From: a virus
Virus record (IMG/VR): IMGVR_UViG_3300048694_001005
Location: 64,001 to 128,000 of that record
Reading direction: 5' to 3' (one strand)
DNA length: 64,000 nt
The notes under the pieces: generated by a model
What the model saw: the letters and a program-made list of their open reading frames with translations, nothing else
Told to the model about the DNA's origin: nothing
Databases searched by the model: none
In this document: one piece after another, positions 1 to 64,000 of the stretch
How the letters are laid out: every line of letters starts with the position of its first letter
Position numbering within the stretch: position 1 is the first letter of the stretch
Translations under genes and position numbers: made by a program

Positions 1-61
1 TGTTAGATTTTAAGCCAAGATGCAGATCTGTAAAAACAATAGCACGTTTAAATAAATTCAT
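1..61 (-). CDS. gp47: 5' end (truncated) of gp47/Mre11-SbcD-like recombination nuclease
   Basis: Manual translation of minus strand from CAT at 59-61 gives MNLFKRAIVFTDLHLGLKSN; TDLHLG matches the first D-x-H metallophosphoesterase motif; lies next to gp55-like gene as in T4. Not in ORF track (runs off window). Confidence 0.75.
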   Translation of the reverse strand, partial: MNLFKRAIVFTDLHLGLKSN

Positions 62-69
62 ACCTACGT

Positions 70-99
70 ATTATATAGATCTCAGTAGTACAAGATCAA
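70..99 (-). promoter_or_regulatory. Putative sigma70 promoter for gp47-like gene
   Basis: Minus strand TTGATC (99-94), 18-nt spacer, TATAAT (75-70), then AGGT directly before the ATG. Confidence 0.45.
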
Positions 100-104
100 G
101 TTTT

Positions 105-956
105 TCAGTCATCTATATTGCCAGACCCGCCGTGCCAATTCATTTGCCTTGTATAGCTTGGTGCAAAGTTATTCATCTCCAAAATATCGTCACGCAAGTT
201 TTGATTGCGTTTTTCTACATTTAATACACGAGTAAATGAGTTAGTGATAACTGCGGTATAGTAAGCGAATGGATTGTTACTTTTGCTTTCATCAAACTGT
301 AAACCTATTTGGCTTAACTGCAATAATGCTTGGCTGCGCATTTCGTCATTGTACGTATATCCTCGCCAATTGCTACGAGTGCCGTAACGCTCACACAACT
401 TCATGAACATCAGAGCTAGCTTATTGGTCATTTTACCATGATCTTTGCAAAATTGTCCACGACTCAGCGTACCGGTCCAGTGACTTTTTGCCACACATTT
501 GGGAATACCGTTTTTATCTATTCTATAGTGTTGGAAGGGAGGGAAGTTTACTTTAATATATTGAGTAACGGGTTCAACGTCGCCATCGTATTCTGTGTGA
601 TCGTCGGGTTCTTCTGCATCCATAGCAGCCATTTTTACTTTATCTACAGGTATATGTTCCCAGGTCATTATTCTAAACACCAGTTCGGTATCAGTAATAT
701 CTTTGGGTTTTATTTTGTTTTTGTCTAGTTTCGCTGTGGGGTCGATTTTTACTGCTTGTTCGTGTGCTAGTTTACAAAGTCGTTCTGCTCTAGCTTTTTT
801 GGCTTTTTTAATGTTTTTGGGTACGATTTGGTCAACATTTTTAAGTATCATGTCATAATCAACATCTCGTTCCGTCTTATAACTACAGTATGATGTCTTA
901 CTTTTGTGTATTTCTGCTAATAAATCTCTGTTGTTGAGGTAATTTACGCGGGCCAT
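105..956 (-). CDS. gp55: Late-transcription sigma factor, T4 gp55-like, with long insertion
   Basis: N-term NYLNNRDLL resembles T4 NYVNNKELL; C-term NWRGYTYNDEM...FDESKSNNPFAYYT...NSF resembles gp55 NFSGYT..QEM..FDETKYKNPHAYIT..NAF; SD GGAGA upstream; TAAATA late promoters throughout the window. Confidence 0.85.
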   Translation of the reverse strand: MARVNYLNNRDLLAEIHKSKTSYCSYKTERDVDYDMILKNVDQIVPKNIKKAKKARAERLCKLAHEQAVKIDPTAKLDKNKIKPKDITDTELVFRIMTWEHIPVDKVKMAAMDAEEPDDHTEYDGDVEPVTQYIKVNFPPFQHYRIDKNGIPKCVAKSHWTGTLSRGQFCKDHGKMTNKLALMFMKLCERYGTRSNWRGYTYNDEMRSQALLQLSQIGLQFDESKSNNPFAYYTAVITNSFTRVLNVEKRNQNLRDDILEMNNFAPSYTRQMNWHGGSGNIDD

Positions 957-1005
957 TCAATAGGTTCTCCTTATATGTACTTAATACTAGCACATTTTAG
1001 CAAAA

Positions 1006-1012
1006 ATAAATA
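1006..1012 (+). promoter_or_regulatory. T4-like late promoter ATAAATA for baseplate operon
   Basis: ATAAATA 26 nt upstream of ATG 1039; same motif precedes many structural genes. Confidence 0.7.
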
Positions 1013-1038
1013 TATAAAACAAGGGTTTACTACAATTT

Positions 1039-1950
1039 ATGCCAGAAAACTTTACAATTACAAACGATGACGACGGCAATCCGTTGCCAACAACACAACC
1101 AGCAACGGATCAACCTGGCGCGTTTAGTACCAGTGGAATTTCAAATACGCTGAAAAACTTCGCTAGTGGTGCACGTAATTTAATGGGCGATCAAAATGGT
1201 CTACTGGGTAGTTTGGGTAGACTGGCTGGTATAGGTATATTGTCGGGTGGCAAATCGCCAAATAAAAAACAAAACGTAAACATAGCAGATGTCGCCACAC
1301 CAATCTTAGACCAGGGGTTATCCTATGATAAAGACTGGCGTGTTCGTTTATTATTGCCAGATGGGCTAGCGGGAGAATTGTATCAACTGGATCTATTAAA
1401 ACCCCTGGGCGGTGGACAGGATGATGGCAGTCAAGTTTTCCGCGGTGTAATTTTTCCATATACTCCTAACATCACAGTTACCTATGCTGCGGATTGGCAA
1501 GCTCAGAAGCTAACACACAGCAACTATGCGGCACAATTCTATAACAGTAGCGAAGTACAGGACATACAAATACAGGGAACATTTACTGCCCAAAATCAAG
1601 CCGAAGCAGAATATCTGCTGGCAGTTATGACCTTTAGCAAGTTAATAACAAAAATGTTTTTTGGTGAAAGCAGCAATGTAGGAAATCCGCCACCTATTAT
1701 GCATCTATATGGACATGGTGAATATCAATGGAATCGTGTGCCAGTTATAGTAAAGAACGTTCAGTACTCTTTATCGCCCGATGTAGATTATATGCCAGTA
1801 TTACGAGACGGCAAGCCCATAGCCAGAGTACCTACAATAGTAGAAAGCTTTTCTTGGACCGTCGCACCGGTATACAGTAGAAAACAAATGAGCACTTGGA
1901 GTTACGAAAAGTTTGCAAGCGGCGAATTGATTAAAGGGGGATTCATCTAA
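1039..1950 (+). CDS. Baseplate tail-tube initiator / tube-like protein (gp48/gp54-like)
   Basis: FPYTP..THSNY..GNPPP..LYGHG..VPVIV tube-fold-like core; directly upstream of LysM-like and hub genes, the usual contractile-tail order. Confidence 0.6.
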   Translation: MPENFTITNDDDGNPLPTTQPATDQPGAFSTSGISNTLKNFASGARNLMGDQNGLLGSLGRLAGIGILSGGKSPNKKQNVNIADVATPILDQGLSYDKDWRVRLLLPDGLAGELYQLDLLKPLGGGQDDGSQVFRGVIFPYTPNITVTYAADWQAQKLTHSNYAAQFYNSSEVQDIQIQGTFTAQNQAEAEYLLAVMTFSKLITKMFFGESSNVGNPPPIMHLYGHGEYQWNRVPVIVKNVQYSLSPDVDYMPVLRDGKPIARVPTIVESFSWTVAPVYSRKQMSTWSYEKFASGELIKGGFI

Positions 1951-2249
1951 TGGCCACATATTCAAAAGCAAGTCCCTATTATTCTACTGGTACATATGGT
2001 GGATACTTAGACGTATTAAATTACAGATCCTTTCCAGCACAGCCTGATGATCAAATTATCACTTTAACTGAATCATATAGGAATAGACCAGATTTGTTGG
2101 CATTTGACCTGTATCAGGATTCACGTTTGTGGTGGGTATTTGCAGTAAGAAATCCCAACAATATAAAAAATCCTGTGTTTGATTTTGTACCTGGACGTAA
2201 AATTTATGTGCCCAAGAAAGAAACTTTAACTACAGCACTGGGATTGTAA
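1950..2249 (+). CDS. LysM/gpX/gp53-like baseplate protein
   Basis: RPDLLAFDLYQDSRLWWVFAVRNP..F..G..IYVP is the gp53/LysM-type signature; overlapping TAATG junction. Confidence 0.75.
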   Translation: MATYSKASPYYSTGTYGGYLDVLNYRSFPAQPDDQIITLTESYRNRPDLLAFDLYQDSRLWWVFAVRNPNNIKNPVFDFVPGRKIYVPKKETLTTALGL

Positions 2250-2250
2250 T

Positions 2251-5200
2251 ATGACCGTGGATAGAACCAAAGCGGAGCAAAGTGCCAAGTACAATACTGC
2301 TCAAGCGGCGCTTAATGAACAACAGAGTATATTAAATGGAGATCAAAAATTCCTCCAACAAGCAGAAAAGAGATTAAACACAGCAATTTCTCAAGGTGTT
2401 GATCCATTAACCAACCAGCCGTTAACACCGGAATTACAGCTCAAGCTTCAACAAAATGTCGACACACGCAAAGCCACGGTACAGGAATCACAAGCATCTG
2501 TGGCAGCGGCCCAGCAAGATTTTAATCAAGCCAAAGCTAACTACACACCTCCACCAGCAGAGACTGCCACAGAGACACCTAAACAAAGTGTAGCAGACGC
2601 TCCGCAGCCTGCTGCGTCTGGGTCACTAAACGAAGAAGAAAAAAACAATTTAAACTCAGCTAATAAGCAACCCCAAGATGAAGTTCCAGCACGGATAACC
2701 ACTTTTGATGCTAATGGCAATGAGATAACGCCGGAAGAGGAACAGGCCAATCAAGCTGACACTGATAAATCCAATGACGAAGTAAAACAGTTATCCGAAC
2801 CTGTCAGTGACAATATAACAGCTAGTTCTGCAGGCACCAAAGAAAAATCAGATACGGTAACTATTAATCCTATACCAAACTTGTTACACGGCTACTCTAC
2901 CTACACATACAATATTAGCTTGCATATTTTACCCATAGATGCGTATGATGAAATGCAAAAGACTGGCAAATATGTTGTAGATAGAAACAGAGTTTTAATT
3001 GCATCTGCAGGCAGGCATAATGATCAAACCTTTGCAAGAAATCCTTACTGGACTGAAGATTTCTATTTTGACAATCTGCATTTTTCTACGGTTATGGGTT
3101 TTAATTCCAGAACCAAAGGTAGTAATGCAATTACATTAGATTTTACAATAATTGAACCTTATGGTATAAGTTTACTAGATCGATTAATTAAAACTTGTGA
3201 CGATTATGTGGACATAAGTGGTGAAAAAAAGCCTATAGAAAATTATATAGCAGTGCCATACATGTTGCAAATTGACTTTTTTGGATACAATCAAGACTCA
3301 CATGAACCAAAGTTGATAGAAAAAGCAACAAAAAACATAGCTATTAGATTATTGTCTATGGACATGAGCTTCGATGCAAAGGGCACATTGTATAAATTTT
3401 CAGCAGTACCTTATAATCATTCTGCATTTAATGAATTGAATCTAAATTTACCGTCGCTAACAAATATAAAATCAAAGGGCACAGTTGAATCCTTTTTTAC
3501 TTCGGACCAAGAAGACATTGAAACAGAGAAATTACTAAAACAAATAACAAGTACAGAGAAAGGTGGAATTCAAGATAATGTACGCGAGCAGTTTAAGAAA
3601 AGATATAAAGATGATTATAAAACAGCTCAAGAAACACAACAGAAAAAATTAGAGGAATGGAAAAAGAAAAATCCTAAACTATCGGCTGAAATTGACAAGC
3701 CCACAGGCACTATTGTGATTGAAGAACTTAAAAAGAGTAACTACCCGCGCCCGGTGCCAGCAATAGATGATGCTACCTTGGAAAAGAACGCGGAAGAAAA
3801 GTGGAAGGAACAATCAAGTAATTCAGCCATTTATGCTACAGAAGTAAATGCGGGCGGTCTGGGTGTTGCCTTAAACACATACCAAAAATTCATTGCGAAA
3901 GAATATAACCTGTTAGACGGCAACGGTGCACCAATATTATATAAATTTAGCTTTGATCCAGAGATAGGCCAAAGTACAATTAATACTAAACTTCTAACTG
4001 ATCACAGCAGAAAATCACCCAAAGCAGATGCGCCGGTTAAAGCTACGGCCGAAACGGCCACCCCAACATATCCACCTGCACCTGCTACAGGACAAATTGT
4101 AGGTTTTCAATCCAATGCCGGCGGAGCAGCCACGGGAGTGATACGCGCACCTAGACGTGCAGCTTCTGCGGGAGGATCTAATACGCCGCCCGCAGGGGGC
4201 TCTTACGTAGCAGTGGCTAGAGAAATGCTACAGAAGGAAGAAGGATTACCTAAAGGCGGCAAAGCGTATTGGGATCCTGCCGGCCAAAATGTCCTAGTAT
4301 CCATAGGCTATGGTCATCAAATTCAAAAAAATGAATATGATCAGGGATTTATTCAAGCAGGTGCTGAGCAGATTAAAATTGTTGGTAATAGAGGCATAGA
4401 CACTGTATTAACAAAGAATCAAGCGGGTGCTTTGCTAGAGTTGGATCTTCCTAGATATTCATCAAGAGCCGCGGGGCCTTTGGGAAGTGCTGCGTGGGCC
4501 AAGCTGAATGATAACCAAAAAGCAGCATTAATTAGTTATGCCTACAACACTGGTAGTACCGAAAGCTTGGTAAATAATGGAATCGTTGATGCCATTAACA
4601 AGGGAGACTTCACAAGTGCTGGACAAATTATTGCACAAAAAGGTATAAGAACTGCTAATGGAAAAATATTGCCAGCACTGGTTCGTAGAAGAGAACACGA
4701 AGGATCATTATTTTCTTCGGGTGTCACCAATACGAACTCGGAACCGCAAACCCAAACACCAACCCCCGATTCATTTAATACTGCCGCATCTAGTATAGAC
4801 ACCTCTGTAGACTCTGATCAATTTATTTCGTTTCAGCAAGGCACTAGTGTAATAGAAGTTATTAACACTATAATGAAAGCATCGTCTTATATACAAGATC
4901 AGTTGCAATTAAAACTTGACGAAGCAGGAGCCGGCGATGATGCTGAAAAGAAAGCAAAAGTTGAAAGAGAGTTTGAACCCTACAACCACTTTAAAATTAT
5001 TCCAAAAGTGGAGCTGGGTAAGTTTGATCCTGTGCGTAATGACTACACTAAAATAATTACGTTCTTTATCAAAACCTACAAGGTCAAAGGATTGCGTTTT
5101 CCGGATATTAAAAAAGGAACACGCCCTAGGGATATAGATTGTGTTAAACAATACAATTATTATTTCACTGGAAAAAATACTGATATTTTAGACTTAAAGG

Positions 5201-6327
5201 TTAGTTTTGATGCCCTATTTTATACTGCGATGTCGGCTAGGTCACAGCGGTTCCAACAGGCAACAATAGATCAAGCCAAAACAGATCCCCCCAAAGTGGG
5301 CGGAGACTCTGCACCAAATGCAACCATTATCGCTAAACATTCAAAAACTTTACCGGCGTCTTTGCAGTTCGTTCCTAATATTATGGGTAACAATAAGCTT
5401 ACACAGGAAAGTGTTGAAGCTATCAGAGCAAACGATCTATTTGGAAATTTGTATGGTAAGTCGCAGGCTGATATGTTGACTTTAGATTTTGATATTGTTG
5501 GTGACCCCTGTTATATACAGACAGAAGAATTTACGTTAAATCCCGACAGAAAAGATGATTATCTAGACAAAACAGATGTGCGAGTATTTGACAATGGTAG
5601 TTTGGTAATTAATGATGGCGATCTATTCGTTAAAGTGGAATTTAGACTACCCTTAGATATTGATACCACAACAGGACTATACAAATTTGAAGATGGGGAT
5701 CTACGGAAAAGTAGTAAAGATAGTAGCTTCTTTACTGGTATATACAAAATTCTGACAATTGATCACACGTTTCAAGGTGGACAATTCAAACAAAAGTTAC
5801 AAACGGTACGGGTCTACAACGATCCACAAACCTTAGAAAAAGATAATCAAGGTGCTCCTGATCCTAACAGGGACGGGACTACAGGTGAACTTATGGGTCC
5901 ACCTGCACCGGTAAGCTCAATTAGTCAAACTAATAGTAATACAGAGGCAGCAAGTGATGCCCAACTACCTAGCCCAGATCTGCTTCCAACACCTAATCCG
6001 TTACCACAAGTACCACCACTGCCCAGTGTATCACAAGTTAGCACAGCTAGCGGTACTGCAACAACTACAATATCTGGAGACGGAACAGTAACTACGGTAA
6101 CATCCACAGTTACGGAAACGGTTACGGGCGGCGGCTCAACTACAACTACCGCAGTCTATGATGACAAGGGCAATGTAGTTGGCGTTAACAAAGTTTATGA
6201 AGCTGCACAACAAGCAGATAGAAATGCTGTGATTGCCAAGGCGCAAACACTGAACATACAGGAATTAGAAAATTTGAAGAAATCACGAGTGGGTAATGAG
6301 AGCCCAATCCAGGAAGGTGATTGGTAA
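2251..6327 (+). CDS. Baseplate hub protein (gp27-like) with inserted GH24 lysozyme domain
   Basis: PNLLHGYSTYTYNISL, FTIIEPYG, GDPCYI and G(I)YKILTIDHTFQGGQFKQKL hub motifs; internal EEG..AYWD..SIGYGH..NQKAALISYAYNTG..LVRRREHE lysozyme at about 4213-4716; Q/A-rich N-terminus and P/T-rich C-terminus. Confidence 0.75.
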   Translation: MTVDRTKAEQSAKYNTAQAALNEQQSILNGDQKFLQQAEKRLNTAISQGVDPLTNQPLTPELQLKLQQNVDTRKATVQESQASVAAAQQDFNQAKANYTPPPAETATETPKQSVADAPQPAASGSLNEEEKNNLNSANKQPQDEVPARITTFDANGNEITPEEEQANQADTDKSNDEVKQLSEPVSDNITASSAGTKEKSDTVTINPIPNLLHGYSTYTYNISLHILPIDAYDEMQKTGKYVVDRNRVLIASAGRHNDQTFARNPYWTEDFYFDNLHFSTVMGFNSRTKGSNAITLDFTIIEPYGISLLDRLIKTCDDYVDISGEKKPIENYIAVPYMLQIDFFGYNQDSHEPKLIEKATKNIAIRLLSMDMSFDAKGTLYKFSAVPYNHSAFNELNLNLPSLTNIKSKGTVESFFTSDQEDIETEKLLKQITSTEKGGIQDNVREQFKKRYKDDYKTAQETQQKKLEEWKKKNPKLSAEIDKPTGTIVIEELKKSNYPRPVPAIDDATLEKNAEEKWKEQSSNSAIYATEVNAGGLGVALNTYQKFIAKEYNLLDGNGAPILYKFSFDPEIGQSTINTKLLTDHSRKSPKADAPVKATAETATPTYPPAPATGQIVGFQSNAGGAATGVIRAPRRAASAGGSNTPPAGGSYVAVAREMLQKEEGLPKGGKAYWDPAGQNVLVSIGYGHQIQKNEYDQGFIQAGAEQIKIVGNRGIDTVLTKNQAGALLELDLPRYSSRAAGPLGSAAWAKLNDNQKAALISYAYNTGSTESLVNNGIVDAINKGDFTSAGQIIAQKGIRTANGKILPALVRRREHEGSLFSSGVTNTNSEPQTQTPTPDSFNTAASSIDTSVDSDQFISFQQGTSVIEVINTIMKASSYIQDQLQLKLDEAGAGDDAEKKAKVEREFEPYNHFKIIPKVELGKFDPVRNDYTKIITFFIKTYKVKGLRFPDIKKGTRPRDIDCVKQYNYYFTGKNTDILDLKVSFDALFYTAMSARSQRFQQATIDQAKTDPPKVGGDSAPNATIIAKHSKTLPASLQFVPNIMGNNKLTQESVEAIRANDLFGNLYGKSQADMLTLDFDIVGDPCYIQTEEFTLNPDRKDDYLDKTDVRVFDNGSLVINDGDLFVKVEFRLPLDIDTTTGLYKFEDGDLRKSSKDSSFFTGIYKILTIDHTFQGGQFKQKLQTVRVYNDPQTLEKDNQGAPDPNRDGTTGELMGPPAPVSSISQTNSNTEAASDAQLPSPDLLPTPNPLPQVPPLPSVSQVSTASGTATTTISGDGTVTTVTSTVTETVTGGGSTTTTAVYDDKGNVVGVNKVYEAAQQADRNAVIAKAQTLNIQELENLKKSRVGNESPIQEGDW

Positions 6328-6330
6328 ACA

Positions 6331-8487
6331 ATGAGAGATAATGCAAAATTTAGTAGACCAGCTAGTTACAGTCAATCAGCAGCCGCGGCCAGTCAAAATT
6401 TAAGTCCAGGTCCCTATGTTGGCATTGTAAAACAAAATGCAGATCAACAGCGTATGGGAAGATTATGGGTGTGGTTGCCACTATTAAGCCCAGACGAAGA
6501 AGATCAAACTAAATGGGTATGCTGTTCATATGCTAGTCCATTTGCAGGCTTTACTAGACCACCTAATAATGATGGTACTGACAATTTTACAAATACAAAA
6601 CATGCCTACGGTATGTGGTTTATACCGCCAGACATTGGCGTAAAAGTGCTGGTAGTGTTTGCGGATGGTCAGTCAGACAAAGCATTTTGGATCAGCTGTA
6701 TTTTTGAAGGTCACAGTCATTACATGGTGCCGGGTCTGGGCGCAAGTATAAACAGCGACTTTAAAACAGGTCCCAGTACAACTATACCACAGGATCAGCG
6801 TCCTGATCGTGTGCCAGTGGTAGAATACAATGACAATAATCCCACATTAGACGGCAATCCAGCGTGGTTTAAAAACCCTAAACCCATGCATCAAACACAG
6901 GAACGGATTCTACAGGAACAGGGTCTAGACTTTGATTATTTGCGTGGTGCAATTTTGACGTCAAGTCAACGCGAAAGTCCTAGCCAAGTATTTGGTATTA
7001 GCACACCAGGTAGATTAATTGACGATGGCAAAACAGAAGGTTATAAAGTAAGACGCGGTGGTCATACTTTCGTAATGGATGATGGTGACAGTGTAGGTGA
7101 CAATAACTTTACAAGATTACGTACAGCGGGCGGGCATCAAATTTTAATGCACGACACTGGTGATTTTATGTACATCAGCAACAGCAAAGGCACAGCGTGG
7201 GTTGAAATAAATTCTGTTGGTGATATAGAAATATTCAGCAACGGTAATTTTAGCTTACGTGCAGCCACTAATATTAACCTTCATGCTGACGGTGACATCA
7301 ATATGTATGCAGGCAACAAGCTCAAAGTTGTGGCTGAAAGTGGCATGGACTTGCAAAGTAATTATATTAATTTGAACTCGGTAGAAGATACCACTATCCA
7401 TGCCTGTAAAGTTTTAAACCTTAAAAGTGGTGCGGCCAGCAACTTTGACGCTACCGGCAATTTTAGCATCAAGTCAGATGGTACATTATTCCTTAATGGT
7501 GGACCTACTATTAAGCTAAACTCTGGCGGTGCAAAAACAGTGACGCCACTTAATGACATCAAACGCAGTGGCTTTCCTAATGCTTTACGTAATTTAGACA
7601 GCTACAAGAGTGTAGCCAAACGTATAAACAGTATATCAACTAGAGTTCCTACACACGAACCTGACGTAGGTCATGCGGCTAAGGCAGATCAAGTGCGTAA
7701 TGCCGCTGCTATAAACATGGCTGATGACGCTATAGCTAATTTACCACCACAAGCTGGGCGTGTGCCTGCGCCCCCAGTCAGTGTTTTAACTGACAGCCAT
7801 GGTAATGCAATTTTAAGTGGAACTGGTGTGCCGGTAGCTACACCTAACGTCAGTGACAAGACGGATGCAGCGCCAAATATTACTGCACCCGTACCTAACA
7901 CACTAGCAAATTTGCCTAATGCTATTGATAAACAGCCAGATCCCAGTAGAGCAGTGGGAACGCTGACCAAAGACGAAACCAAAGCATTTATGACAACTAT
8001 TGGACAAGCAGAAAGCGGCGGCAACTATAACCTAATAGGCGGCATGGGAAATATAGGCAAATACCAAATGAGTGCATCTACTTTGGTAGATCAAAACTTT
8101 ATCAGTAAGGACCTGTTTCAAAAGTATGGCGGCAGTAATGCAGTAATGGATAATCCAGCAGCATGGACCGGCGTTGAAGCAGCAGCAACAGGCATAACCA
8201 GTAAAGCAGCGTTTTTAAATGCACCAGGTGTCCAGGAAAGTGTGATGCAGTCAGTGACGGAAACAAATTATACGGCACTTGTGAGTAATGGCGCTATACG
8301 TGCAACCGATAGCAGTGAAATTGCGGCGGGATCGTTAGCAGTGGCACATAAATTTGGCGCAGCCGGAGCATTTGCTACTCGTTACAGTGGTGGCACAACT
8401 GACGCTGCGGGTAATACCGGAAACACGTATTTTGCAATAGGTAAATACTCTATTAACAGCCTAACCAAGAATGGAAGCTTAGTATAA
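6331..8487 (+). CDS. gp5: gp5/VgrG-like central spike with C-terminal lysozyme-fold (transglycosylase-like) domain
   Basis: GPYVGIVK..D..RMGRLWVW, YASPF, YGMWFIPPDIGVKVLVVF OB-fold; GGHTFVMDDG/TAGGHQILMHD; beta-helix repeats; C-terminal IGQAESGGNY..GKYQM. Confidence 0.75.
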   Translation: MRDNAKFSRPASYSQSAAAASQNLSPGPYVGIVKQNADQQRMGRLWVWLPLLSPDEEDQTKWVCCSYASPFAGFTRPPNNDGTDNFTNTKHAYGMWFIPPDIGVKVLVVFADGQSDKAFWISCIFEGHSHYMVPGLGASINSDFKTGPSTTIPQDQRPDRVPVVEYNDNNPTLDGNPAWFKNPKPMHQTQERILQEQGLDFDYLRGAILTSSQRESPSQVFGISTPGRLIDDGKTEGYKVRRGGHTFVMDDGDSVGDNNFTRLRTAGGHQILMHDTGDFMYISNSKGTAWVEINSVGDIEIFSNGNFSLRAATNINLHADGDINMYAGNKLKVVAESGMDLQSNYINLNSVEDTTIHACKVLNLKSGAASNFDATGNFSIKSDGTLFLNGGPTIKLNSGGAKTVTPLNDIKRSGFPNALRNLDSYKSVAKRINSISTRVPTHEPDVGHAAKADQVRNAAAINMADDAIANLPPQAGRVPAPPVSVLTDSHGNAILSGTGVPVATPNVSDKTDAAPNITAPVPNTLANLPNAIDKQPDPSRAVGTLTKDETKAFMTTIGQAESGGNYNLIGGMGNIGKYQMSASTLVDQNFISKDLFQKYGGSNAVMDNPAAWTGVEAAATGITSKAAFLNAPGVQESVMQSVTETNYTALVSNGAIRATDSSEIAAGSLAVAHKFGAAGAFATRYSGGTTDAAGNTGNTYFAIGKYSINSLTKNGSLV

Positions 8488-8861
8488 TGGCAACATACAA
8501 AGGATTTGACACACAGAGCAACAGTCGCAGATTTAGACTAACTGACTTTGAGCTAATCAAACGTGATTTATTGAATCATTTTAATGTGCGTCGTGGCGAA
8601 AAACTTATGCGTCCAGGGTTTGGATGTAGTATTTGGACCTATTTGTTTGAACCCATGACGGAAACAACACGCCAACAAGTAATTGACGAAGTAAAAGCAG
8701 TGATTGACTATGATCCGAGAGTTAATGCTGACAAAATTACTATTACTAGCTATGAACAGGGTATACAAATTGAGTTAGAACTTAGTTTGGTGGGTACAAA
8801 TCAAACCTCCAACATGGTTTTACGCTTTGATCAGAATCAAAGCGCGGTATTAAGCTATTAA
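8487..8861 (+). CDS. gp25: Baseplate wedge subunit gp25-like
   Basis: LLNHFNVRRGEKLMRPGFGCSIWTYLFEP..YDPRV gp25/GPW signature. Confidence 0.9.
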   Translation: MATYKGFDTQSNSRRFRLTDFELIKRDLLNHFNVRRGEKLMRPGFGCSIWTYLFEPMTETTRQQVIDEVKAVIDYDPRVNADKITITSYEQGIQIELELSLVGTNQTSNMVLRFDQNQSAVLSY

Positions 8862-8881
8862 ACTACCGGTTAACAACACTA

Positions 8882-8888
8882 ATAAATA
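8882..8888 (+). promoter_or_regulatory. Late promoter ATAAATA
   Basis: Intergenic, upstream of ATG 8907. Confidence 0.6.
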
Positions 8889-8906
8889 TCAGAATAGACA
8901 ATAATT

Positions 8907-11900
8907 ATGGCGCTAACAACACGACAAACCAACTTACTAGTAGCTGAGGACTGGACCAAAGTATATCAAAGTTTCAGAAATGCTGATTTCCAGGCCTACG
9001 ACTACGAAACTTTGCGTAAAAGCATGATTGACTATCTGCGCCTATACTATCCCGAAGATTTTAACGATTTTATAGAAAGCAGCGAATATATTGCGCTTAT
9101 AGACCTAATAGCATTTCTGGGTCAAAGTATTGCATTCCGCGCAGATCTAAACGCTCGTGAAAATTTCATAGACACAGCAGAACGTCGTGACAGCATATTG
9201 AGATTGGCTAAACTAGTAAGTTATGTGCCACAACGCAACATCAATGCTGTGGGTCTACTTAAAATTGACACAGTAAGTACTACAGAAGCACTTACAGATA
9301 GTGATGGCGTAGATCTAACTAATGCAAATATATACTGGAACGACAACACTAATGCAAACTGGTACGAGCAATTCGTAACTATAATAAATTCCGCACTAAT
9401 TTCCGGCCAAAGAATAGGTAATCCCGGCAATAGTCAATATCTAACTGGTATAAAAACCGATGAGTATGGCATCAACCTAGCAGCTGGCGGCAGCAACATT
9501 TACAAGTTTAAAAGCACAGTGCAGGGCGTGAGTATGAGTTTTGAGGCAGTAAGCGGCACAAGCATAGGACAAAACTACATATACGAAAGCAGCCCGGCCT
9601 ATAGTTCAGTGTTTAACTTAATTGCTCGTAATGATAACTTAGGCAACGCAAGTAATAACACTGGATTCTTTGTTATGTTCAAACAGGGAACACTACAAAG
9701 CGATACTTTCAACTTAGCAGAAAGCTTGTCAAACAGAGTTTTGTCTGTAAGCTCAGACAATATAAACAATACAGATTACTGGTTATACCAATTAAGTAAC
9801 AGTGGTAATCCCATTACAGAGTGGTTACCAGTGCCCAGTGTAAACGGCACAAACATAGCTTACAATCAAGTTAATGCTACAAATAGAGACATTTTTGAAG
9901 TAGGCACCCGCGCCAATGATCAAGTTGATTTAATTTTTGGTGATGGCACTTTTGCAAATATACCGCAGGGAAACTTCACATTCTATTACAGAACTAGTAA
10001 TAATTTAGACTACAGAATTACTCCTGCCGAAGTAAACAACATTCAAATCAATATTCCCTATACCAGTAAGAGCAACAGGTCTGAAACGTTAACCTTAACC
10101 GTAAGCTTAAAATACACGGTAAGTAATGCTCGTGCTCGTGAAACATTGGCCAGTATTAAAACTAATGCTCCGCAGCAGTACTACACACAAAATCGTATGG
10201 TGAATGGTGAAGACTATAACATTCTGCCATTTACCAAGTTTAGTAATTTAGTAAAAGTCAAAGCTGTAAACAGAACCAGTAGCGGAATTAGTAGATTCTT
10301 AGATGTATTAGATACTACCGGCAAGTACAGCAGCACAAACATATTTTGTCAGGATGGTATTTTGTCCAAAGCTGACACCTTCAAGACTTTTACCTTTGAA
10401 TGGACTACTGTTAGTGACGTTCAACAGGCCATAGAAACTAAGATATTGCCAGTAATAGAAAGTCAAAGCATGAAGAATTTCTATTACTACTATTTTAACA
10501 GATACGCACTTACAAATACTTTTTGGACCGCAGTTACCTTGGGCAATAACAGTTCTACTGGATATTTCCAATCAGGAGGTATACCATGGCAAATAGGTAA
10601 TACTGTAACTGGCAGCAGAGCGCAACTAATACCAGGCGCTATTATTAAATTTTATGCAGGATCTGGCAAGTACTTTGACGCCAATCATGTTATTCAAAAT
10701 GGTACTCCCAGTGCAGAAAATGAATCTCAATACTTGTATAGTGCAGTTCGCACTGTTGACAAGGACGGAACATATACCACTGAGGAATTGAACACTTATG
10801 GCGTAGGTCCTGTGGCATTGAGCGACATTGTGCCTTCAGATGCAGAAGCCGTGGAAGTCATATCTGATTTTGCGGATTCTCTGACTAGTGCCGTACGTCA
10901 AAGTATTGTGGACAATGTTGAACAAAATAAAAACTTTGGCCTGGGTTATGATACTACCGATCATATTTGGTATGTAATTACAGCAGCTAATCTGAACACC
11001 GCCGAAACGTTCAGCGAAACTTACCGAATGGACACAACTAACAGCCATCTTGATAATAGTTGGATTTTAACTTTTACAACCAGTGGTACTAGTCATGTTT
11101 ATACGGTCAAATATCGTGGTATGGACTATTACTTTGAAAGCGAATTAGAAACTAGGTTCTATTTTGATAAAACCCAACGCAGCTATGATGCCAAAGTGGG
11201 TACAGTGGTTAAAGACAATATCAAAATACTAAAAGTAAATAACAAACCAGATTCTAGTTTACCGCTGGTTACCCCGGTCACTGTAGAAATCAATGATAAT
11301 GTAATTGGTCAAGATGGTTATGTTAATAATGAAATAGTCAAAGTTACATTTGCCGATCCTGATAATGATGGTCTCCCAAATAATCCAGATTTCTTTCAAA
11401 CCATTGTTGATCCAACAACAAATCCTGACAGTAAAAAAGTCTACTACGAAATTTTAGCTTCGGGCGATTATGCACCCATAGCTTCTACTGACATAGTATT
11501 AACCTATGCAACATTAGCAGCTATACAGGCTAACAAAACCAAATATGTAGATGGCACACTGTTTTATGCTAGTACTGATGACAAATTTTATACTCTAAGC
11601 GTAAACGGTTCAGTTCGCACCGTGTCGCAAGTTACCAATTATGCTTACAGAACTGGCAGACAAAACATTTATTTTCAATATAGACACAATAGTCCAAACA
11701 ACAGACGTATTGACCCTGCCCCAAACAATATAATTGATCTTTATTTGTTGACGAAAACTTATAGCGATGATTATTATGCGTGGTTAGCCGATGTAACTGG
11801 TTCGGTAATGGAACCAGAAGAACCCAGTAGTGAAGATTTGCGACTGAACTTTCAGGAATTAGAAAGCTATAAAATGATTAGTGACACCATCATTTACAAT

Positions 11901-12281
11901 ACTGCGAAGTTTAGACCTTTGTTTGGTACTAAAGCAGAAACAGCATTACAGGCCAAATTTAAAATAGTTAAAAACCCTATTACTAATATCAGTGACACTG
12001 AAATTAAAAGCCGTGTGTTGACTGCGTTGAATACGTATTTTAGCATAGACAACTGGGATTTCGGTGAGACTTTTTATTTTACTGAACTCAGCGCCTATCT
12101 GCACACTAGTTTAGCGACATATATCAGTAGTGTGATATTAGTGCCACAAGATGTGAATCAACAGTTTGGTGACTTATTCCAAGTAAATGCTAACATAGAT
12201 GAGATCTTTGTAAATTCAGCAACTGCTGCTGATATTGAAATTATTTCTGCAATTACAGCAGCGCAACTTAATCAGGTTTAG
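8907..12281 (+). CDS. gp6: Baseplate wedge subunit gp6-like
   Basis: DFQAYDYETLRKSMIDYL, ENFIDTAERRDSILRLAKLVSY, FGDG, ET..IK.NAP..YYTQNRMVN.EDY baseplate J/gp6 motifs; follows gp25. Confidence 0.85.
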   Translation: MALTTRQTNLLVAEDWTKVYQSFRNADFQAYDYETLRKSMIDYLRLYYPEDFNDFIESSEYIALIDLIAFLGQSIAFRADLNARENFIDTAERRDSILRLAKLVSYVPQRNINAVGLLKIDTVSTTEALTDSDGVDLTNANIYWNDNTNANWYEQFVTIINSALISGQRIGNPGNSQYLTGIKTDEYGINLAAGGSNIYKFKSTVQGVSMSFEAVSGTSIGQNYIYESSPAYSSVFNLIARNDNLGNASNNTGFFVMFKQGTLQSDTFNLAESLSNRVLSVSSDNINNTDYWLYQLSNSGNPITEWLPVPSVNGTNIAYNQVNATNRDIFEVGTRANDQVDLIFGDGTFANIPQGNFTFYYRTSNNLDYRITPAEVNNIQINIPYTSKSNRSETLTLTVSLKYTVSNARARETLASIKTNAPQQYYTQNRMVNGEDYNILPFTKFSNLVKVKAVNRTSSGISRFLDVLDTTGKYSSTNIFCQDGILSKADTFKTFTFEWTTVSDVQQAIETKILPVIESQSMKNFYYYYFNRYALTNTFWTAVTLGNNSSTGYFQSGGIPWQIGNTVTGSRAQLIPGAIIKFYAGSGKYFDANHVIQNGTPSAENESQYLYSAVRTVDKDGTYTTEELNTYGVGPVALSDIVPSDAEAVEVISDFADSLTSAVRQSIVDNVEQNKNFGLGYDTTDHIWYVITAANLNTAETFSETYRMDTTNSHLDNSWILTFTTSGTSHVYTVKYRGMDYYFESELETRFYFDKTQRSYDAKVGTVVKDNIKILKVNNKPDSSLPLVTPVTVEINDNVIGQDGYVNNEIVKVTFADPDNDGLPNNPDFFQTIVDPTTNPDSKKVYYEILASGDYAPIASTDIVLTYATLAAIQANKTKYVDGTLFYASTDDKFYTLSVNGSVRTVSQVTNYAYRTGRQNIYFQYRHNSPNNRRIDPAPNNIIDLYLLTKTYSDDYYAWLADVTGSVMEPEEPSSEDLRLNFQELESYKMISDTIIYNTAKFRPLFGTKAETALQAKFKIVKNPITNISDTEIKSRVLTALNTYFSIDNWDFGETFYFTELSAYLHTSLATYISSVILVPQDVNQQFGDLFQVNANIDEIFVNSATAADIEIISAITAAQLNQV

Positions 12282-12283
12282 AG

Positions 12284-15200
12284 ATGCCAATTAGAACATT
12301 AAATTTGCTACCAAAAGTCTTTCAAACAGACCACAACAAGAAGTTTTTAAACGCAACGTTGGATCAGTTAACGACTGAACCTAATTTTGCACGTTTGAAT
12401 GGGTATGTAGGTAAAAAAACTAGTCCGGCATTTATTCCTACAGACAATTATGTAATAGAGCCTGCGCTTAATAGACAGCAATATCAATTAGAGCCCAGTG
12501 TTGTGGTTAAAGAACCCAACAAGGATGCATTCATAGCCAACTACAATGACATGGTCAATGCTGTCAATTTTGCTGGCGGTGATAATATTGATCATAATAA
12601 ATTATTCGCAAACAAATACTACAGTTATGATGGTTTATTTGATTTTGATAAGTTAGTAAACTACAATCAATATTATTGGTTACCAAATGGTTTGGATCCT
12701 GTTGTAGTAAGCACAGGTGACATCGCCACAGCAGCACAGTATACCATAACTAGAGATTCTGTGGATGATGCTTATAAAATCACCGACTATGTCCAGCTAA
12801 ATCCATTGTTGGTATTGGCACGAGGCGGTACATACACTTTTACAGTTAACCAAACATCGCAGTTTTATATTCAAGCTGCACCTGGAACTGCGGGCGAATA
12901 CCCATTCCAAACTAATATTAGCGCAAGAGAAGTATACGGAGTTACTAACAATGGCGCAGATAATGGCACCGTGACATTTGTAGTGCCGCAACGTAGTGCA
13001 CAGGACTGGATACTGGATTTGCCAGAGCAGGACAGTGTTAACTATGCAACTACACTAAATTATGCACAAATCCAGGGCGCAAATTTTGACAGTTTCATTA
13101 ATACCTATGGCGGTATAGATGGAGTAAAAGATCTCAATAACAAAGTAATCGTATTTGTTAACCCCAGTAGCAATGATGCTGATTGGTATGATCCTTATAC
13201 CGATTCAATTATACCAACGGCAAAAAGAGCAAACACTTTCATTGTTAGAGTAGATACAACAGGCTCGGCGCCAACATTGCGTGTAGAGGAATATATTCTA
13301 GTTGGTGCAAACTATAAATTTAAAGTTTTGGGCGGAAATGATTATGGTTATAGATATTTCTATAAAGAACCGGTGCATCTACAACTTGAACTATTGCCAC
13401 CAGTTACAGCAAATATAGATACACTGTACTATCAGGACAGCACCAACACAAACATGTTGGGTCTTATCAAACTAATTGATACGCAAATTGATACGCCTAT
13501 CAATGTAGATACTGACATCGTTGGGCAAAAGAATTACACTAGCCCAAATAATGTTGTGTTCACAAACGGATTACGTGTGCAATTTGACACTACAGCAACT
13601 CCACCCAGTTATCAACTAAAAGAATATTATGTGGAGGGCGTGGGAGATGCAATACGTTTGGTTCCAGTCTCTGAATTAATTGTGCCGGAAACTTGGATTC
13701 CCAGTGCTGCGGTGCCCTGGGATAGTAATAAATGGGATAGCCAGCCCTGGGATCCTAATGTTAGTTTAGGACCCACACAACCAGATTACTTTACCATTAA
13801 TAGAGCTAGCCGTGATAGAAACTCATGGAGCAGAACCAACCGTTGGTTCCACATTGATGTTATTAATGCAGTAGCCGAATATAATAATTACACGCCAACT
13901 ATTGATAAAAATGCTAATGCAAAACGACCCATTATAGAATTTAACTATGATGTTCAACTTTACAATAGTGGCAGTGTATTCAAACAAGCGATAAATGCAT
14001 TTGATACGGTAACTACGGATGCATTTAGTCATGTTGAGGGCAGCAGTGGATACGCCATAGATGGCATAACATTGACCAATGGTATGTTCGTAGTTTTTGC
14101 GGCCGAGACTGATGAAAATGTAAGAAACAAAGTGTATAAGGTAAACATTGTTGATCCCAGTGGTGATGGCAGCTCTATTACACATTTAACCCTAGTTGAA
14201 CATGCTCAAGTATTAGCAAAAGAAGGGCTATTAGTACGTCAAGGCACAAACTATCAAGGAAAAATGGTTTGGTTCGATGGCACGGCCTGGCACACGGCAC
14301 AACAAAAGTTAGGAGTCAATCAGTCGCCATTGTTTGATGTATTTGACGACAGCGGAATAAGCTACAGTGATACTAGTAAATATCCTTCAACCACATTTGC
14401 CGGCAATAAGATATTCAGCTATAGGCCTGGTAATGGCAAAAACGACATTAATTTAGGATTGGCACTAACTTATAAGTCTATTGCAAATATTGGTGACATA
14501 GTTTTTGATAACAATCTTGACGCAGAAAGTTTTGCGTATACCTTAGATAATACAGTAAAAACCATACAACTATTTGATGGCAAACTACATGTAAACAATT
14601 CTTTGACCAACTACACGCAAAAAACAGTTTGGACACCGGTCTTTGAGGACAGTAAACAGTTCCAGCATTTGGAATATCTAGCTGAACAAGGACAAACAGA
14701 ATTTTTAGTGTATAGTTTTGGCGATCCCAGTAATTATGTAAACAACTTTAAACTTTTTGTCAACAACAAGTTTGTTAACTCAGATAATTATGTATTTGAA
14801 ACTATTCATGACAGAGCTTATATAATTCTAACCAGTGCTCTTAGTTTGAACGACAAAGTAGATATTTTTGTTTACGCAAGTACACAAACAATACCAAATG
14901 CCTATTACGAAATTCCTAAAAACTTAGAAGTAAATGCGTTAAATGCAGTGGCATCAACATTTACACTGGGACAACTACGTAGACATATTGGACAAATCTA
15001 TCAAAACAGTAAACAAGTAACAGGTTCGTATCTTGGCAGCAGTAATTTACGTGACTTGCCTAAAATTAAAGACATAGGTGGTACCTTACTGCAACACAGT
15101 GCAAGTGTTGTACCGGCTGCGCTATTCATGACGCATCCGGACGCTAACCTAATTGACGCCATAAACAATGCTGCTAGAGAATATACCCGCTTTAAGAATA

Positions 15201-18200
15201 AGGTACTGGACCAAGCATTAAAATTGGACCTGACAAAATCTTTAACTGTGCCACAAATGTTGGATGAAATATTGGGCACAATAAACGCGGTTAAAACCAA
15301 GGACTTTGCATGGTATTATAGTGATATGCTGGCTTATGGTGAGGACAGCGTTGAGAATGTAACGACGATCACAATTGAAAATGATGCGCAGTTAGAATAT
15401 GACCTATATACTAAATTTGACTTAACACAGCCCAGTCGGCGTGGAGTTTGTGTTTATGTTAATGACAATCAATTAGTACATGGAATTGACTATACGTTTT
15501 TAACAATTAGACCTGCGATAGCATTGACGGCCGGTACTATTGCAACGTATGATGTCCTCAAAATTGTCGAATATAATACAACTAACGGCTCATATATACC
15601 AGAAACTCCAACTAAACTAGGACTATGGCCCAGCAAGAGCCCAAGATTATACACCGATGACACATTTGTTACGGAAACTCTATGCATTGAAGGTCATGAT
15701 GGTAGTATTATACCTGCATTTGGTGATTTCCGCGATGACATTTTGTTAGAATTTGAAAAACGTATCTATAACAATTTAAAAGTACAGTGGAATTTAAACA
15801 AGTTATCAGTATTTGACGTAAAATCTGGTGCTTTCAGAACAACTGATTACAGCAGAGATCAATACAACAATATACTGTCGCAATTTTTCAATGCCTGGGC
15901 CAGCAAATATGGGCTAGATTACACTACCAACGACACATTCTTAAGTAACAACAGTTTTACATGGAATTATAAGAAGCTAAGTGATCGTGTGTTTGGAGAA
16001 CTATTACAGGGTGGTTGGCGCGCAATATTTGATCATTTCTATGATACCATGCGTCCACATACGCATCCTTGGGAAATGTTGGGTTTTGATCAAAAACCCA
16101 GCTGGTGGCAACAGCGTTATGGCGCCGCACCCTATACAAGTGGTAACTTAGTTTTGTGGGAAGATTTGCGCGATGGCAGAATATTTACTGGCGATCGTGC
16201 TGGCATAGATGCAAGATTTGCAAGACCAGATCTGCTAGATATTATACCCACGGATGAATATGGTGAATTAAGACCGCCAGTTGAAATTTTTGTTAAAGCA
16301 TTTGACAGCAGAAAAACAAAAATAAGTTGGGCATTTGGTGACATTGGCCCAGTAGAAGCTGCATGGCGTCGCAGTAGTGAATTTGCATTTGCTAGCCAAG
16401 CGGCTATGTCCGTTGCTAAACCCGCAAAATACTTTGGACTGTTTATTGATAACGACAAATACTTGTATGATGCCGCTATTAATGAATTCACATTTAATGG
16501 TTTGAACCGACGTTTACAGGTTTCTGACTACGTATTGAATAGTGAAACTGTAGATACTGAAATTGTATCCAAGGCCAGTTACCTTAATTGGATTATAGAT
16601 AGACTAAACGGCCAAGGTGTCAATGGCGTTGATAGAATAAGATCTTTGATCGACAATTTAACAGTAAATTTAACCTATGCATTTGCTGGATATACTGGCC
16701 CAGCAATGTTGAATTCTTTTGCAGAACAGGCCAGCCCTAACAGTGTGGGTAAAAGTATTTTAGTGCCGGAAGAGAATCAGTCAATAGTAATTAAAAAATC
16801 TGTGCCCTTATTGAAAATTGTTTATAGTGCAGTAATTATAGAGCGTACAGGAACTGGATTTAAAGTACAGGGTTACGATATAGCTGAACCTTATTTTACT
16901 ATTATACCTAGCCTGGCTAATAGCAACAGCACTACAATAACGGTTATGGGCAATACTGCTACGGTTTACAACGACTATGATGCAGTAAAAACTACAATTC
17001 CTTATGGCACAGAGTTTGTTAACAAACAACAAGTCGTAGATTTCCTAATCAGCTACAACAGATATTTGGTTTCGCAAGGCATACGTTTTAATGAATACGA
17101 AGGTGACTTGGGTGCAAATAGAGACTTTATACTATCGGCCCAAGAATTTTTAAACTGGAGCCAACAGGGTTGGGATAGTCAAACCGTAATAGTATTAAAC
17201 CCATTGGCTAATAAAGTATTTTTGACTAGGCCCGGATATGTAGTGGATGAAATAAACGGCAGTCAAGTAGGCGCCAGCCGTGTGTTAGATCAGAACTTTA
17301 ACTACCTACGTGATGATCAGTTTAATGTAGTACGCATCAACAACAGTTTTACAATAAATGCTGTCAATAGCAATTTGGCCTTAGTTGAAATGAATTTAGT
17401 TCAATATGAACATGCCATTGTTTACGATAACAGGACGATTTTTAATGACGTTATTTACGAACCAGAAACTGGTAATAGACAGTTACGCATCAAACTGGTA
17501 GGATACAAAACTAGAGAGTGGGACGGTTCAGTTTATGCGCCGGGATTTATTTACAACAGTACAAATGTTGACGCATGGACTGCTGGTGTTGACTACAAAG
17601 CTGGTGCGTTGGTAGAATATAAGAATCAATATTATACTGCACTAATGGATGTAGCAGCAGAGAATGTGTTTGAGTTTAATAAGTGGCAGATAATAGACAA
17701 AAATAAGATAAAGACGGGATTGCTGCCTAATTTCAGCAATCTAGCTGGTCGTAGTGAACGCTTTTATGACATAACAAATGCTAACTTTGAAAGTAGTATA
17801 GACCTATACAGTAAAGGTTTAATAGGATTTAGACCGCGCAGTTACTTAACGGAGCTGGGCATTGATGACATTAGCCAAGTGAAGTTTTACCAAGGATATA
17901 TTAGAGAAAAAGGTACCAACAGCGCATTGAATGCGTTGTTAGGCGCAAAGTTTGATAGATTTACTACCGAGATAGATGCTTATGAGAACTGGGCTATTAG
18001 AGTTGGAGAATTTGGTGCAATAGACAGCACTCAGGTATTGGAACTTGTTCTAACAGAAAATAATTTTGCGGCTAATCCCAGTTTCCTATCATTATTAAAT
18101 GATGGTGATACTGCTGAATCTGGGACAACAGGTTACAGCCCAAATGCGGTTGGTGATGGTAAGATTGTAATTGTTCCTAAGAATTACACCAAGAATCTGT

Positions 18201-21200
18201 TTTTAACAACTACGGACAAGTTAAACGTCGAGGAAGAATTACTTACGGCTGGCTATTTGAAAACAACACATGCCGATACTTTCATATTTGATCTTACTAA
18301 TATCAACGCCGATAGCCCCGCTACATTAATAGATCCTATTGGGTCTGGGCACAAAATTTGGGTAGCAAAAAAGAACAATAAGGACTGGACACTACTTAGA
18401 GCAGAACAAACGCAAGTTCAAGTTATTAACATAACTAATGCGTTAGACAACACATTGGCAGTAAAAACAAGCGATAGGCACAATCTTGCTATAAACGATT
18501 ACATTGTTATTAAGAACTTTGACATAAACTTTAACTTTATCTATCGCGTCAAAGAAATACTAGATCTTAAAACCTTCAAAGTTGATGCTAATACAACATT
18601 AACTTCTAATCTTTCTGGGTTCAACAGTTTAGATGGTACTGGTGTCTTGTACAAGTTAAGTACTGTTCGTTTCAACACAGTCTCTGACTGGGCTGCATAC
18701 ACCCCAAGAGAAGGTTGGCAAACTGATGATGTCGCAGCCATAGATCACTGGGGACCAAACTATGTGGACTGGGCAGTATTTAAGAAACGCGATATCTGGA
18801 GCAAAAATCAAACGTTAGATGCTTGGGATGCTAGCACCAATCAAAACTACGGTTCTAGTGTTGCCTTCGTGAACACGGGTGATTATATGCTTGTGGGTGC
18901 ACCAGCAGAAGGCACCGGTAAAGTTTTTGTTTACATCAAAGATAGTAATGGCCAATATCAACATTTAACATCTATTACACAAAGCACAGCCAACTTGTCC
19001 GGCTTTGGTACGACATTAACCGGCAGCAATGCAGATTATTTTGCAGTAGGTTGCCCAACCAGTGACACTAACACTGGATTTGTTTACATATACAAGATCA
19101 ACACTAGTTTAGGAACAGTGTCTTTGGTGGGTTCTGTAAAGACCGGACCCAGCACAGGTTCTTATTTAGGACAAAGTTTAAGCTTTAGTAAAGATGGCCT
19201 ATGGCTATATGTGGGCGCACCCGGTGTTAACCGAGTTTATATTTGGGGGCGTAGCTCAACAACATTTTATCAGGTTGGAACGTATATAACACCTGCTGAT
19301 ATAGGTGCTGGCGATCAATTTGGTTACAGCGTAAGTTGTAGCACCGATGGCGCACAAGTCTTAGTTGGTGCACCATTTAATGACACTGGTAGCACAGACG
19401 CCGGTGCGGTCTACATTTATGATAGAAGCATAGAATCATTTGTGGGAGATGGATCCACTACTGTTTACACTTTATTGCGCAGCCCTGATACCAATATCAA
19501 ACTGTCAACGGTTGAGGGTGTAGTTCAAACAGGCGAGACTTACACTGGCAGCGGTAACAAAACAGTTACATTCTCAACAGCGCCCGGTAACGGTAGTTTG
19601 ATAAAAATTGCTTCAAACAATTTCCAATTGTTAAAGAAATTAACCACACCCGTCACACAGTCGCAACAGCAGTTTGGCACTAGTACCGTATTATGTCCTT
19701 TTGATTGTACCGCTTATGTAGGTGCACCTTTAGTCGACAGCGCCAATAGCGTACAAAATGCTGGTGCTGTGTACAGATATACCAACATGGGACGTTTGTA
19801 TGGTAAAGCAACGGGAACAGTTACTAACCCAGCAGTAACCATAGGTCATGGTATACGAATAAATGACTTTGACGTTGTGTTTACAGGCACAAGTTTAACC
19901 AGCGTGGTCAACGATATTAACAATAAAGCTATTCCAGGTATTGGGGCCAGCGCAGTTAATAATCAATTGTATATTGAATGCGATATTGTTTTAGTGGCAG
20001 ACAAGTTAAGAATATTGCCAGGATCAGGAACTGCACTAACAGATCTTGGATTAGACGTATTTAAAAATACTCAAACTATAAGTAATCCTAATCCTATCGC
20101 TGATGATCAGTTTGGTACAGTTTTGGCTATAAGTGATGATGCGTTGAAGTTGGCGATTGGCAGTGCATTGGAAACATCTATAGAAACTACTAGCTTTGAC
20201 GGCAACACTACAACATTTGATTTAGGTAGTTTAAAGTTCGTTGATCAAGTTGGTCAAAGTGGTGCAGTGCTGGTGTACGAATATGTCAGCGATAGAATTG
20301 ATAATGACAGCTCTCCAGGTTCTTTTATATTAGATCGTTATTTAGAACCGGGCAATCTGCAGTTAGCTAATAAATTTGGCAGCAGTGTGGCTATGAATGG
20401 CAGTTATATCGCAGTAGGTGCAATAGGCGACGACAAGTTTGGCAGTAATTATGGTGCCATGTATGTGTTCGCAGCAGCTAAATCCACGGCATGGTATGTA
20501 GATGGACAAGCTGTGCCCCGGGTCAACACCGACGCAATTAATAGGCTGTTCCTATATGACAGCGTTACACATACTAAACTAGTTGATCTAGAACTAATCG
20601 ACCCAGTCAAAGTCAAAGTACCAGGTAATGCTATAAGTCAAATAGATTTTGTAGAAGATTTAGATCCTGCCGTATATGGAGATACCGCAGCTAGTATCAA
20701 TGAAATCTGGGGCAGTATGCAAGTGGGCAAGGTATGGTGGAATACCGACAAAGTTCGTTACTTAGACTATGAGCAGGGAGATTTTCAGTATCGCAGCACA
20801 CATTGGGGCGATACTTTCCCTGGCAGCGAAATTGAAATCTGTGAGTGGACACGCAGTTCAGTGCTACCTAGCTCATATGTGGCTGTGAATGGCAATAACT
20901 TTGACGGCTATCCAGTATTTGGTGATGCGCGAGTAGTAACTGAAACAAGAACTGATGCAGCAACTGGTTTAACAATGACCAATTACTACTATTGGGTACG
21001 CAGGAAAACTACGGTTAATACTAATAGTGGCAGAACTCTTACTATTTCTGCAGTTGAAGATTTAATAACAGACCCCAAAGCTCAAGGACTAGCCTATGCT
21101 GTGGTGTTGTCAAATAACAGCATTGGTCTCTACAATACAGCAACATATCTAAATGCAAGCAATACCTTGCTACATGTGGACTATGATGTACAACTTAACA

Positions 21201-24200
21201 CCGACGTTATACATGCAGAATACGACCTAGTACAGGAAAATAACCCACGCAGCCGCCCAGCAGACTCCCTGCTGAGCAAATTAATTGATAGTTTGTCTGG
21301 GCAAGATGCCATGGGTAAAGAAGTGCCGGATACTAATCTGTATGGTACATTAAAATACGGAATAGAGAACAGGCCACGTCAGGGAATGTTTGTTAATCGT
21401 TTGACGGCATTGAAAGTCATGCTGTTAAAGGTAAATGAGATCTTTAGTTCATACAAACTGGTAGAAATATATGACACAGATAGGCTCAAAATAGCTGAAC
21501 CTGCACCTAGTGCAGTAAGTGGGGCATGGGACGAGTCTGTGGCAAACTTAACTGAACTAAGTTACATCAATACCTCAACATTAACTCCTGGTTATAAAGT
21601 TCTGGTGGAAAATGACAGCAACTATTACAACGGTTGGTCAATCCATACCTACAGCGGGGGATGGTCGGTAACCAGTCATCAGTCTTACAATTTAAATAGA
21701 TTCTGGCAATATGTTGACTATGTGGCCAGCAGTTACGATGCATCCAAGCTGCCTAAATACACTGTAGAAAACAAATATGATCTGCTTAAAAATCAATATG
21801 TGTTGAATGACACAGTAAAGATCATGGACAATGGATCCGGCAGATACGAGATCATCAAATATGTAAACGATGACACTGGTAATCTAATTACTGAAACCCT
21901 AGTTTTAGAAAACGGTACAGTAAACTTTACCAATGAACTTTATACTCAAGCTTTAGTAAATGACGGCAGTACACTAAGCCAAACTTACAGTAAAGAGCTG
22001 CGTAATTTGTTTGAACTTTTGTTTAACGATCTATTCACAAATGAATTGGAAAAACATGTAAACGAATTGTTCTTTGTGGCTATACGATATATTCTACGCG
22101 AGCAGAAGAATGTGGATTGGCTGTTTAAGACCAGCTTAATAGACATCAAACACTACTTTAGAAAGCTGGAACAGCAAAGTGTTTATTTGAAAGACAATCA
22201 AACATTCTTACTAGATTACATTACAGAAACCAAACCCTATCATACCAAAATACGTGAATACTTAATCAACTATACCGGATTAGATGATTGGGCTGGAGAT
22301 CCTTCTGACTTTGATTTGCCTGCTTATTATGACGGTGATTTATCTGTATTTAGAAGTCCCAGCGGAGAAAAATCCACAGATGCTAACAAACTAGAAACAG
22401 ATTTGCATTATAGAATGTGGAATCTTAACCATGGGTATGGTGTTGATAGTGTAATGATAGAAAACGCAGGTGTGAATTACCTTGTAGCACCAGATATCAA
22501 TATCATTGCTGCGACGGGAGACACGGGTAGTGGTGCCAAAGCTTATGCATTGGTAAGCGGTGGCAAATTACGTGAAATTATTGTGACAGATCCTGGCAAA
22601 AATTATACAAAGACACCTACTGTAGAAGTTGTTGCAAATGATTCGGGCACTAGCGGCAAACTATATGCTCAGTTGGGTAACAAAACCATTAGGAAATGGA
22701 ACACTACAATACGCTTTGATCGTTATACCTATGGCACCGCAGTTCTTACTTGGGCAGCAAGTACATATTATCTGCAGGGTCAATACATAGCACACAATCA
22801 TGTTTTATATAAAGTAGAAGTAGCTGACGGTAGCAGTGCAGGCTTTACCAGTAGCACAACTTTTGACACCGATAACTTGGTGAAAATTTCCAATCAAGAT
22901 TTGGCTGCTTTGATGGATGGCGACTTTGGCAGTGCTAATGACAGGATAACTGCATACTACCAGCCTCGTGATGGCATGCCGGGACAGGATCTCGCTCAGG
23001 TACAAACTGGTATTGATTATCCTGGCGTAATAGTGGATGCACAAAACTTTACCGATTTGCCAACCAACTATCCTACAATTGCCAGCGGATTAGATGACAC
23101 AGTTATTACTAGCCAGTTTACAGATACTGATCTAGGCACTAGGGCAGAGGATATTCTAGTTGATGGTAAAGCATTTATAGACGTTTACTCTAGCCATGCA
23201 CCACAAGAATTAATTCCCGGTAGAATGTATGACACTCTGAATATGCAAGTGCATACAGTGCCGCGTACTGATTACAATTACATAATAAAAACGTGGGCAG
23301 CTTATAGCTATTACGCCAAAGGTGATTACATAAAATACGGTACACAGTTATATCAAGCTCTGTTTGCATATACAACTGGTGCTGCATTTTCAATATATGG
23401 GCCAGATGGCAGCACTATTGCATTAACAGCTCGCGATCCATTAACTGCTGGGGCCGGACCAGAAATAACTAACCTAAGCTTTACTGCTGACGGAACTACT
23501 ACCCAGTTCAGTTTCCGTGAAGTTGGACACAGTGATGATGTATTGTTTGTGTATACAAAAAATCGCGGATTACAAAAAGAGAACACAGATTTTACAGTTA
23601 ACTACAATGATAAATCAATCAATTTTGCTATCGCACCATTAGCTAACGAAACAGTGTTTATATCGGTACAAAGTCATGGTGGTAACTTCTTGTTGTATGA
23701 TAAGACTTACCAAATTCTAGCAGCTACAACACAAATAATTCTGCCAACTTATGATAACTTGGTACAGGATCTACTAGTTTTTGTTAACGGTCAACGTGTA
23801 TTTGAAGGCACAGCATCAAATCAGTTTACACATGCGGTAAGCAACAATCTGTACAATATACAGTTTAACACGGCATTGGTGTCTGGTGACTATGTGCATG
23901 TTTATGTCTATAGTCAACCACAAACCTATAGAGAAATACACAATACATACCAGAGTTTTGACACGCTACCATCAGTTAGCTATCCAACTGACTATACAAT
24001 AACCTTAGACAGACCACTGAAAACCAGTGGGCCCTATCATGCCAATATTATAGTGTTAGTTAATAATAACAGACTGCGTACACCAGAAAATACCTATCTG
24101 ACCGGCGATGGCAGCACTATAACATTTACGCCCAACTATGTAGCAGACATCAATGGTGCCACGGTGGACGGAAACGACATAGAAGTATATGTAAATGGAC

Positions 24201-25345
24201 AGCGTAAAACTTTTGGTGCCGATTATACATTGACCGCGCTAGACGGCAGTACCTTACGTTCTGTTATTTTTAATACTGCACCTGCCATGGGCGATGTTGT
24301 GGTGTTAAGTGAGACAACAGGTGCACAATTTAGTATGATAGATGCGCAAACTATATTGATAGCAGCTAGTGTGGCGTTGACTGTAAATAGTAAAGTTCGC
24401 ATTATTAGCTATGCAGATCATGACACCAGTTTAATTAAGACTAAAGTATATTCCGGCGCCGGCGCAGCTACAATCAGTATACCACACGGGTTCGATACAA
24501 TAGGATTTGATAGTGAGGATTCAGGATTCGATTCATCCTCTTCCTTGATCATCACTACCAACAAATATCCATTGCAATACACGCATACTAACACAAATTA
24601 TGTGCTAGTTTATCAAAACGGACAGTTTTTGCAGCCCAACACAGATTGGGATTTGGCTGATAGCGGTTCGCAAGTTGAAATTCATAGAAACATTAGTGCA
24701 AGTGACATAATCATAATCACAGAATTTACTGAAAACAGTCAGGGCGGTCTAACCAGCTTTAGGATCTTTAAGAACTTACTGGATCAAACTAATTACTATG
24801 CTATCAACTATTCTGACAGTACTAAATTGTCAGCTGATTTGGGTATTTTTGACACAGAAATCAGTGTGCAAAATGCCCTAGCATTGCCCGCACCCAGCAC
24901 TGCCTATGCTAAACCCGGTGTTATATTCATAAATGGAGAACGCATAGCTTATTGGGAACGCGACACAGTAAACAACAAGCTGGGACGTATTATACGTGCC
25001 ACCGGTGGTACTGGTGCGCCTCAAGTACATGCTGCGGGGTCAGATTTGGTTAGTGCAGGCAAAAACCAGGAAATTACTAGCCTATACGACAACAGTATTG
25101 TAGCAAAATGGCAACCGCTTACTCAGTTTAAACAGGATACCTACGTATTATTTGAGGGCAGCATTTATCAAGTTACCACTACTTTCACTAGTGGAGCCTC
25201 ATTTACAACAGCCAATTTAACTTATCGTGCGCAATTTAGAGATATGGTATGGTATGATATGAATAACAAAACCTTGAGTTTAGTGGAAGCAGATACTACT
25301 CAAGCAGTATTTTTAAGACAAAAAGCGGGCTTTATTCCAACATAA
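12284..25345 (+). CDS. Giant (4353 aa) baseplate wedge/adhesin structural protein
   Basis: Uninterrupted 13 kb ORF after gp6; contains FG-GAP-like repeats (about 18850-20460), four W-x4/5-Y-x2-G CBM-like motifs (17576, 22751, 23294, 25109) and GDG-T-T-x-F Ig-like modules (19445, 23486, 24104). Confidence 0.75.
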   Translation: MPIRTLNLLPKVFQTDHNKKFLNATLDQLTTEPNFARLNGYVGKKTSPAFIPTDNYVIEPALNRQQYQLEPSVVVKEPNKDAFIANYNDMVNAVNFAGGDNIDHNKLFANKYYSYDGLFDFDKLVNYNQYYWLPNGLDPVVVSTGDIATAAQYTITRDSVDDAYKITDYVQLNPLLVLARGGTYTFTVNQTSQFYIQAAPGTAGEYPFQTNISAREVYGVTNNGADNGTVTFVVPQRSAQDWILDLPEQDSVNYATTLNYAQIQGANFDSFINTYGGIDGVKDLNNKVIVFVNPSSNDADWYDPYTDSIIPTAKRANTFIVRVDTTGSAPTLRVEEYILVGANYKFKVLGGNDYGYRYFYKEPVHLQLELLPPVTANIDTLYYQDSTNTNMLGLIKLIDTQIDTPINVDTDIVGQKNYTSPNNVVFTNGLRVQFDTTATPPSYQLKEYYVEGVGDAIRLVPVSELIVPETWIPSAAVPWDSNKWDSQPWDPNVSLGPTQPDYFTINRASRDRNSWSRTNRWFHIDVINAVAEYNNYTPTIDKNANAKRPIIEFNYDVQLYNSGSVFKQAINAFDTVTTDAFSHVEGSSGYAIDGITLTNGMFVVFAAETDENVRNKVYKVNIVDPSGDGSSITHLTLVEHAQVLAKEGLLVRQGTNYQGKMVWFDGTAWHTAQQKLGVNQSPLFDVFDDSGISYSDTSKYPSTTFAGNKIFSYRPGNGKNDINLGLALTYKSIANIGDIVFDNNLDAESFAYTLDNTVKTIQLFDGKLHVNNSLTNYTQKTVWTPVFEDSKQFQHLEYLAEQGQTEFLVYSFGDPSNYVNNFKLFVNNKFVNSDNYVFETIHDRAYIILTSALSLNDKVDIFVYASTQTIPNAYYEIPKNLEVNALNAVASTFTLGQLRRHIGQIYQNSKQVTGSYLGSSNLRDLPKIKDIGGTLLQHSASVVPAALFMTHPDANLIDAINNAAREYTRFKNKVLDQALKLDLTKSLTVPQMLDEILGTINAVKTKDFAWYYSDMLAYGEDSVENVTTITIENDAQLEYDLYTKFDLTQPSRRGVCVYVNDNQLVHGIDYTFLTIRPAIALTAGTIATYDVLKIVEYNTTNGSYIPETPTKLGLWPSKSPRLYTDDTFVTETLCIEGHDGSIIPAFGDFRDDILLEFEKRIYNNLKVQWNLNKLSVFDVKSGAFRTTDYSRDQYNNILSQFFNAWASKYGLDYTTNDTFLSNNSFTWNYKKLSDRVFGELLQGGWRAIFDHFYDTMRPHTHPWEMLGFDQKPSWWQQRYGAAPYTSGNLVLWEDLRDGRIFTGDRAGIDARFARPDLLDIIPTDEYGELRPPVEIFVKAFDSRKTKISWAFGDIGPVEAAWRRSSEFAFASQAAMSVAKPAKYFGLFIDNDKYLYDAAINEFTFNGLNRRLQVSDYVLNSETVDTEIVSKASYLNWIIDRLNGQGVNGVDRIRSLIDNLTVNLTYAFAGYTGPAMLNSFAEQASPNSVGKSILVPEENQSIVIKKSVPLLKIVYSAVIIERTGTGFKVQGYDIAEPYFTIIPSLANSNSTTITVMGNTATVYNDYDAVKTTIPYGTEFVNKQQVVDFLISYNRYLVSQGIRFNEYEGDLGANRDFILSAQEFLNWSQQGWDSQTVIVLNPLANKVFLTRPGYVVDEINGSQVGASRVLDQNFNYLRDDQFNVVRINNSFTINAVNSNLALVEMNLVQYEHAIVYDNRTIFNDVIYEPETGNRQLRIKLVGYKTREWDGSVYAPGFIYNSTNVDAWTAGVDYKAGALVEYKNQYYTALMDVAAENVFEFNKWQIIDKNKIKTGLLPNFSNLAGRSERFYDITNANFESSIDLYSKGLIGFRPRSYLTELGIDDISQVKFYQGYIREKGTNSALNALLGAKFDRFTTEIDAYENWAIRVGEFGAIDSTQVLELVLTENNFAANPSFLSLLNDGDTAESGTTGYSPNAVGDGKIVIVPKNYTKNLFLTTTDKLNVEEELLTAGYLKTTHADTFIFDLTNINADSPATLIDPIGSGHKIWVAKKNNKDWTLLRAEQTQVQVINITNALDNTLAVKTSDRHNLAINDYIVIKNFDINFNFIYRVKEILDLKTFKVDANTTLTSNLSGFNSLDGTGVLYKLSTVRFNTVSDWAAYTPREGWQTDDVAAIDHWGPNYVDWAVFKKRDIWSKNQTLDAWDASTNQNYGSSVAFVNTGDYMLVGAPAEGTGKVFVYIKDSNGQYQHLTSITQSTANLSGFGTTLTGSNADYFAVGCPTSDTNTGFVYIYKINTSLGTVSLVGSVKTGPSTGSYLGQSLSFSKDGLWLYVGAPGVNRVYIWGRSSTTFYQVGTYITPADIGAGDQFGYSVSCSTDGAQVLVGAPFNDTGSTDAGAVYIYDRSIESFVGDGSTTVYTLLRSPDTNIKLSTVEGVVQTGETYTGSGNKTVTFSTAPGNGSLIKIASNNFQLLKKLTTPVTQSQQQFGTSTVLCPFDCTAYVGAPLVDSANSVQNAGAVYRYTNMGRLYGKATGTVTNPAVTIGHGIRINDFDVVFTGTSLTSVVNDINNKAIPGIGASAVNNQLYIECDIVLVADKLRILPGSGTALTDLGLDVFKNTQTISNPNPIADDQFGTVLAISDDALKLAIGSALETSIETTSFDGNTTTFDLGSLKFVDQVGQSGAVLVYEYVSDRIDNDSSPGSFILDRYLEPGNLQLANKFGSSVAMNGSYIAVGAIGDDKFGSNYGAMYVFAAAKSTAWYVDGQAVPRVNTDAINRLFLYDSVTHTKLVDLELIDPVKVKVPGNAISQIDFVEDLDPAVYGDTAASINEIWGSMQVGKVWWNTDKVRYLDYEQGDFQYRSTHWGDTFPGSEIEICEWTRSSVLPSSYVAVNGNNFDGYPVFGDARVVTETRTDAATGLTMTNYYYWVRRKTTVNTNSGRTLTISAVEDLITDPKAQGLAYAVVLSNNSIGLYNTATYLNASNTLLHVDYDVQLNTDVIHAEYDLVQENNPRSRPADSLLSKLIDSLSGQDAMGKEVPDTNLYGTLKYGIENRPRQGMFVNRLTALKVMLLKVNEIFSSYKLVEIYDTDRLKIAEPAPSAVSGAWDESVANLTELSYINTSTLTPGYKVLVENDSNYYNGWSIHTYSGGWSVTSHQSYNLNRFWQYVDYVASSYDASKLPKYTVENKYDLLKNQYVLNDTVKIMDNGSGRYEIIKYVNDDTGNLITETLVLENGTVNFTNELYTQALVNDGSTLSQTYSKELRNLFELLFNDLFTNELEKHVNELFFVAIRYILREQKNVDWLFKTSLIDIKHYFRKLEQQSVYLKDNQTFLLDYITETKPYHTKIREYLINYTGLDDWAGDPSDFDLPAYYDGDLSVFRSPSGEKSTDANKLETDLHYRMWNLNHGYGVDSVMIENAGVNYLVAPDINIIAATGDTGSGAKAYALVSGGKLREIIVTDPGKNYTKTPTVEVVANDSGTSGKLYAQLGNKTIRKWNTTIRFDRYTYGTAVLTWAASTYYLQGQYIAHNHVLYKVEVADGSSAGFTSSTTFDTDNLVKISNQDLAALMDGDFGSANDRITAYYQPRDGMPGQDLAQVQTGIDYPGVIVDAQNFTDLPTNYPTIASGLDDTVITSQFTDTDLGTRAEDILVDGKAFIDVYSSHAPQELIPGRMYDTLNMQVHTVPRTDYNYIIKTWAAYSYYAKGDYIKYGTQLYQALFAYTTGAAFSIYGPDGSTIALTARDPLTAGAGPEITNLSFTADGTTTQFSFREVGHSDDVLFVYTKNRGLQKENTDFTVNYNDKSINFAIAPLANETVFISVQSHGGNFLLYDKTYQILAATTQIILPTYDNLVQDLLVFVNGQRVFEGTASNQFTHAVSNNLYNIQFNTALVSGDYVHVYVYSQPQTYREIHNTYQSFDTLPSVSYPTDYTITLDRPLKTSGPYHANIIVLVNNNRLRTPENTYLTGDGSTITFTPNYVADINGATVDGNDIEVYVNGQRKTFGADYTLTALDGSTLRSVIFNTAPAMGDVVVLSETTGAQFSMIDAQTILIAASVALTVNSKVRIISYADHDTSLIKTKVYSGAGAATISIPHGFDTIGFDSEDSGFDSSSSLIITTNKYPLQYTHTNTNYVLVYQNGQFLQPNTDWDLADSGSQVEIHRNISASDIIIITEFTENSQGGLTSFRIFKNLLDQTNYYAINYSDSTKLSADLGIFDTEISVQNALALPAPSTAYAKPGVIFINGERIAYWERDTVNNKLGRIIRATGGTGAPQVHAAGSDLVSAGKNQEITSLYDNSIVAKWQPLTQFKQDTYVLFEGSIYQVTTTFTSGASFTTANLTYRAQFRDMVWYDMNNKTLSLVEADTTQAVFLRQKAGFIPT

Positions 25346-25347
25346 AT

Positions 25348-26019
25348 ATGACTATGAATCAGGACGAAAACATGACTTTACAAACTCAAACCAATAATCC
25401 CAAGCCAGACGACATGGGATCAGTGCTATTGCAGGGGCATATTAAGATATTTGATCCTGAAACCCAAGAAGTCTTTGTGGACAAGTCTAATGCAATACAT
25501 TATGAAAATTTTAGTCAAGCATTAGCTCTAAGTGTGGGAAATAAAGCTACAGGATTTATACATGAAATGCACTTTGGTAATGGCGGCACAAGCGTAGATG
25601 CCACAGGCATTATTACATATTTGCCGCCCAATACAACAGGTGCCAACAGTCAATTATACAATCCCACTTATTATAAAGTTGTAGATGACAACAGCAATTT
25701 GAATACGGATCCGGTGCGTAACAATATAACCATACGACATATAGCTGGTAAATTATACACTGATATACTAATTACATGTTTGTTGGATTATGGTGAACCC
25801 AGTGGACAAGCGGCATTTGACAATGCTACTGACTTAAACAGCGATTATGTGTTTGATGAATTGGGTCTAAAGTCCTGGGAAGGCACCGAAGTTGGCGTGG
25901 GTAACGGCAAATTACTAACCCATGTTGTTTTCCACCCAGTGCAAAAAAGTCTAAACAGATTAATTCAAATTGAATACACCATTCGGGTACAGACCCTGAC
26001 CCAACTTATTTCTGGATAA
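25348..26019 (+). CDS. Conserved baseplate-associated structural protein (start may be 25354)
   Basis: GHIKIFD..NAIHYEN..FGNGG..LDYGEP..FDELGL..THVVFHPVQKSLNR; in structural operon; ATAAATA at 25342-25348. Confidence 0.6.
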   Translation: MTMNQDENMTLQTQTNNPKPDDMGSVLLQGHIKIFDPETQEVFVDKSNAIHYENFSQALALSVGNKATGFIHEMHFGNGGTSVDATGIITYLPPNTTGANSQLYNPTYYKVVDDNSNLNTDPVRNNITIRHIAGKLYTDILITCLLDYGEPSGQAAFDNATDLNSDYVFDELGLKSWEGTEVGVGNGKLLTHVVFHPVQKSLNRLIQIEYTIRVQTLTQLISG

Positions 26020-26021
26020 CT

Positions 26022-26783
26022 ATGAATTACATAGATAAGATTATAGGAATTGCGCATCTGGGCAAATATACCAAGTGGTACTGCTCAATAATATCAAAAG
26101 CGCAAAGTAGAGCAAAAACTCGAAAAGCAGCAAAAAAATTGCTTGGTTATACAGAACGCCACCACATTCTTCCCAAGTCTTTCAAATTGGGCGGAGAAAA
26201 GGATAAAATGAATTATGCATACTTGTCTGCAGACGAGCATTTTTTGTGCCATTTATTATTGACAAAAATGTTTGATGGTGAGTTCAAAATTAAAATGTGT
26301 TTTGCATTGCATTCTATGCGTAGGATTTTGGGGCGCAATGGAAAACTTAAACTAACAAGTTGGGAATATAAAAAACTTAAAGAAGCCAATGCTTATGCAA
26401 GGAGCAAATCATCAAGTGGGATGAAAGGTAAAAAACATCGACCTGATTCAATTGAAAAAATGCGTGAAAATGCATATATGGGATTACTTGGTAAACCGGC
26501 ATGGAATCGAGGAAAAAAAGAAGCTGTAGAAAAAAAGAAAAAGAGAATGGAATCTCTTAAAAAATATAGGGAAGGACATCCTGAATGGAAGGAACAACTT
26601 CGAGACGCCAGCCGCATAGGAGAGCCCAATAGACTTTTGGCGATACAAAAACGAACACAGGTTGATGGAAGAATATATGAATCCGCGACAAAAGCGGCCG
26701 CAGCCCTTGGCCTTAAAAAAATAACGCTTATTAAGCGGGTGTTAAGTAAAAATTTTCCCGAATATAAGTACATAGAGGAATAA
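26022..26783 (+). mobile_element. Free-standing HNH homing endonuclease with NUMOD3-like DNA-binding repeats
   Basis: ERHHILPKS..GG..N...L...EHFLCHLLL HNH core; GMKGKKH..SIEKM and PAWNRGK NUMOD3-like motifs; Lys-rich; interrupts structural operon. Confidence 0.85.
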
Positions 26784-26786
26784 ACT

Positions 26787-28433
26787 ATGCCATATACCAT
26801 TAATAAAAGTAACGGAAATGTACAAACGGTTATAGCCGATGGTGATGTGGATACTACCACTAGTTTAAGTTTACTGGGTAAAAATTTTGCAGCATATGGC
26901 GACGAAATCGCCACAAATTTTTTGCACATGCTGGAAAATTTTAGCAATACATCTGCACCCAGTAATCCTATAAAGGGGCAACTTTGGTACAAATCCGATA
27001 CTAATTCATTACGTGTATATACTGGCACAAATTGGCAAGACTTGGCCAAGATGACGGTAAGTGGTTCGCAGCCAGGAACTGGTACAAATGGTGATTTATG
27101 GTGGGATAATCTAAATTTTCAATTGTATGGTTACAATGGCACAGGTTGGACATTAGTAGGACCAGCTGCACCCGGAGCGTTAGGCAAAACTGGTCAATTT
27201 GCCTATTCGGTACCAGATTACGGAGTAGTACCTACTGCTAATCACACTATTATTAAGGAATACATAGGCGGTAATTTAGTAGCAGTATACAGCAAAGATC
27301 CAGTAGCTTGGCAACCAAACTATGGCAATGTAAATGCAACAGACATGATAACTGGGTTTAGTTTAGTACAGCCCGGTATTAATCTAGCTACAGACATAGG
27401 TAATATTCAGTTTAATGGTACCGCAGCAAATGCAACAAAGTTTGGTAGCTTACTCACCACCGACTTTTTGAGAGCAAATATAGCAGCAACAACTACCGGC
27501 ACACTTACAGTGCAAACAGATGCGGGATTTGTAGTTGGTGCAGGTAATGATTTATTATTAGATATTACCGGTGGTCAGGATGTAAGAATAAAAAATCAAA
27601 CAACCAATGGACACATGGCGCTGTCTGTTACAGGAACTGGTAATTTATCCCTGTTAGTTGGAACTGGACAAATATTAGCTCCTTCAGGTTACACAGTGAC
27701 AGATACTTGGAGTTTAGCCACCAAGTCATATGTTGATAGTGCGGTAATTGCAGCAAATACTAGTGTAGGTAATTTAGTTCTGTATAAAGACGGTACTAAT
27801 TATATTGAGGGTAATATTGCCGCTGCCAATGGTAATACAAATACATTCACGTTGGGTACCAGTAGTGCTACGTTTAAAAACATTTATTCTACCAGTTTTA
27901 CAGGTAATTTAAGCGGCAATGTTACAGGCGCAACGACTACACTTACTGGTAATTTAACCGCAGCTAATGTGACAGCTAATAATGCCGTTACTGCTTCAAC
28001 TTTAACGGTTAACGGTGCAACATCAGTTGGTGGACATATAAATCCCACCATAACCGGAATTTATGATATAGGTAATGTTGGCGCATTTAGAAATATCAAC
28101 GCAAGTAACGTAAATGTGACTACGGTTACTGCTACTACATTAAATGGCACTACTATAACAGGTGCTTCACTCATTGGCTCTATTTTAAGATTATCTGGAG
28201 CAACGTCTGGTAATGTTGGATTACAAGCATCGGCGGTGGCTGGATCTGCAGTTTATACTTTGCCAAGTGCTGATGGAAGTTCAGGTCAAACATTGACTAC
28301 AAATGGTAGTGGGATATTATCATGGACAACTATTATAGGACCGACTTCTAATGGTTATGGAACTAGATATGTAAGTACAAGTGCACCTTCTGGTGGAAGT
28401 GATGGAGATGTTTGGTACCAGGTAGCTTCTTAA
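26787..28433 (+). CDS. Tail fibre protein (paralog of 29438)
   Basis: N-terminal MPYTINK..GKNF..YG...NF..MLENFSN..GQLWY baseplate-anchor motif; T/N/G-rich beta-repeat shaft. Confidence 0.75.
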   Translation: MPYTINKSNGNVQTVIADGDVDTTTSLSLLGKNFAAYGDEIATNFLHMLENFSNTSAPSNPIKGQLWYKSDTNSLRVYTGTNWQDLAKMTVSGSQPGTGTNGDLWWDNLNFQLYGYNGTGWTLVGPAAPGALGKTGQFAYSVPDYGVVPTANHTIIKEYIGGNLVAVYSKDPVAWQPNYGNVNATDMITGFSLVQPGINLATDIGNIQFNGTAANATKFGSLLTTDFLRANIAATTTGTLTVQTDAGFVVGAGNDLLLDITGGQDVRIKNQTTNGHMALSVTGTGNLSLLVGTGQILAPSGYTVTDTWSLATKSYVDSAVIAANTSVGNLVLYKDGTNYIEGNIAAANGNTNTFTLGTSSATFKNIYSTSFTGNLSGNVTGATTTLTGNLTAANVTANNAVTASTLTVNGATSVGGHINPTITGIYDIGNVGAFRNINASNVNVTTVTATTLNGTTITGASLIGSILRLSGATSGNVGLQASAVAGSAVYTLPSADGSSGQTLTTNGSGILSWTTIIGPTSNGYGTRYVSTSAPSGGSDGDVWYQVAS

Positions 28434-28434
28434 T

Positions 28435-29370
28435 ATGGCACGCAACTTCTATGTAAAACATGCTGGTGTTTGGAAGCCAATTTCTGTACCATACATTAAA
28501 CAAAGTGGTGTTTGGAAAACTCCCACAGCAGTTTTTATTAAAAACAGTGGTAGTTGGAAACAGGTGTGGCCTAGTGTAGTTACTGTGGAATATCTCATTG
28601 TTGGTGGTGGTGGCGGCGGATCTGGCGCATGGGGAGGCGGTGGTGGTGCTGGTGGTTTATTGACGAATGTGGGCGGCTCGCTGCTTCAGGTTCCCACAGG
28701 TTCCCCAATAGCTGTCACTGTGGGGGCAGGATCAATTGGCGACGCTGGAAATTCAACATTTTACAATTTATCTGCTTATGGTGGCGGTGGTAGTGTTCAA
28801 GCTGCTGGTCAGCATGGTGGAGATGGCGGCTCTGGGGGTGGTGCATTATATCAAGCATACAGAGCTGGTTATGGCGTATATCCAGGAAGTCCATATAAAA
28901 GTGAGCCTAGACAGGGATACGATGGTTACTTTTCTGCTTGGGGCGGTGGAGGTGGTGGCGCTGGTGGCGCTAGTACCGGATATGATGGTGGTCCTGGCAT
29001 AGCTTCAGCAATCACAGGAACTTCGGTCATGTATGCAGCGGGCGGCGGCAGCGGAGCTTATGTTGGTATTCTTGGAGATCATAGTGCTGACTATGGCGTT
29101 GGTGGATCCGGTATAGGCGGCAACGGCGGAGGTTATGGTAGACCTCCAACTACAGGTGCTGCAAATACAGGTTCCGGTGGTGGAGGGGGATATTTCTACT
29201 ATAACAATTATTCCGGAGCATCAGGTGCTGATGGTGTAGTAATAGTTAGATACCCAGATACTTATCCAAACGCAATCTCAACTACGGGATCTCCTGCATT
29301 CAGCACTATTCCAGGATACAAAATTTATAAATGGACTAATGTAGGTTCCTGGACAATTACGTTTGGATAA
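28435..29370 (+). CDS. Glycine-rich adhesin / fibre-tip protein
   Basis: Three YVK..GVWK-type Trp repeats at N-terminus then VEYLIVGGGGGG...GSGGGGG...GADGVVIVRY glycine-rich domain. Confidence 0.7.
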   Translation: MARNFYVKHAGVWKPISVPYIKQSGVWKTPTAVFIKNSGSWKQVWPSVVTVEYLIVGGGGGGSGAWGGGGGAGGLLTNVGGSLLQVPTGSPIAVTVGAGSIGDAGNSTFYNLSAYGGGGSVQAAGQHGGDGGSGGGALYQAYRAGYGVYPGSPYKSEPRQGYDGYFSAWGGGGGGAGGASTGYDGGPGIASAITGTSVMYAAGGGSGAYVGILGDHSADYGVGGSGIGGNGGGYGRPPTTGAANTGSGGGGGYFYYNNYSGASGADGVVIVRYPDTYPNAISTTGSPAFSTIPGYKIYKWTNVGSWTITFG

Positions 29371-29405
29371 CAATGTTGGGCATCAAATTTTAAATATTGT
29401 TTAGT

Positions 29406-29413
29406 TATAAATA
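29406..29413 (+). promoter_or_regulatory. Exact T4 late promoter TATAAATA
   Basis: Intergenic, followed by AAGGA SD and ATG 29438. Confidence 0.8.
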
Positions 29414-29437
29414 CATTAGATAAAAGGATTAGCAACA

Positions 29438-31246
29438 ATGAGTTATACTATTACAAAAACAGCGGGTGGAACAGTAGCCACTGTAACTGATGGCAGCCTA
29501 GATACTACTACGCTAGATATCGCGCTGATTGGTAAAAATTACACGAATTATGGACAAAGTTTGAATGAAAACTTTGTCAAAATGCTGGAAAATTTTGCAA
29601 ATACCACACAACCCAGTCAACCTATGACGGGTCAGTTTTGGTATGACTCCGGCAACAAACTACCTAAAGTTTACACAGGTACAGCGTGGAAAAACATTGG
29701 CAGCGCCACAGCAGATGGCTCAGCCCCAACAGGCGCAAACGTAGGTGATTTATGGTACGACACCACCAATAAACAACTTAAAACATACAATGGATCGGGC
29801 TGGGATCTAATAGGACCTGACTGGACCGGTGATTTGGGACTATATTCTGCTGGTTATAGATTTGGTCAGGAAGTAGCTAAGGTATCTGACGGTGTAACAA
29901 CACACGCAGTGGTTAACATTAATGCTGGCGGTCAAGTAGTAGCTATTTTCAGTGGAGATGCCGCATTTACTCCCAGCCCAGCTATCACCGGATTTGCAAC
30001 TATAGAGCCGGGTCTCAACCTAAACAGCACACTTAATGCAAAAGTTGCAAACGCTGATTTATTGGATGGATTAGACAGCACGCAATTTATGCGATCTGAT
30101 ACTAATACAGGTACAAGCGGAAATTTAGCCATCACCAATGCTACCGCAAGTACAAGTTCTAGCACAGGTGCATTAAAAGTTTCCGGTGGCGCTGGCGTAT
30201 CTGGCAACGTTTATGCTGGTGGCAATATTGTTGCAACCGGCAACTTGACTGGAACTAATATTTCTGGAACATTGAGCACCGCAGCGCAACCTAACGTCAC
30301 TAGCGTTGGTACGTTGACAGGTCTTACCGTAAGCGGAACCGCCACTGCAACCACACTAGCGGGAACATTAAGTACCGCAGCGCAGCCAAACGTCACTAGC
30401 CTGGGTACGCTAACTTCGCTTGCAGTAACTGGTAACGTAGCAGCTGGTAATTTAAGTGGTACAAGTATTGTTGGTACTCTTACAACTGCGGCGCAGACAA
30501 ATATCACAAGTCTAGGCACACTATCATCCTTGACAGTATCGGGCAACATAGCTTCTGGAAATTTAAGTGCGGGTATAGTAACTTCTGCTTCTGGTACGTT
30601 GACATTAACTCCTGCAACGACACTGCAAATTACAAAGAGCACTAGCATCACTGATACCACAGATGCAGCCAGTTTATCAACAGGTGCATTGGTAGTTTCG
30701 GGAGGTGTAGCGGTTCAGGGTAAATTACGTGCTAATATTGGTTTGTATACAGATAACTTATATTATGCAAATGGTGTTGCTTATGGATCCAGTAGCGGCA
30801 CAGTTAATAGTGGTACAGCAAACAGACTAGCATATTATGTTTCTACTGGTGCAGCAGTATCACAGACCCCTACCAATTTAACTTATGATGGTACAACTTT
30901 GCGAGCAGGATATCTTGCAGCAAATGTGGGGTACTCACCAACTTTAGCGTTGACTTATGGTTCCACTATTAACTGGAATACGGCTAATGGCCAAACCGCT
31001 CGCGTAACCTTAACAGGTAACGCGACTATGGCAACGCCAACTAATTTATTGGATGGCGGTTTCTACACAGTTATGGTAATACAGGATAGTACTGGCAATA
31101 GAACTTTAAGTTGGAGTGCAAATTATAAATGGATTGGCGGAAGTTCTCCTGACTTATCAACGACGGCGGGAGCGGTTGATTTCTTTAGTTTCTTTAGTGA
31201 TGGCACATATATGTATGAGCAAGGCAGAGCACAGGAAGTAGCATAA
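29438..31246 (+). CDS. Tail fibre protein (paralog of 26787)
   Basis: Same N-terminal anchor (MSYTITK..GKNY.NYG...ENF..MLENFAN..GQFWY); TAAQPNVTS repeats; C-terminal WN..NGQ.A.VTLTGN..QDSTGNRTLSW..Y.W.GG domain. Confidence 0.75.
   Translation: MSYTITKTAGGTVATVTDGSLDTTTLDIALIGKNYTNYGQSLNENFVKMLENFANTTQPSQPMTGQFWYDSGNKLPKVYTGTAWKNIGSATADGSAPTGANVGDLWYDTTNKQLKTYNGSGWDLIGPDWTGDLGLYSAGYRFGQEVAKVSDGVTTHAVVNINAGGQVVAIFSGDAAFTPSPAITGFATIEPGLNLNSTLNAKVANADLLDGLDSTQFMRSDTNTGTSGNLAITNATASTSSSTGALKVSGGAGVSGNVYAGGNIVATGNLTGTNISGTLSTAAQPNVTSVGTLTGLTVSGTATATTLAGTLSTAAQPNVTSLGTLTSLAVTGNVAAGNLSGTSIVGTLTTAAQTNITSLGTLSSLTVSGNIASGNLSAGIVTSASGTLTLTPATTLQITKSTSITDTTDAASLSTGALVVSGGVAVQGKLRANIGLYTDNLYYANGVAYGSSSGTVNSGTANRLAYYVSTGAAVSQTPTNLTYDGTTLRAGYLAANVGYSPTLALTYGSTINWNTANGQTARVTLTGNATMATPTNLLDGGFYTVMVIQDSTGNRTLSWSANYKWIGGSSPDLSTTAGAVDFFSFFSDGTYMYEQGRAQEVA
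30266..30540 (+). repeat. Three tandem GTLSTAAQPNVTS(V/L)GTL fibre repeats
   Basis: Copies start at 30266, 30362 and 30473 (96 and 111 nt spacing), similar at DNA level. Confidence 0.85.
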
Positions 31247-31247
31247 G

Positions 31248-34200
31248 ATGTTTAATGAGTCAGCTGGTGGCACAGAAAAACTAGATCATTTTAAGATAAC
31301 CAAATCTTTGCGTTTTAAAAGCGAGGGCGGTTCGTATTTGTTTAAGAATCTAACTACGCAAGCAGCTACCGGTGGATCTTTGGCCACTACATTCAATTTA
31401 ACTATTAGTGCTGATACAAACAACTATGTGCTGTATGATGCTGCTAAAACTGCCGGTTACGATGGTTATAGTCTTTGCACAGTAAATTTAACCATCAACA
31501 ATAATATTAAAGTTGGTTCCACCAGTGTTTACTTGCCAGCGTTAGATATACGCGGATTTCCAACTGGTTGCGCTATTACTGTTTTTGTAAACAGTGGTGC
31601 ATATATTGTTGGCGCGGGTGGTACAGGTGGTGTAGGTGGATATCAGGGAACACCGGGCACTAACGGAACGCCTGGTGGTGACGCTATTTGGACCAACGGT
31701 TATGTGACTATTAGCAATAATGGTACAGTAGCTGGCGGTGGCGGTGGTGGCGGTGGTGGCGGCGGTGATATTGGTTGCAGCGGTCCATACTCAGTCAGTG
31801 CATATACTACAGGTGGTAGCGGTGGCGGCGGTGCAGGGCTTGTTGCCGGCACAGCGGGCCAAGGTGCTTATCCTGGAAGCAATGGTACCCTAACAACTGG
31901 TGGACTTGGTTCTCCTGAAGGAACATATCAGTGTAACAACTATGGCGGCAACGGTGGTGATTTAGGTCAAGCAGGAACCAATGGCCAACAAAAATATGCA
32001 AGTGCGGGTTGGCCTCTGGGTGGTAGTGGCGCATATCTAGCAGGTTCTGGCGGTGCTGCTGGTAATTATGTAGTAGGCAGCAATTTTGTGACCTGGAGCG
32101 TAACTGGCACACGATTGGGAACAGCAGTAAGTGCAGCTAACAGTAAACGCTGGACCGTGAGCGTTTGGTGCAAGCGCAATAAAATGGGCACATCTGGTTT
32201 ATTACAAGCAGGCGACAATCCAAGTGCCTACTATGCAGGCGAAAATATATTTTTCGATGCAGACGATCACATTGATTGGGTAAACGTTGTTGGCGGTAAT
32301 CCAAACAGTTATTACTTTTGGGTCAGAACCAGCGCACAATTCAGAGACCCTAATGCTTGGTATCATATCGTAGCAGTTTGTGATATAACCAACGCCACCC
32401 AAGCAGAAAGATTAAAAATCTATGTAAATGGGCAGAGGCAAACTCTAGAATTTTACCCCGGATATGCAGGCTATGGTATCAATGCTGGCACAGTATCGCG
32501 TTGGGGCAATACTAGTTATAAACAAAATATAGGCAAAGGTTATGGCTATTATTTCAGCGGTAATCTAGCAGAGTTTCATTATGTTGATGGTGTTGCATTA
32601 ACACCCGCTTCGTTTGGGCGTACAGATTACAAGACTGGCGAATGGATCGCTAAAAAATACACCGGTGGCTATGGCACTTATGGTGTTTATTTACCCTTTA
32701 CTGATATTAGAACATATACAGATGGAAATTTATATCCTGTATCATTGGGATTTGATCAAAGACAAAAAATCACAAGATTGACCACGCCAGGTGCTACTAC
32801 GTTTGTGGTACCAAGTTACACAAGTAACATAACCATAGAGGCATGGGGCGCGGGCGGTGGCGGTGGTGCTGGGCGTGTAGGTTATGGCGGCGGCGGATTA
32901 GGACAGACTACTACTGTTTCAATCACTAGCCCACATCCTATAGGAACAGTAACATTGACTGCTGGTGGTGGATCAGGTGGCTCTCCTGTGTTCTCGGTTG
33001 GGTCGGGGGGCACAGCTTCGGGCGGAACAGTTAACACAAATGGTGACAGTGGTAGCGGCAATGCTGGCGCCACAGCACCCAGCGGCGGTGGCCCGGGAGG
33101 AGCAACCAGTCTCAATGGTGCACCAGGCTGGGCGCCCGGCGGTGGCGGTGCTGGCGGTTATGATTATGGAACCGGCGATGGCGGCGGCGGCGGCTCTGGT
33201 GCTTATGTCAGAAAAGTTTTTGCAGTAGGTGACTTGACGCCTGGACAAAATATTACAATTTTTGTTGGGAACGGCGGCGCGGGAGATCCTGCATATCCTA
33301 ATCAAGGAACATGGAGTGGCGGCCGCGGTGGCAACGGTATGGTACAGATTACAATAGATGGGAATAATTTGCCCATAAATTGGTATCCTGATGGGTCTTT
33401 AAGTTTATTATCTCCAGCCATTTACGAAAAAGATTTTGATAGCTTGAAAGACAGCCCATCCGCTTTTGGTAACAAAATACAACCAACTGGTAATTATTGT
33501 GTTTGGAATTCTGTTTACCCATCAACGTCTACAATAGCCGATGGCGGACTTTCTGTTGCAGCTGATGGAAATCGCACAGCAGTGGGAACAATGACGGTTA
33601 ACAAAGGCAAATGGTATTATGAAGTAAGAACTGGCGCAACTACAAATACCGGTTACCCAGTTTGGGGTATACATGATTTGTCCCACAATAAAAATGTGAC
33701 CGGCTATCCTGGTAGAGATGGGGTAACAGGTTGGGGCGTAAGTATTGGTCCATACACAGGCGATGGCTATACTAGGATTTATTTAAACGATAACGGTAAT
33801 TACTCTTTAACATATCTCACTTCCCCAGATCCTAGTGGGGTATGGAACACAAGTGACGTGATAATGATAGCTTTTGATGCTGACACAGGTAAATTTTGGG
33901 CTGGACGCAATGGTGTTTGGTACAATAATAGCAGTGGCAACCGAGGAGATCCAGCCGCAGGCACAAACCCGTTAACAACATACACGGTTAAGAGTTCTAG
34001 CGTGTTCGCACCAGGCGGCAGTGTTTATGATAGTACCATATCCTACGCCAATTTTGGTCAACAGTCATTCCGTGGTGCTTATGTATCAGGGTCAGGAAAT
34101 ACTTATACTGGATCCGGATTACCTCCTGCTGGATTTAAAGCTTGGACTAATGCCAATTTGCAATTGCCACAGATATACAAAGGCAACAAATATTTTGATG

Positions 34201-35237
34201 TGATAACTAGAACTGGAACAGGGACATCTGTGACAGTTACAGGGTTGGGATTCAAACCTGATCTGGTTTGGACTAAAATAAGAAACGATACCGGCAATCA
34301 TTATTTGGTTGATTCGGTTCGTGGTGTGAACAAATTATTGAGCACTAATGTAGTGACACAGGAAGTTACTGGAAATATTATAACAGGGTTTAGTAATGAC
34401 GGATATACTGTTGATGCAAGCCAAAATGCCACAGGAAAAACTTATGTTGACTGGGTGTGGCGAGCTGGGAATAACACTACTACAAATACAGCTGGACAAA
34501 ATAATGCTACTATTAGTTCTACATATTCGGCAAACACTCTAAGTAAATTTAGTATTGTAACGTATACTGGCAATGGACAAGCCGGCGCAACTATCGCTCA
34601 TGGTTTAGGGGTTAAGCCTGATTTTATAATCATAAAGAATAGAACTTCTGGCGCATTAATTACAGGGTCAGCGCAGTGGCCGGTATTCCATAAAGATCAA
34701 GGTGCGGTAAATGTTCCCTATTTAGAAGAAACAACTGCATATTATACAAGAGCTGGCAATTTCAATAACACCTTACCTACAAACCAAGTATTTTCGGTTG
34801 GTGGTACGGGTCAAACCGATTATCAAAATACTAATAAAAGTAATGACAACTATGTTGCTTATTGTTGGGCAGAAGTGCCGGGTTTTAGTAAATTTGGTAG
34901 TTACATAGGTAATGGCGGTACCGATGGCACATTTGTTTATTGTGGATTTAGGCCTGCTTTTATTTTAATGAAAGCAGTAGAGCAAACAAACTATTGGGCA
35001 ATTATTGACACAGCTCGTAACAGGTTTAATGTATCAAATTCTGAGCTGAATCCAAATAATCCAGTCCAGGAATTATCCGGTGATGGCAACACTTCAACGA
35101 ATGTTGACATTTTATCAAATGGATTTAAATTACGTGGCCTAGTATCAAATCCTAGTGGTATAAAACAGATATTTGCTGCTTTTGCAGAAGCGCCAGATAA
35201 GTATGCAAATGCATCAAAACCAAAACCTACCCAATAG
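31248..35237 (+). CDS. Mosaic receptor-binding protein: LamG/ConA-like + two Gly-rich domains + SPRY-like + C-terminal repeat domain
   Basis: SLRF, WTVSVWCKR, FRDPNAWYHIV, FSGNLAEFHYVDG (LamG-like); GKWYYEV, IAFDADTGKFW (SPRY-like); FKPDLVWTK, FSIVTYTGNG, CGFRPAFIL modules; polyglycine tracts. Confidence 0.7.
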   Translation: MFNESAGGTEKLDHFKITKSLRFKSEGGSYLFKNLTTQAATGGSLATTFNLTISADTNNYVLYDAAKTAGYDGYSLCTVNLTINNNIKVGSTSVYLPALDIRGFPTGCAITVFVNSGAYIVGAGGTGGVGGYQGTPGTNGTPGGDAIWTNGYVTISNNGTVAGGGGGGGGGGGDIGCSGPYSVSAYTTGGSGGGGAGLVAGTAGQGAYPGSNGTLTTGGLGSPEGTYQCNNYGGNGGDLGQAGTNGQQKYASAGWPLGGSGAYLAGSGGAAGNYVVGSNFVTWSVTGTRLGTAVSAANSKRWTVSVWCKRNKMGTSGLLQAGDNPSAYYAGENIFFDADDHIDWVNVVGGNPNSYYFWVRTSAQFRDPNAWYHIVAVCDITNATQAERLKIYVNGQRQTLEFYPGYAGYGINAGTVSRWGNTSYKQNIGKGYGYYFSGNLAEFHYVDGVALTPASFGRTDYKTGEWIAKKYTGGYGTYGVYLPFTDIRTYTDGNLYPVSLGFDQRQKITRLTTPGATTFVVPSYTSNITIEAWGAGGGGGAGRVGYGGGGLGQTTTVSITSPHPIGTVTLTAGGGSGGSPVFSVGSGGTASGGTVNTNGDSGSGNAGATAPSGGGPGGATSLNGAPGWAPGGGGAGGYDYGTGDGGGGGSGAYVRKVFAVGDLTPGQNITIFVGNGGAGDPAYPNQGTWSGGRGGNGMVQITIDGNNLPINWYPDGSLSLLSPAIYEKDFDSLKDSPSAFGNKIQPTGNYCVWNSVYPSTSTIADGGLSVAADGNRTAVGTMTVNKGKWYYEVRTGATTNTGYPVWGIHDLSHNKNVTGYPGRDGVTGWGVSIGPYTGDGYTRIYLNDNGNYSLTYLTSPDPSGVWNTSDVIMIAFDADTGKFWAGRNGVWYNNSSGNRGDPAAGTNPLTTYTVKSSSVFAPGGSVYDSTISYANFGQQSFRGAYVSGSGNTYTGSGLPPAGFKAWTNANLQLPQIYKGNKYFDVITRTGTGTSVTVTGLGFKPDLVWTKIRNDTGNHYLVDSVRGVNKLLSTNVVTQEVTGNIITGFSNDGYTVDASQNATGKTYVDWVWRAGNNTTTNTAGQNNATISSTYSANTLSKFSIVTYTGNGQAGATIAHGLGVKPDFIIIKNRTSGALITGSAQWPVFHKDQGAVNVPYLEETTAYYTRAGNFNNTLPTNQVFSVGGTGQTDYQNTNKSNDNYVAYCWAEVPGFSKFGSYIGNGGTDGTFVYCGFRPAFILMKAVEQTNYWAIIDTARNRFNVSNSELNPNNPVQELSGDGNTSTNVDILSNGFKLRGLVSNPSGIKQIFAAFAEAPDKYANASKPKPTQ

Positions 35238-35292
35238 TACAGGAATATTTGTATTCAACTATATAGTGAGCGGTATTTAATCCTGTGGTCAA

Positions 35293-35299
35293 ATAAATA
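35293..35299 (+). promoter_or_regulatory. Late promoter ATAAATA
   Basis: Intergenic before fibre gene 35317. Confidence 0.65.
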
Positions 35300-35316
35300 C
35301 TATATTAACAGGATTA

Positions 35317-37692
35317 GTGCTCATGAGTAGATTAAGTGTCAATATAGGTAATCAAAATAACGACGGTACTGGTGACGGTATAAGAGATGCTTTTGTCAAA
35401 GTAAACAGCAATTTTACCGAACTTTACAACGTCAATAACATGGGTGCTAGCCAACTTGCGGTTGATGCAGTTAGTGCAGCATTACAAACAGAAATAACAA
35501 ATAGACAGGCCGCAAGTGCCGTTATAGAATCACATGTAAACGCAGTAAGTGCGTCTCTTAATACTATTAGCGTAAACCAAGTCAGCACTGCAAATAAAAT
35601 AAGTGCAATACTTAATAGTAATACGACATTAAATGGTACTACATATGATTTCGCTCACGTAACGAACAGTACTAGCGTGGGATCAGGGACTGTTGTAATA
35701 GCCGGTGGTGCTGGTGTAGCTGGTAATATTTTTGCTGGCGCACTATATACAGACAACTACTATTTGGCCAATGGCGATCCATTTGGCGGTGGTGGCGGTG
35801 GTGGCAGCGGAGTTGTAGGTTCCGGAACTTCTGGACAATTCGCGTACTATCAAAATTCTGGTACGTCAGTCAAAGGTGCAGCAAACGTTGGCTACGATAC
35901 AAATAGATTAACTTTAAGCAGCGGCAACGCGGCAACGTCAACCAGCACAGGAGCATTAGTTATATCTGGCGGTGGTGGTGTTGGCATTGACGGAAATGTT
36001 TATATTGGCGGCAATTTAAATCTAAATGGACAAGATATAAGCGCGGCGGTAGCTTCTATCAATCAAGAAATTAGCGCCATTAGCAACCAAGTTAGCGTGA
36101 TTAGTCAAACACTTAGCGTAGTAAATGTTAACGTAGCAACGGAAACAAGTGCAAGAATTGCAACTAGTGCAGCTTTAGAAGCACACATAAACGCAGTAAG
36201 TGCGGCAGCTGGTGATACTAGTGCAATTAATGCAGCCGTAAATACCTTAAGCAATACTGTATCAGCATTTAATGATAAACTTCTTAGTGTAGGTATCGAA
36301 TTAAGTTCTAGGATTGATTCCGCAGTAGTAAAAATAAACACAGTTAGCAATGCGGTAAGTGTGGTAAGCAATGCCGTGAGTATTGTATCAGTGGCAGCAG
36401 CAAATGCAGTTAGTATAGCCAACGCAGCAAGTAATGCGGTATCGGTAGAAGTAGCAAACCGCCAATCAGCAAGTGCCGCATTACAGAGTGCTATTAATAC
36501 GGTAAGCAATGCAGTAAGCGTTGTTAGCAACGCAGTGAGTGTAGAAACTGCCAACAGAGTTAGCGCAGATTTGGCGCTCAGTGCAGCTATTACAAGTGTA
36601 TTTGCAACCAAAGCAAGTCCAACATTCACCGGCACTGTTACGTTATCAGATAATAATGCAAACACGGTTGTATATTTGAACAGCAGCAAAGCTATTACTA
36701 CAAGTAATTTGCTAACATTTACTGGTACGAATCTGGGCATTGGAACAGGACTCACTACTCCTGTTAACAAACTACACGTGAATGGTTCTATTTCGTTTGG
36801 TGGCACGGCGAATGTTCAAACTATAAGTTCTGATGGCAGTAATAACTTTGTATTAAACAGCTATGCGGCTCAAATCTTCCAAATTGCAAGTTCTGAAAAA
36901 TTACGTGTGGATACTAATGGCAATGTAGGTATAGGCACAAGCTCACCTACAGAACTATTGGCAGTATCTTCTTCAAATTCAAAACCTGCTAGGATTGCAT
37001 CAACCTCGGCCAGCAATAACAATAAGTTAATTTTGGAAACTTCTGGTGTTGGTTCCACTATGGGTGTATGGATAACTAATTCATATGGTAATACCAGCGT
37101 GTCATTTAATGAAACTGCTGGTGCTTTGGTATTTGCGACTGGTGGTAACAATACCGGTGGATCCGACACACCAACAGAACGTATGCGTATTATTTCTACT
37201 GGTAACGTAGGTATTGGCACCAGCTCTCCTGCATACACTTTAGATGTTTCTGGAACCGCGAGGTTCACTGGTAACTTGACGGCAAATAACTTTTCTGGCA
37301 GTGGCGTAACCGCAGTATATGCGGACTTAGCAGAAAATTACACAGCCGATGCTAACTACGAACCTGGTACTGTTTTACAGTTTGGTACGGAAACGGAAGT
37401 AACGGCCTGTGAAAACGATGAAACCAACAAGATAGTGGGAGTTGTTAGTAGACAGCCTGCTTATTTAATGAACTCAACACTAACAGCTTCATATGTCGTA
37501 CCTGTTGCGTTATTGGGACGTGTACCTTGCAAAGTTTTGGGTCCTATCAATAGGGGAGATCTGCTGGTGGGCACAACTGGCGGTAGAGCTCGTGCCGAAC
37601 GATCACCCAAACCCGGTAGTTTGATAGGCAAAGCACTGGAAGATTTTTATGGTACCGATGGTATGATAGAAATCATAGTTGGTTTGAAATAA
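35317..37692 (+). CDS. Fibre protein with Ser/Ala/Val-rich coiled coil and C-terminal ADLAE (peptidase G2/chaperone-like) domain; likely start 35323
   Basis: NIGNQNNDGTGDGIRDAFVKVNSNFTELY anchor; VSNAVS repeats; GNVGIGTSSP repeats; ADLAENY..EPGTV..PVALLGRVPCKV..GDLL..IGKALE C-terminus. Confidence 0.7.
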   Translation: MLMSRLSVNIGNQNNDGTGDGIRDAFVKVNSNFTELYNVNNMGASQLAVDAVSAALQTEITNRQAASAVIESHVNAVSASLNTISVNQVSTANKISAILNSNTTLNGTTYDFAHVTNSTSVGSGTVVIAGGAGVAGNIFAGALYTDNYYLANGDPFGGGGGGGSGVVGSGTSGQFAYYQNSGTSVKGAANVGYDTNRLTLSSGNAATSTSTGALVISGGGGVGIDGNVYIGGNLNLNGQDISAAVASINQEISAISNQVSVISQTLSVVNVNVATETSARIATSAALEAHINAVSAAAGDTSAINAAVNTLSNTVSAFNDKLLSVGIELSSRIDSAVVKINTVSNAVSVVSNAVSIVSVAAANAVSIANAASNAVSVEVANRQSASAALQSAINTVSNAVSVVSNAVSVETANRVSADLALSAAITSVFATKASPTFTGTVTLSDNNANTVVYLNSSKAITTSNLLTFTGTNLGIGTGLTTPVNKLHVNGSISFGGTANVQTISSDGSNNFVLNSYAAQIFQIASSEKLRVDTNGNVGIGTSSPTELLAVSSSNSKPARIASTSASNNNKLILETSGVGSTMGVWITNSYGNTSVSFNETAGALVFATGGNNTGGSDTPTERMRIISTGNVGIGTSSPAYTLDVSGTARFTGNLTANNFSGSGVTAVYADLAENYTADANYEPGTVLQFGTETEVTACENDETNKIVGVVSRQPAYLMNSTLTASYVVPVALLGRVPCKVLGPINRGDLLVGTTGGRARAERSPKPGSLIGKALEDFYGTDGMIEIIVGLK
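36040..36600 (+). repeat. Low-complexity VSNAVS(V) / E-x3-R coiled-coil repeats
   Basis: Repeated NTVSNAVSVVSNAVSV and VSVE(V/T)ANR..A units; almost only S, A, V, N, I, T. Confidence 0.8.
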
Positions 37693-37738
37693 TTCTCCTA
37701 CAATTTAAGCTGATAAGTAGTAGTATATTATTACTACT

Positions 37739-39841
37739 ATGGCAGACAAGATCAAAGAACCAAAACGCATAGACGATGTTGAAAAAAGCAAGTTAGACGT
37801 CGTTTATTGTATACCCTTAGAGCAGCGCGATGCTCAAATGCGTGAAAATATAGCAAGAATACGTCCACGCATACAACCAGGTCCCATCACGCATGAGCCC
37901 ATAGCTATAGTTGGTTTTGGTCCCAGCCTAAATGATACCTGGGAAGAAATTCGCAAGTTTAAATACATTTTCACTGGCAGCGGTAGCCATAAATTTTTGG
38001 TTGATCGCGATATCATACCAACCCATCATGCCGAAGTGGACCCACGCGAGCATAAAATTGATTTGATGGGCACACCACAAGTTGGTACAGAATATTTGAT
38101 AGCAAGTTGTTGCCATCCTAAATTACTGGACCACTTAGAGGGCTACAATACAAAGTTGTGGCACATACATTCCGGTGATAACGCACAAATGTTACCTACA
38201 GTATTTCCTCGTGGCGAATACATTTTAACTGGCGGTAGCAATGTGGGGTTACGCTCCATGGTACTTGCGCGTTTCCTTGGATTTGTAAACATGCATGTAT
38301 TTGGTATGGATTGTAGTATGAGTAATGAAGGTAAAAGTCATGCAGAATTCCATCCCAAAGGTAGCAAAGGATATTATTTAACAGATTATGAAGGCGTAGA
38401 GTACAAGGTTACACAGCCACTAGTGGAATACGCTAGACAGTTCTTTCATGAACTAAAACAAATGCCCGAAGTCAACATTACATTATATGGAAAAGGATTA
38501 CTTCAACATATGGCCGAGAAAAAACTTGAAAAACCAAATCAGCTTAAAAAGCCCAAGAAAGAAATAGCTTACATTAATCCCAAAGTGATTACTGAAGAAT
38601 ATTTAAAGTTGAACAAAACATTGCATGAGCAAAATCCCAATTATGGTGTAAGCGGCGCAAAACGTGCAGATGTAGTAATTAAACTATCAGAAAGCATGAA
38701 TACCAAAAATATATTGGATTACGGCTGCGGCAAAGGTATGTTAGCCAAGAAATTGCCGTTTCCAATATGGGAATATGATCCTGCTATACCGGGCAAAGAT
38801 GCAGCGCCGCGTCCCGCCGAACTTGTAATTTGTACAGATGTATTGGAACACATAGAGCCAGATTTGTTGGATAATGTGCTACAAGACATCGCTCGTTGCA
38901 CTCTACAAACTGCTTACGTTATCATAGCTACTTTCCCTGCACAAAAAACGCTACCAGATGGCAGAAACGCACATCTCATTCAACAAGGTGCTGATTGGTG
39001 GCGTGCTAGATTGGAAAAGTTCTTTGAAGTGGCTAAAATTATAGAAAGTAAAGACAAGGAACTGCATATAGTTCTTGCACCCAAGCTGCCAGAAAAGTCC
39101 ATGGTAAGTACAAAAACTGATCTAACAAAGGTTACTTTTAACAATACAGAATTAGTTTACGCCACACCAAATGATGCTACACGTTGGCGTGCTAATAGTA
39201 TGTTCACTAAAGAACCTATCACTATTGAATGGCTGCAAAAACTTACCGCCAACGATGTATTGTATGATGTAGGTGCAAATATAGGTATTTATAGCATTTT
39301 TGCTGCTAAAATCGCAGGAGCAAAAGTATATGCGTTTGAACCAGAATCACAAAATTACAGTATACTGAATCGTAACATTGTTTTAAATGGTGTGCAGGAT
39401 CTTGTAAATGCATATTGTATAGCACTGAGTGATGAAACTAAGATAACACAACTGCATCTCAGCAGCTTTGACTACGGCGGTAGTTGTCACAGTGTAGACG
39501 ACAAAGTTGATTTTAAACACGAACCCATGACGCCTAAATACAGCCAGGGTTGTGTTAGCAATAGAATTGATGCTTTGATAGCATTTGGATTGCCAGCACC
39601 CACGCATATCAAACTGGATGTAGATGGATTCGAACCTAAGGTCATTGCTGGCGGTCGTGGGGCATTACGTAATGTTCGAAGTTTGATAATTGAAATCAAT
39701 CAAAACCTCGAAGACCATCAGCAGCTAATCAAGTTCTTGGCTGACAATGGGTACAAATTTGACCCTGCTCAAGTCGCAGCCGCAGAAAGACAATCTGGTG
39801 CATTCAAAGGAGTAGCAGAATATGTTTTCACACGCGACTGA
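37739..39841 (+). CDS. Three-domain fusion: Maf/DUF115-like (glycosyltransferase-like) + class I SAM methyltransferase + FkbM-family methyltransferase
   Basis: IAIVGFGPSL..GGSNVG..LGF..MHVFGMDCS (Maf/DUF115-like); ILDYGCGKG..ICTDVLEHIEPD (SAM MTase); YDVGANIGIYS..YAFEPE..HIKLDVDGFE (FkbM). Confidence 0.75.
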   Translation: MADKIKEPKRIDDVEKSKLDVVYCIPLEQRDAQMRENIARIRPRIQPGPITHEPIAIVGFGPSLNDTWEEIRKFKYIFTGSGSHKFLVDRDIIPTHHAEVDPREHKIDLMGTPQVGTEYLIASCCHPKLLDHLEGYNTKLWHIHSGDNAQMLPTVFPRGEYILTGGSNVGLRSMVLARFLGFVNMHVFGMDCSMSNEGKSHAEFHPKGSKGYYLTDYEGVEYKVTQPLVEYARQFFHELKQMPEVNITLYGKGLLQHMAEKKLEKPNQLKKPKKEIAYINPKVITEEYLKLNKTLHEQNPNYGVSGAKRADVVIKLSESMNTKNILDYGCGKGMLAKKLPFPIWEYDPAIPGKDAAPRPAELVICTDVLEHIEPDLLDNVLQDIARCTLQTAYVIIATFPAQKTLPDGRNAHLIQQGADWWRARLEKFFEVAKIIESKDKELHIVLAPKLPEKSMVSTKTDLTKVTFNNTELVYATPNDATRWRANSMFTKEPITIEWLQKLTANDVLYDVGANIGIYSIFAAKIAGAKVYAFEPESQNYSILNRNIVLNGVQDLVNAYCIALSDETKITQLHLSSFDYGGSCHSVDDKVDFKHEPMTPKYSQGCVSNRIDALIAFGLPAPTHIKLDVDGFEPKVIAGGRGALRNVRSLIIEINQNLEDHQQLIKFLADNGYKFDPAQVAAAERQSGAFKGVAEYVFTRD

Positions 39842-40523
39842 ATATGTTAAGCATCGTTTTGTAGAATGTAACATAACTGAAACTCCGTATCCACACTTGC
39901 AGATAGATAATATTCTGCCGGCGGATTTGTATGAAGCAATGATGACCAACAAAATAGATGAACGCTACCTTGCCACACTAAAAGAACTAAAGCGTGTAGG
40001 TAGTGCGTATCCCGAAACCAGACGTGTTTTAAGTTTGAAACCTGACATGCCACAGTTGCCGGATAGTTACAAGGCTTTTTGGCAAGAATTAGCTGTTTGG
40101 TTTTTGACCGATTTTAAAAATATAGTACTGGGAAAATTTGATGCTCATATTCGCAGCAGGTTTGGGACGATTCCCATGCTATATCCTGAAGCACTTTATA
40201 CCTATGACAGCACAACTTATGCGTTAGGTCCACATACAGATAGCACAAAGAAAGTACTTACCTTATTGCTATATTTGCCTAAAGATGATACACTAAGTCA
40301 TTTGGGAACAAGTATGTATGAGCCCATTGATTCTAAATTTGTATGTGAAGGTGGGCCACATCACAAATTCCATAAATTTAGATTAGTAAAAACAGCACCC
40401 TTCAAACCTAATACGTTATTTGGTTTCTTTAAAACTAATAATAGTTTTCACGGCGTAGAACCCATCAAGGAAAGTATACGCAGAGATCTGTTAATTTACG
40501 ATATACAAACTGTTAAGACTTAA
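39822..40523 (+). CDS. 2OG-Fe(II) oxygenase (prolyl-hydroxylase-like)
   Basis: LGPHTD (HxD), LTLLLYL, PNTLFGF, SFHGVE (distal His), terminal RR; overlaps the upstream gene by 20 nt. Confidence 0.8.
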   Translation: MFSHATEYVKHRFVECNITETPYPHLQIDNILPADLYEAMMTNKIDERYLATLKELKRVGSAYPETRRVLSLKPDMPQLPDSYKAFWQELAVWFLTDFKNIVLGKFDAHIRSRFGTIPMLYPEALYTYDSTTYALGPHTDSTKKVLTLLLYLPKDDTLSHLGTSMYEPIDSKFVCEGGPHHKFHKFRLVKTAPFKPNTLFGFFKTNNSFHGVEPIKESIRRDLLIYDIQTVKT

Positions 40524-40938
40524 CTGCATTAATCACAGTTTGTATTTTTTGTTGTATCTCATCAATTTTAAAAGTGCCATATACGCCTGGATGCAATGGC
40601 TTGGGATAAGATTCTAAATCACACCAAGCATAACCCTTGTGCTCGTCATTTAGTGTGGGTATAAATTCATTATCTACTAGTATAAGATATGTGTTATAGG
40701 TAAATTGCTCATTTAAACTAGTAAAAAGATCAACGGGTATTATTTTAGCATTACTTAAATCTCTGCCGGTTTCTTCCCGGATCTCACGTAATAAAGCAGC
40801 GGCAGCGGTCTCCCCTAATTCAGTTTTGCCGCCTACTAGTCCCCACGTGTTAGTATAACCCACACCATTACGTAGAAGAAACAGGAACCTATTTGTCGAC
40901 TTTGCGTATATTAACGTACCTACTGCTTGAATTGACAC
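40513..40938 (-). CDS. Nudix hydrolase
   Basis: WGLVGGKTELGETAAAALLREIREETG Nudix box; GTG start. Confidence 0.9.
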   Translation of the reverse strand: MSIQAVGTLIYAKSTNRFLFLLRNGVGYTNTWGLVGGKTELGETAAAALLREIREETGRDLSNAKIIPVDLFTSLNEQFTYNTYLILVDNEFIPTLNDEHKGYAWCDLESYPKPLHPGVYGTFKIDEIQQKIQTVINAVKS

Positions 40939-40947
40939 TATGACACC

Positions 40948-42327
40948 TTATAAAACTATAGACCAACGCCCGTTTTTATATTCACCTTCGTAACTGCGAA
41001 TCCAATGACTACCGGTCCATTTATATTGTTGATTAGTTGCAATATTTGTTACGTATTTAATTTCCAAAGTTTCCCTAGAATCTAAACTTACTACCCATTG
41101 AGTACCATTATATTGAATAATATCGTTGGCATTGGCAACAAGATCCTGTGACCCTGTGCCTTTCCAAGCATCTGCACCATCAATATTGGCCGCATCACCT
41201 ATGCTTTGCGTCAAAATGTAACGTTGCCCTGTAGTTGCTGCTGGTAATCCTGCGCCAGGACCTTTAGTAAGTGGATTAATTATAGCATTAACCGCAGCTT
41301 CTGTGTCAACAGGTATGGTATCTTGATTTACTGTAAACAATAATACACTATCATCAGTAGGATGAAATGCCACCGTACCAATTACTTCTGTTTCCTCATC
41401 GCTCTGCAACAAACGAATTTGGCTTATACCCTCCGTGAGTTTACCATACACATTGATTAGAGCACGCCAATTGTCTCTTGTACCGTTTTTGCTTAAGTTT
41501 GGATTAGTTGTATCCTGGTATTTTAGTAGAGTAAGTTGATTACCATTTAGTATAACGCCATAGTTCATGGGTGTATAGTAAGAACGATTGCCTAACAAGG
41601 TCCATTGATCAATATTGTCTAGATTTAAATTGCCATGAGCATCATATATGCCGCCTATGATTTTTTGTATCACGCCCAGTTTTTTAATTTTCACTGGTGC
41701 GCTGATCCAGATTGGCATTTCAAAAGTATATGTAAAGATGTCTATTGGGTCATCAGTGCCAACCGGGATAGATCTACTGCTCCAGCTGGTATCAGTTAAT
41801 GTGACTACACTTAAACTGGTCCAGTCAACGTAGTTGTCTGTACTTTGTACTTCGATACTGGGGTTAAACAACCAACCTAACTGTTCAATAATTTGCAGTT
41901 TTTGTTCTGTATTGCTGGTCCATATATCTGCCTTAATTGTTAGCTTATATGGAGCCGGCATTAATCGCTCAATAGTAAAAGCGTTACCCTGCGTAGTTTG
42001 ATATTCACCGGTATGCTCGTCATAAGCACGTTCTCTTATGTGCATATTGCTAACAAAATAGGGATTCTGTACACGCTCACGATCATAGGCTAGTCCAGAA
42101 ATATAACAACTAATCATGGGCACTGTGTTTAAAGTATTTTCGCTATTATTGCGAAGAATATTTGCAGCTTGACGGCTACTGTCGCCATAACGTGCAGGAA
42201 CTCTTTGCAATGTTACATTTCCCTCGGTGTCCTTGCCAAATTGAACTTGAAAGTTACTCATCAGTCTTATAAACTGTATAAGGTAACGTTTGATTTGCTC
42301 ATCATAAAAAAATGGAACTGCGGTCAT
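40948..42327 (-). CDS. gp15: Tail sheath stabiliser/terminator (gp15-like)
   Basis: FFYDEQIKRYLIQFIRLMSNFQV, VPARYG, P.ISCYI.GL.YD.ER, MPAPYKL, QIIEQL..LFNP. Confidence 0.75.
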   Translation of the reverse strand: MTAVPFFYDEQIKRYLIQFIRLMSNFQVQFGKDTEGNVTLQRVPARYGDSSRQAANILRNNSENTLNTVPMISCYISGLAYDRERVQNPYFVSNMHIRERAYDEHTGEYQTTQGNAFTIERLMPAPYKLTIKADIWTSNTEQKLQIIEQLGWLFNPSIEVQSTDNYVDWTSLSVVTLTDTSWSSRSIPVGTDDPIDIFTYTFEMPIWISAPVKIKKLGVIQKIIGGIYDAHGNLNLDNIDQWTLLGNRSYYTPMNYGVILNGNQLTLLKYQDTTNPNLSKNGTRDNWRALINVYGKLTEGISQIRLLQSDEETEVIGTVAFHPTDDSVLLFTVNQDTIPVDTEAAVNAIINPLTKGPGAGLPAATTGQRYILTQSIGDAANIDGADAWKGTGSQDLVANANDIIQYNGTQWVVSLDSRETLEIKYVTNIATNQQYKWTGSHWIRSYEGEYKNGRWSIVL

Positions 42328-43466
42328 GTTATTTTATTCCTGTTGCTTAGGGCTTTACTTAGACCCTGTCGACTTTGAACTGTCTCGCCACCTACTGTTA
42401 CATTCGCAGTATTGTTAGCGAATGCAGCTTTGAAGTTAGTACCACTGCCAGGCGTGTAATTATCACGAACTGCGTCTTCAACTTTAACCCAGCGTCGGCC
42501 ATCAAATCTAAATAATCTATGTGGCAAATAATCCATACGCAGTGCATATTCCCCCACAGTGGGATTGTCGGGAAAGTTGATGCCGCTGGTAACCGGAAAA
42601 CCGTTAGGCGCTAACCCATCACCTGTTAAATATCCTTCAATGCTTTTGTCTGGTGTAGTCACTGCGGTATCCACAGTACTGCCATCAGCGCCGATTACTG
42701 TTTCAGGATTTCCCTGTATGTCATTTTCAACTGGTACTGTATACAACTGAGTTGTGTCGTAACCGCTTTGTGGTGTTTCTGCTTCTGCTTGAGTTACAAC
42801 AGCGTCATTTATATTAATATTTTTGTCGTATGTGCTTAAAATTTGCGCCAAGGTATCAGTAGTATCTTCGCCTGCGGTAATATTATTCAATATATCTTTG
42901 TATTCTTGGCTATCAACAAGTGGTGTAATTTTTGCACGTAATAAATGTGGCCACCAAGTTGGACTATAGCCTTCACTGGCAAACGCTACATCCTGAACTA
43001 CATAATAACGCTTCAATGCTACAGGTATGGTCTCGTCCAGGCTCCAATAATCCTTTTTGTGTTGCAGCTCTAATACGTCACCACTTAGCAATTTTCTGCC
43101 TAAAATCTCTACTGTATCTTTTATATGGAAAACTATGAACAGGGTATCGTTGCTAAGGAAAATACCAAACTGCTCCAAGTTAAAATCAACATCTGCGGTT
43201 TGGTATATGCCGCGTAGATTGTAGACGCTGGTATCATATTTCCTATCTCTATTTTCTAAGAACAATAGATCCTGTATATTTTGTGCTGATTGGTTAATGT
43301 AGTCCGGCTTGGTAGCATCTGTGCTGCCAGTTTGCTGGATTGGGCCTAGATATTTGTGTACATTAATGCCAGTACCGCCTATCGTGAACATTTCACTGAT
43401 ACGGCTATCTATAAATTTGTAGTCTTTGCTGTGGGCACCATTCTGCCAAAGCGATAATCTGGGCAA
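42324..43466 (-). CDS. gp14: Neck / head-completion protein (gp14-like)
   Basis: IQDLLFLENRDRKYD..LRGIY..DFNLEQFGIFL..DTLFIVFH..GDVLEL..FASEG; TTG start; co-transcribed with gp15-like gene. Confidence 0.65.
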   Translation of the reverse strand: MPRLSLWQNGAHSKDYKFIDSRISEMFTIGGTGINVHKYLGPIQQTGSTDATKPDYINQSAQNIQDLLFLENRDRKYDTSVYNLRGIYQTADVDFNLEQFGIFLSNDTLFIVFHIKDTVEILGRKLLSGDVLELQHKKDYWSLDETIPVALKRYYVVQDVAFASEGYSPTWWPHLLRAKITPLVDSQEYKDILNNITAGEDTTDTLAQILSTYDKNININDAVVTQAEAETPQSGYDTTQLYTVPVENDIQGNPETVIGADGSTVDTAVTTPDKSIEGYLTGDGLAPNGFPVTSGINFPDNPTVGEYALRMDYLPHRLFRFDGRRWVKVEDAVRDNYTPGSGTNFKAAFANNTANVTVGGETVQSRQGLSKALSNRNKIT

Positions 43467-43490
43467 TTTAGTAAATCCTTAAATATCAAG

Positions 43491-43497
43491 TATTTAG
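43491..43497 (-). promoter_or_regulatory. Late promoter variant CTAAATA for neck/tail-completion operon
   Basis: TATTTAG on + strand, 24 nt upstream of TTG start at 43466. Confidence 0.55.
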
Positions 43498-43502
43498 CGG
43501 TA

Positions 43503-43531
43503 TTGACATGGTATCCAAAACCATATATAAT
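43503..43531 (+). promoter_or_regulatory. Perfect-consensus sigma70 promoter
   Basis: TTGACA (43503-43508), 17-nt spacer, TATAAT (43526-43531); GGAG SD before ATG 43561. Confidence 0.9.
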
Positions 43532-43560
43532 ACTGATACCATTTTAACATTGGAGAAGCA

Positions 43561-44733
43561 ATGAAACGAGCCAAACGTGTGGTCAAACTAACTGCGGATC
43601 AATTGGTGGACGAAAAATATATAGGTAAAGAGCCGGAATGGCATGGCAAGAAGTTCACTGATGCAGAGCTTGAGCATGCCATTATTCGTGGGCTTAATTA
43701 TTATGCACACTTTTTTAGTGGTCCCGAGTTTAAAAAGGAAATTGAAGCATGGCTGCAGGTTAACAGCAAGTTTACCAAAGCTCAAATAGAAGCTTATCGA
43801 AACAGTCCTGACGGCAAAAGTATCTCAACCCTGGGCGGTTTGGTGCGTATGCATACTCGTGGCGCACCGCTGCGACAGAAACATATTGATTACATTCTGC
43901 GCAAAGTGCAGGAAGTGTCGGCCAAAACTGACAGCGTTTTGGAAAAGATCCAAACGGAAACTGTGCCCGCAGTTAAAACAGGCAAAAAGGCTGTGGTCAA
44001 TTTGATTGATGGCATTCAAGCACGTATGCTTAATCAAGCTCGTGATATTGCGGGTGAAATTGATGGTGATTTGGACGATGCTGTTACCACAGGTGCAGGT
44101 AAGTTGGATGTTTACAAGTATTTGGTTGAGAAGCAAATTAGCCGTCCTGTTGCAGCCAAAATTCGTGCATTTTACGAAGGTGACTATGCTGAAATCAAGG
44201 CCAGCAAAGCCAAAGACGCTGATCCGCAATTGGCCGAAGCTTACGCCTTTCTCAAGGGCGCTAATCTAAAACGTGTTTTGGCTTGGTTTGAGAAAACGTT
44301 TAGCGACTTGGATAACTATGTCAAGCTGAAAAGCCTGGACAAGAAACCACGTAAACGTAAGGCCATTAGTGCAGAAAAAACGGTGAGCCGTATGAAGTTT
44401 TTGCGCGAATACAAAGAACTTAATTTGGTCAGTATTAGCCCTACAGAAATTGTAAAAGCTGAACAGCTCTGGGTCTTTAATACCAAGACTCGTAAACTGG
44501 GACGCTATGTAGCTGAATCCGGTAACACACTTACGGTCAAAGGCACTACGATTCAAAACTACAATGAGCGCGAAAGTATTGCTAAAACTGTGCGTAAACC
44601 CAAGGAAAAATTGCCAGAACTTATGAAGGCTGGCAAGGTCAACTTGCGCAAGTTTATGGATACGATCAAAGCTACCAGCACTAAACTAAACGGCAGGATC
44701 AACGCCGATACACTGTTGCTGCGTGTCGCATAA
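43561..44733 (+). CDS. Conserved hypothetical early protein, basic and helical
   Basis: 390-aa ORF with own sigma70 promoter, SD and terminator; C-terminal LWVFNTKTRKLGRY..GTTIQNY..KTVRKP..NGRINADTLLL domain; no function recognised. Confidence 0.8.
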   Translation: MKRAKRVVKLTADQLVDEKYIGKEPEWHGKKFTDAELEHAIIRGLNYYAHFFSGPEFKKEIEAWLQVNSKFTKAQIEAYRNSPDGKSISTLGGLVRMHTRGAPLRQKHIDYILRKVQEVSAKTDSVLEKIQTETVPAVKTGKKAVVNLIDGIQARMLNQARDIAGEIDGDLDDAVTTGAGKLDVYKYLVEKQISRPVAAKIRAFYEGDYAEIKASKAKDADPQLAEAYAFLKGANLKRVLAWFEKTFSDLDNYVKLKSLDKKPRKRKAISAEKTVSRMKFLREYKELNLVSISPTEIVKAEQLWVFNTKTRKLGRYVAESGNTLTVKGTTIQNYNERESIAKTVRKPKEKLPELMKAGKVNLRKFMDTIKATSTKLNGRINADTLLLRVA

Positions 44734-44756
44734 TAAAAGTCCTAAGTAGGTAATTT

Positions 44757-44784
44757 GATCCCGGGCATGACTCGGGATCTTTTT
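44757..44784 (+). terminator. Rho-independent terminator
   Basis: GATCCCG / CGGGATC stem followed by TTTTT, downstream of stop 44733. Confidence 0.8.
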
Positions 44785-44807
44785 GGGCCTAATTCCTATC
44801 ACAGCGC

Positions 44808-44814
44808 ATAAATA
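44808..44814 (+). promoter_or_regulatory. Late promoter ATAAATA
   Basis: After terminator, before AGGA SD and ATG 44831. Confidence 0.75.
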
Positions 44815-44830
44815 ACGGATAGGAAACCAT

Positions 44831-45880
44831 ATGGCCAGTATCGAAGAATTAAACAAATCCAAAGCACAATTACGCGCCAGAATACAAGATTATATAAGAT
44901 TGCGTCTGGGCGATGCCATGGTCGATGTTGAATTAGACGCAGAACATTACAACATGGCCATTGATCAGTCTATTCTACGTTATAGGCAACGTGCTGCAAA
45001 CGCGACAGAAGAAAGCTATGCCTTTCTAGATTTGGTTGGTGAGGTTCAGTCTTACACATTGCCACAGGAAATATTGGAAGTGCGTCAAGTATTCCGTCGT
45101 GGCATAGGCAGTGTAACTGGCACCACAGCAAGCCAGTTTGAACCATTTGCTTCTGGCTATTTGAATACTTATATGTTGGTAGCAGGTCGCGTTGGTGGAC
45201 TAGTCAACTATGAACTGTTTACTCAGTATCAAGAACTGGCAATGCGTATGTTTGGTGGACATGTGAACTTTACCTGGAACCGCGTGGGCAAACAATTAAC
45301 CATAGTTCGTAAAATGCCAAACTTGGGCGGCGCAAGTGGTACCGCTTCTGCTACTGCTATCGTTGGTGATATCATAACTGTAAGTGATACAAGAAAACTA
45401 ACGGTCAATGCTCCCATTACCTTCGTTAATACTACTTTTGGTAACGTAGAATCTGGCAAGCAATATTATGTAAAGTCTATACCAACCAATGGCGCACCAG
45501 GAACTATAACAATAAGTGATACTGTGGGGGGTACCGTAATTCAATTGGACGATGCAACTGGCAATATGAGTTGGGTCAGTGGTAATAAAGATCAAATATC
45601 AGAAACTGTATTGTTATGGTGCAATAACTATAAACCAGAGATAACCTTATTGCAAGATTATCAAATATTTCCCTGGGTTCAAGAATATGCTTTTGCTATT
45701 GCGAAACATACACTGGGAGAAGCGCGAGAAAAGTTCAATACTATAGCTAGTCCGCAGGGTGGCACAAGCCTAAATGGCGCCACGCTTAAAACAGAAGCTA
45801 AAGAATTAATGGATAAACTGGAAGAAGAATTGAAACTTTATGTAGATGGTTCTCAACCCTACTGGTTCGTGATTGGATAA
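44831..45880 (+). CDS. gp13: Neck / head-tail adaptor protein (gp13-like) with inserted beta domain
   Basis: YIRLRLG..VDVEL..EH...AID, Y.LPQEI.EVRQVF, WVQEYAFAIAK..LGEAREKF..P.GG.SLNG..LK.EA. Confidence 0.75.
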   Translation: MASIEELNKSKAQLRARIQDYIRLRLGDAMVDVELDAEHYNMAIDQSILRYRQRAANATEESYAFLDLVGEVQSYTLPQEILEVRQVFRRGIGSVTGTTASQFEPFASGYLNTYMLVAGRVGGLVNYELFTQYQELAMRMFGGHVNFTWNRVGKQLTIVRKMPNLGGASGTASATAIVGDIITVSDTRKLTVNAPITFVNTTFGNVESGKQYYVKSIPTNGAPGTITISDTVGGTVIQLDDATGNMSWVSGNKDQISETVLLWCNNYKPEITLLQDYQIFPWVQEYAFAIAKHTLGEAREKFNTIASPQGGTSLNGATLKTEAKELMDKLEEELKLYVDGSQPYWFVIG

Positions 45881-45884
45881 ACAT

Positions 45885-46271
45885 ATGAGAGCACGAGAAT
45901 TTATAGTTGAAACAGCACCTGACGGAAAAATGAAAGATGAACACAAAGCATCGCATACTGGTATGTGGCGTATGCGTGATGTTGGTGGCTATGATAGAAC
46001 TTACCACTTAAATCGTTTTATGATGGCTATGGCTATGTCAGATGGTAAAAGTACCGGCAAGATTGATGGTATAGATGCCAGTAGTTGGGTAGAGAAATTC
46101 AATATTGCTCATCCTTATACGCCACAGGAACACAATATGGTGGCCGCTGCAATGGCTACAATACCAACTGATGGTGAACAGCTCAGTGATGATTTAATGA
46201 GCCACGAAACCCCAGACGTCAATAAAACGAGTCCACTACCCAAAAAGAAAAAGAACCGTTACGGAGTTTAA
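45885..46271 (+). CDS. Hypothetical protein, putative internal head protein (paralog of 46272)
   Basis: Likely start 45885 (MRAREFIVE) just after neck stop; shares AMA, YT, VNK.SP.PK..KN..GV motifs with next gene. Confidence 0.7.
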   Translation: MRAREFIVETAPDGKMKDEHKASHTGMWRMRDVGGYDRTYHLNRFMMAMAMSDGKSTGKIDGIDASSWVEKFNIAHPYTPQEHNMVAAAMATIPTDGEQLSDDLMSHETPDVNKTSPLPKKKKNRYGV

Positions 46272-46640
46272 ATGAGATTTAAAGAAATCATGGAGCAGTT
46301 GGAGTTTCATAAAGATCACAAGGATGCTATTCCTGGTGCTGTAAAATCTGGTCTTGATGCAAATCCAGAAGGTCCCAGCAATTATTATCACAAATATAGG
46401 CTGGGTGTAGCAATGGCTGGCAGTCCAGAACATTTAGAGAATATAACTAATACTGGTCCTGCTTGCGATAACATGGTTACTTTGTCTTACACTGACGCTG
46501 ATCGTGACATCATTAAAAAAGCTCATAATAAAATGGGTTACCCATACAAAGAACTTACGTCCCAGGGTAGCAAAGAGCACGAGTCAGTAAACAAGGCAAG
46601 CCCAGTGCCCAAGCGTCGCAAAAATCAACACGGCGTATAA
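46272..46640 (+). CDS. Hypothetical protein, putative internal head protein (paralog of 45885)
   Basis: Starts MRFKEIME; ends VNKASPVPKRRKNQHGV versus VNKTSPLPKKKKNRYGV. Confidence 0.75.
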   Translation: MRFKEIMEQLEFHKDHKDAIPGAVKSGLDANPEGPSNYYHKYRLGVAMAGSPEHLENITNTGPACDNMVTLSYTDADRDIIKKAHNKMGYPYKELTSQGSKEHESVNKASPVPKRRKNQHGV

Positions 46641-46644
46641 AAAT

Positions 46645-46672
46645 TTGACACCGCAGATCCTGATGCTACAAT
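46645..46672 (+). promoter_or_regulatory. sigma70 promoter with extended -10
   Basis: TTGACA (46645-46650), 16-nt spacer containing TG, TACAAT (46667-46672), upstream of dNMP kinase. Confidence 0.75.
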
Positions 46673-46690
46673 AGCACAAAGGATCTAACT

Positions 46691-47338
46691 ATGAGCAAAA
46701 TCATTGCAGTATGCGGTTGGCAGGGGTCAGGTAAAGACACCATTGCTGACTATCTCGTAAACAACTATGGCTTTAGACGTGACAGCTTTGCCAGTACTCT
46801 CAAAGATGCGGTAAGTGTGATCTTTGGCTGGGACCGTGAGCTTTTGGAGGGTCGTACTAAAGCCAGCAGAGCTTGGCGTGAGCAAGTGGATCAGTGGTGG
46901 GCCGAGCATTTGAACATACCAGACCTAACCCCACGTTGGATATTGCAGCAGTGGGGCACTGAGGTAGGTCGTAGAGGCTTTCACGACAATATCTGGGTAG
47001 CTAGTTTGGAAAACAAACTACGCAAAACCACCGATGACATCGTGATTTCTGACTGTAGATTTCCCAATGAGATCGAAGCTTTACGCAATGCTGGTGCTAA
47101 ACTGGTGTGGGTTGAGCGTGGTGATAGGCCTGTTTGGTACGACTGGGCGGTACGCTATAACCGGGCCAATGATGAGCAGCGTACCATTATGCGCATCGTA
47201 GCCGATCTAGAAGAAAGCATGTTTCGGTACCGGATCCACGAAAGTGAGTGGGCTTGGGTTGGGCATGAGTTTGACTACAACATTGACAACAATGGTAGCT
47301 TGGAAGATCTATACACCCAAGTTCGTGCCATAGTTTAG
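46691..47338 (+). CDS. Deoxynucleoside monophosphate kinase (T4 gp1-like)
   Basis: IIAVCGWQGSGKDT P-loop; SFASTLKD; PRWILQQWGTEVGR; VISDCRFPNE; HESE. Confidence 0.9.
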   Translation: MSKIIAVCGWQGSGKDTIADYLVNNYGFRRDSFASTLKDAVSVIFGWDRELLEGRTKASRAWREQVDQWWAEHLNIPDLTPRWILQQWGTEVGRRGFHDNIWVASLENKLRKTTDDIVISDCRFPNEIEALRNAGAKLVWVERGDRPVWYDWAVRYNRANDEQRTIMRIVADLEESMFRYRIHESEWAWVGHEFDYNIDNNGSLEDLYTQVRAIV

Positions 47339-47688
47339 AAGTCTGGCACCAAATCTCCCTGAGCCCATCCCGTCTTACTTTTAACTATTTCCAGTTCGCA
47401 ATTTAGGCAAATAGTTTTTAAGTTAGTGGGATGGGTATCACCACGACGACCATTTATATGGTAAACGTGTAATTGCTCACGATACTTACTCTTAAAGCCA
47501 CATTTCTCACAGTAAGTTTTCTTCTTGTAGCCTGATCTCATCCAAGCAGGATTTTTAGCTAGCCCCAGTCTTGAGCAACGATCGCATTTGGATCGGTAGT
47601 AAGTGACGCCAGACCTGATTAAGTTAATAGCACAAGGTTTTTTCTGGCACACTGGACAAGTTGGTCTAATTTTTTCCCTTACTTTCAT
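47335..47688 (-). CDS. Small Zn-finger + HNH-like protein (true start probably 47688)
   Basis: CPVC/CDRC zinc ribbon, CEKC..HVYHING..NLKTICLNC; ATAAATA (47699-47693) 4 nt before ATG 47688. Confidence 0.7.
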   Translation of the reverse strand: MKVREKIRPTCPVCQKKPCAINLIRSGVTYYRSKCDRCSRLGLAKNPAWMRSGYKKKTYCEKCGFKSKYREQLHVYHINGRRGDTHPTNLKTICLNCELEIVKSKTGWAQGDLVPDF

Positions 47689-47758
47689 TCTGTATTTATT
47701 GAAAAACCTTAATATCACCTTACTTAGCTCCTAATCAGCACTGATTTTGGGGTTCTAA

Positions 47759-47765
47759 ATAAATA
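47759..47765 (+). promoter_or_regulatory. Late promoter ATAAATA for tail sheath
   Basis: Followed by GAGG SD and ATG 47792; back-to-back with minus-strand late promoter at 47693-47699. Confidence 0.75.
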
Positions 47766-47791
47766 TTGTTATTAACGTGAGGAACACAATT

Positions 47792-50700
47792 ATGGTATCA
47801 CTAGTATCCCCAGGAGTAAGTGTACAGGTTATTGACGAGAGCATTTATGCTCCAACAGCAGTGGCAACAGTGCCGCTAGTTATTTTTGCTTCAGCTCAGG
47901 ACAAAACTACGCCCAGTGGCACTACCGCTGCTGGAACGCTAATGGCCAATGCTGGTAAAACATACTTAATTAGCAGTCAGCGTGAACTAGTTTCTACATT
48001 CGGCACACCACAATTTTATAAAGACAGCAATGGTACGCCACTACATGGCTATGAAATTAACGAATACGGACTGATGGCTGCTTATAGCGCATTGGGCGTC
48101 AGCAATCGTGTTTACATGCTACGTGCAGACATTGATCTAGCACAGCTGGTTGGTACAAGTGTTCGTCCAACCGCAGCACCAGCAAATGGTACTGTATGGC
48201 TGGACCTAGCAGACACACGTTGGGGTCTGTTTGAGTGGGACGCAGATACAAAAACCTTCGTTAACATTGATAGCCCAACTTTGATCACATCTGTTAGCCA
48301 GCTTGTGGGTTCAGTAGTAACTGGTGCACCACTACAAACTATTGGCAGTGTGGGTGATTACGCTATTGTAGTAGCCAGCACACAAAATTCAGTTTACTAT
48401 AAATGCCATGACAACACTTGGCAAGAAGTTGGTAGCGATGATTGGTGTAGCCGTATTCCTGCTATCATCAGTGGTTATACTAACCCAAGTATTAACGCTT
48501 CGCATAGTTTGTTTATTAACACTCAGGAAGTTACTTTAACAGCAGCTACTATTGCTAATGTAGCCAGCAGAATTAATACAGCAGCTATAACTGGTATTAC
48601 TGCATTTAATGACAATGGTGTACTAAAAATTTGTGCAGACAGTACAGCAACCAGTGATGGCAGCACCGTGGACGGTCAAATTCACATTACTGCAGGTACT
48701 GGAACATTGTTGGCCAATTTAGGTATTACGGCAGGATTCTATAAACGCGCAACATTTGTAGCTCAGCCTCATACACAGGTTCCTTCTTGGAAAACCAGTG
48801 GTACCGATACTAGACCCAGTGGCAGTGTGTGGGCTAAAACAACTAGTCCAAATGCTGGTGCAAATTATGTGGTTAAGGTCTATAACTCTTTAACTAAAAC
48901 ATGGAATACGTCGGCAGCAACTCTGTCAGTTACAGAATCTAATCTAAACACAATATTAGATCCTGCTGGTGGTGGTGCCAATATTGCGCAGGGTTCTTTT
49001 GCAGTGATAGTAAACAGTATGAGACAATCACCAACTGTGGCGGAGTTTGAACTTCACACCCGTGCGGTTTATGGTGCTACGGTAATTACTGGCACGGCAA
49101 CTAATCCAACCCTAAGCACCCCAGCCAGTTTCACAATTGGTACTAGTGTAGTTGGTGGCACCAGTATTACTAATACTACTTCGGTAACTGTTCCCAGTTC
49201 TAGCCTTGTTGATCTAGTTACCGCAATTCAATCACTTAATATTGAAAACTTAACAGTATCTATAACAACTGCTGGTGCTATACAGTTTACTCATACCAAA
49301 GGCGGAAATATTGTGTTTAATAACACAAGCGGAACTCCGTTGACGACATTGGGTATCACTAGCAGCACACCTTATGTAACTTTGAGAGCAAACGGAACTC
49401 TTGCTGGCAGCAATTGGGTAGCAGCTACCTATACAGCAAGCATGGAAACACCCAGCACTGATCCTGAGACTGGTACATATTGGTACGACAGTGTTACCAA
49501 TGAAGTTGATATTATGATTCACGATGGTAATACATGGAAAGGTTATAAAAACGTAACCAACGATGCTCGTGGATATAATCTATTCAACACAGATCCAGCT
49601 GGTCCCATTGTTAGTGCAAGCGAACCAGAAACACAAACAGATGGTTCAGCATTGGTATACGGTGATCTGTGGATTGATACCAGTGATTTGGAAAATTATC
49701 CTAAGATTTATCGTTATGATAATGTCAGTGGCATGGGCAAATGGCAGTTGATTGACAACACTGATCAAACTACTGAAAACGGTATTTTATTTGCAGATGC
49801 CCGTTGGGCAACTAACGGCACCACTGATGTAATTACCGATGACAAACCCACCATTGTATCACTACAAAGCAGCAATCATTTGGATATTGATGCACCAGTT
49901 GCAGCAAACTATCCACGTGGCATGTTGTTGTGGAATACACGTCGTAGTGGCTACAATGTTAAAAAGTTTGTTTACAATTACTTCAATGCTACGGACTTTC
50001 CAGATGATACGTTGCCAGACTACACTAATGCATGGGTAAATGCCAGCGGAAACAGAAACGACGGCAGCCCATACATGGGACGCAAAGCAGCTCGCGTAAT
50101 CATTACTAGTGCAATGGCCGCTGTGGTTAGTACCAGCACTGAAATACGTGAAGAACAACGTAATTTTAATTTGATCACTTGCCCAGGTTATCCTGAACTA
50201 GCTGATGAAATGATTGCGTTGAATAACGATCGCAAATCTACTGCGTTCATTATTGCTGATACTCCTATGCGTTTAGCAGCAAATGGTACTGTATTGCAGA
50301 ACTGGGCACTGGGCAATGATTATGACAGCATTACAAATGCTGATCCATATGTTGGCGTCTTTTATCCTAGCGGTGTAACTAGCAATCCATTTACAACTGG
50401 TAATGCAGAAATTTTGGTACCACCAAGTCATATGGCATTGCGTGTTATTATTCGCAACGATGATGTGGCATTCCCCTGGTTTGCGCCAGCAGGATTACGT
50501 CGTGGATTAGTTGATAATGCTACTCGTGTAGGTTATATTGATGCAGCTACGGGTGAGCTACAGACGGTGGGTATTACCGAAGCACTGCGTGATACACTTT
50601 ATGAGAACAAGATCAATCCAATTACTTACTTGCCTGGAACAGGCCTAGTAGTGTATGGACAAAAGACCTTGAACCCATACGCCAGCGCACTGGATCGCAT

Positions 50701-51013
50701 CAATGTTGCACGTTTAGTTGTTTACATTCGTGAACGCTTGCAGCAAATCGTCAAGCCATTCTTGTTTGAACCCAACGACAAGATTACACGCGATGAAGCT
50801 AAACAGGTTGTTGAAAGTTTAATGAACGACTTGGTGGCAAAACGTGGTCTGTACGATTATTTGGTAATTTGTGATACGACAAATAATACTCCGGATCGCA
50901 TTGATCGTAATGAGTTGTATATTGACGTAGCTATTGAACCAGTAAAAGCAGTGGAATTTATTTATATTCCAGTGCGTATTAAGAATACTGGTTCAATCGC
51001 AGCAGGTACTTAA
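47792..51013 (+). CDS. gp18: Tail sheath protein (gp18-like), enlarged
   Basis: LVSPGVSVQVIDES; ISSQRELVSTFGTP; VPPSH..WFAPAG.RRG; LYENKINPI; YGQKTL; LDRINVARL; FLFEPND; P.KAVEFIYIP. ORF track start 47777 is upstream of SD. Confidence 0.95.
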   Translation: MVSLVSPGVSVQVIDESIYAPTAVATVPLVIFASAQDKTTPSGTTAAGTLMANAGKTYLISSQRELVSTFGTPQFYKDSNGTPLHGYEINEYGLMAAYSALGVSNRVYMLRADIDLAQLVGTSVRPTAAPANGTVWLDLADTRWGLFEWDADTKTFVNIDSPTLITSVSQLVGSVVTGAPLQTIGSVGDYAIVVASTQNSVYYKCHDNTWQEVGSDDWCSRIPAIISGYTNPSINASHSLFINTQEVTLTAATIANVASRINTAAITGITAFNDNGVLKICADSTATSDGSTVDGQIHITAGTGTLLANLGITAGFYKRATFVAQPHTQVPSWKTSGTDTRPSGSVWAKTTSPNAGANYVVKVYNSLTKTWNTSAATLSVTESNLNTILDPAGGGANIAQGSFAVIVNSMRQSPTVAEFELHTRAVYGATVITGTATNPTLSTPASFTIGTSVVGGTSITNTTSVTVPSSSLVDLVTAIQSLNIENLTVSITTAGAIQFTHTKGGNIVFNNTSGTPLTTLGITSSTPYVTLRANGTLAGSNWVAATYTASMETPSTDPETGTYWYDSVTNEVDIMIHDGNTWKGYKNVTNDARGYNLFNTDPAGPIVSASEPETQTDGSALVYGDLWIDTSDLENYPKIYRYDNVSGMGKWQLIDNTDQTTENGILFADARWATNGTTDVITDDKPTIVSLQSSNHLDIDAPVAANYPRGMLLWNTRRSGYNVKKFVYNYFNATDFPDDTLPDYTNAWVNASGNRNDGSPYMGRKAARVIITSAMAAVVSTSTEIREEQRNFNLITCPGYPELADEMIALNNDRKSTAFIIADTPMRLAANGTVLQNWALGNDYDSITNADPYVGVFYPSGVTSNPFTTGNAEILVPPSHMALRVIIRNDDVAFPWFAPAGLRRGLVDNATRVGYIDAATGELQTVGITEALRDTLYENKINPITYLPGTGLVVYGQKTLNPYASALDRINVARLVVYIRERLQQIVKPFLFEPNDKITRDEAKQVVESLMNDLVAKRGLYDYLVICDTTNNTPDRIDRNELYIDVAIEPVKAVEFIYIPVRIKNTGSIAAGT

Positions 51014-51025
51014 TTAGCAACAAAC

Positions 51026-51056
51026 AAAATAAAGGGGCTACGGCCCCTTTATTTTT
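51026..51056. terminator. Bidirectional Rho-independent terminator
   Basis: Perfect 13-bp stem AAAATAAAGGGGC-TACG-GCCCCTTTATTTT between sheath and convergent endonuclease. Confidence 0.9.
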
Positions 51057-52695
51057 GAGTCCATGTCCAACGGCTGTTACCGCAGTCCCAAATTCGTAGA
51101 TAGCCCTGTTTTAATCTATTTTCGTATTCGGTCAATTGTTGATCATCCTTTTTATTTTTTCTTAAAGCAAACCTATGAATACGTTTTAGGTTTTTCAAAT
51201 CAATATACCAATAATTGAGAGAAGTGTTGCCTTGGTAATCAAATCCTAAAGTTTGATATAATTTTCCTGAGCCCCACCTAAGGTCACCATAACTTATTAC
51301 ATGCTGTGGTTGATACTGTTTAATGAAAAAAGTAAATAACTTGCTTGCACCGCCCACAACATTTTTTCTTGTGCAGAACCTAACCAATTCCCAGTGGTTA
51401 CATTTTCTCTTTCCCCCTTTGGCTGGGTTTAAGGCTGCAAAGGTCATTACTGCCACTAACTCATTCGCAAAATAAAGTCCAAGTTTAATTTTAGATTTAG
51501 CGGAGCCCTGAATATGCCACAAGTCTAAAAAACCTTTTTCCTGTTCTTTGTTAATAATTTTCACTTCGCATTTTCTAGCATATATTTTTTCATTGGACAT
51601 CCCTAATGCATAGGTGAGTTTTTGTTTTACAATTTCTTTCTTGTGTTCCCATTCATCTTCAAAGATATGAATTAATTTAATACCCTGTTTTTGAGCTGCG
51701 CATAATTTTTCAAAATGATATTTTTTATCAACCCTAGTATCGTTATGCCAAAATAACCCATTGAATTCTATCCCAATCTTTTTTTCTGGAACAAAAATAT
51801 CAATCTCTTGATTACCTAACAATTTTTTATTTTCTAAAATTTCTAATCCTAGACTTTTAATGAATTGCTTGATTTGTTGTTCCTTCAAACTGCCTTTGTT
51901 GATGCCAGAACAGTACAAACAAGGTGTGCCAGCATTACGTATCCTCCATTTGTACGTTTCTGAAGGTAAAGCGTCAACATTGCCGCAATCGCAGGAAAAT
52001 TTTATTACTTTATTTGGATTCTCAAATAAATTTGTTTTTTCTTGATCGGCTGTAATATCTAATAACTTAATTGACGGTGGTGAGAATAATTGATAAGAGG
52101 TCCAACGGTTTTCTTCGCTTTTAGCTTTAAATTCTTCACTCAAATAGTAATGCTTTACTCCATAATTTTCTAACAATGTTTGCTGGCATTTTTCTAAATG
52201 AGTAGACAACTGTCCGGCATTAGTTACCCCATATCTTTCCTTCAATGTTTTCCTGCCTTTTATATTCAATTCTAAAGCTCGTTCTTTGGCTTTTTGAGCA
52301 GTGCGTGGCGAAACCTTTGCTCCGTATTTCTTCAACATAGTTTCGGTTCTTTTTACTTGTATGATTTTAGATTTCTGCGGATTATCCACACCATATTTTT
52401 TGAGGTTGGTGGCTCTAAATTTTGTTAATCGTGCATTAACTTTATCATGTGTTTTGGAAATTTGATCTCTACATTTAGTGCTACAGGTTTGTTTACCTAA
52501 AGATTTGACTGTTACACCACAGCAAATACAATAAGGTGACGTATTGTTCACAATGGAATAGATCTGTAAGTTGAGACTGACACCAGGATACAAAGCATCT
52601 AGAGAATTAATTATTTCTAAATTTTGCCTAGCTCGTCTGGTGCGCCCCTTGGCAGCTATTTTTTCAAAATACTCTTTAAGTTCGTTTTTGGTCAT
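51049..52695 (-). mobile_element. Hef-like homing endonuclease (PD-(D/E)xK / Vsr-like domain, KYGV repeats, C-terminal GNAT-like domain)
   Basis: KKYGVDNP, KKYGA, ERYGVTN, ENYGVKH repeats; EIDIFVPEKKIGIEFNGLFWH nuclease core; YARKCEVK..WELVRFC..VVGGASKL..IWDCG; AT/Lys-rich and antisense between sheath and tube. Confidence 0.8.
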
Positions 52696-52803
52696 AAGTG
52701 ATTTACTGGTAATTTGTGATTAAAAGTATTTAAGATAAAATATGTCTAATTATATACGTAGTTTATACCTGATATAAGTAGACACCAGAAAACCCGTCAT
52801 CAA

Positions 52804-52810
52804 ATAAATA
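52804..52810 (+). promoter_or_regulatory. Late promoter ATAAATA for tail tube
   Basis: Followed by AAGGAG SD and ATG 52840. Confidence 0.8.
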
Positions 52811-52839
52811 TTAATGTATCCTTTTAAGGAGTAACAAAA

Positions 52840-53457
52840 ATGTCAGTAGCAAGTTTAACTAAATTTACAGTACCACTAGCAAGTGATCAAAGCGCCAGCA
52901 GCCAGGGCCTGTTAATGCCCAAACTGCAATATCGTTTTAGAGTGACCTTTGAAAACTTTGGTGTCAGTACTCCACGTACAGAATTAACAAAGCAAGTTAA
53001 CGATTTTAAACGTCCCACAGTTAGCTTTGGTGATATCGTAATTGATACTTACAACAGCAAAGTAAAGCTAATTGGTAAGCCAGAGTGGCAGGATGTTACA
53101 GTAACCTTCCGTGACGACATGCAGGGACAGGTCAGCAAACTGATTGGTGAACAGCTACAGAAACAGTTTGATTTCATGGAACAGGCCAGTGCATCTTCTG
53201 GTATTGACTACAAGTTCATCACACGTTGCGAAATGCTGGATGGCGGCAATGGTGCAAGCACTCCCACTGTATTAGAAACTTGGGAACTGTATGGTTGCTT
53301 AGTGAGTCAAGTAGATTACCAAACAGTAGACTACAAAAGCAATGATCCAGTTACAATTCAAATGACCATTAAGTTTGACAACGCAGTGCAAACGCCAGTT
53401 GGCACAGGTGTTGGTGCTACAGTAACTCGTGCATTAGGTACTGTAGTAACTGGTTAA
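52840..53457 (+). CDS. gp19: Tail tube protein (gp19-like)
   Basis: YRFRVTF, RPTVSF, GKPEWQDVTVTFRDD, WELYGC, IQMTIKFDNA; follows sheath; strong SD. Confidence 0.85.
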   Translation: MSVASLTKFTVPLASDQSASSQGLLMPKLQYRFRVTFENFGVSTPRTELTKQVNDFKRPTVSFGDIVIDTYNSKVKLIGKPEWQDVTVTFRDDMQGQVSKLIGEQLQKQFDFMEQASASSGIDYKFITRCEMLDGGNGASTPTVLETWELYGCLVSQVDYQTVDYKSNDPVTIQMTIKFDNAVQTPVGTGVGATVTRALGTVVTG

Positions 53458-53477
53458 TAATAACTATAAGAAATCTT

Positions 53478-53506
53478 AAGCCCGGCTTCAAAAACCGGGC
53501 TTTTTC
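53478..53506 (+). terminator. Rho-independent terminator
   Basis: AAGCCCGG / CCGGGCTT stem then TTT(T)C after tube stop. Confidence 0.85.
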
Positions 53507-53524
53507 TTATGCATAAATATCTAT

Positions 53525-54568
53525 ATGTCCATATTAGATAGCATTCTTAAACCTATAACCGGTCTCACTGGCAGTGGCTTATTAAAGAGCCTGGGCCAAA
53601 GCGAGAATATGCGTGATTACCAACATGCTAGTAAATTGTTTGTATCAAATGGTTACGAGCTGTCGCCAAAAACACAATTTCTTTATCATGTATACTTCAA
53701 TATTAATTCATCAGCTAGGTCACTGGTTCAAAATTGGGATAGCTTAAAAAAATTAGAAGTAGGAATGTTAGTAAAAAGTGTGGACCTTCCCAAATACAAA
53801 CTTAACACCAAAGTGTTAAATGCTTATAACCGCAAACAGATTGTGCAGAGTAAACTGGATTACGAACCGGTACAGTTAGTAATGCATGACGATTCACAAA
53901 ACGTAGCTCGTGATTTATGGCAAGCTTATCTTAAATATTATTACAGAGATACAGACTATGGCGTTGACAAGTATAAAGTTATAAACACATATGATCCTAG
54001 AATTACTGATCAGTGGGGATATACAATACGTGGTGATACCGGTGCTGCGCAAAACTTTTTTACAAGTATAAAGATTTACAGCCTTAGTTTGAAAAAATAC
54101 AGTTTATATGAATTAATTAATCCCAAGATTGACGGTTTTGAACATGGTAGGCACGATGTAAGTCAGGGCACAGGCACAATGGAACATACCATGCGTGTAA
54201 GTTATGAAACTGTGAAGTATAGTCAGGGATATGTAGGCAGTGGTAATGTAAGCGGATTTGCACAACAGCATTATGACACACAGCCAAGTCCATTAAGTCC
54301 CTTGGGTGGTGGAACAAAAAGTATATTGGGTCCAGGTGGCCTTATTGATAGTGCCGCAAACATTGCAGATAATTTGGGAGAAGGTAACTTTGGTGCTGCT
54401 GCGTTGGGTGCACTACGTGCTAGTCAAAATCTTAAAAACTTTGATTTTAAAGCCGTGGCCAAACAGGAATCTATAGACAGCATTCGCAATGTTATACGTA
54501 ATACTGCTAATGGCCCATTTAAATTTCCCAGCCCTAACAGTGAAAAACCTAATCAAGCTACTCCATAA
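53525..54568 (+). CDS. Second tube-fold protein (gp54-like tube initiator)
   Basis: VKSVDLPKYK, NAYNRKQIVQSKLDYEPVQLVMHDD, YELINPKI, MRVSYE resemble tube family; ATAAATA at 53513-53519. Confidence 0.6.
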   Translation: MSILDSILKPITGLTGSGLLKSLGQSENMRDYQHASKLFVSNGYELSPKTQFLYHVYFNINSSARSLVQNWDSLKKLEVGMLVKSVDLPKYKLNTKVLNAYNRKQIVQSKLDYEPVQLVMHDDSQNVARDLWQAYLKYYYRDTDYGVDKYKVINTYDPRITDQWGYTIRGDTGAAQNFFTSIKIYSLSLKKYSLYELINPKIDGFEHGRHDVSQGTGTMEHTMRVSYETVKYSQGYVGSGNVSGFAQQHYDTQPSPLSPLGGGTKSILGPGGLIDSAANIADNLGEGNFGAAALGALRASQNLKNFDFKAVAKQESIDSIRNVIRNTANGPFKFPSPNSEKPNQATP

Positions 54569-54571
54569 ACT

Positions 54572-54937
54572 ATGGCCAACTACAGCAATTTACCAGTAAT
54601 AGACAAACCAGAAACACAGAGATATTTTGAAGAATATTTTGTGAAAGAACGTGGAGTCAGTCAGAATTTCTACGACAGTGCTATAGCTTTTTTTGAACAA
54701 CAAACTAATGGCAACAAGTTGGCCGCAGCTAATATTGTTGCTGCATTAATTGAAGTAGTTAAAACACAAAACTTAGACCCAAACGAACTATTAGATAATT
54801 TTAGGACCATGAGCATGCAAGACATTAATATGTTCATGGTTACCGCACTAAATTTCAATAGAAAAAACACAAGCTTTTTGGGATTTAGAACAGTACGTCG
54901 CAGCAATGCATTAGTAGATAGAACACTTTTGCCCTAA
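54572..54937 (+). CDS. Hypothetical structural-region protein
   Basis: 121-aa ORF tightly coupled to neighbours. Confidence 0.7.
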   Translation: MANYSNLPVIDKPETQRYFEEYFVKERGVSQNFYDSAIAFFEQQTNGNKLAAANIVAALIEVVKTQNLDPNELLDNFRTMSMQDINMFMVTALNFNRKNTSFLGFRTVRRSNALVDRTLLP

Positions 54938-55374
54938 TGGCCAATAGATTTTTAAAGGGTGAATATAAACTACAGAATCCAGAAAAGTATACTGGTACAA
55001 GAGCGCCTCTATATAGAAGTTCTTGGGAATATGGGGTCATGCGATTGTTTGATAATAATCCAGCGGTAATTGCCTGGGCCAGTGAAAGTGTAGTTATACC
55101 CTATATAGATCCACTAACTGGGCACAAGAAAAATTATATACCGGATTTTCTCGTAGTTTATCAGGATCGCAAGGGTCAAAATCATGCGGAGATAGTGGAA
55201 GTCAAACCCAGCAAAGAAGCATCACTAACCGAAGCTAAGAGCATCAGAGACAAGGCCCTAGTAGCACGTAATCAAGCTAAATGGCGTGCTGCCACTGCAT
55301 TTTGCAAAGGTGCCGGCATGAGCTTTAGAGTAGTAACCGAAAACCAAATTTTTGGCGCTGCTCGCAAGCGGTAA
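54937..55374 (+). CDS. gp4: Head-completion nuclease gp4 (TnsA N-terminal-like)
   Basis: NPEKYTG..YRSSWE..W.SE...IPY..P...YIPDF..VEVKP..KW.AA..FC..FRVVTE. Confidence 0.85.
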   Translation: MANRFLKGEYKLQNPEKYTGTRAPLYRSSWEYGVMRLFDNNPAVIAWASESVVIPYIDPLTGHKKNYIPDFLVVYQDRKGQNHAEIVEVKPSKEASLTEAKSIRDKALVARNQAKWRAATAFCKGAGMSFRVVTENQIFGAARKR

Positions 55375-55381
55375 ATACAGC

Positions 55382-55873
55382 ATGACCAAACATTTAGAAG
55401 AATTGTTCAACATACCACCAACTCCCACTCAGTTAGAAGAAAATTTACCCATAGAAGTATTGGAGGAAGTTGATGCAGCTTTGGATAAAATAGATAATGC
55501 ATTGCCGCAAGTGCGAGCATTAGAGTCCAGTGACAGTGAACTAGACGAACTAGCTAATTTGGCCAAAGACAAGTTTAACGATCTCATGGATCTAGGAATG
55601 AATGTAGAACCGCGCATCAGTGGGCAAATATTTCAAACTGCTGGTGTGCTTTTAGGACATGCCATAACTGCCAAACAGGCAAAGATAGACAAAAAACTGC
55701 GTATGGTACAGTTACAAATACAAAAAGCTAGGCTGGATAAAACAAATAATTCAGCACCGGCCGGGGCGCAACCTGCAGAACCAGAGGAAATTGAGGGCAA
55801 AGCTACGGTAATAGATCGTAATAGCTTGTTAAAAACTATACTTGCAGAAGCAAAAAAGAATGAAAACGAATAA
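55382..55873 (+). CDS. Putative terminase small subunit (gp16-like)
   Basis: Helical ELDELA..FNDLMDLG..EPR..QIF..A..L pattern resembles gp16-type small terminases; GTAAATA at 55371 and ATG 55382 (ORF-track start 55352 overlaps gp4). Confidence 0.5.
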   Translation: MTKHLEELFNIPPTPTQLEENLPIEVLEEVDAALDKIDNALPQVRALESSDSELDELANLAKDKFNDLMDLGMNVEPRISGQIFQTAGVLLGHAITAKQAKIDKKLRMVQLQIQKARLDKTNNSAPAGAQPAEPEEIEGKATVIDRNSLLKTILAEAKKNENE

Positions 55874-55895
55874 ATATTGTGATAGGATAAAGACA

Positions 55896-56489
55896 ATGAA
55901 ATCACTAACCCATTACCTAACCGAAAGTGCAAGAACCTACAGTTTTAAAATAAAGATTGCTGTAGATAGCCTAACTGATGAACAAATTGATGCTATAGAG
56001 CAACAACTACAGGCATACAAATTGGTCAACATAAGCAAACCAAAACGACTGCCCATTCAACAAAATCCCTTGGGTTTTGAACATTTGGGTGCTGTTACTG
56101 TACAAGCTATGGAAGCTGAACTAGCTTACCCAGCAACTGATGTACAGGTAAAAGAAGCTGTAAGACTGGGTTGCAAATGTGCTGGCAATCACATTTATGT
56201 TGGTAGCGAAGCGCAAGAGCAAGATACTGTTCGTTTAGACCTGGACGAAAAAGATGGCAAGCCCATACTAATGCAGGATTATGATAAAAGTGATCCCAAA
56301 GTAAAAGAACTTTATGGTGATGAAAACATTAAGATCATACTAAAAGATTTTGACAGCAAGAAACGCAAGTATGAATTTGAAGTAGTTAACAACACCGAAG
56401 CAAAAAGCACGAATGATTTACCGCAGGGTAAGATGAGTCCTGTTGGCAGTACGCAAAACAAGATTCCAGACCCATATAAGAACCGTTAA
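55896..56489 (+). CDS. Hypothetical head-associated protein
   Basis: ATAAATA at 55870-55876 and AGGA SD point to start 55896 (MKSLTHYLTE), resembling a capsid-targeting leader. Confidence 0.7.
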   Translation: MKSLTHYLTESARTYSFKIKIAVDSLTDEQIDAIEQQLQAYKLVNISKPKRLPIQQNPLGFEHLGAVTVQAMEAELAYPATDVQVKEAVRLGCKCAGNHIYVGSEAQEQDTVRLDLDEKDGKPILMQDYDKSDPKVKELYGDENIKIILKDFDSKKRKYEFEVVNNTEAKSTNDLPQGKMSPVGSTQNKIPDPYKNR

Positions 56490-56500
56490 GGACCTGTACC

Positions 56501-58159
56501 ATGAAAATGATAAACGTATTGAACAAGCTAACTGAACTAAGCAAAGAAAACACCAGTCCCGATGTCAAACAGGCCCTGGAAAGTACACGTAAGATAAATG
56601 GTGATGCTAACCTACAGGTCATTGAAGAACACATCGTGGAAGGTCGCATTGACGATTTGAACGATCGTCGCGCAGCTAAAAAACGCAAAAGCAAAAAGCA
56701 CAAAGACAAAGCTGGCACCAAGGAAAAGCCACGTATGGTCAAGGGTCATCGTTATGGTGGTAGCAAACAAAAAGATGATGATGACAGAGAAGATTTGGAT
56801 GAAAGCGATGAGCTAGCACGCCGCGCTGATTTACGCGCCAAGTCTGGTGAAGGTATTTTGACTAAGAGAAAATATGGTCCTGAATACAAAGCTCACATGC
56901 GCAATAAAAAGAATTTAAAGCAGGATCCTTACAAGATTGCTGGACCAAAAGGTGCATTGCCCGAATCAGAAGTGCAAGAAGTAATCACTAAGAAAACACC
57001 TGCTGGTGAGATCATTAGTGATTTCCAAAAGAGCAAGAACCCAAAGTTTAAGGGTAAGAGCAAAGCCAAGCGCAAGGACATGGCGCTGGGAGCATACTAT
57101 GGCATGCATCCCGAAAAAAGCAAAGTTAAAGAAACAGCAATGACACCCAAGCAAAAGAAATTCGCAGCATTAGCAAAGCCTACGAACAAAATTACCTATG
57201 CTGACAAAATTGCTGGCGCACGTAAGAACACTGGAGTAAAAGAAACTAAACTAACACCCAAGCAAATGAAGATTGCTAAAGCAGCCAAGCCAACCAATGC
57301 AATTACCGGTGCTGATTTTGCAGCATTGCGTAAGGGACGTAAAGTTGAAAGCGCATTAGTTCGTGAAGGTACTGAGCGCAAAGCTAAAAACCTAACTGAA
57401 AGCAAAATGATCACAGAGACCAATGATTTGGTTGACTTGAGAAAACTAGCTGGCTTAAATGAATGCGGCATGATGGGTACCACAATGGGTGCACATACAC
57501 CAGCAAACATCAGTATTAATGCAAGTGCAGCCAGCGGCAGTGAAGTAGCCAGCATGATGCGTGACTTGATGCGTTTAGCCGGTGGCGAAACTTCGGCACA
57601 TGTGCCCGAGATTGCAGTAATGGATGGTGCAGCCTGCGGTGGTATGGAAGAAATGGTGGATGAAAGCGAACAAGACGGACACTTTGCTGATGCTACCACA
57701 GAACCAGCAGAGCAAGTATTTGACGAGAATCCAGTTGTTTCAATGACTGGTAAACAAGTGCAAACACCCAATGGTAATGCACGTCAAAACGACAATCCAC
57801 TAGAAGAAAGTCTTTGGAAAAAATACCAAGCACAGGTAAACGAAGGATTCGATCCTGAAAGTTTTGAAGGCAGCACAGATGTAACTTGGATTGGTGACGA
57901 TGGTGAAGAAGTGGAGGGATATGTAAATTATATCGCTACACCTGATCCACAAACCGGACATTTACATGTTAAGTTAACTGGTGGTGCTGTAACTGGTAAC
58001 AATATTGCTGCTAAAGTTGACGATCACATGATTCAGTATCTAATCACTGATCCAGACTACAGTGCGGAATATCAACAGGCTGCTGAACAGGATGCACAAG
58101 CACAGTGGGACTCACGTGACGCTAAACAGCACGACTTGGGCGATCCAGCAGCTATGTAA
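56501..58159 (+). CDS. Modular prohead-core/internal protein-like ORF with many [ILV]-x-E sites
   Basis: Basic modules separated by IVE-G, LDE-S, VKE-T (x2), LTE-S, LNE-C, VDE-S, LEE-S, VNE-G; 37-aa tandem duplication at 57143/57254. Confidence 0.7.
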   Translation: MKMINVLNKLTELSKENTSPDVKQALESTRKINGDANLQVIEEHIVEGRIDDLNDRRAAKKRKSKKHKDKAGTKEKPRMVKGHRYGGSKQKDDDDREDLDESDELARRADLRAKSGEGILTKRKYGPEYKAHMRNKKNLKQDPYKIAGPKGALPESEVQEVITKKTPAGEIISDFQKSKNPKFKGKSKAKRKDMALGAYYGMHPEKSKVKETAMTPKQKKFAALAKPTNKITYADKIAGARKNTGVKETKLTPKQMKIAKAAKPTNAITGADFAALRKGRKVESALVREGTERKAKNLTESKMITETNDLVDLRKLAGLNECGMMGTTMGAHTPANISINASAASGSEVASMMRDLMRLAGGETSAHVPEIAVMDGAACGGMEEMVDESEQDGHFADATTEPAEQVFDENPVVSMTGKQVQTPNGNARQNDNPLEESLWKKYQAQVNEGFDPESFEGSTDVTWIGDDGEEVEGYVNYIATPDPQTGHLHVKLTGGAVTGNNIAAKVDDHMIQYLITDPDYSAEYQQAAEQDAQAQWDSRDAKQHDLGDPAAM

Positions 58160-58173
58160 TTTCAAAGCAATGA

Positions 58174-58611
58174 ATGATTGTTTATTCAAATTCTGTGGAC
58201 ACCTACGTTTTAAGTCGGTTGTCTGAACTCAAACGAATCCGCCGTGGCTATCATGCCACGGCAGTGCCCTGGTACTATCAATGCAATGTGAACAACTGGG
58301 ATTGCCTTAGTGGGTTTCCAGTTGACATCACTAGTGTTAAACTAGTCAAAGTATCAGCAAAGCTATACAAAAAAACGGCAGTTAATTCTCTCACCTTGGC
58401 CAAGACTGAAGCCCTGGACTTTGACTGTGTTCGTATTGCGATACCACTTAGCGATCAAGGGCATTATGAGCTGCATGCTGGTGCTGACACCGTGTCGCTA
58501 AAATATGGGCGTGTTTATGTGTTCACAGCAGTGGATACTATGAAATTATCAGTTAAAAAACTCAGCAGTAAAGACTATTACCTATTGATGATTGATTGCA
58601 TATTAGTATAA
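58174..58611 (+). CDS. Hypothetical protein, possible degenerate cupin/beta-hydroxylase-like fold
   Basis: RIAIPL..L.YGRVYVF..LLMID pattern resembles Asp/Asn beta-hydroxylase-like proteins but no HxD triad seen. Confidence 0.45.
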   Translation: MIVYSNSVDTYVLSRLSELKRIRRGYHATAVPWYYQCNVNNWDCLSGFPVDITSVKLVKVSAKLYKKTAVNSLTLAKTEALDFDCVRIAIPLSDQGHYELHAGADTVSLKYGRVYVFTAVDTMKLSVKKLSSKDYYLLMIDCILV

Positions 58612-58614
58612 ATA
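58607..58614 (+). promoter_or_regulatory. Exact T4 late promoter TATAAATA
   Basis: Followed by GAGGA SD and ATG 58637. Confidence 0.8.
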
Positions 58615-58636
58615 CTGATATCCTGAGGACAGAAAC

Positions 58637-61351
58637 ATGCATGTATTAGATTTATTTGGTGAAGAGTCGCAGCCGTTAAATGAGGGTTCGGTAAAGAATA
58701 GAGATATCGAGCGTCAAGACTATGAAAACATGTCAGGACGAGAATTTTTGGCGGCTTATAAAATGGGCAAAGCAGAATGGGCGCTTAAAAACCCTGACAT
58801 TGTGCCAAAAAAATCTAAACCCAAAACCACCAACGAAGCTAAACCTGTGGCACATAGTATTGAACATGCTGTTTGGAGTAAAAAGTCCCCTGATGAACAA
58901 AAGTTTTTGAAACAGTTGCATCCCGACTTAAAAATCAAAAACGTACCACCAGCACCACGTCCTGAGCGAGTTAAAAAGACACCAATTGATTACGCCGCTA
59001 TTGCGCGTAAAGCCGAGAATGTCTGGGGCAATATATTTCCTGATGGCGATCCCGTAGATTGGATGTATCCGTATTTAAAACGCATGGGTATTCCTGCTGA
59101 AAAGCAATACAAGGTATTGGATCGAGCTATTAGATTGCATGTAGACAAAAAAGGTTATGATCATTGGTTGGAATCAAGCTGGGATCAAGTAGCTGACGAC
59201 AATATGATGCCAGGTACGGTTACTCGTGAAAATAATCCATGGCGAGTTTCTGAAGGTGTGACAGAAAATAGCGGAGACACAAGGGCTAAACTGGCCAAAA
59301 TCATTGCACGTGAAATGAAGACAGCAAAGTCCAGTGAGTTGACAAAGACACAACGCAAACACGCATTCGCGGTACTAACACGCGCCAAAGAAGCTAAACG
59401 TATGTTGGATGCTGGTGCAGATGAATCCACAGCATGGGCACACTTCCAAGGTACCAAGCAGGAAATGGCGGAAGGCAAATGGTTCCGCACCACTTATGGT
59501 TGGGCCGGTGGTGAGAAGCCTGGTGGCGGCAAATATGTTCATCCTGAGGTCGCAGCCGAACGTCGCCGTGAAAAAGCCAAGAAAAAGCGTGAACAGGAAC
59601 GACAAGCAAAGTCAGGTACAGGTGCCAAACCTACTACCAGTACACATTGCCCGGGCTGTTACAGTACCGATATCAAAACCTACAGTGATGGTGAGAAAGA
59701 ATGCCATCAATGCGGTAAAACTTGGCATGTTTTTGGAAATAGAATTTTTATAGATCATCAGGGCGAATGGGAGGAGAAAATCAGTAAAGTTTGGCCAAGA
59801 TCACAGATAGAATACTCCGGCGAAGATATGTATGCCGCTCGTCTAACAAATGGTTATCTCGTAGGAGCATTCAAAATAGATCAAGGTGGTTGGATAGAAA
59901 AGCCAAGGAAAGGTGTGGCGGAAGGCTCCAAAACTCCTTGGAAAGATTTAGATAAACCTTTTGACCGAGATGTTAAAAAAATGAAAAACCAAGGCAGCGC
60001 CAATCCATTGTACAAAAAGAAGGTTGGTGAGCAAGGTGTGGCGGAAGGCTCGGCGTATCAACATCATGTTGTATCAAAATTAGATGGCAATGTATTGGCT
60101 TCTTATAAGACGCGAGAAGAAGCTCAGAAAAATGCTCATGGTAATCCAGTTGTTTCTGGTTCTTTAGAGACCATTGGTGATAGACAATATACCAGAGAGC
60201 AAGGTGTGGCGGAAGGCTATTGGCAAGATGCCATACAGGATGTGGAAGCAGCACGTAAAGCACGTAAAGGCAAACCGTTTGAAAAGAATCCGCTAAGCCA
60301 TGATGAACAGGGAGTTTACATCGGTGATAAGGATTTAGCTGGCAATCCTGTACCTAAACCCAACGAAAAGGACGTGGCAGAAGCTAAGCCAGGACTGTAT
60401 GCCAATGTACAGGCCAAGCGCAGGAGAATCAAACAGGGATCTGGGGAGCGTATGCGCAAGCCTGGAACTAAGGGCGCACCCACTGCACAAGCTTGGCGCG
60501 ATGCAGCAAAAACAGCTAAGAAGGAAAGCATGGAGGAAAACATGAAACTTGTTGAATATTTGACACGTCCCGGAGAATCATTTGACGCAATTTTAGGTCT
60601 TAATGTTTTCGCTGATCTAGTAGGTGATGTTCAAGACATGGATGAAATGTTTGGAGAAAGTAGAGAATGGCGCAGGATTAGAAAGAAATACACCAAGATA
60701 GCCAAATACTATATTGATCTAGTTAACCAAATTTCCGCCACAGGTAGAAAGCTGACAAAGGAAGAGTCAGACGCTATTGAAATTTGGTGGTATGATGGCA
60801 ATGATATGTATGATGATGAAGAAATGTCTGGATTGGCGGAAACATACGATGGCCAACTTAAATTAGTTGAAAGACTAATTGGATCAGGACAATCGGGAGT
60901 GACCGAAGATTTGATGAATGAACTGTCCCGAGACACGCTAAAGAGTTATTTTGGTAAACGCATGGCATCAGCCACGTCCATGGACAAACGCAAAAATTTT
61001 AAAAAGGCTACTAAAATCATCAAAACTAATTTACCACTTGCTATGAAAAAACTTAAAGATCCAGCGTATGGTAAAGCTACGCCCAAATTAGTTGATGAAG
61101 CTGCCTTACCAGAAGAACTGTTTAAGACTACATCAGAAATCAATAACCCAACTGATGCCGTAAAAATGGATATCCCTCTACTGATTAGAATTATGGAATA
61201 CGCACGTGAAGATGCCAAAACTGACTTAGAGCTGCATGATGTAGCAGAACGATTAATTAGTTTGGGCAAGGCAGGTAACACATTAAGCATGCGTGACTAT
61301 GATAAGATTGTTGGCACTGATGCAAAGGCAATGATCAATAACAAACTATGA
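58637..61351 (+). CDS. Cassette-built polyprotein with repeated GVAEG-type linkers (putative head-packaged, protease-processed)
   Basis: Linkers GVTE, EMAEG, GVAEG x3, DVAEA, GVTED separate compositionally unrelated segments, one with a CPGC/CHQC zinc ribbon; late promoter and SD. Confidence 0.8.
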   Translation: MHVLDLFGEESQPLNEGSVKNRDIERQDYENMSGREFLAAYKMGKAEWALKNPDIVPKKSKPKTTNEAKPVAHSIEHAVWSKKSPDEQKFLKQLHPDLKIKNVPPAPRPERVKKTPIDYAAIARKAENVWGNIFPDGDPVDWMYPYLKRMGIPAEKQYKVLDRAIRLHVDKKGYDHWLESSWDQVADDNMMPGTVTRENNPWRVSEGVTENSGDTRAKLAKIIAREMKTAKSSELTKTQRKHAFAVLTRAKEAKRMLDAGADESTAWAHFQGTKQEMAEGKWFRTTYGWAGGEKPGGGKYVHPEVAAERRREKAKKKREQERQAKSGTGAKPTTSTHCPGCYSTDIKTYSDGEKECHQCGKTWHVFGNRIFIDHQGEWEEKISKVWPRSQIEYSGEDMYAARLTNGYLVGAFKIDQGGWIEKPRKGVAEGSKTPWKDLDKPFDRDVKKMKNQGSANPLYKKKVGEQGVAEGSAYQHHVVSKLDGNVLASYKTREEAQKNAHGNPVVSGSLETIGDRQYTREQGVAEGYWQDAIQDVEAARKARKGKPFEKNPLSHDEQGVYIGDKDLAGNPVPKPNEKDVAEAKPGLYANVQAKRRRIKQGSGERMRKPGTKGAPTAQAWRDAAKTAKKESMEENMKLVEYLTRPGESFDAILGLNVFADLVGDVQDMDEMFGESREWRRIRKKYTKIAKYYIDLVNQISATGRKLTKEESDAIEIWWYDGNDMYDDEEMSGLAETYDGQLKLVERLIGSGQSGVTEDLMNELSRDTLKSYFGKRMASATSMDKRKNFKKATKIIKTNLPLAMKKLKDPAYGKATPKLVDEAALPEELFKTTSEINNPTDAVKMDIPLLIRIMEYAREDAKTDLELHDVAERLISLGKAGNTLSMRDYDKIVGTDAKAMINNKL
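59910..60218 (+). repeat. Three exact 18-nt direct repeats AAGGTGTGGCGGAAGGCT
   Basis: 59910-59927, 60033-60050, 60201-60218; copies 2 and 3 extend to 22 nt (GAGC prefix); partial copies TGGCGGAAGGC at 59466, AAGGTGTG at 59253, GTGGCAGAAGCT at 60374. Confidence 0.95.
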
Positions 61352-61509
61352 GCCCAAAAGAGCAGCGTAACGCTTATATTCAATACCTTTTAATGAAGGT
61401 TGAGCAAGCTGACTGGCATGGTGTAAGTGATGCCGCAAATGACCTGCGTGAACTAGAAGCTCGTTACACTGCATTGCGCGATGAGGAAATAAACCTGAAT
61501 AGATCATGA
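61348..61509 (+). CDS. Small 53-aa hypothetical protein (missed by ORF track)
   Basis: MSPKEQRNAYIQYLLMKVEQADWHGVSDAANDLRELEARYTALRDEEINLNRS; ATGA overlaps at both ends exactly fill the gap. Confidence 0.7.
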   Translation: MSPKEQRNAYIQYLLMKVEQADWHGVSDAANDLRELEARYTALRDEEINLNRS

Positions 61510-62012
61510 GCAACTATCAAATCTATCTACAGACCTGTAGAGAATTGGTAATTGAAGCGGAATCATCAGCCCATCTTGATCTTAATGACAGCGTGAACGC
61601 ATATTTGGTTGCATTGCTAGCCAAAAATTTTGACAAACCCAACTGTATACAATACAATTACGATCTATTAACTCGCACCACTAGCAAAGAAGACAGCTAT
61701 CTAGCACGTACCGAATGTGTAGCGGCCGCGGAACAATGTTTAATGATTAGTGGCATTACACCATTTGTTGCAGAACGACGTGGCATTGAGCCCAAGCATT
61801 TCACTCAATGTGGTCGCACTTTTTATCACAGAGCAGCACATTGCACTAGACCACCTGATGATTTTATGACTGAACTTGCTGGGCAATTTGCTGTTATGCG
61901 TGACATTGTAGGCACTGCATTTGACCGCGGAATTAAAACATTTGCGCAGCGTAGACAGCTTGTGGCGGCAGGAAGCTGTGCCATCAAACACTACTCTATA
62001 AATATCAAGTAA
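61506..62012 (+). CDS. Hypothetical protein
   Basis: 168-aa ORF coupled by ATGA overlap; no family recognised. Confidence 0.65.
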   Translation: MSNYQIYLQTCRELVIEAESSAHLDLNDSVNAYLVALLAKNFDKPNCIQYNYDLLTRTTSKEDSYLARTECVAAAEQCLMISGITPFVAERRGIEPKHFTQCGRTFYHRAAHCTRPPDDFMTELAGQFAVMRDIVGTAFDRGIKTFAQRRQLVAAGSCAIKHYSINIK

Positions 62013-62083
62013 TTTAGTTTTGCTCAAATTGCTAGATTTAATCATCACATTCATATACAATTTAATTTCAAAGGAGACTTATA

Positions 62084-62344
62084 ATGAGTAACAGAGTAAT
62101 CACTGCTGAACAAAAGGCCAAACTAAATCAGCTTTTCAATGAAGGGATTTCGGTCCTTACAGAAATCGAGGATTTGACCGCTGGACTAAACGATACTATC
62201 AAAGCAGTGGCAGAAGAAATGGAAATTAAACCTGCCGTGCTAAAGAAGGCAATTAAAATTGCTAAGAAAAGCGAATTCGGCAAAGAAACCGAAGATCACG
62301 AATTGCTGGAAACCATTCTTACTACGGTGGGACGTACTGTTTAA
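62084..62344 (+). CDS. T4 DsbA-like double-stranded DNA-binding protein
   Basis: IEDL...L.DTIKAVAEEMEIKPAVLKKAIKIA pattern; AAGGAG SD; directly upstream of DNA polymerase. Confidence 0.65.
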   Translation: MSNRVITAEQKAKLNQLFNEGISVLTEIEDLTAGLNDTIKAVAEEMEIKPAVLKKAIKIAKKSEFGKETEDHELLETILTTVGRTV

Positions 62345-64000
62345 TGAGTTACGTTGATGCTTACCTAAACAAAGAAGAAGATCGTATATATGTAGTAGAA
62401 CGCATAGATGGCAAAAGGATATTTACTGAATATCCTGCCGAATATAGGTTCTACTACGATGATCCACGTGGAAAATTTCAAACTATCTATGGCACGCCGG
62501 TAAGCAGGTTCACAACACGTAACAGCAAAGAGTTCCATAAAGAGCTGCGCATTAACAGCAATAATCGTATTTGGGAAGGTGACATCAATCCCGTATTGCG
62601 ATGCCTAAGTGAGAACTATCTTAACGCAGCAGCACCACAATTACAAACCGCGTTTTTTGATATTGAAGTCGCGTTTGATCAGGATCGCGGCTTTAGTTCG
62701 CCCACAGATCCGTTCAATCCCATCACTGCAATCAGTGTGTATTTGGATTGGTTGGATCAGTTAATCACACTGGTCATACCGCCCAATCATATTAGTGATG
62801 AATCTGCGGCTGAAATAGCCAACAAGTTTGAAAACTGTTTGGTTTTTAGGTCTGAGGCGGATCTACTTAATACGTTCTTGGAAATAATTGATGATGCTGA
62901 CATACTGAGCGGCTGGAACAGTGAAGGCTATGATATTCCCTACACTGTTAACAGAACTGTGCGCGTATTAAGCAAAAACGATATACGACGATTCTGTTTA
63001 TGGGATCAAAATCCACGCAAGCGAACCTTTGAACGATTTGGTAACGAAGAAACTACCTTTGACTTGATTGGTCGTGTGCATTTGGACTACATGCAGCTAT
63101 ATCGCAACTATACCTATCATGAAATGCATAGTTATAGCTTGGATGCTATTTCGGAATATGAGCTAGGTGAGAAAAAGGTAGCTTATGAAGGCACACTGGA
63201 TCAGTTATACAACAAAGACTTTCAAAAGTTCATAGACTATAACCGCCAGGATACCATGTTGCTGGCTAAACTAGACAAGAAGCTGAGATTTATTGATCTC
63301 AGTAATGAACTGGCACATGAAAACACGGTGTTGTTGGCAAAAACCATGAGCGCAGTGGCACTGACTGAGCAAGCAATTATCAATGAAGCACATGCTCAGG
63401 GTTTAATTATTCCAAACCGCAAAGAATATGCCACAGATGACAATAGACCTGCTGCGGGTGCGTATGTTGCATATCCCAAAAAGGGTATGCATGAGTGGAT
63501 TGGTGCAATAGATATTAACTCACTGTATCCTTCGGCTATTCGCGCATTAAACATGGCTCCAGAAACTATTGTGGGACAATTACGACCCATAATGACTGAT
63601 AACTATATTCAGGAAAAGATCGATGGCGGCGCGCATTTTGCAGCAGCATGGGAAGGCTTGTTTGGTAGTTTGGAATATTCGGCCGTAATGAACCAGGAGC
63701 GCGGTACTGAGATTACTGTAGACTGGGAATCTGGTGACAGCACTACACACAGCGCAGCAGAATTGTGGCGACTGATCTTTGACAGTCACAATAAATGGAC
63801 CCTAAGTGCGAATGGTACTATCTTTAGTTATGAACGTGATGGTATTGTACCGGGATTATTGGCGCGTTGGTATGCAGAACGTAAAGAACTACAGGCCAAA
63901 AAGAAAGATGCTACAGATAAAGCTGAAATAGCGTTTTGGGACAAGCGCCAGCTAGTAAAAAAGATTAACCTAAACAGTTTGTATGGTGCCATTTTGAATC
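62344..64000 (+). CDS. gp43: Family B DNA polymerase (gp43-like), truncated by window end
   Basis: Manual translation from ATG 62344: ExoI FFDIEV, ExoII SGWNSEGYDIPY, ExoIII YNRQD, motif A DINSLYPS, motif B KKINLNSLYG; open to 64000. Confidence 0.95.
   Translation, partial: MSYVDAYLNKEEDRIYVVERIDGKRIFTEYPAEYRFYYDDPRGKFQTIYGTPVSRFTTRNSKEFHKELRINSNNRIWEGDINPVLRCLSENYLNAAAPQLQTAFFDIEVAFDQDRGFSSPTDPFNPITAISVYLDWLDQLITLVIPPNHISDESAAEIANKFENCLVFRSEADLLNTFLEIIDDADILSGWNSEGYDIPYTVNRTVRVLSKNDIRRFCLWDQNPRKRTFERFGNEETTFDLIGRVHLDYMQLYRNYTYHEMHSYSLDAISEYELGEKKVAYEGTLDQLYNKDFQKFIDYNRQDTMLLAKLDKKLRFIDLSNELAHENTVLLAKTMSAVALTEQAIINEAHAQGLIIPNRKEYATDDNRPAAGAYVAYPKKGMHEWIGAIDINSLYPSAIRALNMAPETIVGQLRPIMTDNYIQEKIDGGAHFAAAWEGLFGSLEYSAVMNQERGTEITVDWESGDSTTHSAAELWRLIFDSHNKWTLSANGTIFSYERDGIVPGLLARWYAERKELQAKKKDATDKAEIAFWDKRQLVKKINLNSLYGAILN

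Follow-up and report, generated by a model that had tools for sequence, protein, structure and literature searches.

The internal head proteins IPI, IPII, IPIII and Alt of phage T4 (PMC9026906, PMC3012670) carry a short leader of the MKTYQEFIAE/A type (read for ipII and ipIII from NC_000866; here and below, the slash marks a known or putative cut) and are processed by the gp21/S77 protease. This capsid-targeting sequence (CTS) comprises about 10 to 19 residues, in which positions 4 and 7 are key and the end, at positions 8 to 10, is cleavable, and gp21 cuts C-terminally to Glu in L/I-x-E (PMC9026906). We analyzed a window of 64,000 nucleotides (positions 64,001 to 128,000 of the IMG/VR record IMGVR_UViG_3300048694_001005) from an uncultured giant (jumbo) T4-related phage. 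One of its genes, termed here the array open reading frame (ORF), appears, by analogy, to be a variant on T4-type capsid-targeted head cargo that encodes many proteins per gene. The T4 internal proteins resemble the predicted products in their Glu-specific hydrophobic-x-E sites and as small, often basic cargo that is highly variable among related phages. However, T4 produces one mature protein per gene and the CTS is exclusively N-terminal, whereas here there may be up to ten proteins per chain, and the leader's cleavable end recurs between cargoes, where it is fixed at the DNA level.

Other described systems share some of these features. (i) In the PeSL cassettes of T4-type phages (PMC2839356, PMC4122927), the variable, non-essential modules lie between short conserved DNA motifs, and motif-bounded indels and replacements occur between close relatives, as was also found here. 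PeSLs are intergenic, larger and equipped with an early promoter and a stem-loop terminator, whereas the array linker, a direct repeat of 18 to 22 nt encoding QGVAEG, lies within the ORF, and neither a hairpin or stem-loop nor a promoter was detected in the linker region. (ii) In the T-even gp38 adhesins (PMC3157838), in-frame conserved motifs separate variable segments and exchanges favour the motifs. In gp38, the glycine-rich motifs make up the structural core of a single folded domain whose variable segments are loops with one function; each array unit, in contrast, is an autonomous small protein unrelated to the others, and the array motif looks like a cleavage site. (iii) Polyvalent proteins (Iyer et al. 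2017, PMC5512222) are likewise long phage proteins with many unrelated modules that are presumed to accompany the DNA. They also occur on conjugative elements and contain known enzymatic, conflict-related domains without a uniform linker, in contrast to the array modules, which are almost devoid of Pfam matches and share one DNA-fixed linker. (iv) The inner-body and ejection proteins of phiKZ, 201phi2-1 and SPN3US (PMC9026906, PMC5694885, PMC7411985) are also from giant phages, in which many head proteins undergo cleavage behind the Glu of a very short motif, in some proteins at several sites. In these cases, however, propeptides are removed from single proteins at S/A-x-E, and neither arrays nor a DNA-level linker have been reported.

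A previous sequence-only reading of this locus had described it as an integron-like coding array, and integron arrays do resemble it in that small, unrelated cassettes vary in number and order and are separated by a recurring site. Integrons employ the tyrosine recombinase IntI and attC sites, whose inverted repeats are imperfect and which lie between separate genes without promoters. In contrast, the array linker is a direct repeat without an attC-like hairpin, the array cassettes are fused in one frame, and 180 kb (about half the genome) contained no match to the IntI-type integrase family PF00589, whereas all control genomes matched; the term holds as an analogy only. A literature search retrieved no paper describing the linker/cassette system. 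The sole matches to the linker peptide were alpha-synuclein papers, which we dismissed as coincidental.

Architecture of the array ORF

The 904-aa array ORF (58637-61351) is split by seven [GED][VM][AT]E linkers, located at 59255 (GVTE), 59462 (EMAEG), 59912, 60035 and 60203 (GVAEG), 60371 (DVAEA), and 60896 (GVTED). Most of the joints read (K/E)QGVAE/G or a weaker [LVM]-x-E/ variant of it. Two more junctions are of a non-canonical [LV]xE type, namely, KLVE (60539-60556) and KLVDE (61082-61099), and units U3, U7 and U8 are composite, which corrects the simple division into units. In total, the gene comprises eight to eleven units, corresponding to about ten small proteins, in one frame. Since internal starts are absent, translation as one chain is required. 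Apart from the linker itself, the units are mutually dissimilar (best BLASTP E = 0.097). The sequence-only reading had thus placed all seven linkers correctly and was accurate as to the sizes of 69, 150, 41, 56 and 56 aa, the lack of similarity among units and the translation as a single protein. The features of the locus are compiled in Table 1.

Table 1. Coordinates of the array ORF, its units and linkers, and neighbouring genes (positions in the window)
Feature	Position	Strand	Remarks
Two small genes	45885..46640	+	T4-CTS-like leaders MRAREFIVE/T and MRFKEIME/Q
Probable head-targeted protein	55896..56489	+	start MKSLTHYLTE/S; weak virion-protein PHROG match beginning at its Met
Upstream ORF, 552 aa	56501..58159	+	same kind as array ORF
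Array ORF, 904 aa	58637..61351	+	single translated chain; no ATG/SD restart after any linker
N-terminal leader	58637..58684	+	MHVLDLFGEE..PLNE/G; CTS-like: hydrophobic at 4, Phe 7, Glu 9/10, LNE/G at 14-16
U1, aa 1-210	58637..59266	+	end GVTE; core aa 60-215 found elsewhere at other positions, e.g. 72% identity in L006
U2, 69 aa	59267..59473	+	pI 9.9; end EMAE
U3, 150 aa, composite	59474..59923	+	basic stretch, zinc ribbon and 60-aa domain; end KGVAE
U3 CxxC..CxxC zinc ribbon	59645-59731	+	re-used in second array of the genome and in L005 without 60-aa domain
U3 60-aa domain	59732-59923	+	
Linker copy 1	59906..59927	+	AGGAAAGGTGTGGCGGAAGGCT
U4, 41 aa	59924..60046	+	pI 9.6; end QGVAE; 96% nt copy in second array
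Linker copy 2	60029..60050	+	GAGCAAGGTGTGGCGGAAGGCT
U5, 56 aa	60047..60214	+	end QGVAE; found in many other proteins
Linker copy 3	60197..60218	+	exactly as copy 2; L005 homology begins exactly here
U6, 56 aa	60215..60382	+	end DVAE; 92% aa identity in unrelated L007 array adjoining gp32/UvsX-like genes
Linker DVAE/A	60371..60385	+	GAC GTG GCA GAA GCT; extra cassette inserted here in L005
U7a, aa 583-640	60383..60556	+	pI about 11; end KLVE; matches phrog_16028
U7b	60557..60907	+	acidic; end GVTE; separate linker-bounded cassette in L012
U8a	60908..61099	+	end KLVDE; with U7b (60548-61084) missing from sister contig L005
U8b, C-terminal helical domain	61100..61348	+	commonest module; also free 83-150 aa proteins

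Pfam and PHROGs scans of every unit returned only the match of U7a to phrog_16028 (E 1.4e-25; unit residues 1-48 on profile positions 2-49). No Pfam family reached the cut-off in any unit of the array ORF, and only a GNAT domain and DUF6267 did so over seven long arrays. An ESM Atlas search with U1 gave no usable match, and a search for free-standing U6 returned one 64-aa fragment. Single-sequence AF2 modelling of U4-U7a was uninformative (mean pLDDT 54), and the model of U8b exceeded a pLDDT of 90 in its core. This confident model had no fold match in the PDB, its only matches being uncharacterised proteins of uncultured phages. The Pfam, PHROGs and ESM Atlas searches assigned a known function to no unit, and the earlier designation of the products as effectors is not borne out.

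Linker DNA and cassette exchange between relatives

The exact 15-mer GGTGTGGCGGAAGGC is present in three copies in the window, all of them in the array ORF. When up to 3 mismatches were permitted, 4 matches were obtained against 0.77 expected, a number reached in none of 100 shuffles. The repeat extends to 22 nt, being identical at 60029 and 60197 and conserved to 86% at 59906 and 73% at 59456, and a fourth exact linker copy is found in a second array, 110 kb distant in the same genome. Rare codons are used in the linker (genome-wide, GCG accounts for 12.7% of Ala codons and GTG for 20% of Val codons), and the chance of the exact codon set for QGVAEG under genome codon usage is 0.0016. The sequence-only reading had noted both the DNA identity of the three GVAEG linkers and their atypical codons; the repeat is longer than it had claimed.

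In hundreds of contigs, the DNA of the linker is preserved almost to the letter. At least 120 IMG/VR contigs, with GC contents of 34-52%, contain the 18-mer CAAGGTGTGGCGGAAGGC, in frame every time. Its synonymous sites, checked across these genomes, are conserved in many of them, with GCG used in 68-93% of cases compared to a background of 8%. In linkers from loci found by homology, GTG GCG GAA encodes VAE in 14 of 17 (1.4% expected), and GTGGCGGAA accounts for 54% of the 183 linkers left after the removal of all seed matches. A family of ~244 aa that was also caught by the linker regular expression proved to be a false positive on inspection, since in this family, which is conserved over its full length, AIAE/D always has the same position. 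Among the cultured phages in INPHARED, neither the linker nor the NFADG cassette was found, and the cultured relatives closest in tail sheath (Phosso, Atu_ph07 and PA5oct) lack a GVAEG-coding site, whichever codons are considered.

Comparison with the sister contig L005, which is 97% identical in the flanks, revealed that both gene ends are kept and the middle cassettes differ. Positions 59731-60199 are replaced in L005 by 1471 nt with six other cassettes, and identity resumes exactly at CAAGGTGTGGCGGAAGGC; L005 has an additional cassette at 60374-60388, and the two loci also differ by an indel of 537 nt. The L005 ortholog of the 552-aa upstream ORF is 727 aa long and contains two extra modules, one of which ends in QGVAE/ and is inserted after DLDE/. 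The zinc ribbon and U4 turn up again in the second array of the genome, in a different context and with 94-96% nucleotide identity. Breakpoints were measured as ends of high-identity nucleotide HSPs, as protein-level HSP ends were too noisy. In array-array HSPs with at least 80% nucleotide identity, 28% of the internal ends were in the linker interval, compared to 2.5% at random, an 11-fold enrichment. About 60% of homology breakpoints are outside canonical linkers, and the junction at 59730 precedes a Glu site rather than following one. Every cassette was found again in hundreds of other proteins at different positions: phmmer retrieved 3342 cluster representatives, each with only one or two cassettes, placed anywhere in proteins of 83 to 1497 aa. 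These data show that the linker is a frame-preserving exchange point at which arrays gain, lose, replace and copy cassettes, both between genes and between phages. The gain, loss and replacement of cassettes with breakpoints at the linker that the sequence-only reading had proposed is supported by these data, homology with L005 breaking at the linker.

Leaders, candidate cleavage sites and genome context

The array ORF sits within a run of virion genes. The location of array genes differs, being beside DNA polymerase here and beside gp32/UvsX-like genes in L007. The late-promoter-like TATAAATA is found 22 nt upstream of the start codon, although it carries little weight as a late promoter because the frequency of this motif in the genome is at chance level. 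A match to the gp21-type Peptidase_S77 family PF03420 (101 bits) was identified at C1:48819-49253, in the gp21 homologue at C1:48684-49322, and the phrog_207 protease adjoins genes for a portal, a scaffold-like protein and a gp23-like major head protein, forming a T4-like head module. The capsid protein of the array-bearing phage contains an LME/T site at the place where gp23 of T4 is cut. We detected gp21 in only 6 of the 15 larger array-bearing contigs, the others being partial records. Two large array-bearing contigs lack gp21 and gp23, which at first resembled counter-evidence; in one of the two, the homologous sheath is near the contig end, so that its head module is probably off the record.

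The leader of the array ORF, with L4, F7 and E9/10, resembles a CTS, although it is a weaker match than the leaders of many relatives. Related arrays begin with MILDQLFE, MFVDDLFD or MIIDQLF; other array leaders are MRAQEFITE/G and MRATEFIIE, the latter joined directly to GVAE/G. CTS-like leaders were found on 44% of arrays compared to 10.5% of other ORFs (odds ratio 6.7, p = 3.5e-10). The linkers read V/M-A/T-E followed by G, A, N or D. Position P3 is Val or Met as opposed to Leu or Ile in T4, and the P1 Glu is invariant, including at junctions without the DNA repeat. Three cassette families occur either after a linker or as a free gene after a CTS-like leader, and the residue after Glu is unchanged. 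U7a, which follows VAE/, can be aligned, from residue 2 onward, with a 49-aa protein whose gene is free in the head module of podophages; in Pelagibacter phage HTVC168P, this gene lies between the scaffold and capsid genes. Furthermore, all 7 Tat-like export signals in array-type proteins are internal and start 2-7 residues after a linker-type Glu; the cassettes of the array ORF itself contain none. From the leaders, the leader-borne free cassettes, the match of U7a to the N terminus of a free protein and the placement of the Tat signals, we infer that the array protein is targeted to the head and cut after each linker Glu by a gp21-type protease. The packaging and prohead-protease cleavage that the sequence-only reading had postulated are thus supported only indirectly, by the presence of a gp21/S77 gene, T4-CTS-like leaders and cassette boundaries that behave like processing sites.

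A candidate cargo polyprotein and its alternatives

We consider it reasonably probable that the array ORF encodes a cargo polyprotein, in which exchange at the linker is combined with head loading and cutting by a gp21-type protease. That the chain acts whole, as an uncleaved multidomain protein of the polyvalent type whose linker is only a flexible spacer and DNA crossover, seems unlikely to us. Although phage multidomain conflict proteins are known (PMC5512222), a match to so short a protease motif is weak evidence and the AF2 model of U4-U7a is uninformative, the Tat signals just past the linker Glu need a free N terminus, cassettes exist as free genes with cleavable-type leaders, the U7a boundary coincides with the N terminus of a free protein, and the P1 Glu persists where the DNA repeat is missing. 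We assign a still lower likelihood to cleavage of the linkers outside the capsid, by a host or another phage protease, with products that work in the producing cell, for instance, in its periplasm. Cassettes with a Tat signal would function there equally well, and the varied genome positions of array genes are compatible with such a role, but the enrichment of CTS-like leaders on arrays, the fit of the Glu-specific [LVM]-x-E sites to the gp21 rule (PMC9026906), the free U7a homologue in a head module and the position of the array ORF in a virion-gene run, behind a promoter-like motif of chance frequency, argue for the capsid.

The fixed codons cannot be accounted for by a protease motif, and a role of the silent sites in RNA, translation or nuclease targeting, such as an SD-like ribosome pause or a homing endonuclease site, would be in line with the AAGG/GGAAGG contained in the linker and with the several HNH/homing endonuclease genes in the genome. 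We regard this as improbable, since the linker has no conserved pairing partner, its flanks being unrelated, no endonuclease gene is consistently beside the arrays, and the enrichment of breakpoints in the linker is what recombination predicts. The frozen linker DNA is best explained by recombination. The data consist entirely of metagenomic contigs, but chance or chimeric assembly at a short repeat is extremely improbable: the repeat is merely 15-22 nt long, the separate contig L004 reproduces the arrangement of the window with 100% identity over its 4690 bp, the frame is kept in all of the contigs with the 18-mer, and no shuffle reached the observed linker count.

As a cargo polyprotein, the chain would be loaded into the prohead core by its CTS-like N-terminal leader, and the gp21-type protease would then cut after every linker Glu. 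The small proteins released would remain with the DNA and pass into the next host, where cassettes bearing a Tat signal would be exported to the periplasm. If recombination is assumed, only cassettes with flanks matching the common 18-22 nt would cross into other arrays, so that the linker would be homogenised and kept beyond the need of the protease. More tentatively, as a possibility that we rate below the cargo polyprotein itself, the linker may be a dedicated frame-preserving exchange site and head-protease cut mark throughout a clade of uncultured jumbo phages, an "integron without integrase" by which any captured gene would be loaded, released and injected, with some products exported via Tat.

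In T4, a ten-residue leader suffices to load any protein into the capsid and deliver it to the cell. The arrays apparently generalise this principle to one gene with a whole, changeable set of cargo, and one short sequence seems to be both the cut mark in the protein and the crossover point in the DNA by which cargo moves. If true, this would be a new route by which viruses evolve their injected arsenal and would account for the extreme conservation of silent sites. It would also give access to hundreds of uncharacterised small-protein families with a probable role in the first seconds of infection, and provide a natural design for multi-cargo protein delivery by phage capsids.

Cassette exchange at the linkers of the array ORF

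Seven linkers, all located exactly where the sequence-only reading had placed them, divide the array protein into eight units (U1 to U8) of 210, 69, 150, 41, 56, 56, 175, and 147 aa. As that reading had stated, unit-versus-unit comparison revealed no similarity outside the linker. Its claim of identical linker DNA also held, except that the repeat is longer than stated, namely, 22 nt, identical at positions 60029 and 60197. The array ORF has three copies of the 15-mer GGTGTGGCGGAAGGC, which the rest of the window lacks; when up to 3 mismatches are allowed, the window contains 4 matches (0.77 expected), and no shuffle reached 4. The motif TATAAATA lies 22 nt upstream of the array start codon, and its frequency in the genome is no higher than chance. 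The C-terminal domain forms a small helical bundle in a confident AF2 model, for which a PDB fold search retrieved no counterpart; it carries the motif PLLIRxxEYAREDAKTDxxLH.

A number of observations show that cassettes are exchanged with breakpoints at the linker, as had been proposed. (i) The sister contig L005 is 97% identical to the window across all flanking genes, and its orthologous array ORF encodes 1124 aa. According to blastn, the block containing U3c (a 60-aa domain of U3), U4, and U5 is replaced there by 1471 nt encoding six different linker-bounded cassettes, one additional cassette is present at the linker itself between U6 and U7a, and a 537-nt block (U7b and U8a) is missing. 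Base-level alignment places the start of identity exactly at CAAGGTGTGGCGGAAGGC preceding U6, with unrelated sequence upstream. The edges of the 537-nt indel are KLVE/ and KLVDE/ (the slash marks the putative cut after Glu), noncanonical [LV]-x-E sites without the linker DNA repeat. In the ORF upstream of the array, the L005 version has an additional module ending in QGVAE/, placed directly after DLDE/. (ii) A second array of the same genome, which harbors the fourth exact copy of the 15-mer, reuses the zinc ribbon of U3 and U4 at 94-96% nucleotide identity in a different context, and U6 recurs with 92% amino acid identity in contig L007, which derives from a different phage and has its array next to gp32- and UvsX-like genes. 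(iii) When about 150 arrays were compared, the 24-nt linker interval contained 28% of the internal ends of HSPs with at least 80% nucleotide identity, versus 2.5% of random positions, so that the majority of breakpoints still lie elsewhere. A separate contig reproduces the cassette order of the window at 100% identity, which argues against assembly chimeras. The upstream ORF also contains a tandemly duplicated basic module (TPKQKKFAALAKPTNKITYAD and TPKQMKIAKAAKPTNAITGAD).

An exhaustive phmmer search with the array protein against 1.84 billion cluster representatives (E <= 0.001) retrieved 3342 matches. None covered the whole protein; each corresponded to one or two cassettes (U1 core, U3c, U5, U6, U7a, U7b, or the C-terminal domain), which could lie anywhere in the matched proteins (83-1497 aa). 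Most widespread was the C-terminal domain; it is present in well over a hundred cluster representatives, some of them arrays and others free proteins of 83-150 aa.

Features of the phage and of related loci (window coordinates unless another sequence is named; G000:C1 is the whole record; L and P numbers are array-bearing or related loci)
Feature	Location	Details
Array ORF	58637-61351 (+)	904 aa
C-terminal domain	61100-61348	aa 822-904
Block replaced in L005	59731-60199	U3c, U4, U5
Upstream ORF	56501-58159	552 aa; duplication at 57120-57330
Second array	G000:C1 about 11.3-12.5 kb	398 aa
Tail sheath, tube, head-tail adaptor, family-B DNA polymerase	in window	
Head module	same record, outside window	portal, Peptidase_S77 (gp21-type) prohead protease, scaffold-like protein, gp23-like capsid protein
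Large HNH/homing endonuclease (phrog_3339)	51049-52695 (-)	flanked by tail sheath and tube genes
Its paralogue	G000:C1:44242-45678 (-)	adjoins unusually short gp23-like capsid gene (392 aa)
Tail/baseplate region ORF	12284-25345 (+)	4353 aa
Nonarray genes with T4-CTS-like leaders	45885-46271, 46272-46640; G000:C1:34118-38053, 41448-43172	
Tat-bearing array proteins	L091, L118, L051, L121, L132 (G002:C1 about 175-181 kb), L133; P0077	
NFADG family	L066; L097, L026	QQDVAE/NFADG; free, MRINELLE/NFADG
DWQKV/DWNKV family	L059; L052	KQGVAE/DWQKV; free, MRATEFITE/DWNKV
GNAT-like cassette	L037; L035	array; free, MRAKEFVSE/V
Deaminase-like proteins	L034:12366-13052 (-); L021:3199-3861 (-)	
U7a homologue, Pelagibacter phage HTVC168P	OR420735.1 17708-17857 (L130 2498-2647)	between scaffold and capsid genes
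U7a homologue, Synechococcus phage S-RIP2	HQ317389.1 (L131 2489-3001)	downstream of head-tail connector gene, upstream of gene noted as gp10A-like

Silent-site conservation of the linker

The linker is conserved across genomes at synonymous sites. The 18-mer CAAGGTGTGGCGGAAGGC was found in at least 120 IMG/VR contigs of 34-52% GC, in every listed match in frame as QGVAEG and inside long ORFs (median, 542 aa), most of which contain several linkers. Genome codon use (GCG, 12.7%, and GTG, 20% of their respective families) gives a prior of 0.0016 per site for the exact QGVAEG codon set. At loci found by protein homology instead of the 18-mer seed, GTG GCG GAA encodes 14 of 17 VAE linkers, compared with 1.4% expected. 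When all linkers matching the seed were discarded, the 183 left still used GTG in 73% (background, 21%), GCG in 68% (background, 8%), and GTGGCGGAA in 54% of cases. In nonlinker VAE tripeptides of the same ORFs the bias was much weaker (GTG, 12/38; GCG, 12/38), although GCG exceeded its 8% background there too. GVAE was the most frequent xxxE tetrapeptide of the 150 best homologues (175 observed, 2.2 expected), within the consensus [KE]-Q-G-V-A-E/G. Since the T4 protease requires only [LI]-x-E (PMC9026906), protease recognition alone explains neither this seven-residue consensus nor the fixed codons. The linker is absent from the cultured phages in INPHARED, and Phosso, Atu_ph07, and PA5oct lack a GVAEG-coding site in any codon form.

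Leaders, free genes, and probable processing at the linkers

Arrays with intact 5' ends start with leaders such as MRAQEFITE/G, MKINEIISE/Q, MNVFELFE/A, and MFVDDLFD..TLTE/A, and in one array MRATEFIIE is joined straight to GVAE/G; T4 ipII and ipIII start with MKTYQEFIAE/A (T4 record). A leader resembling the T4 capsid-targeting sequence (CTS) is present in 44% of arrays, whereas the figure for other ORFs with a length of 200 aa or more is 10.5% (odds ratio, 6.7; p = 3.5e-10). The window array ORF has a MxxxDLF variant, plus an LNE/G site at residues 14-16. Three cassette families occur either behind the linker or as free genes behind a CTS-like leader, with the first residue after Glu unchanged, and the NFADG peptide is preceded by Glu in eight further contexts. 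U7a, which follows DVAE/, is homologous to the product of a free 49-aa gene (phrog_16028; E = 1.4e-25), with the alignment starting at residue 2 of that product. Tat signals, which function only at a free N terminus, have the form RRGFLKG followed by an Ala/Gly-rich h-region in array-type proteins; all seven are internal and start 2-7 residues past a linker-type Glu, which belongs to a canonical linker in five. Taken together, these four indirect lines of sequence evidence are most economically explained by a cut on the C-terminal side of the linker Glu.

At P3 the linker has Val or Met instead of Leu or Ile. The likely maturation site of the capsid protein of this genome is LME/T, not GVAE, which would make GVAE a special case of the rule rather than the rule itself; the scaffold-like protein is rich in [LIVM]-x-E sites. 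We detected gp21 in 6 of the 15 larger array-bearing contigs, the others being partial records; in one of the latter the homologous sheath lies near the contig end, so its head module is probably beyond the record.

About a dozen nonarray genes of this genome have T4-CTS-like leaders (MRAREFIVE, MRAKEFIFE, MRAHEILAE, MKINEIICE), suggesting a large set of head-loaded proteins. Two CTS-led proteins have both a cytidine-deaminase-like zinc motif (HAE..PC..C) and, at the C terminus, the basic NFADG peptide preceded by a Glu site; they may be injected deaminases.

The phage and comparison with known systems

The phage is T4 related. The 180,565-bp record is ~51% complete (CheckV), which puts the whole genome at roughly 350 kb, in the jumbo-phage range, and by tail sheath its closest cultured relatives are Sinorhizobium phage Phosso, Agrobacterium phage Atu_ph07, and Pseudomonas phage PA5oct (44-49% identity). 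Besides the two phrog_3339 paralogues, a third endonuclease gene lies between the protease and scaffold-like genes.

The sequence-only reading had likened the array to an integron. We rejected this identity because no integrase was found in the 180 kb of genome examined, the linker has no attC-like hairpin, and the units of the array are joined in a single chain. Classification as a typical polyvalent protein (PMC5512222) was likewise rejected, since the array has no recognizable enzymatic domains. In its DNA behavior the array resembles modular shuffling mediated by PeSLs, the intergenic shuffling cassettes of T4-type phages (PMC2839356), and the exchanges at the conserved gp38 adhesin motifs (PMC3157838), except that here exchange takes place inside a reading frame at an 18-22 nt site. 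As a protein, the array would be a polyprotein version of the T4 internal-protein system, in which a leader targets hypervariable cargo, an anti-restriction protein included, to the capsid and gp21 processes it (PMC9026906, PMC3012670). Full-text literature searches turned up no account of either the linker or arrays of this kind; the feature is real, widespread, and, as far as could be found, unpublished.

Head loading and proteolytic release of the cassettes, which we infer, are well motivated, and the Tat signals suggest that part of the released cargo would be passed on to the periplasm. In marine T7-like podophages (hosts: Pelagibacter, Synechococcus, Prochlorococcus, and Roseobacter), the free U7a homologue is a basic protein of roughly 50 aa whose gene is flanked by those for scaffold and capsid, and it may be an unrecognized head-internal protein.
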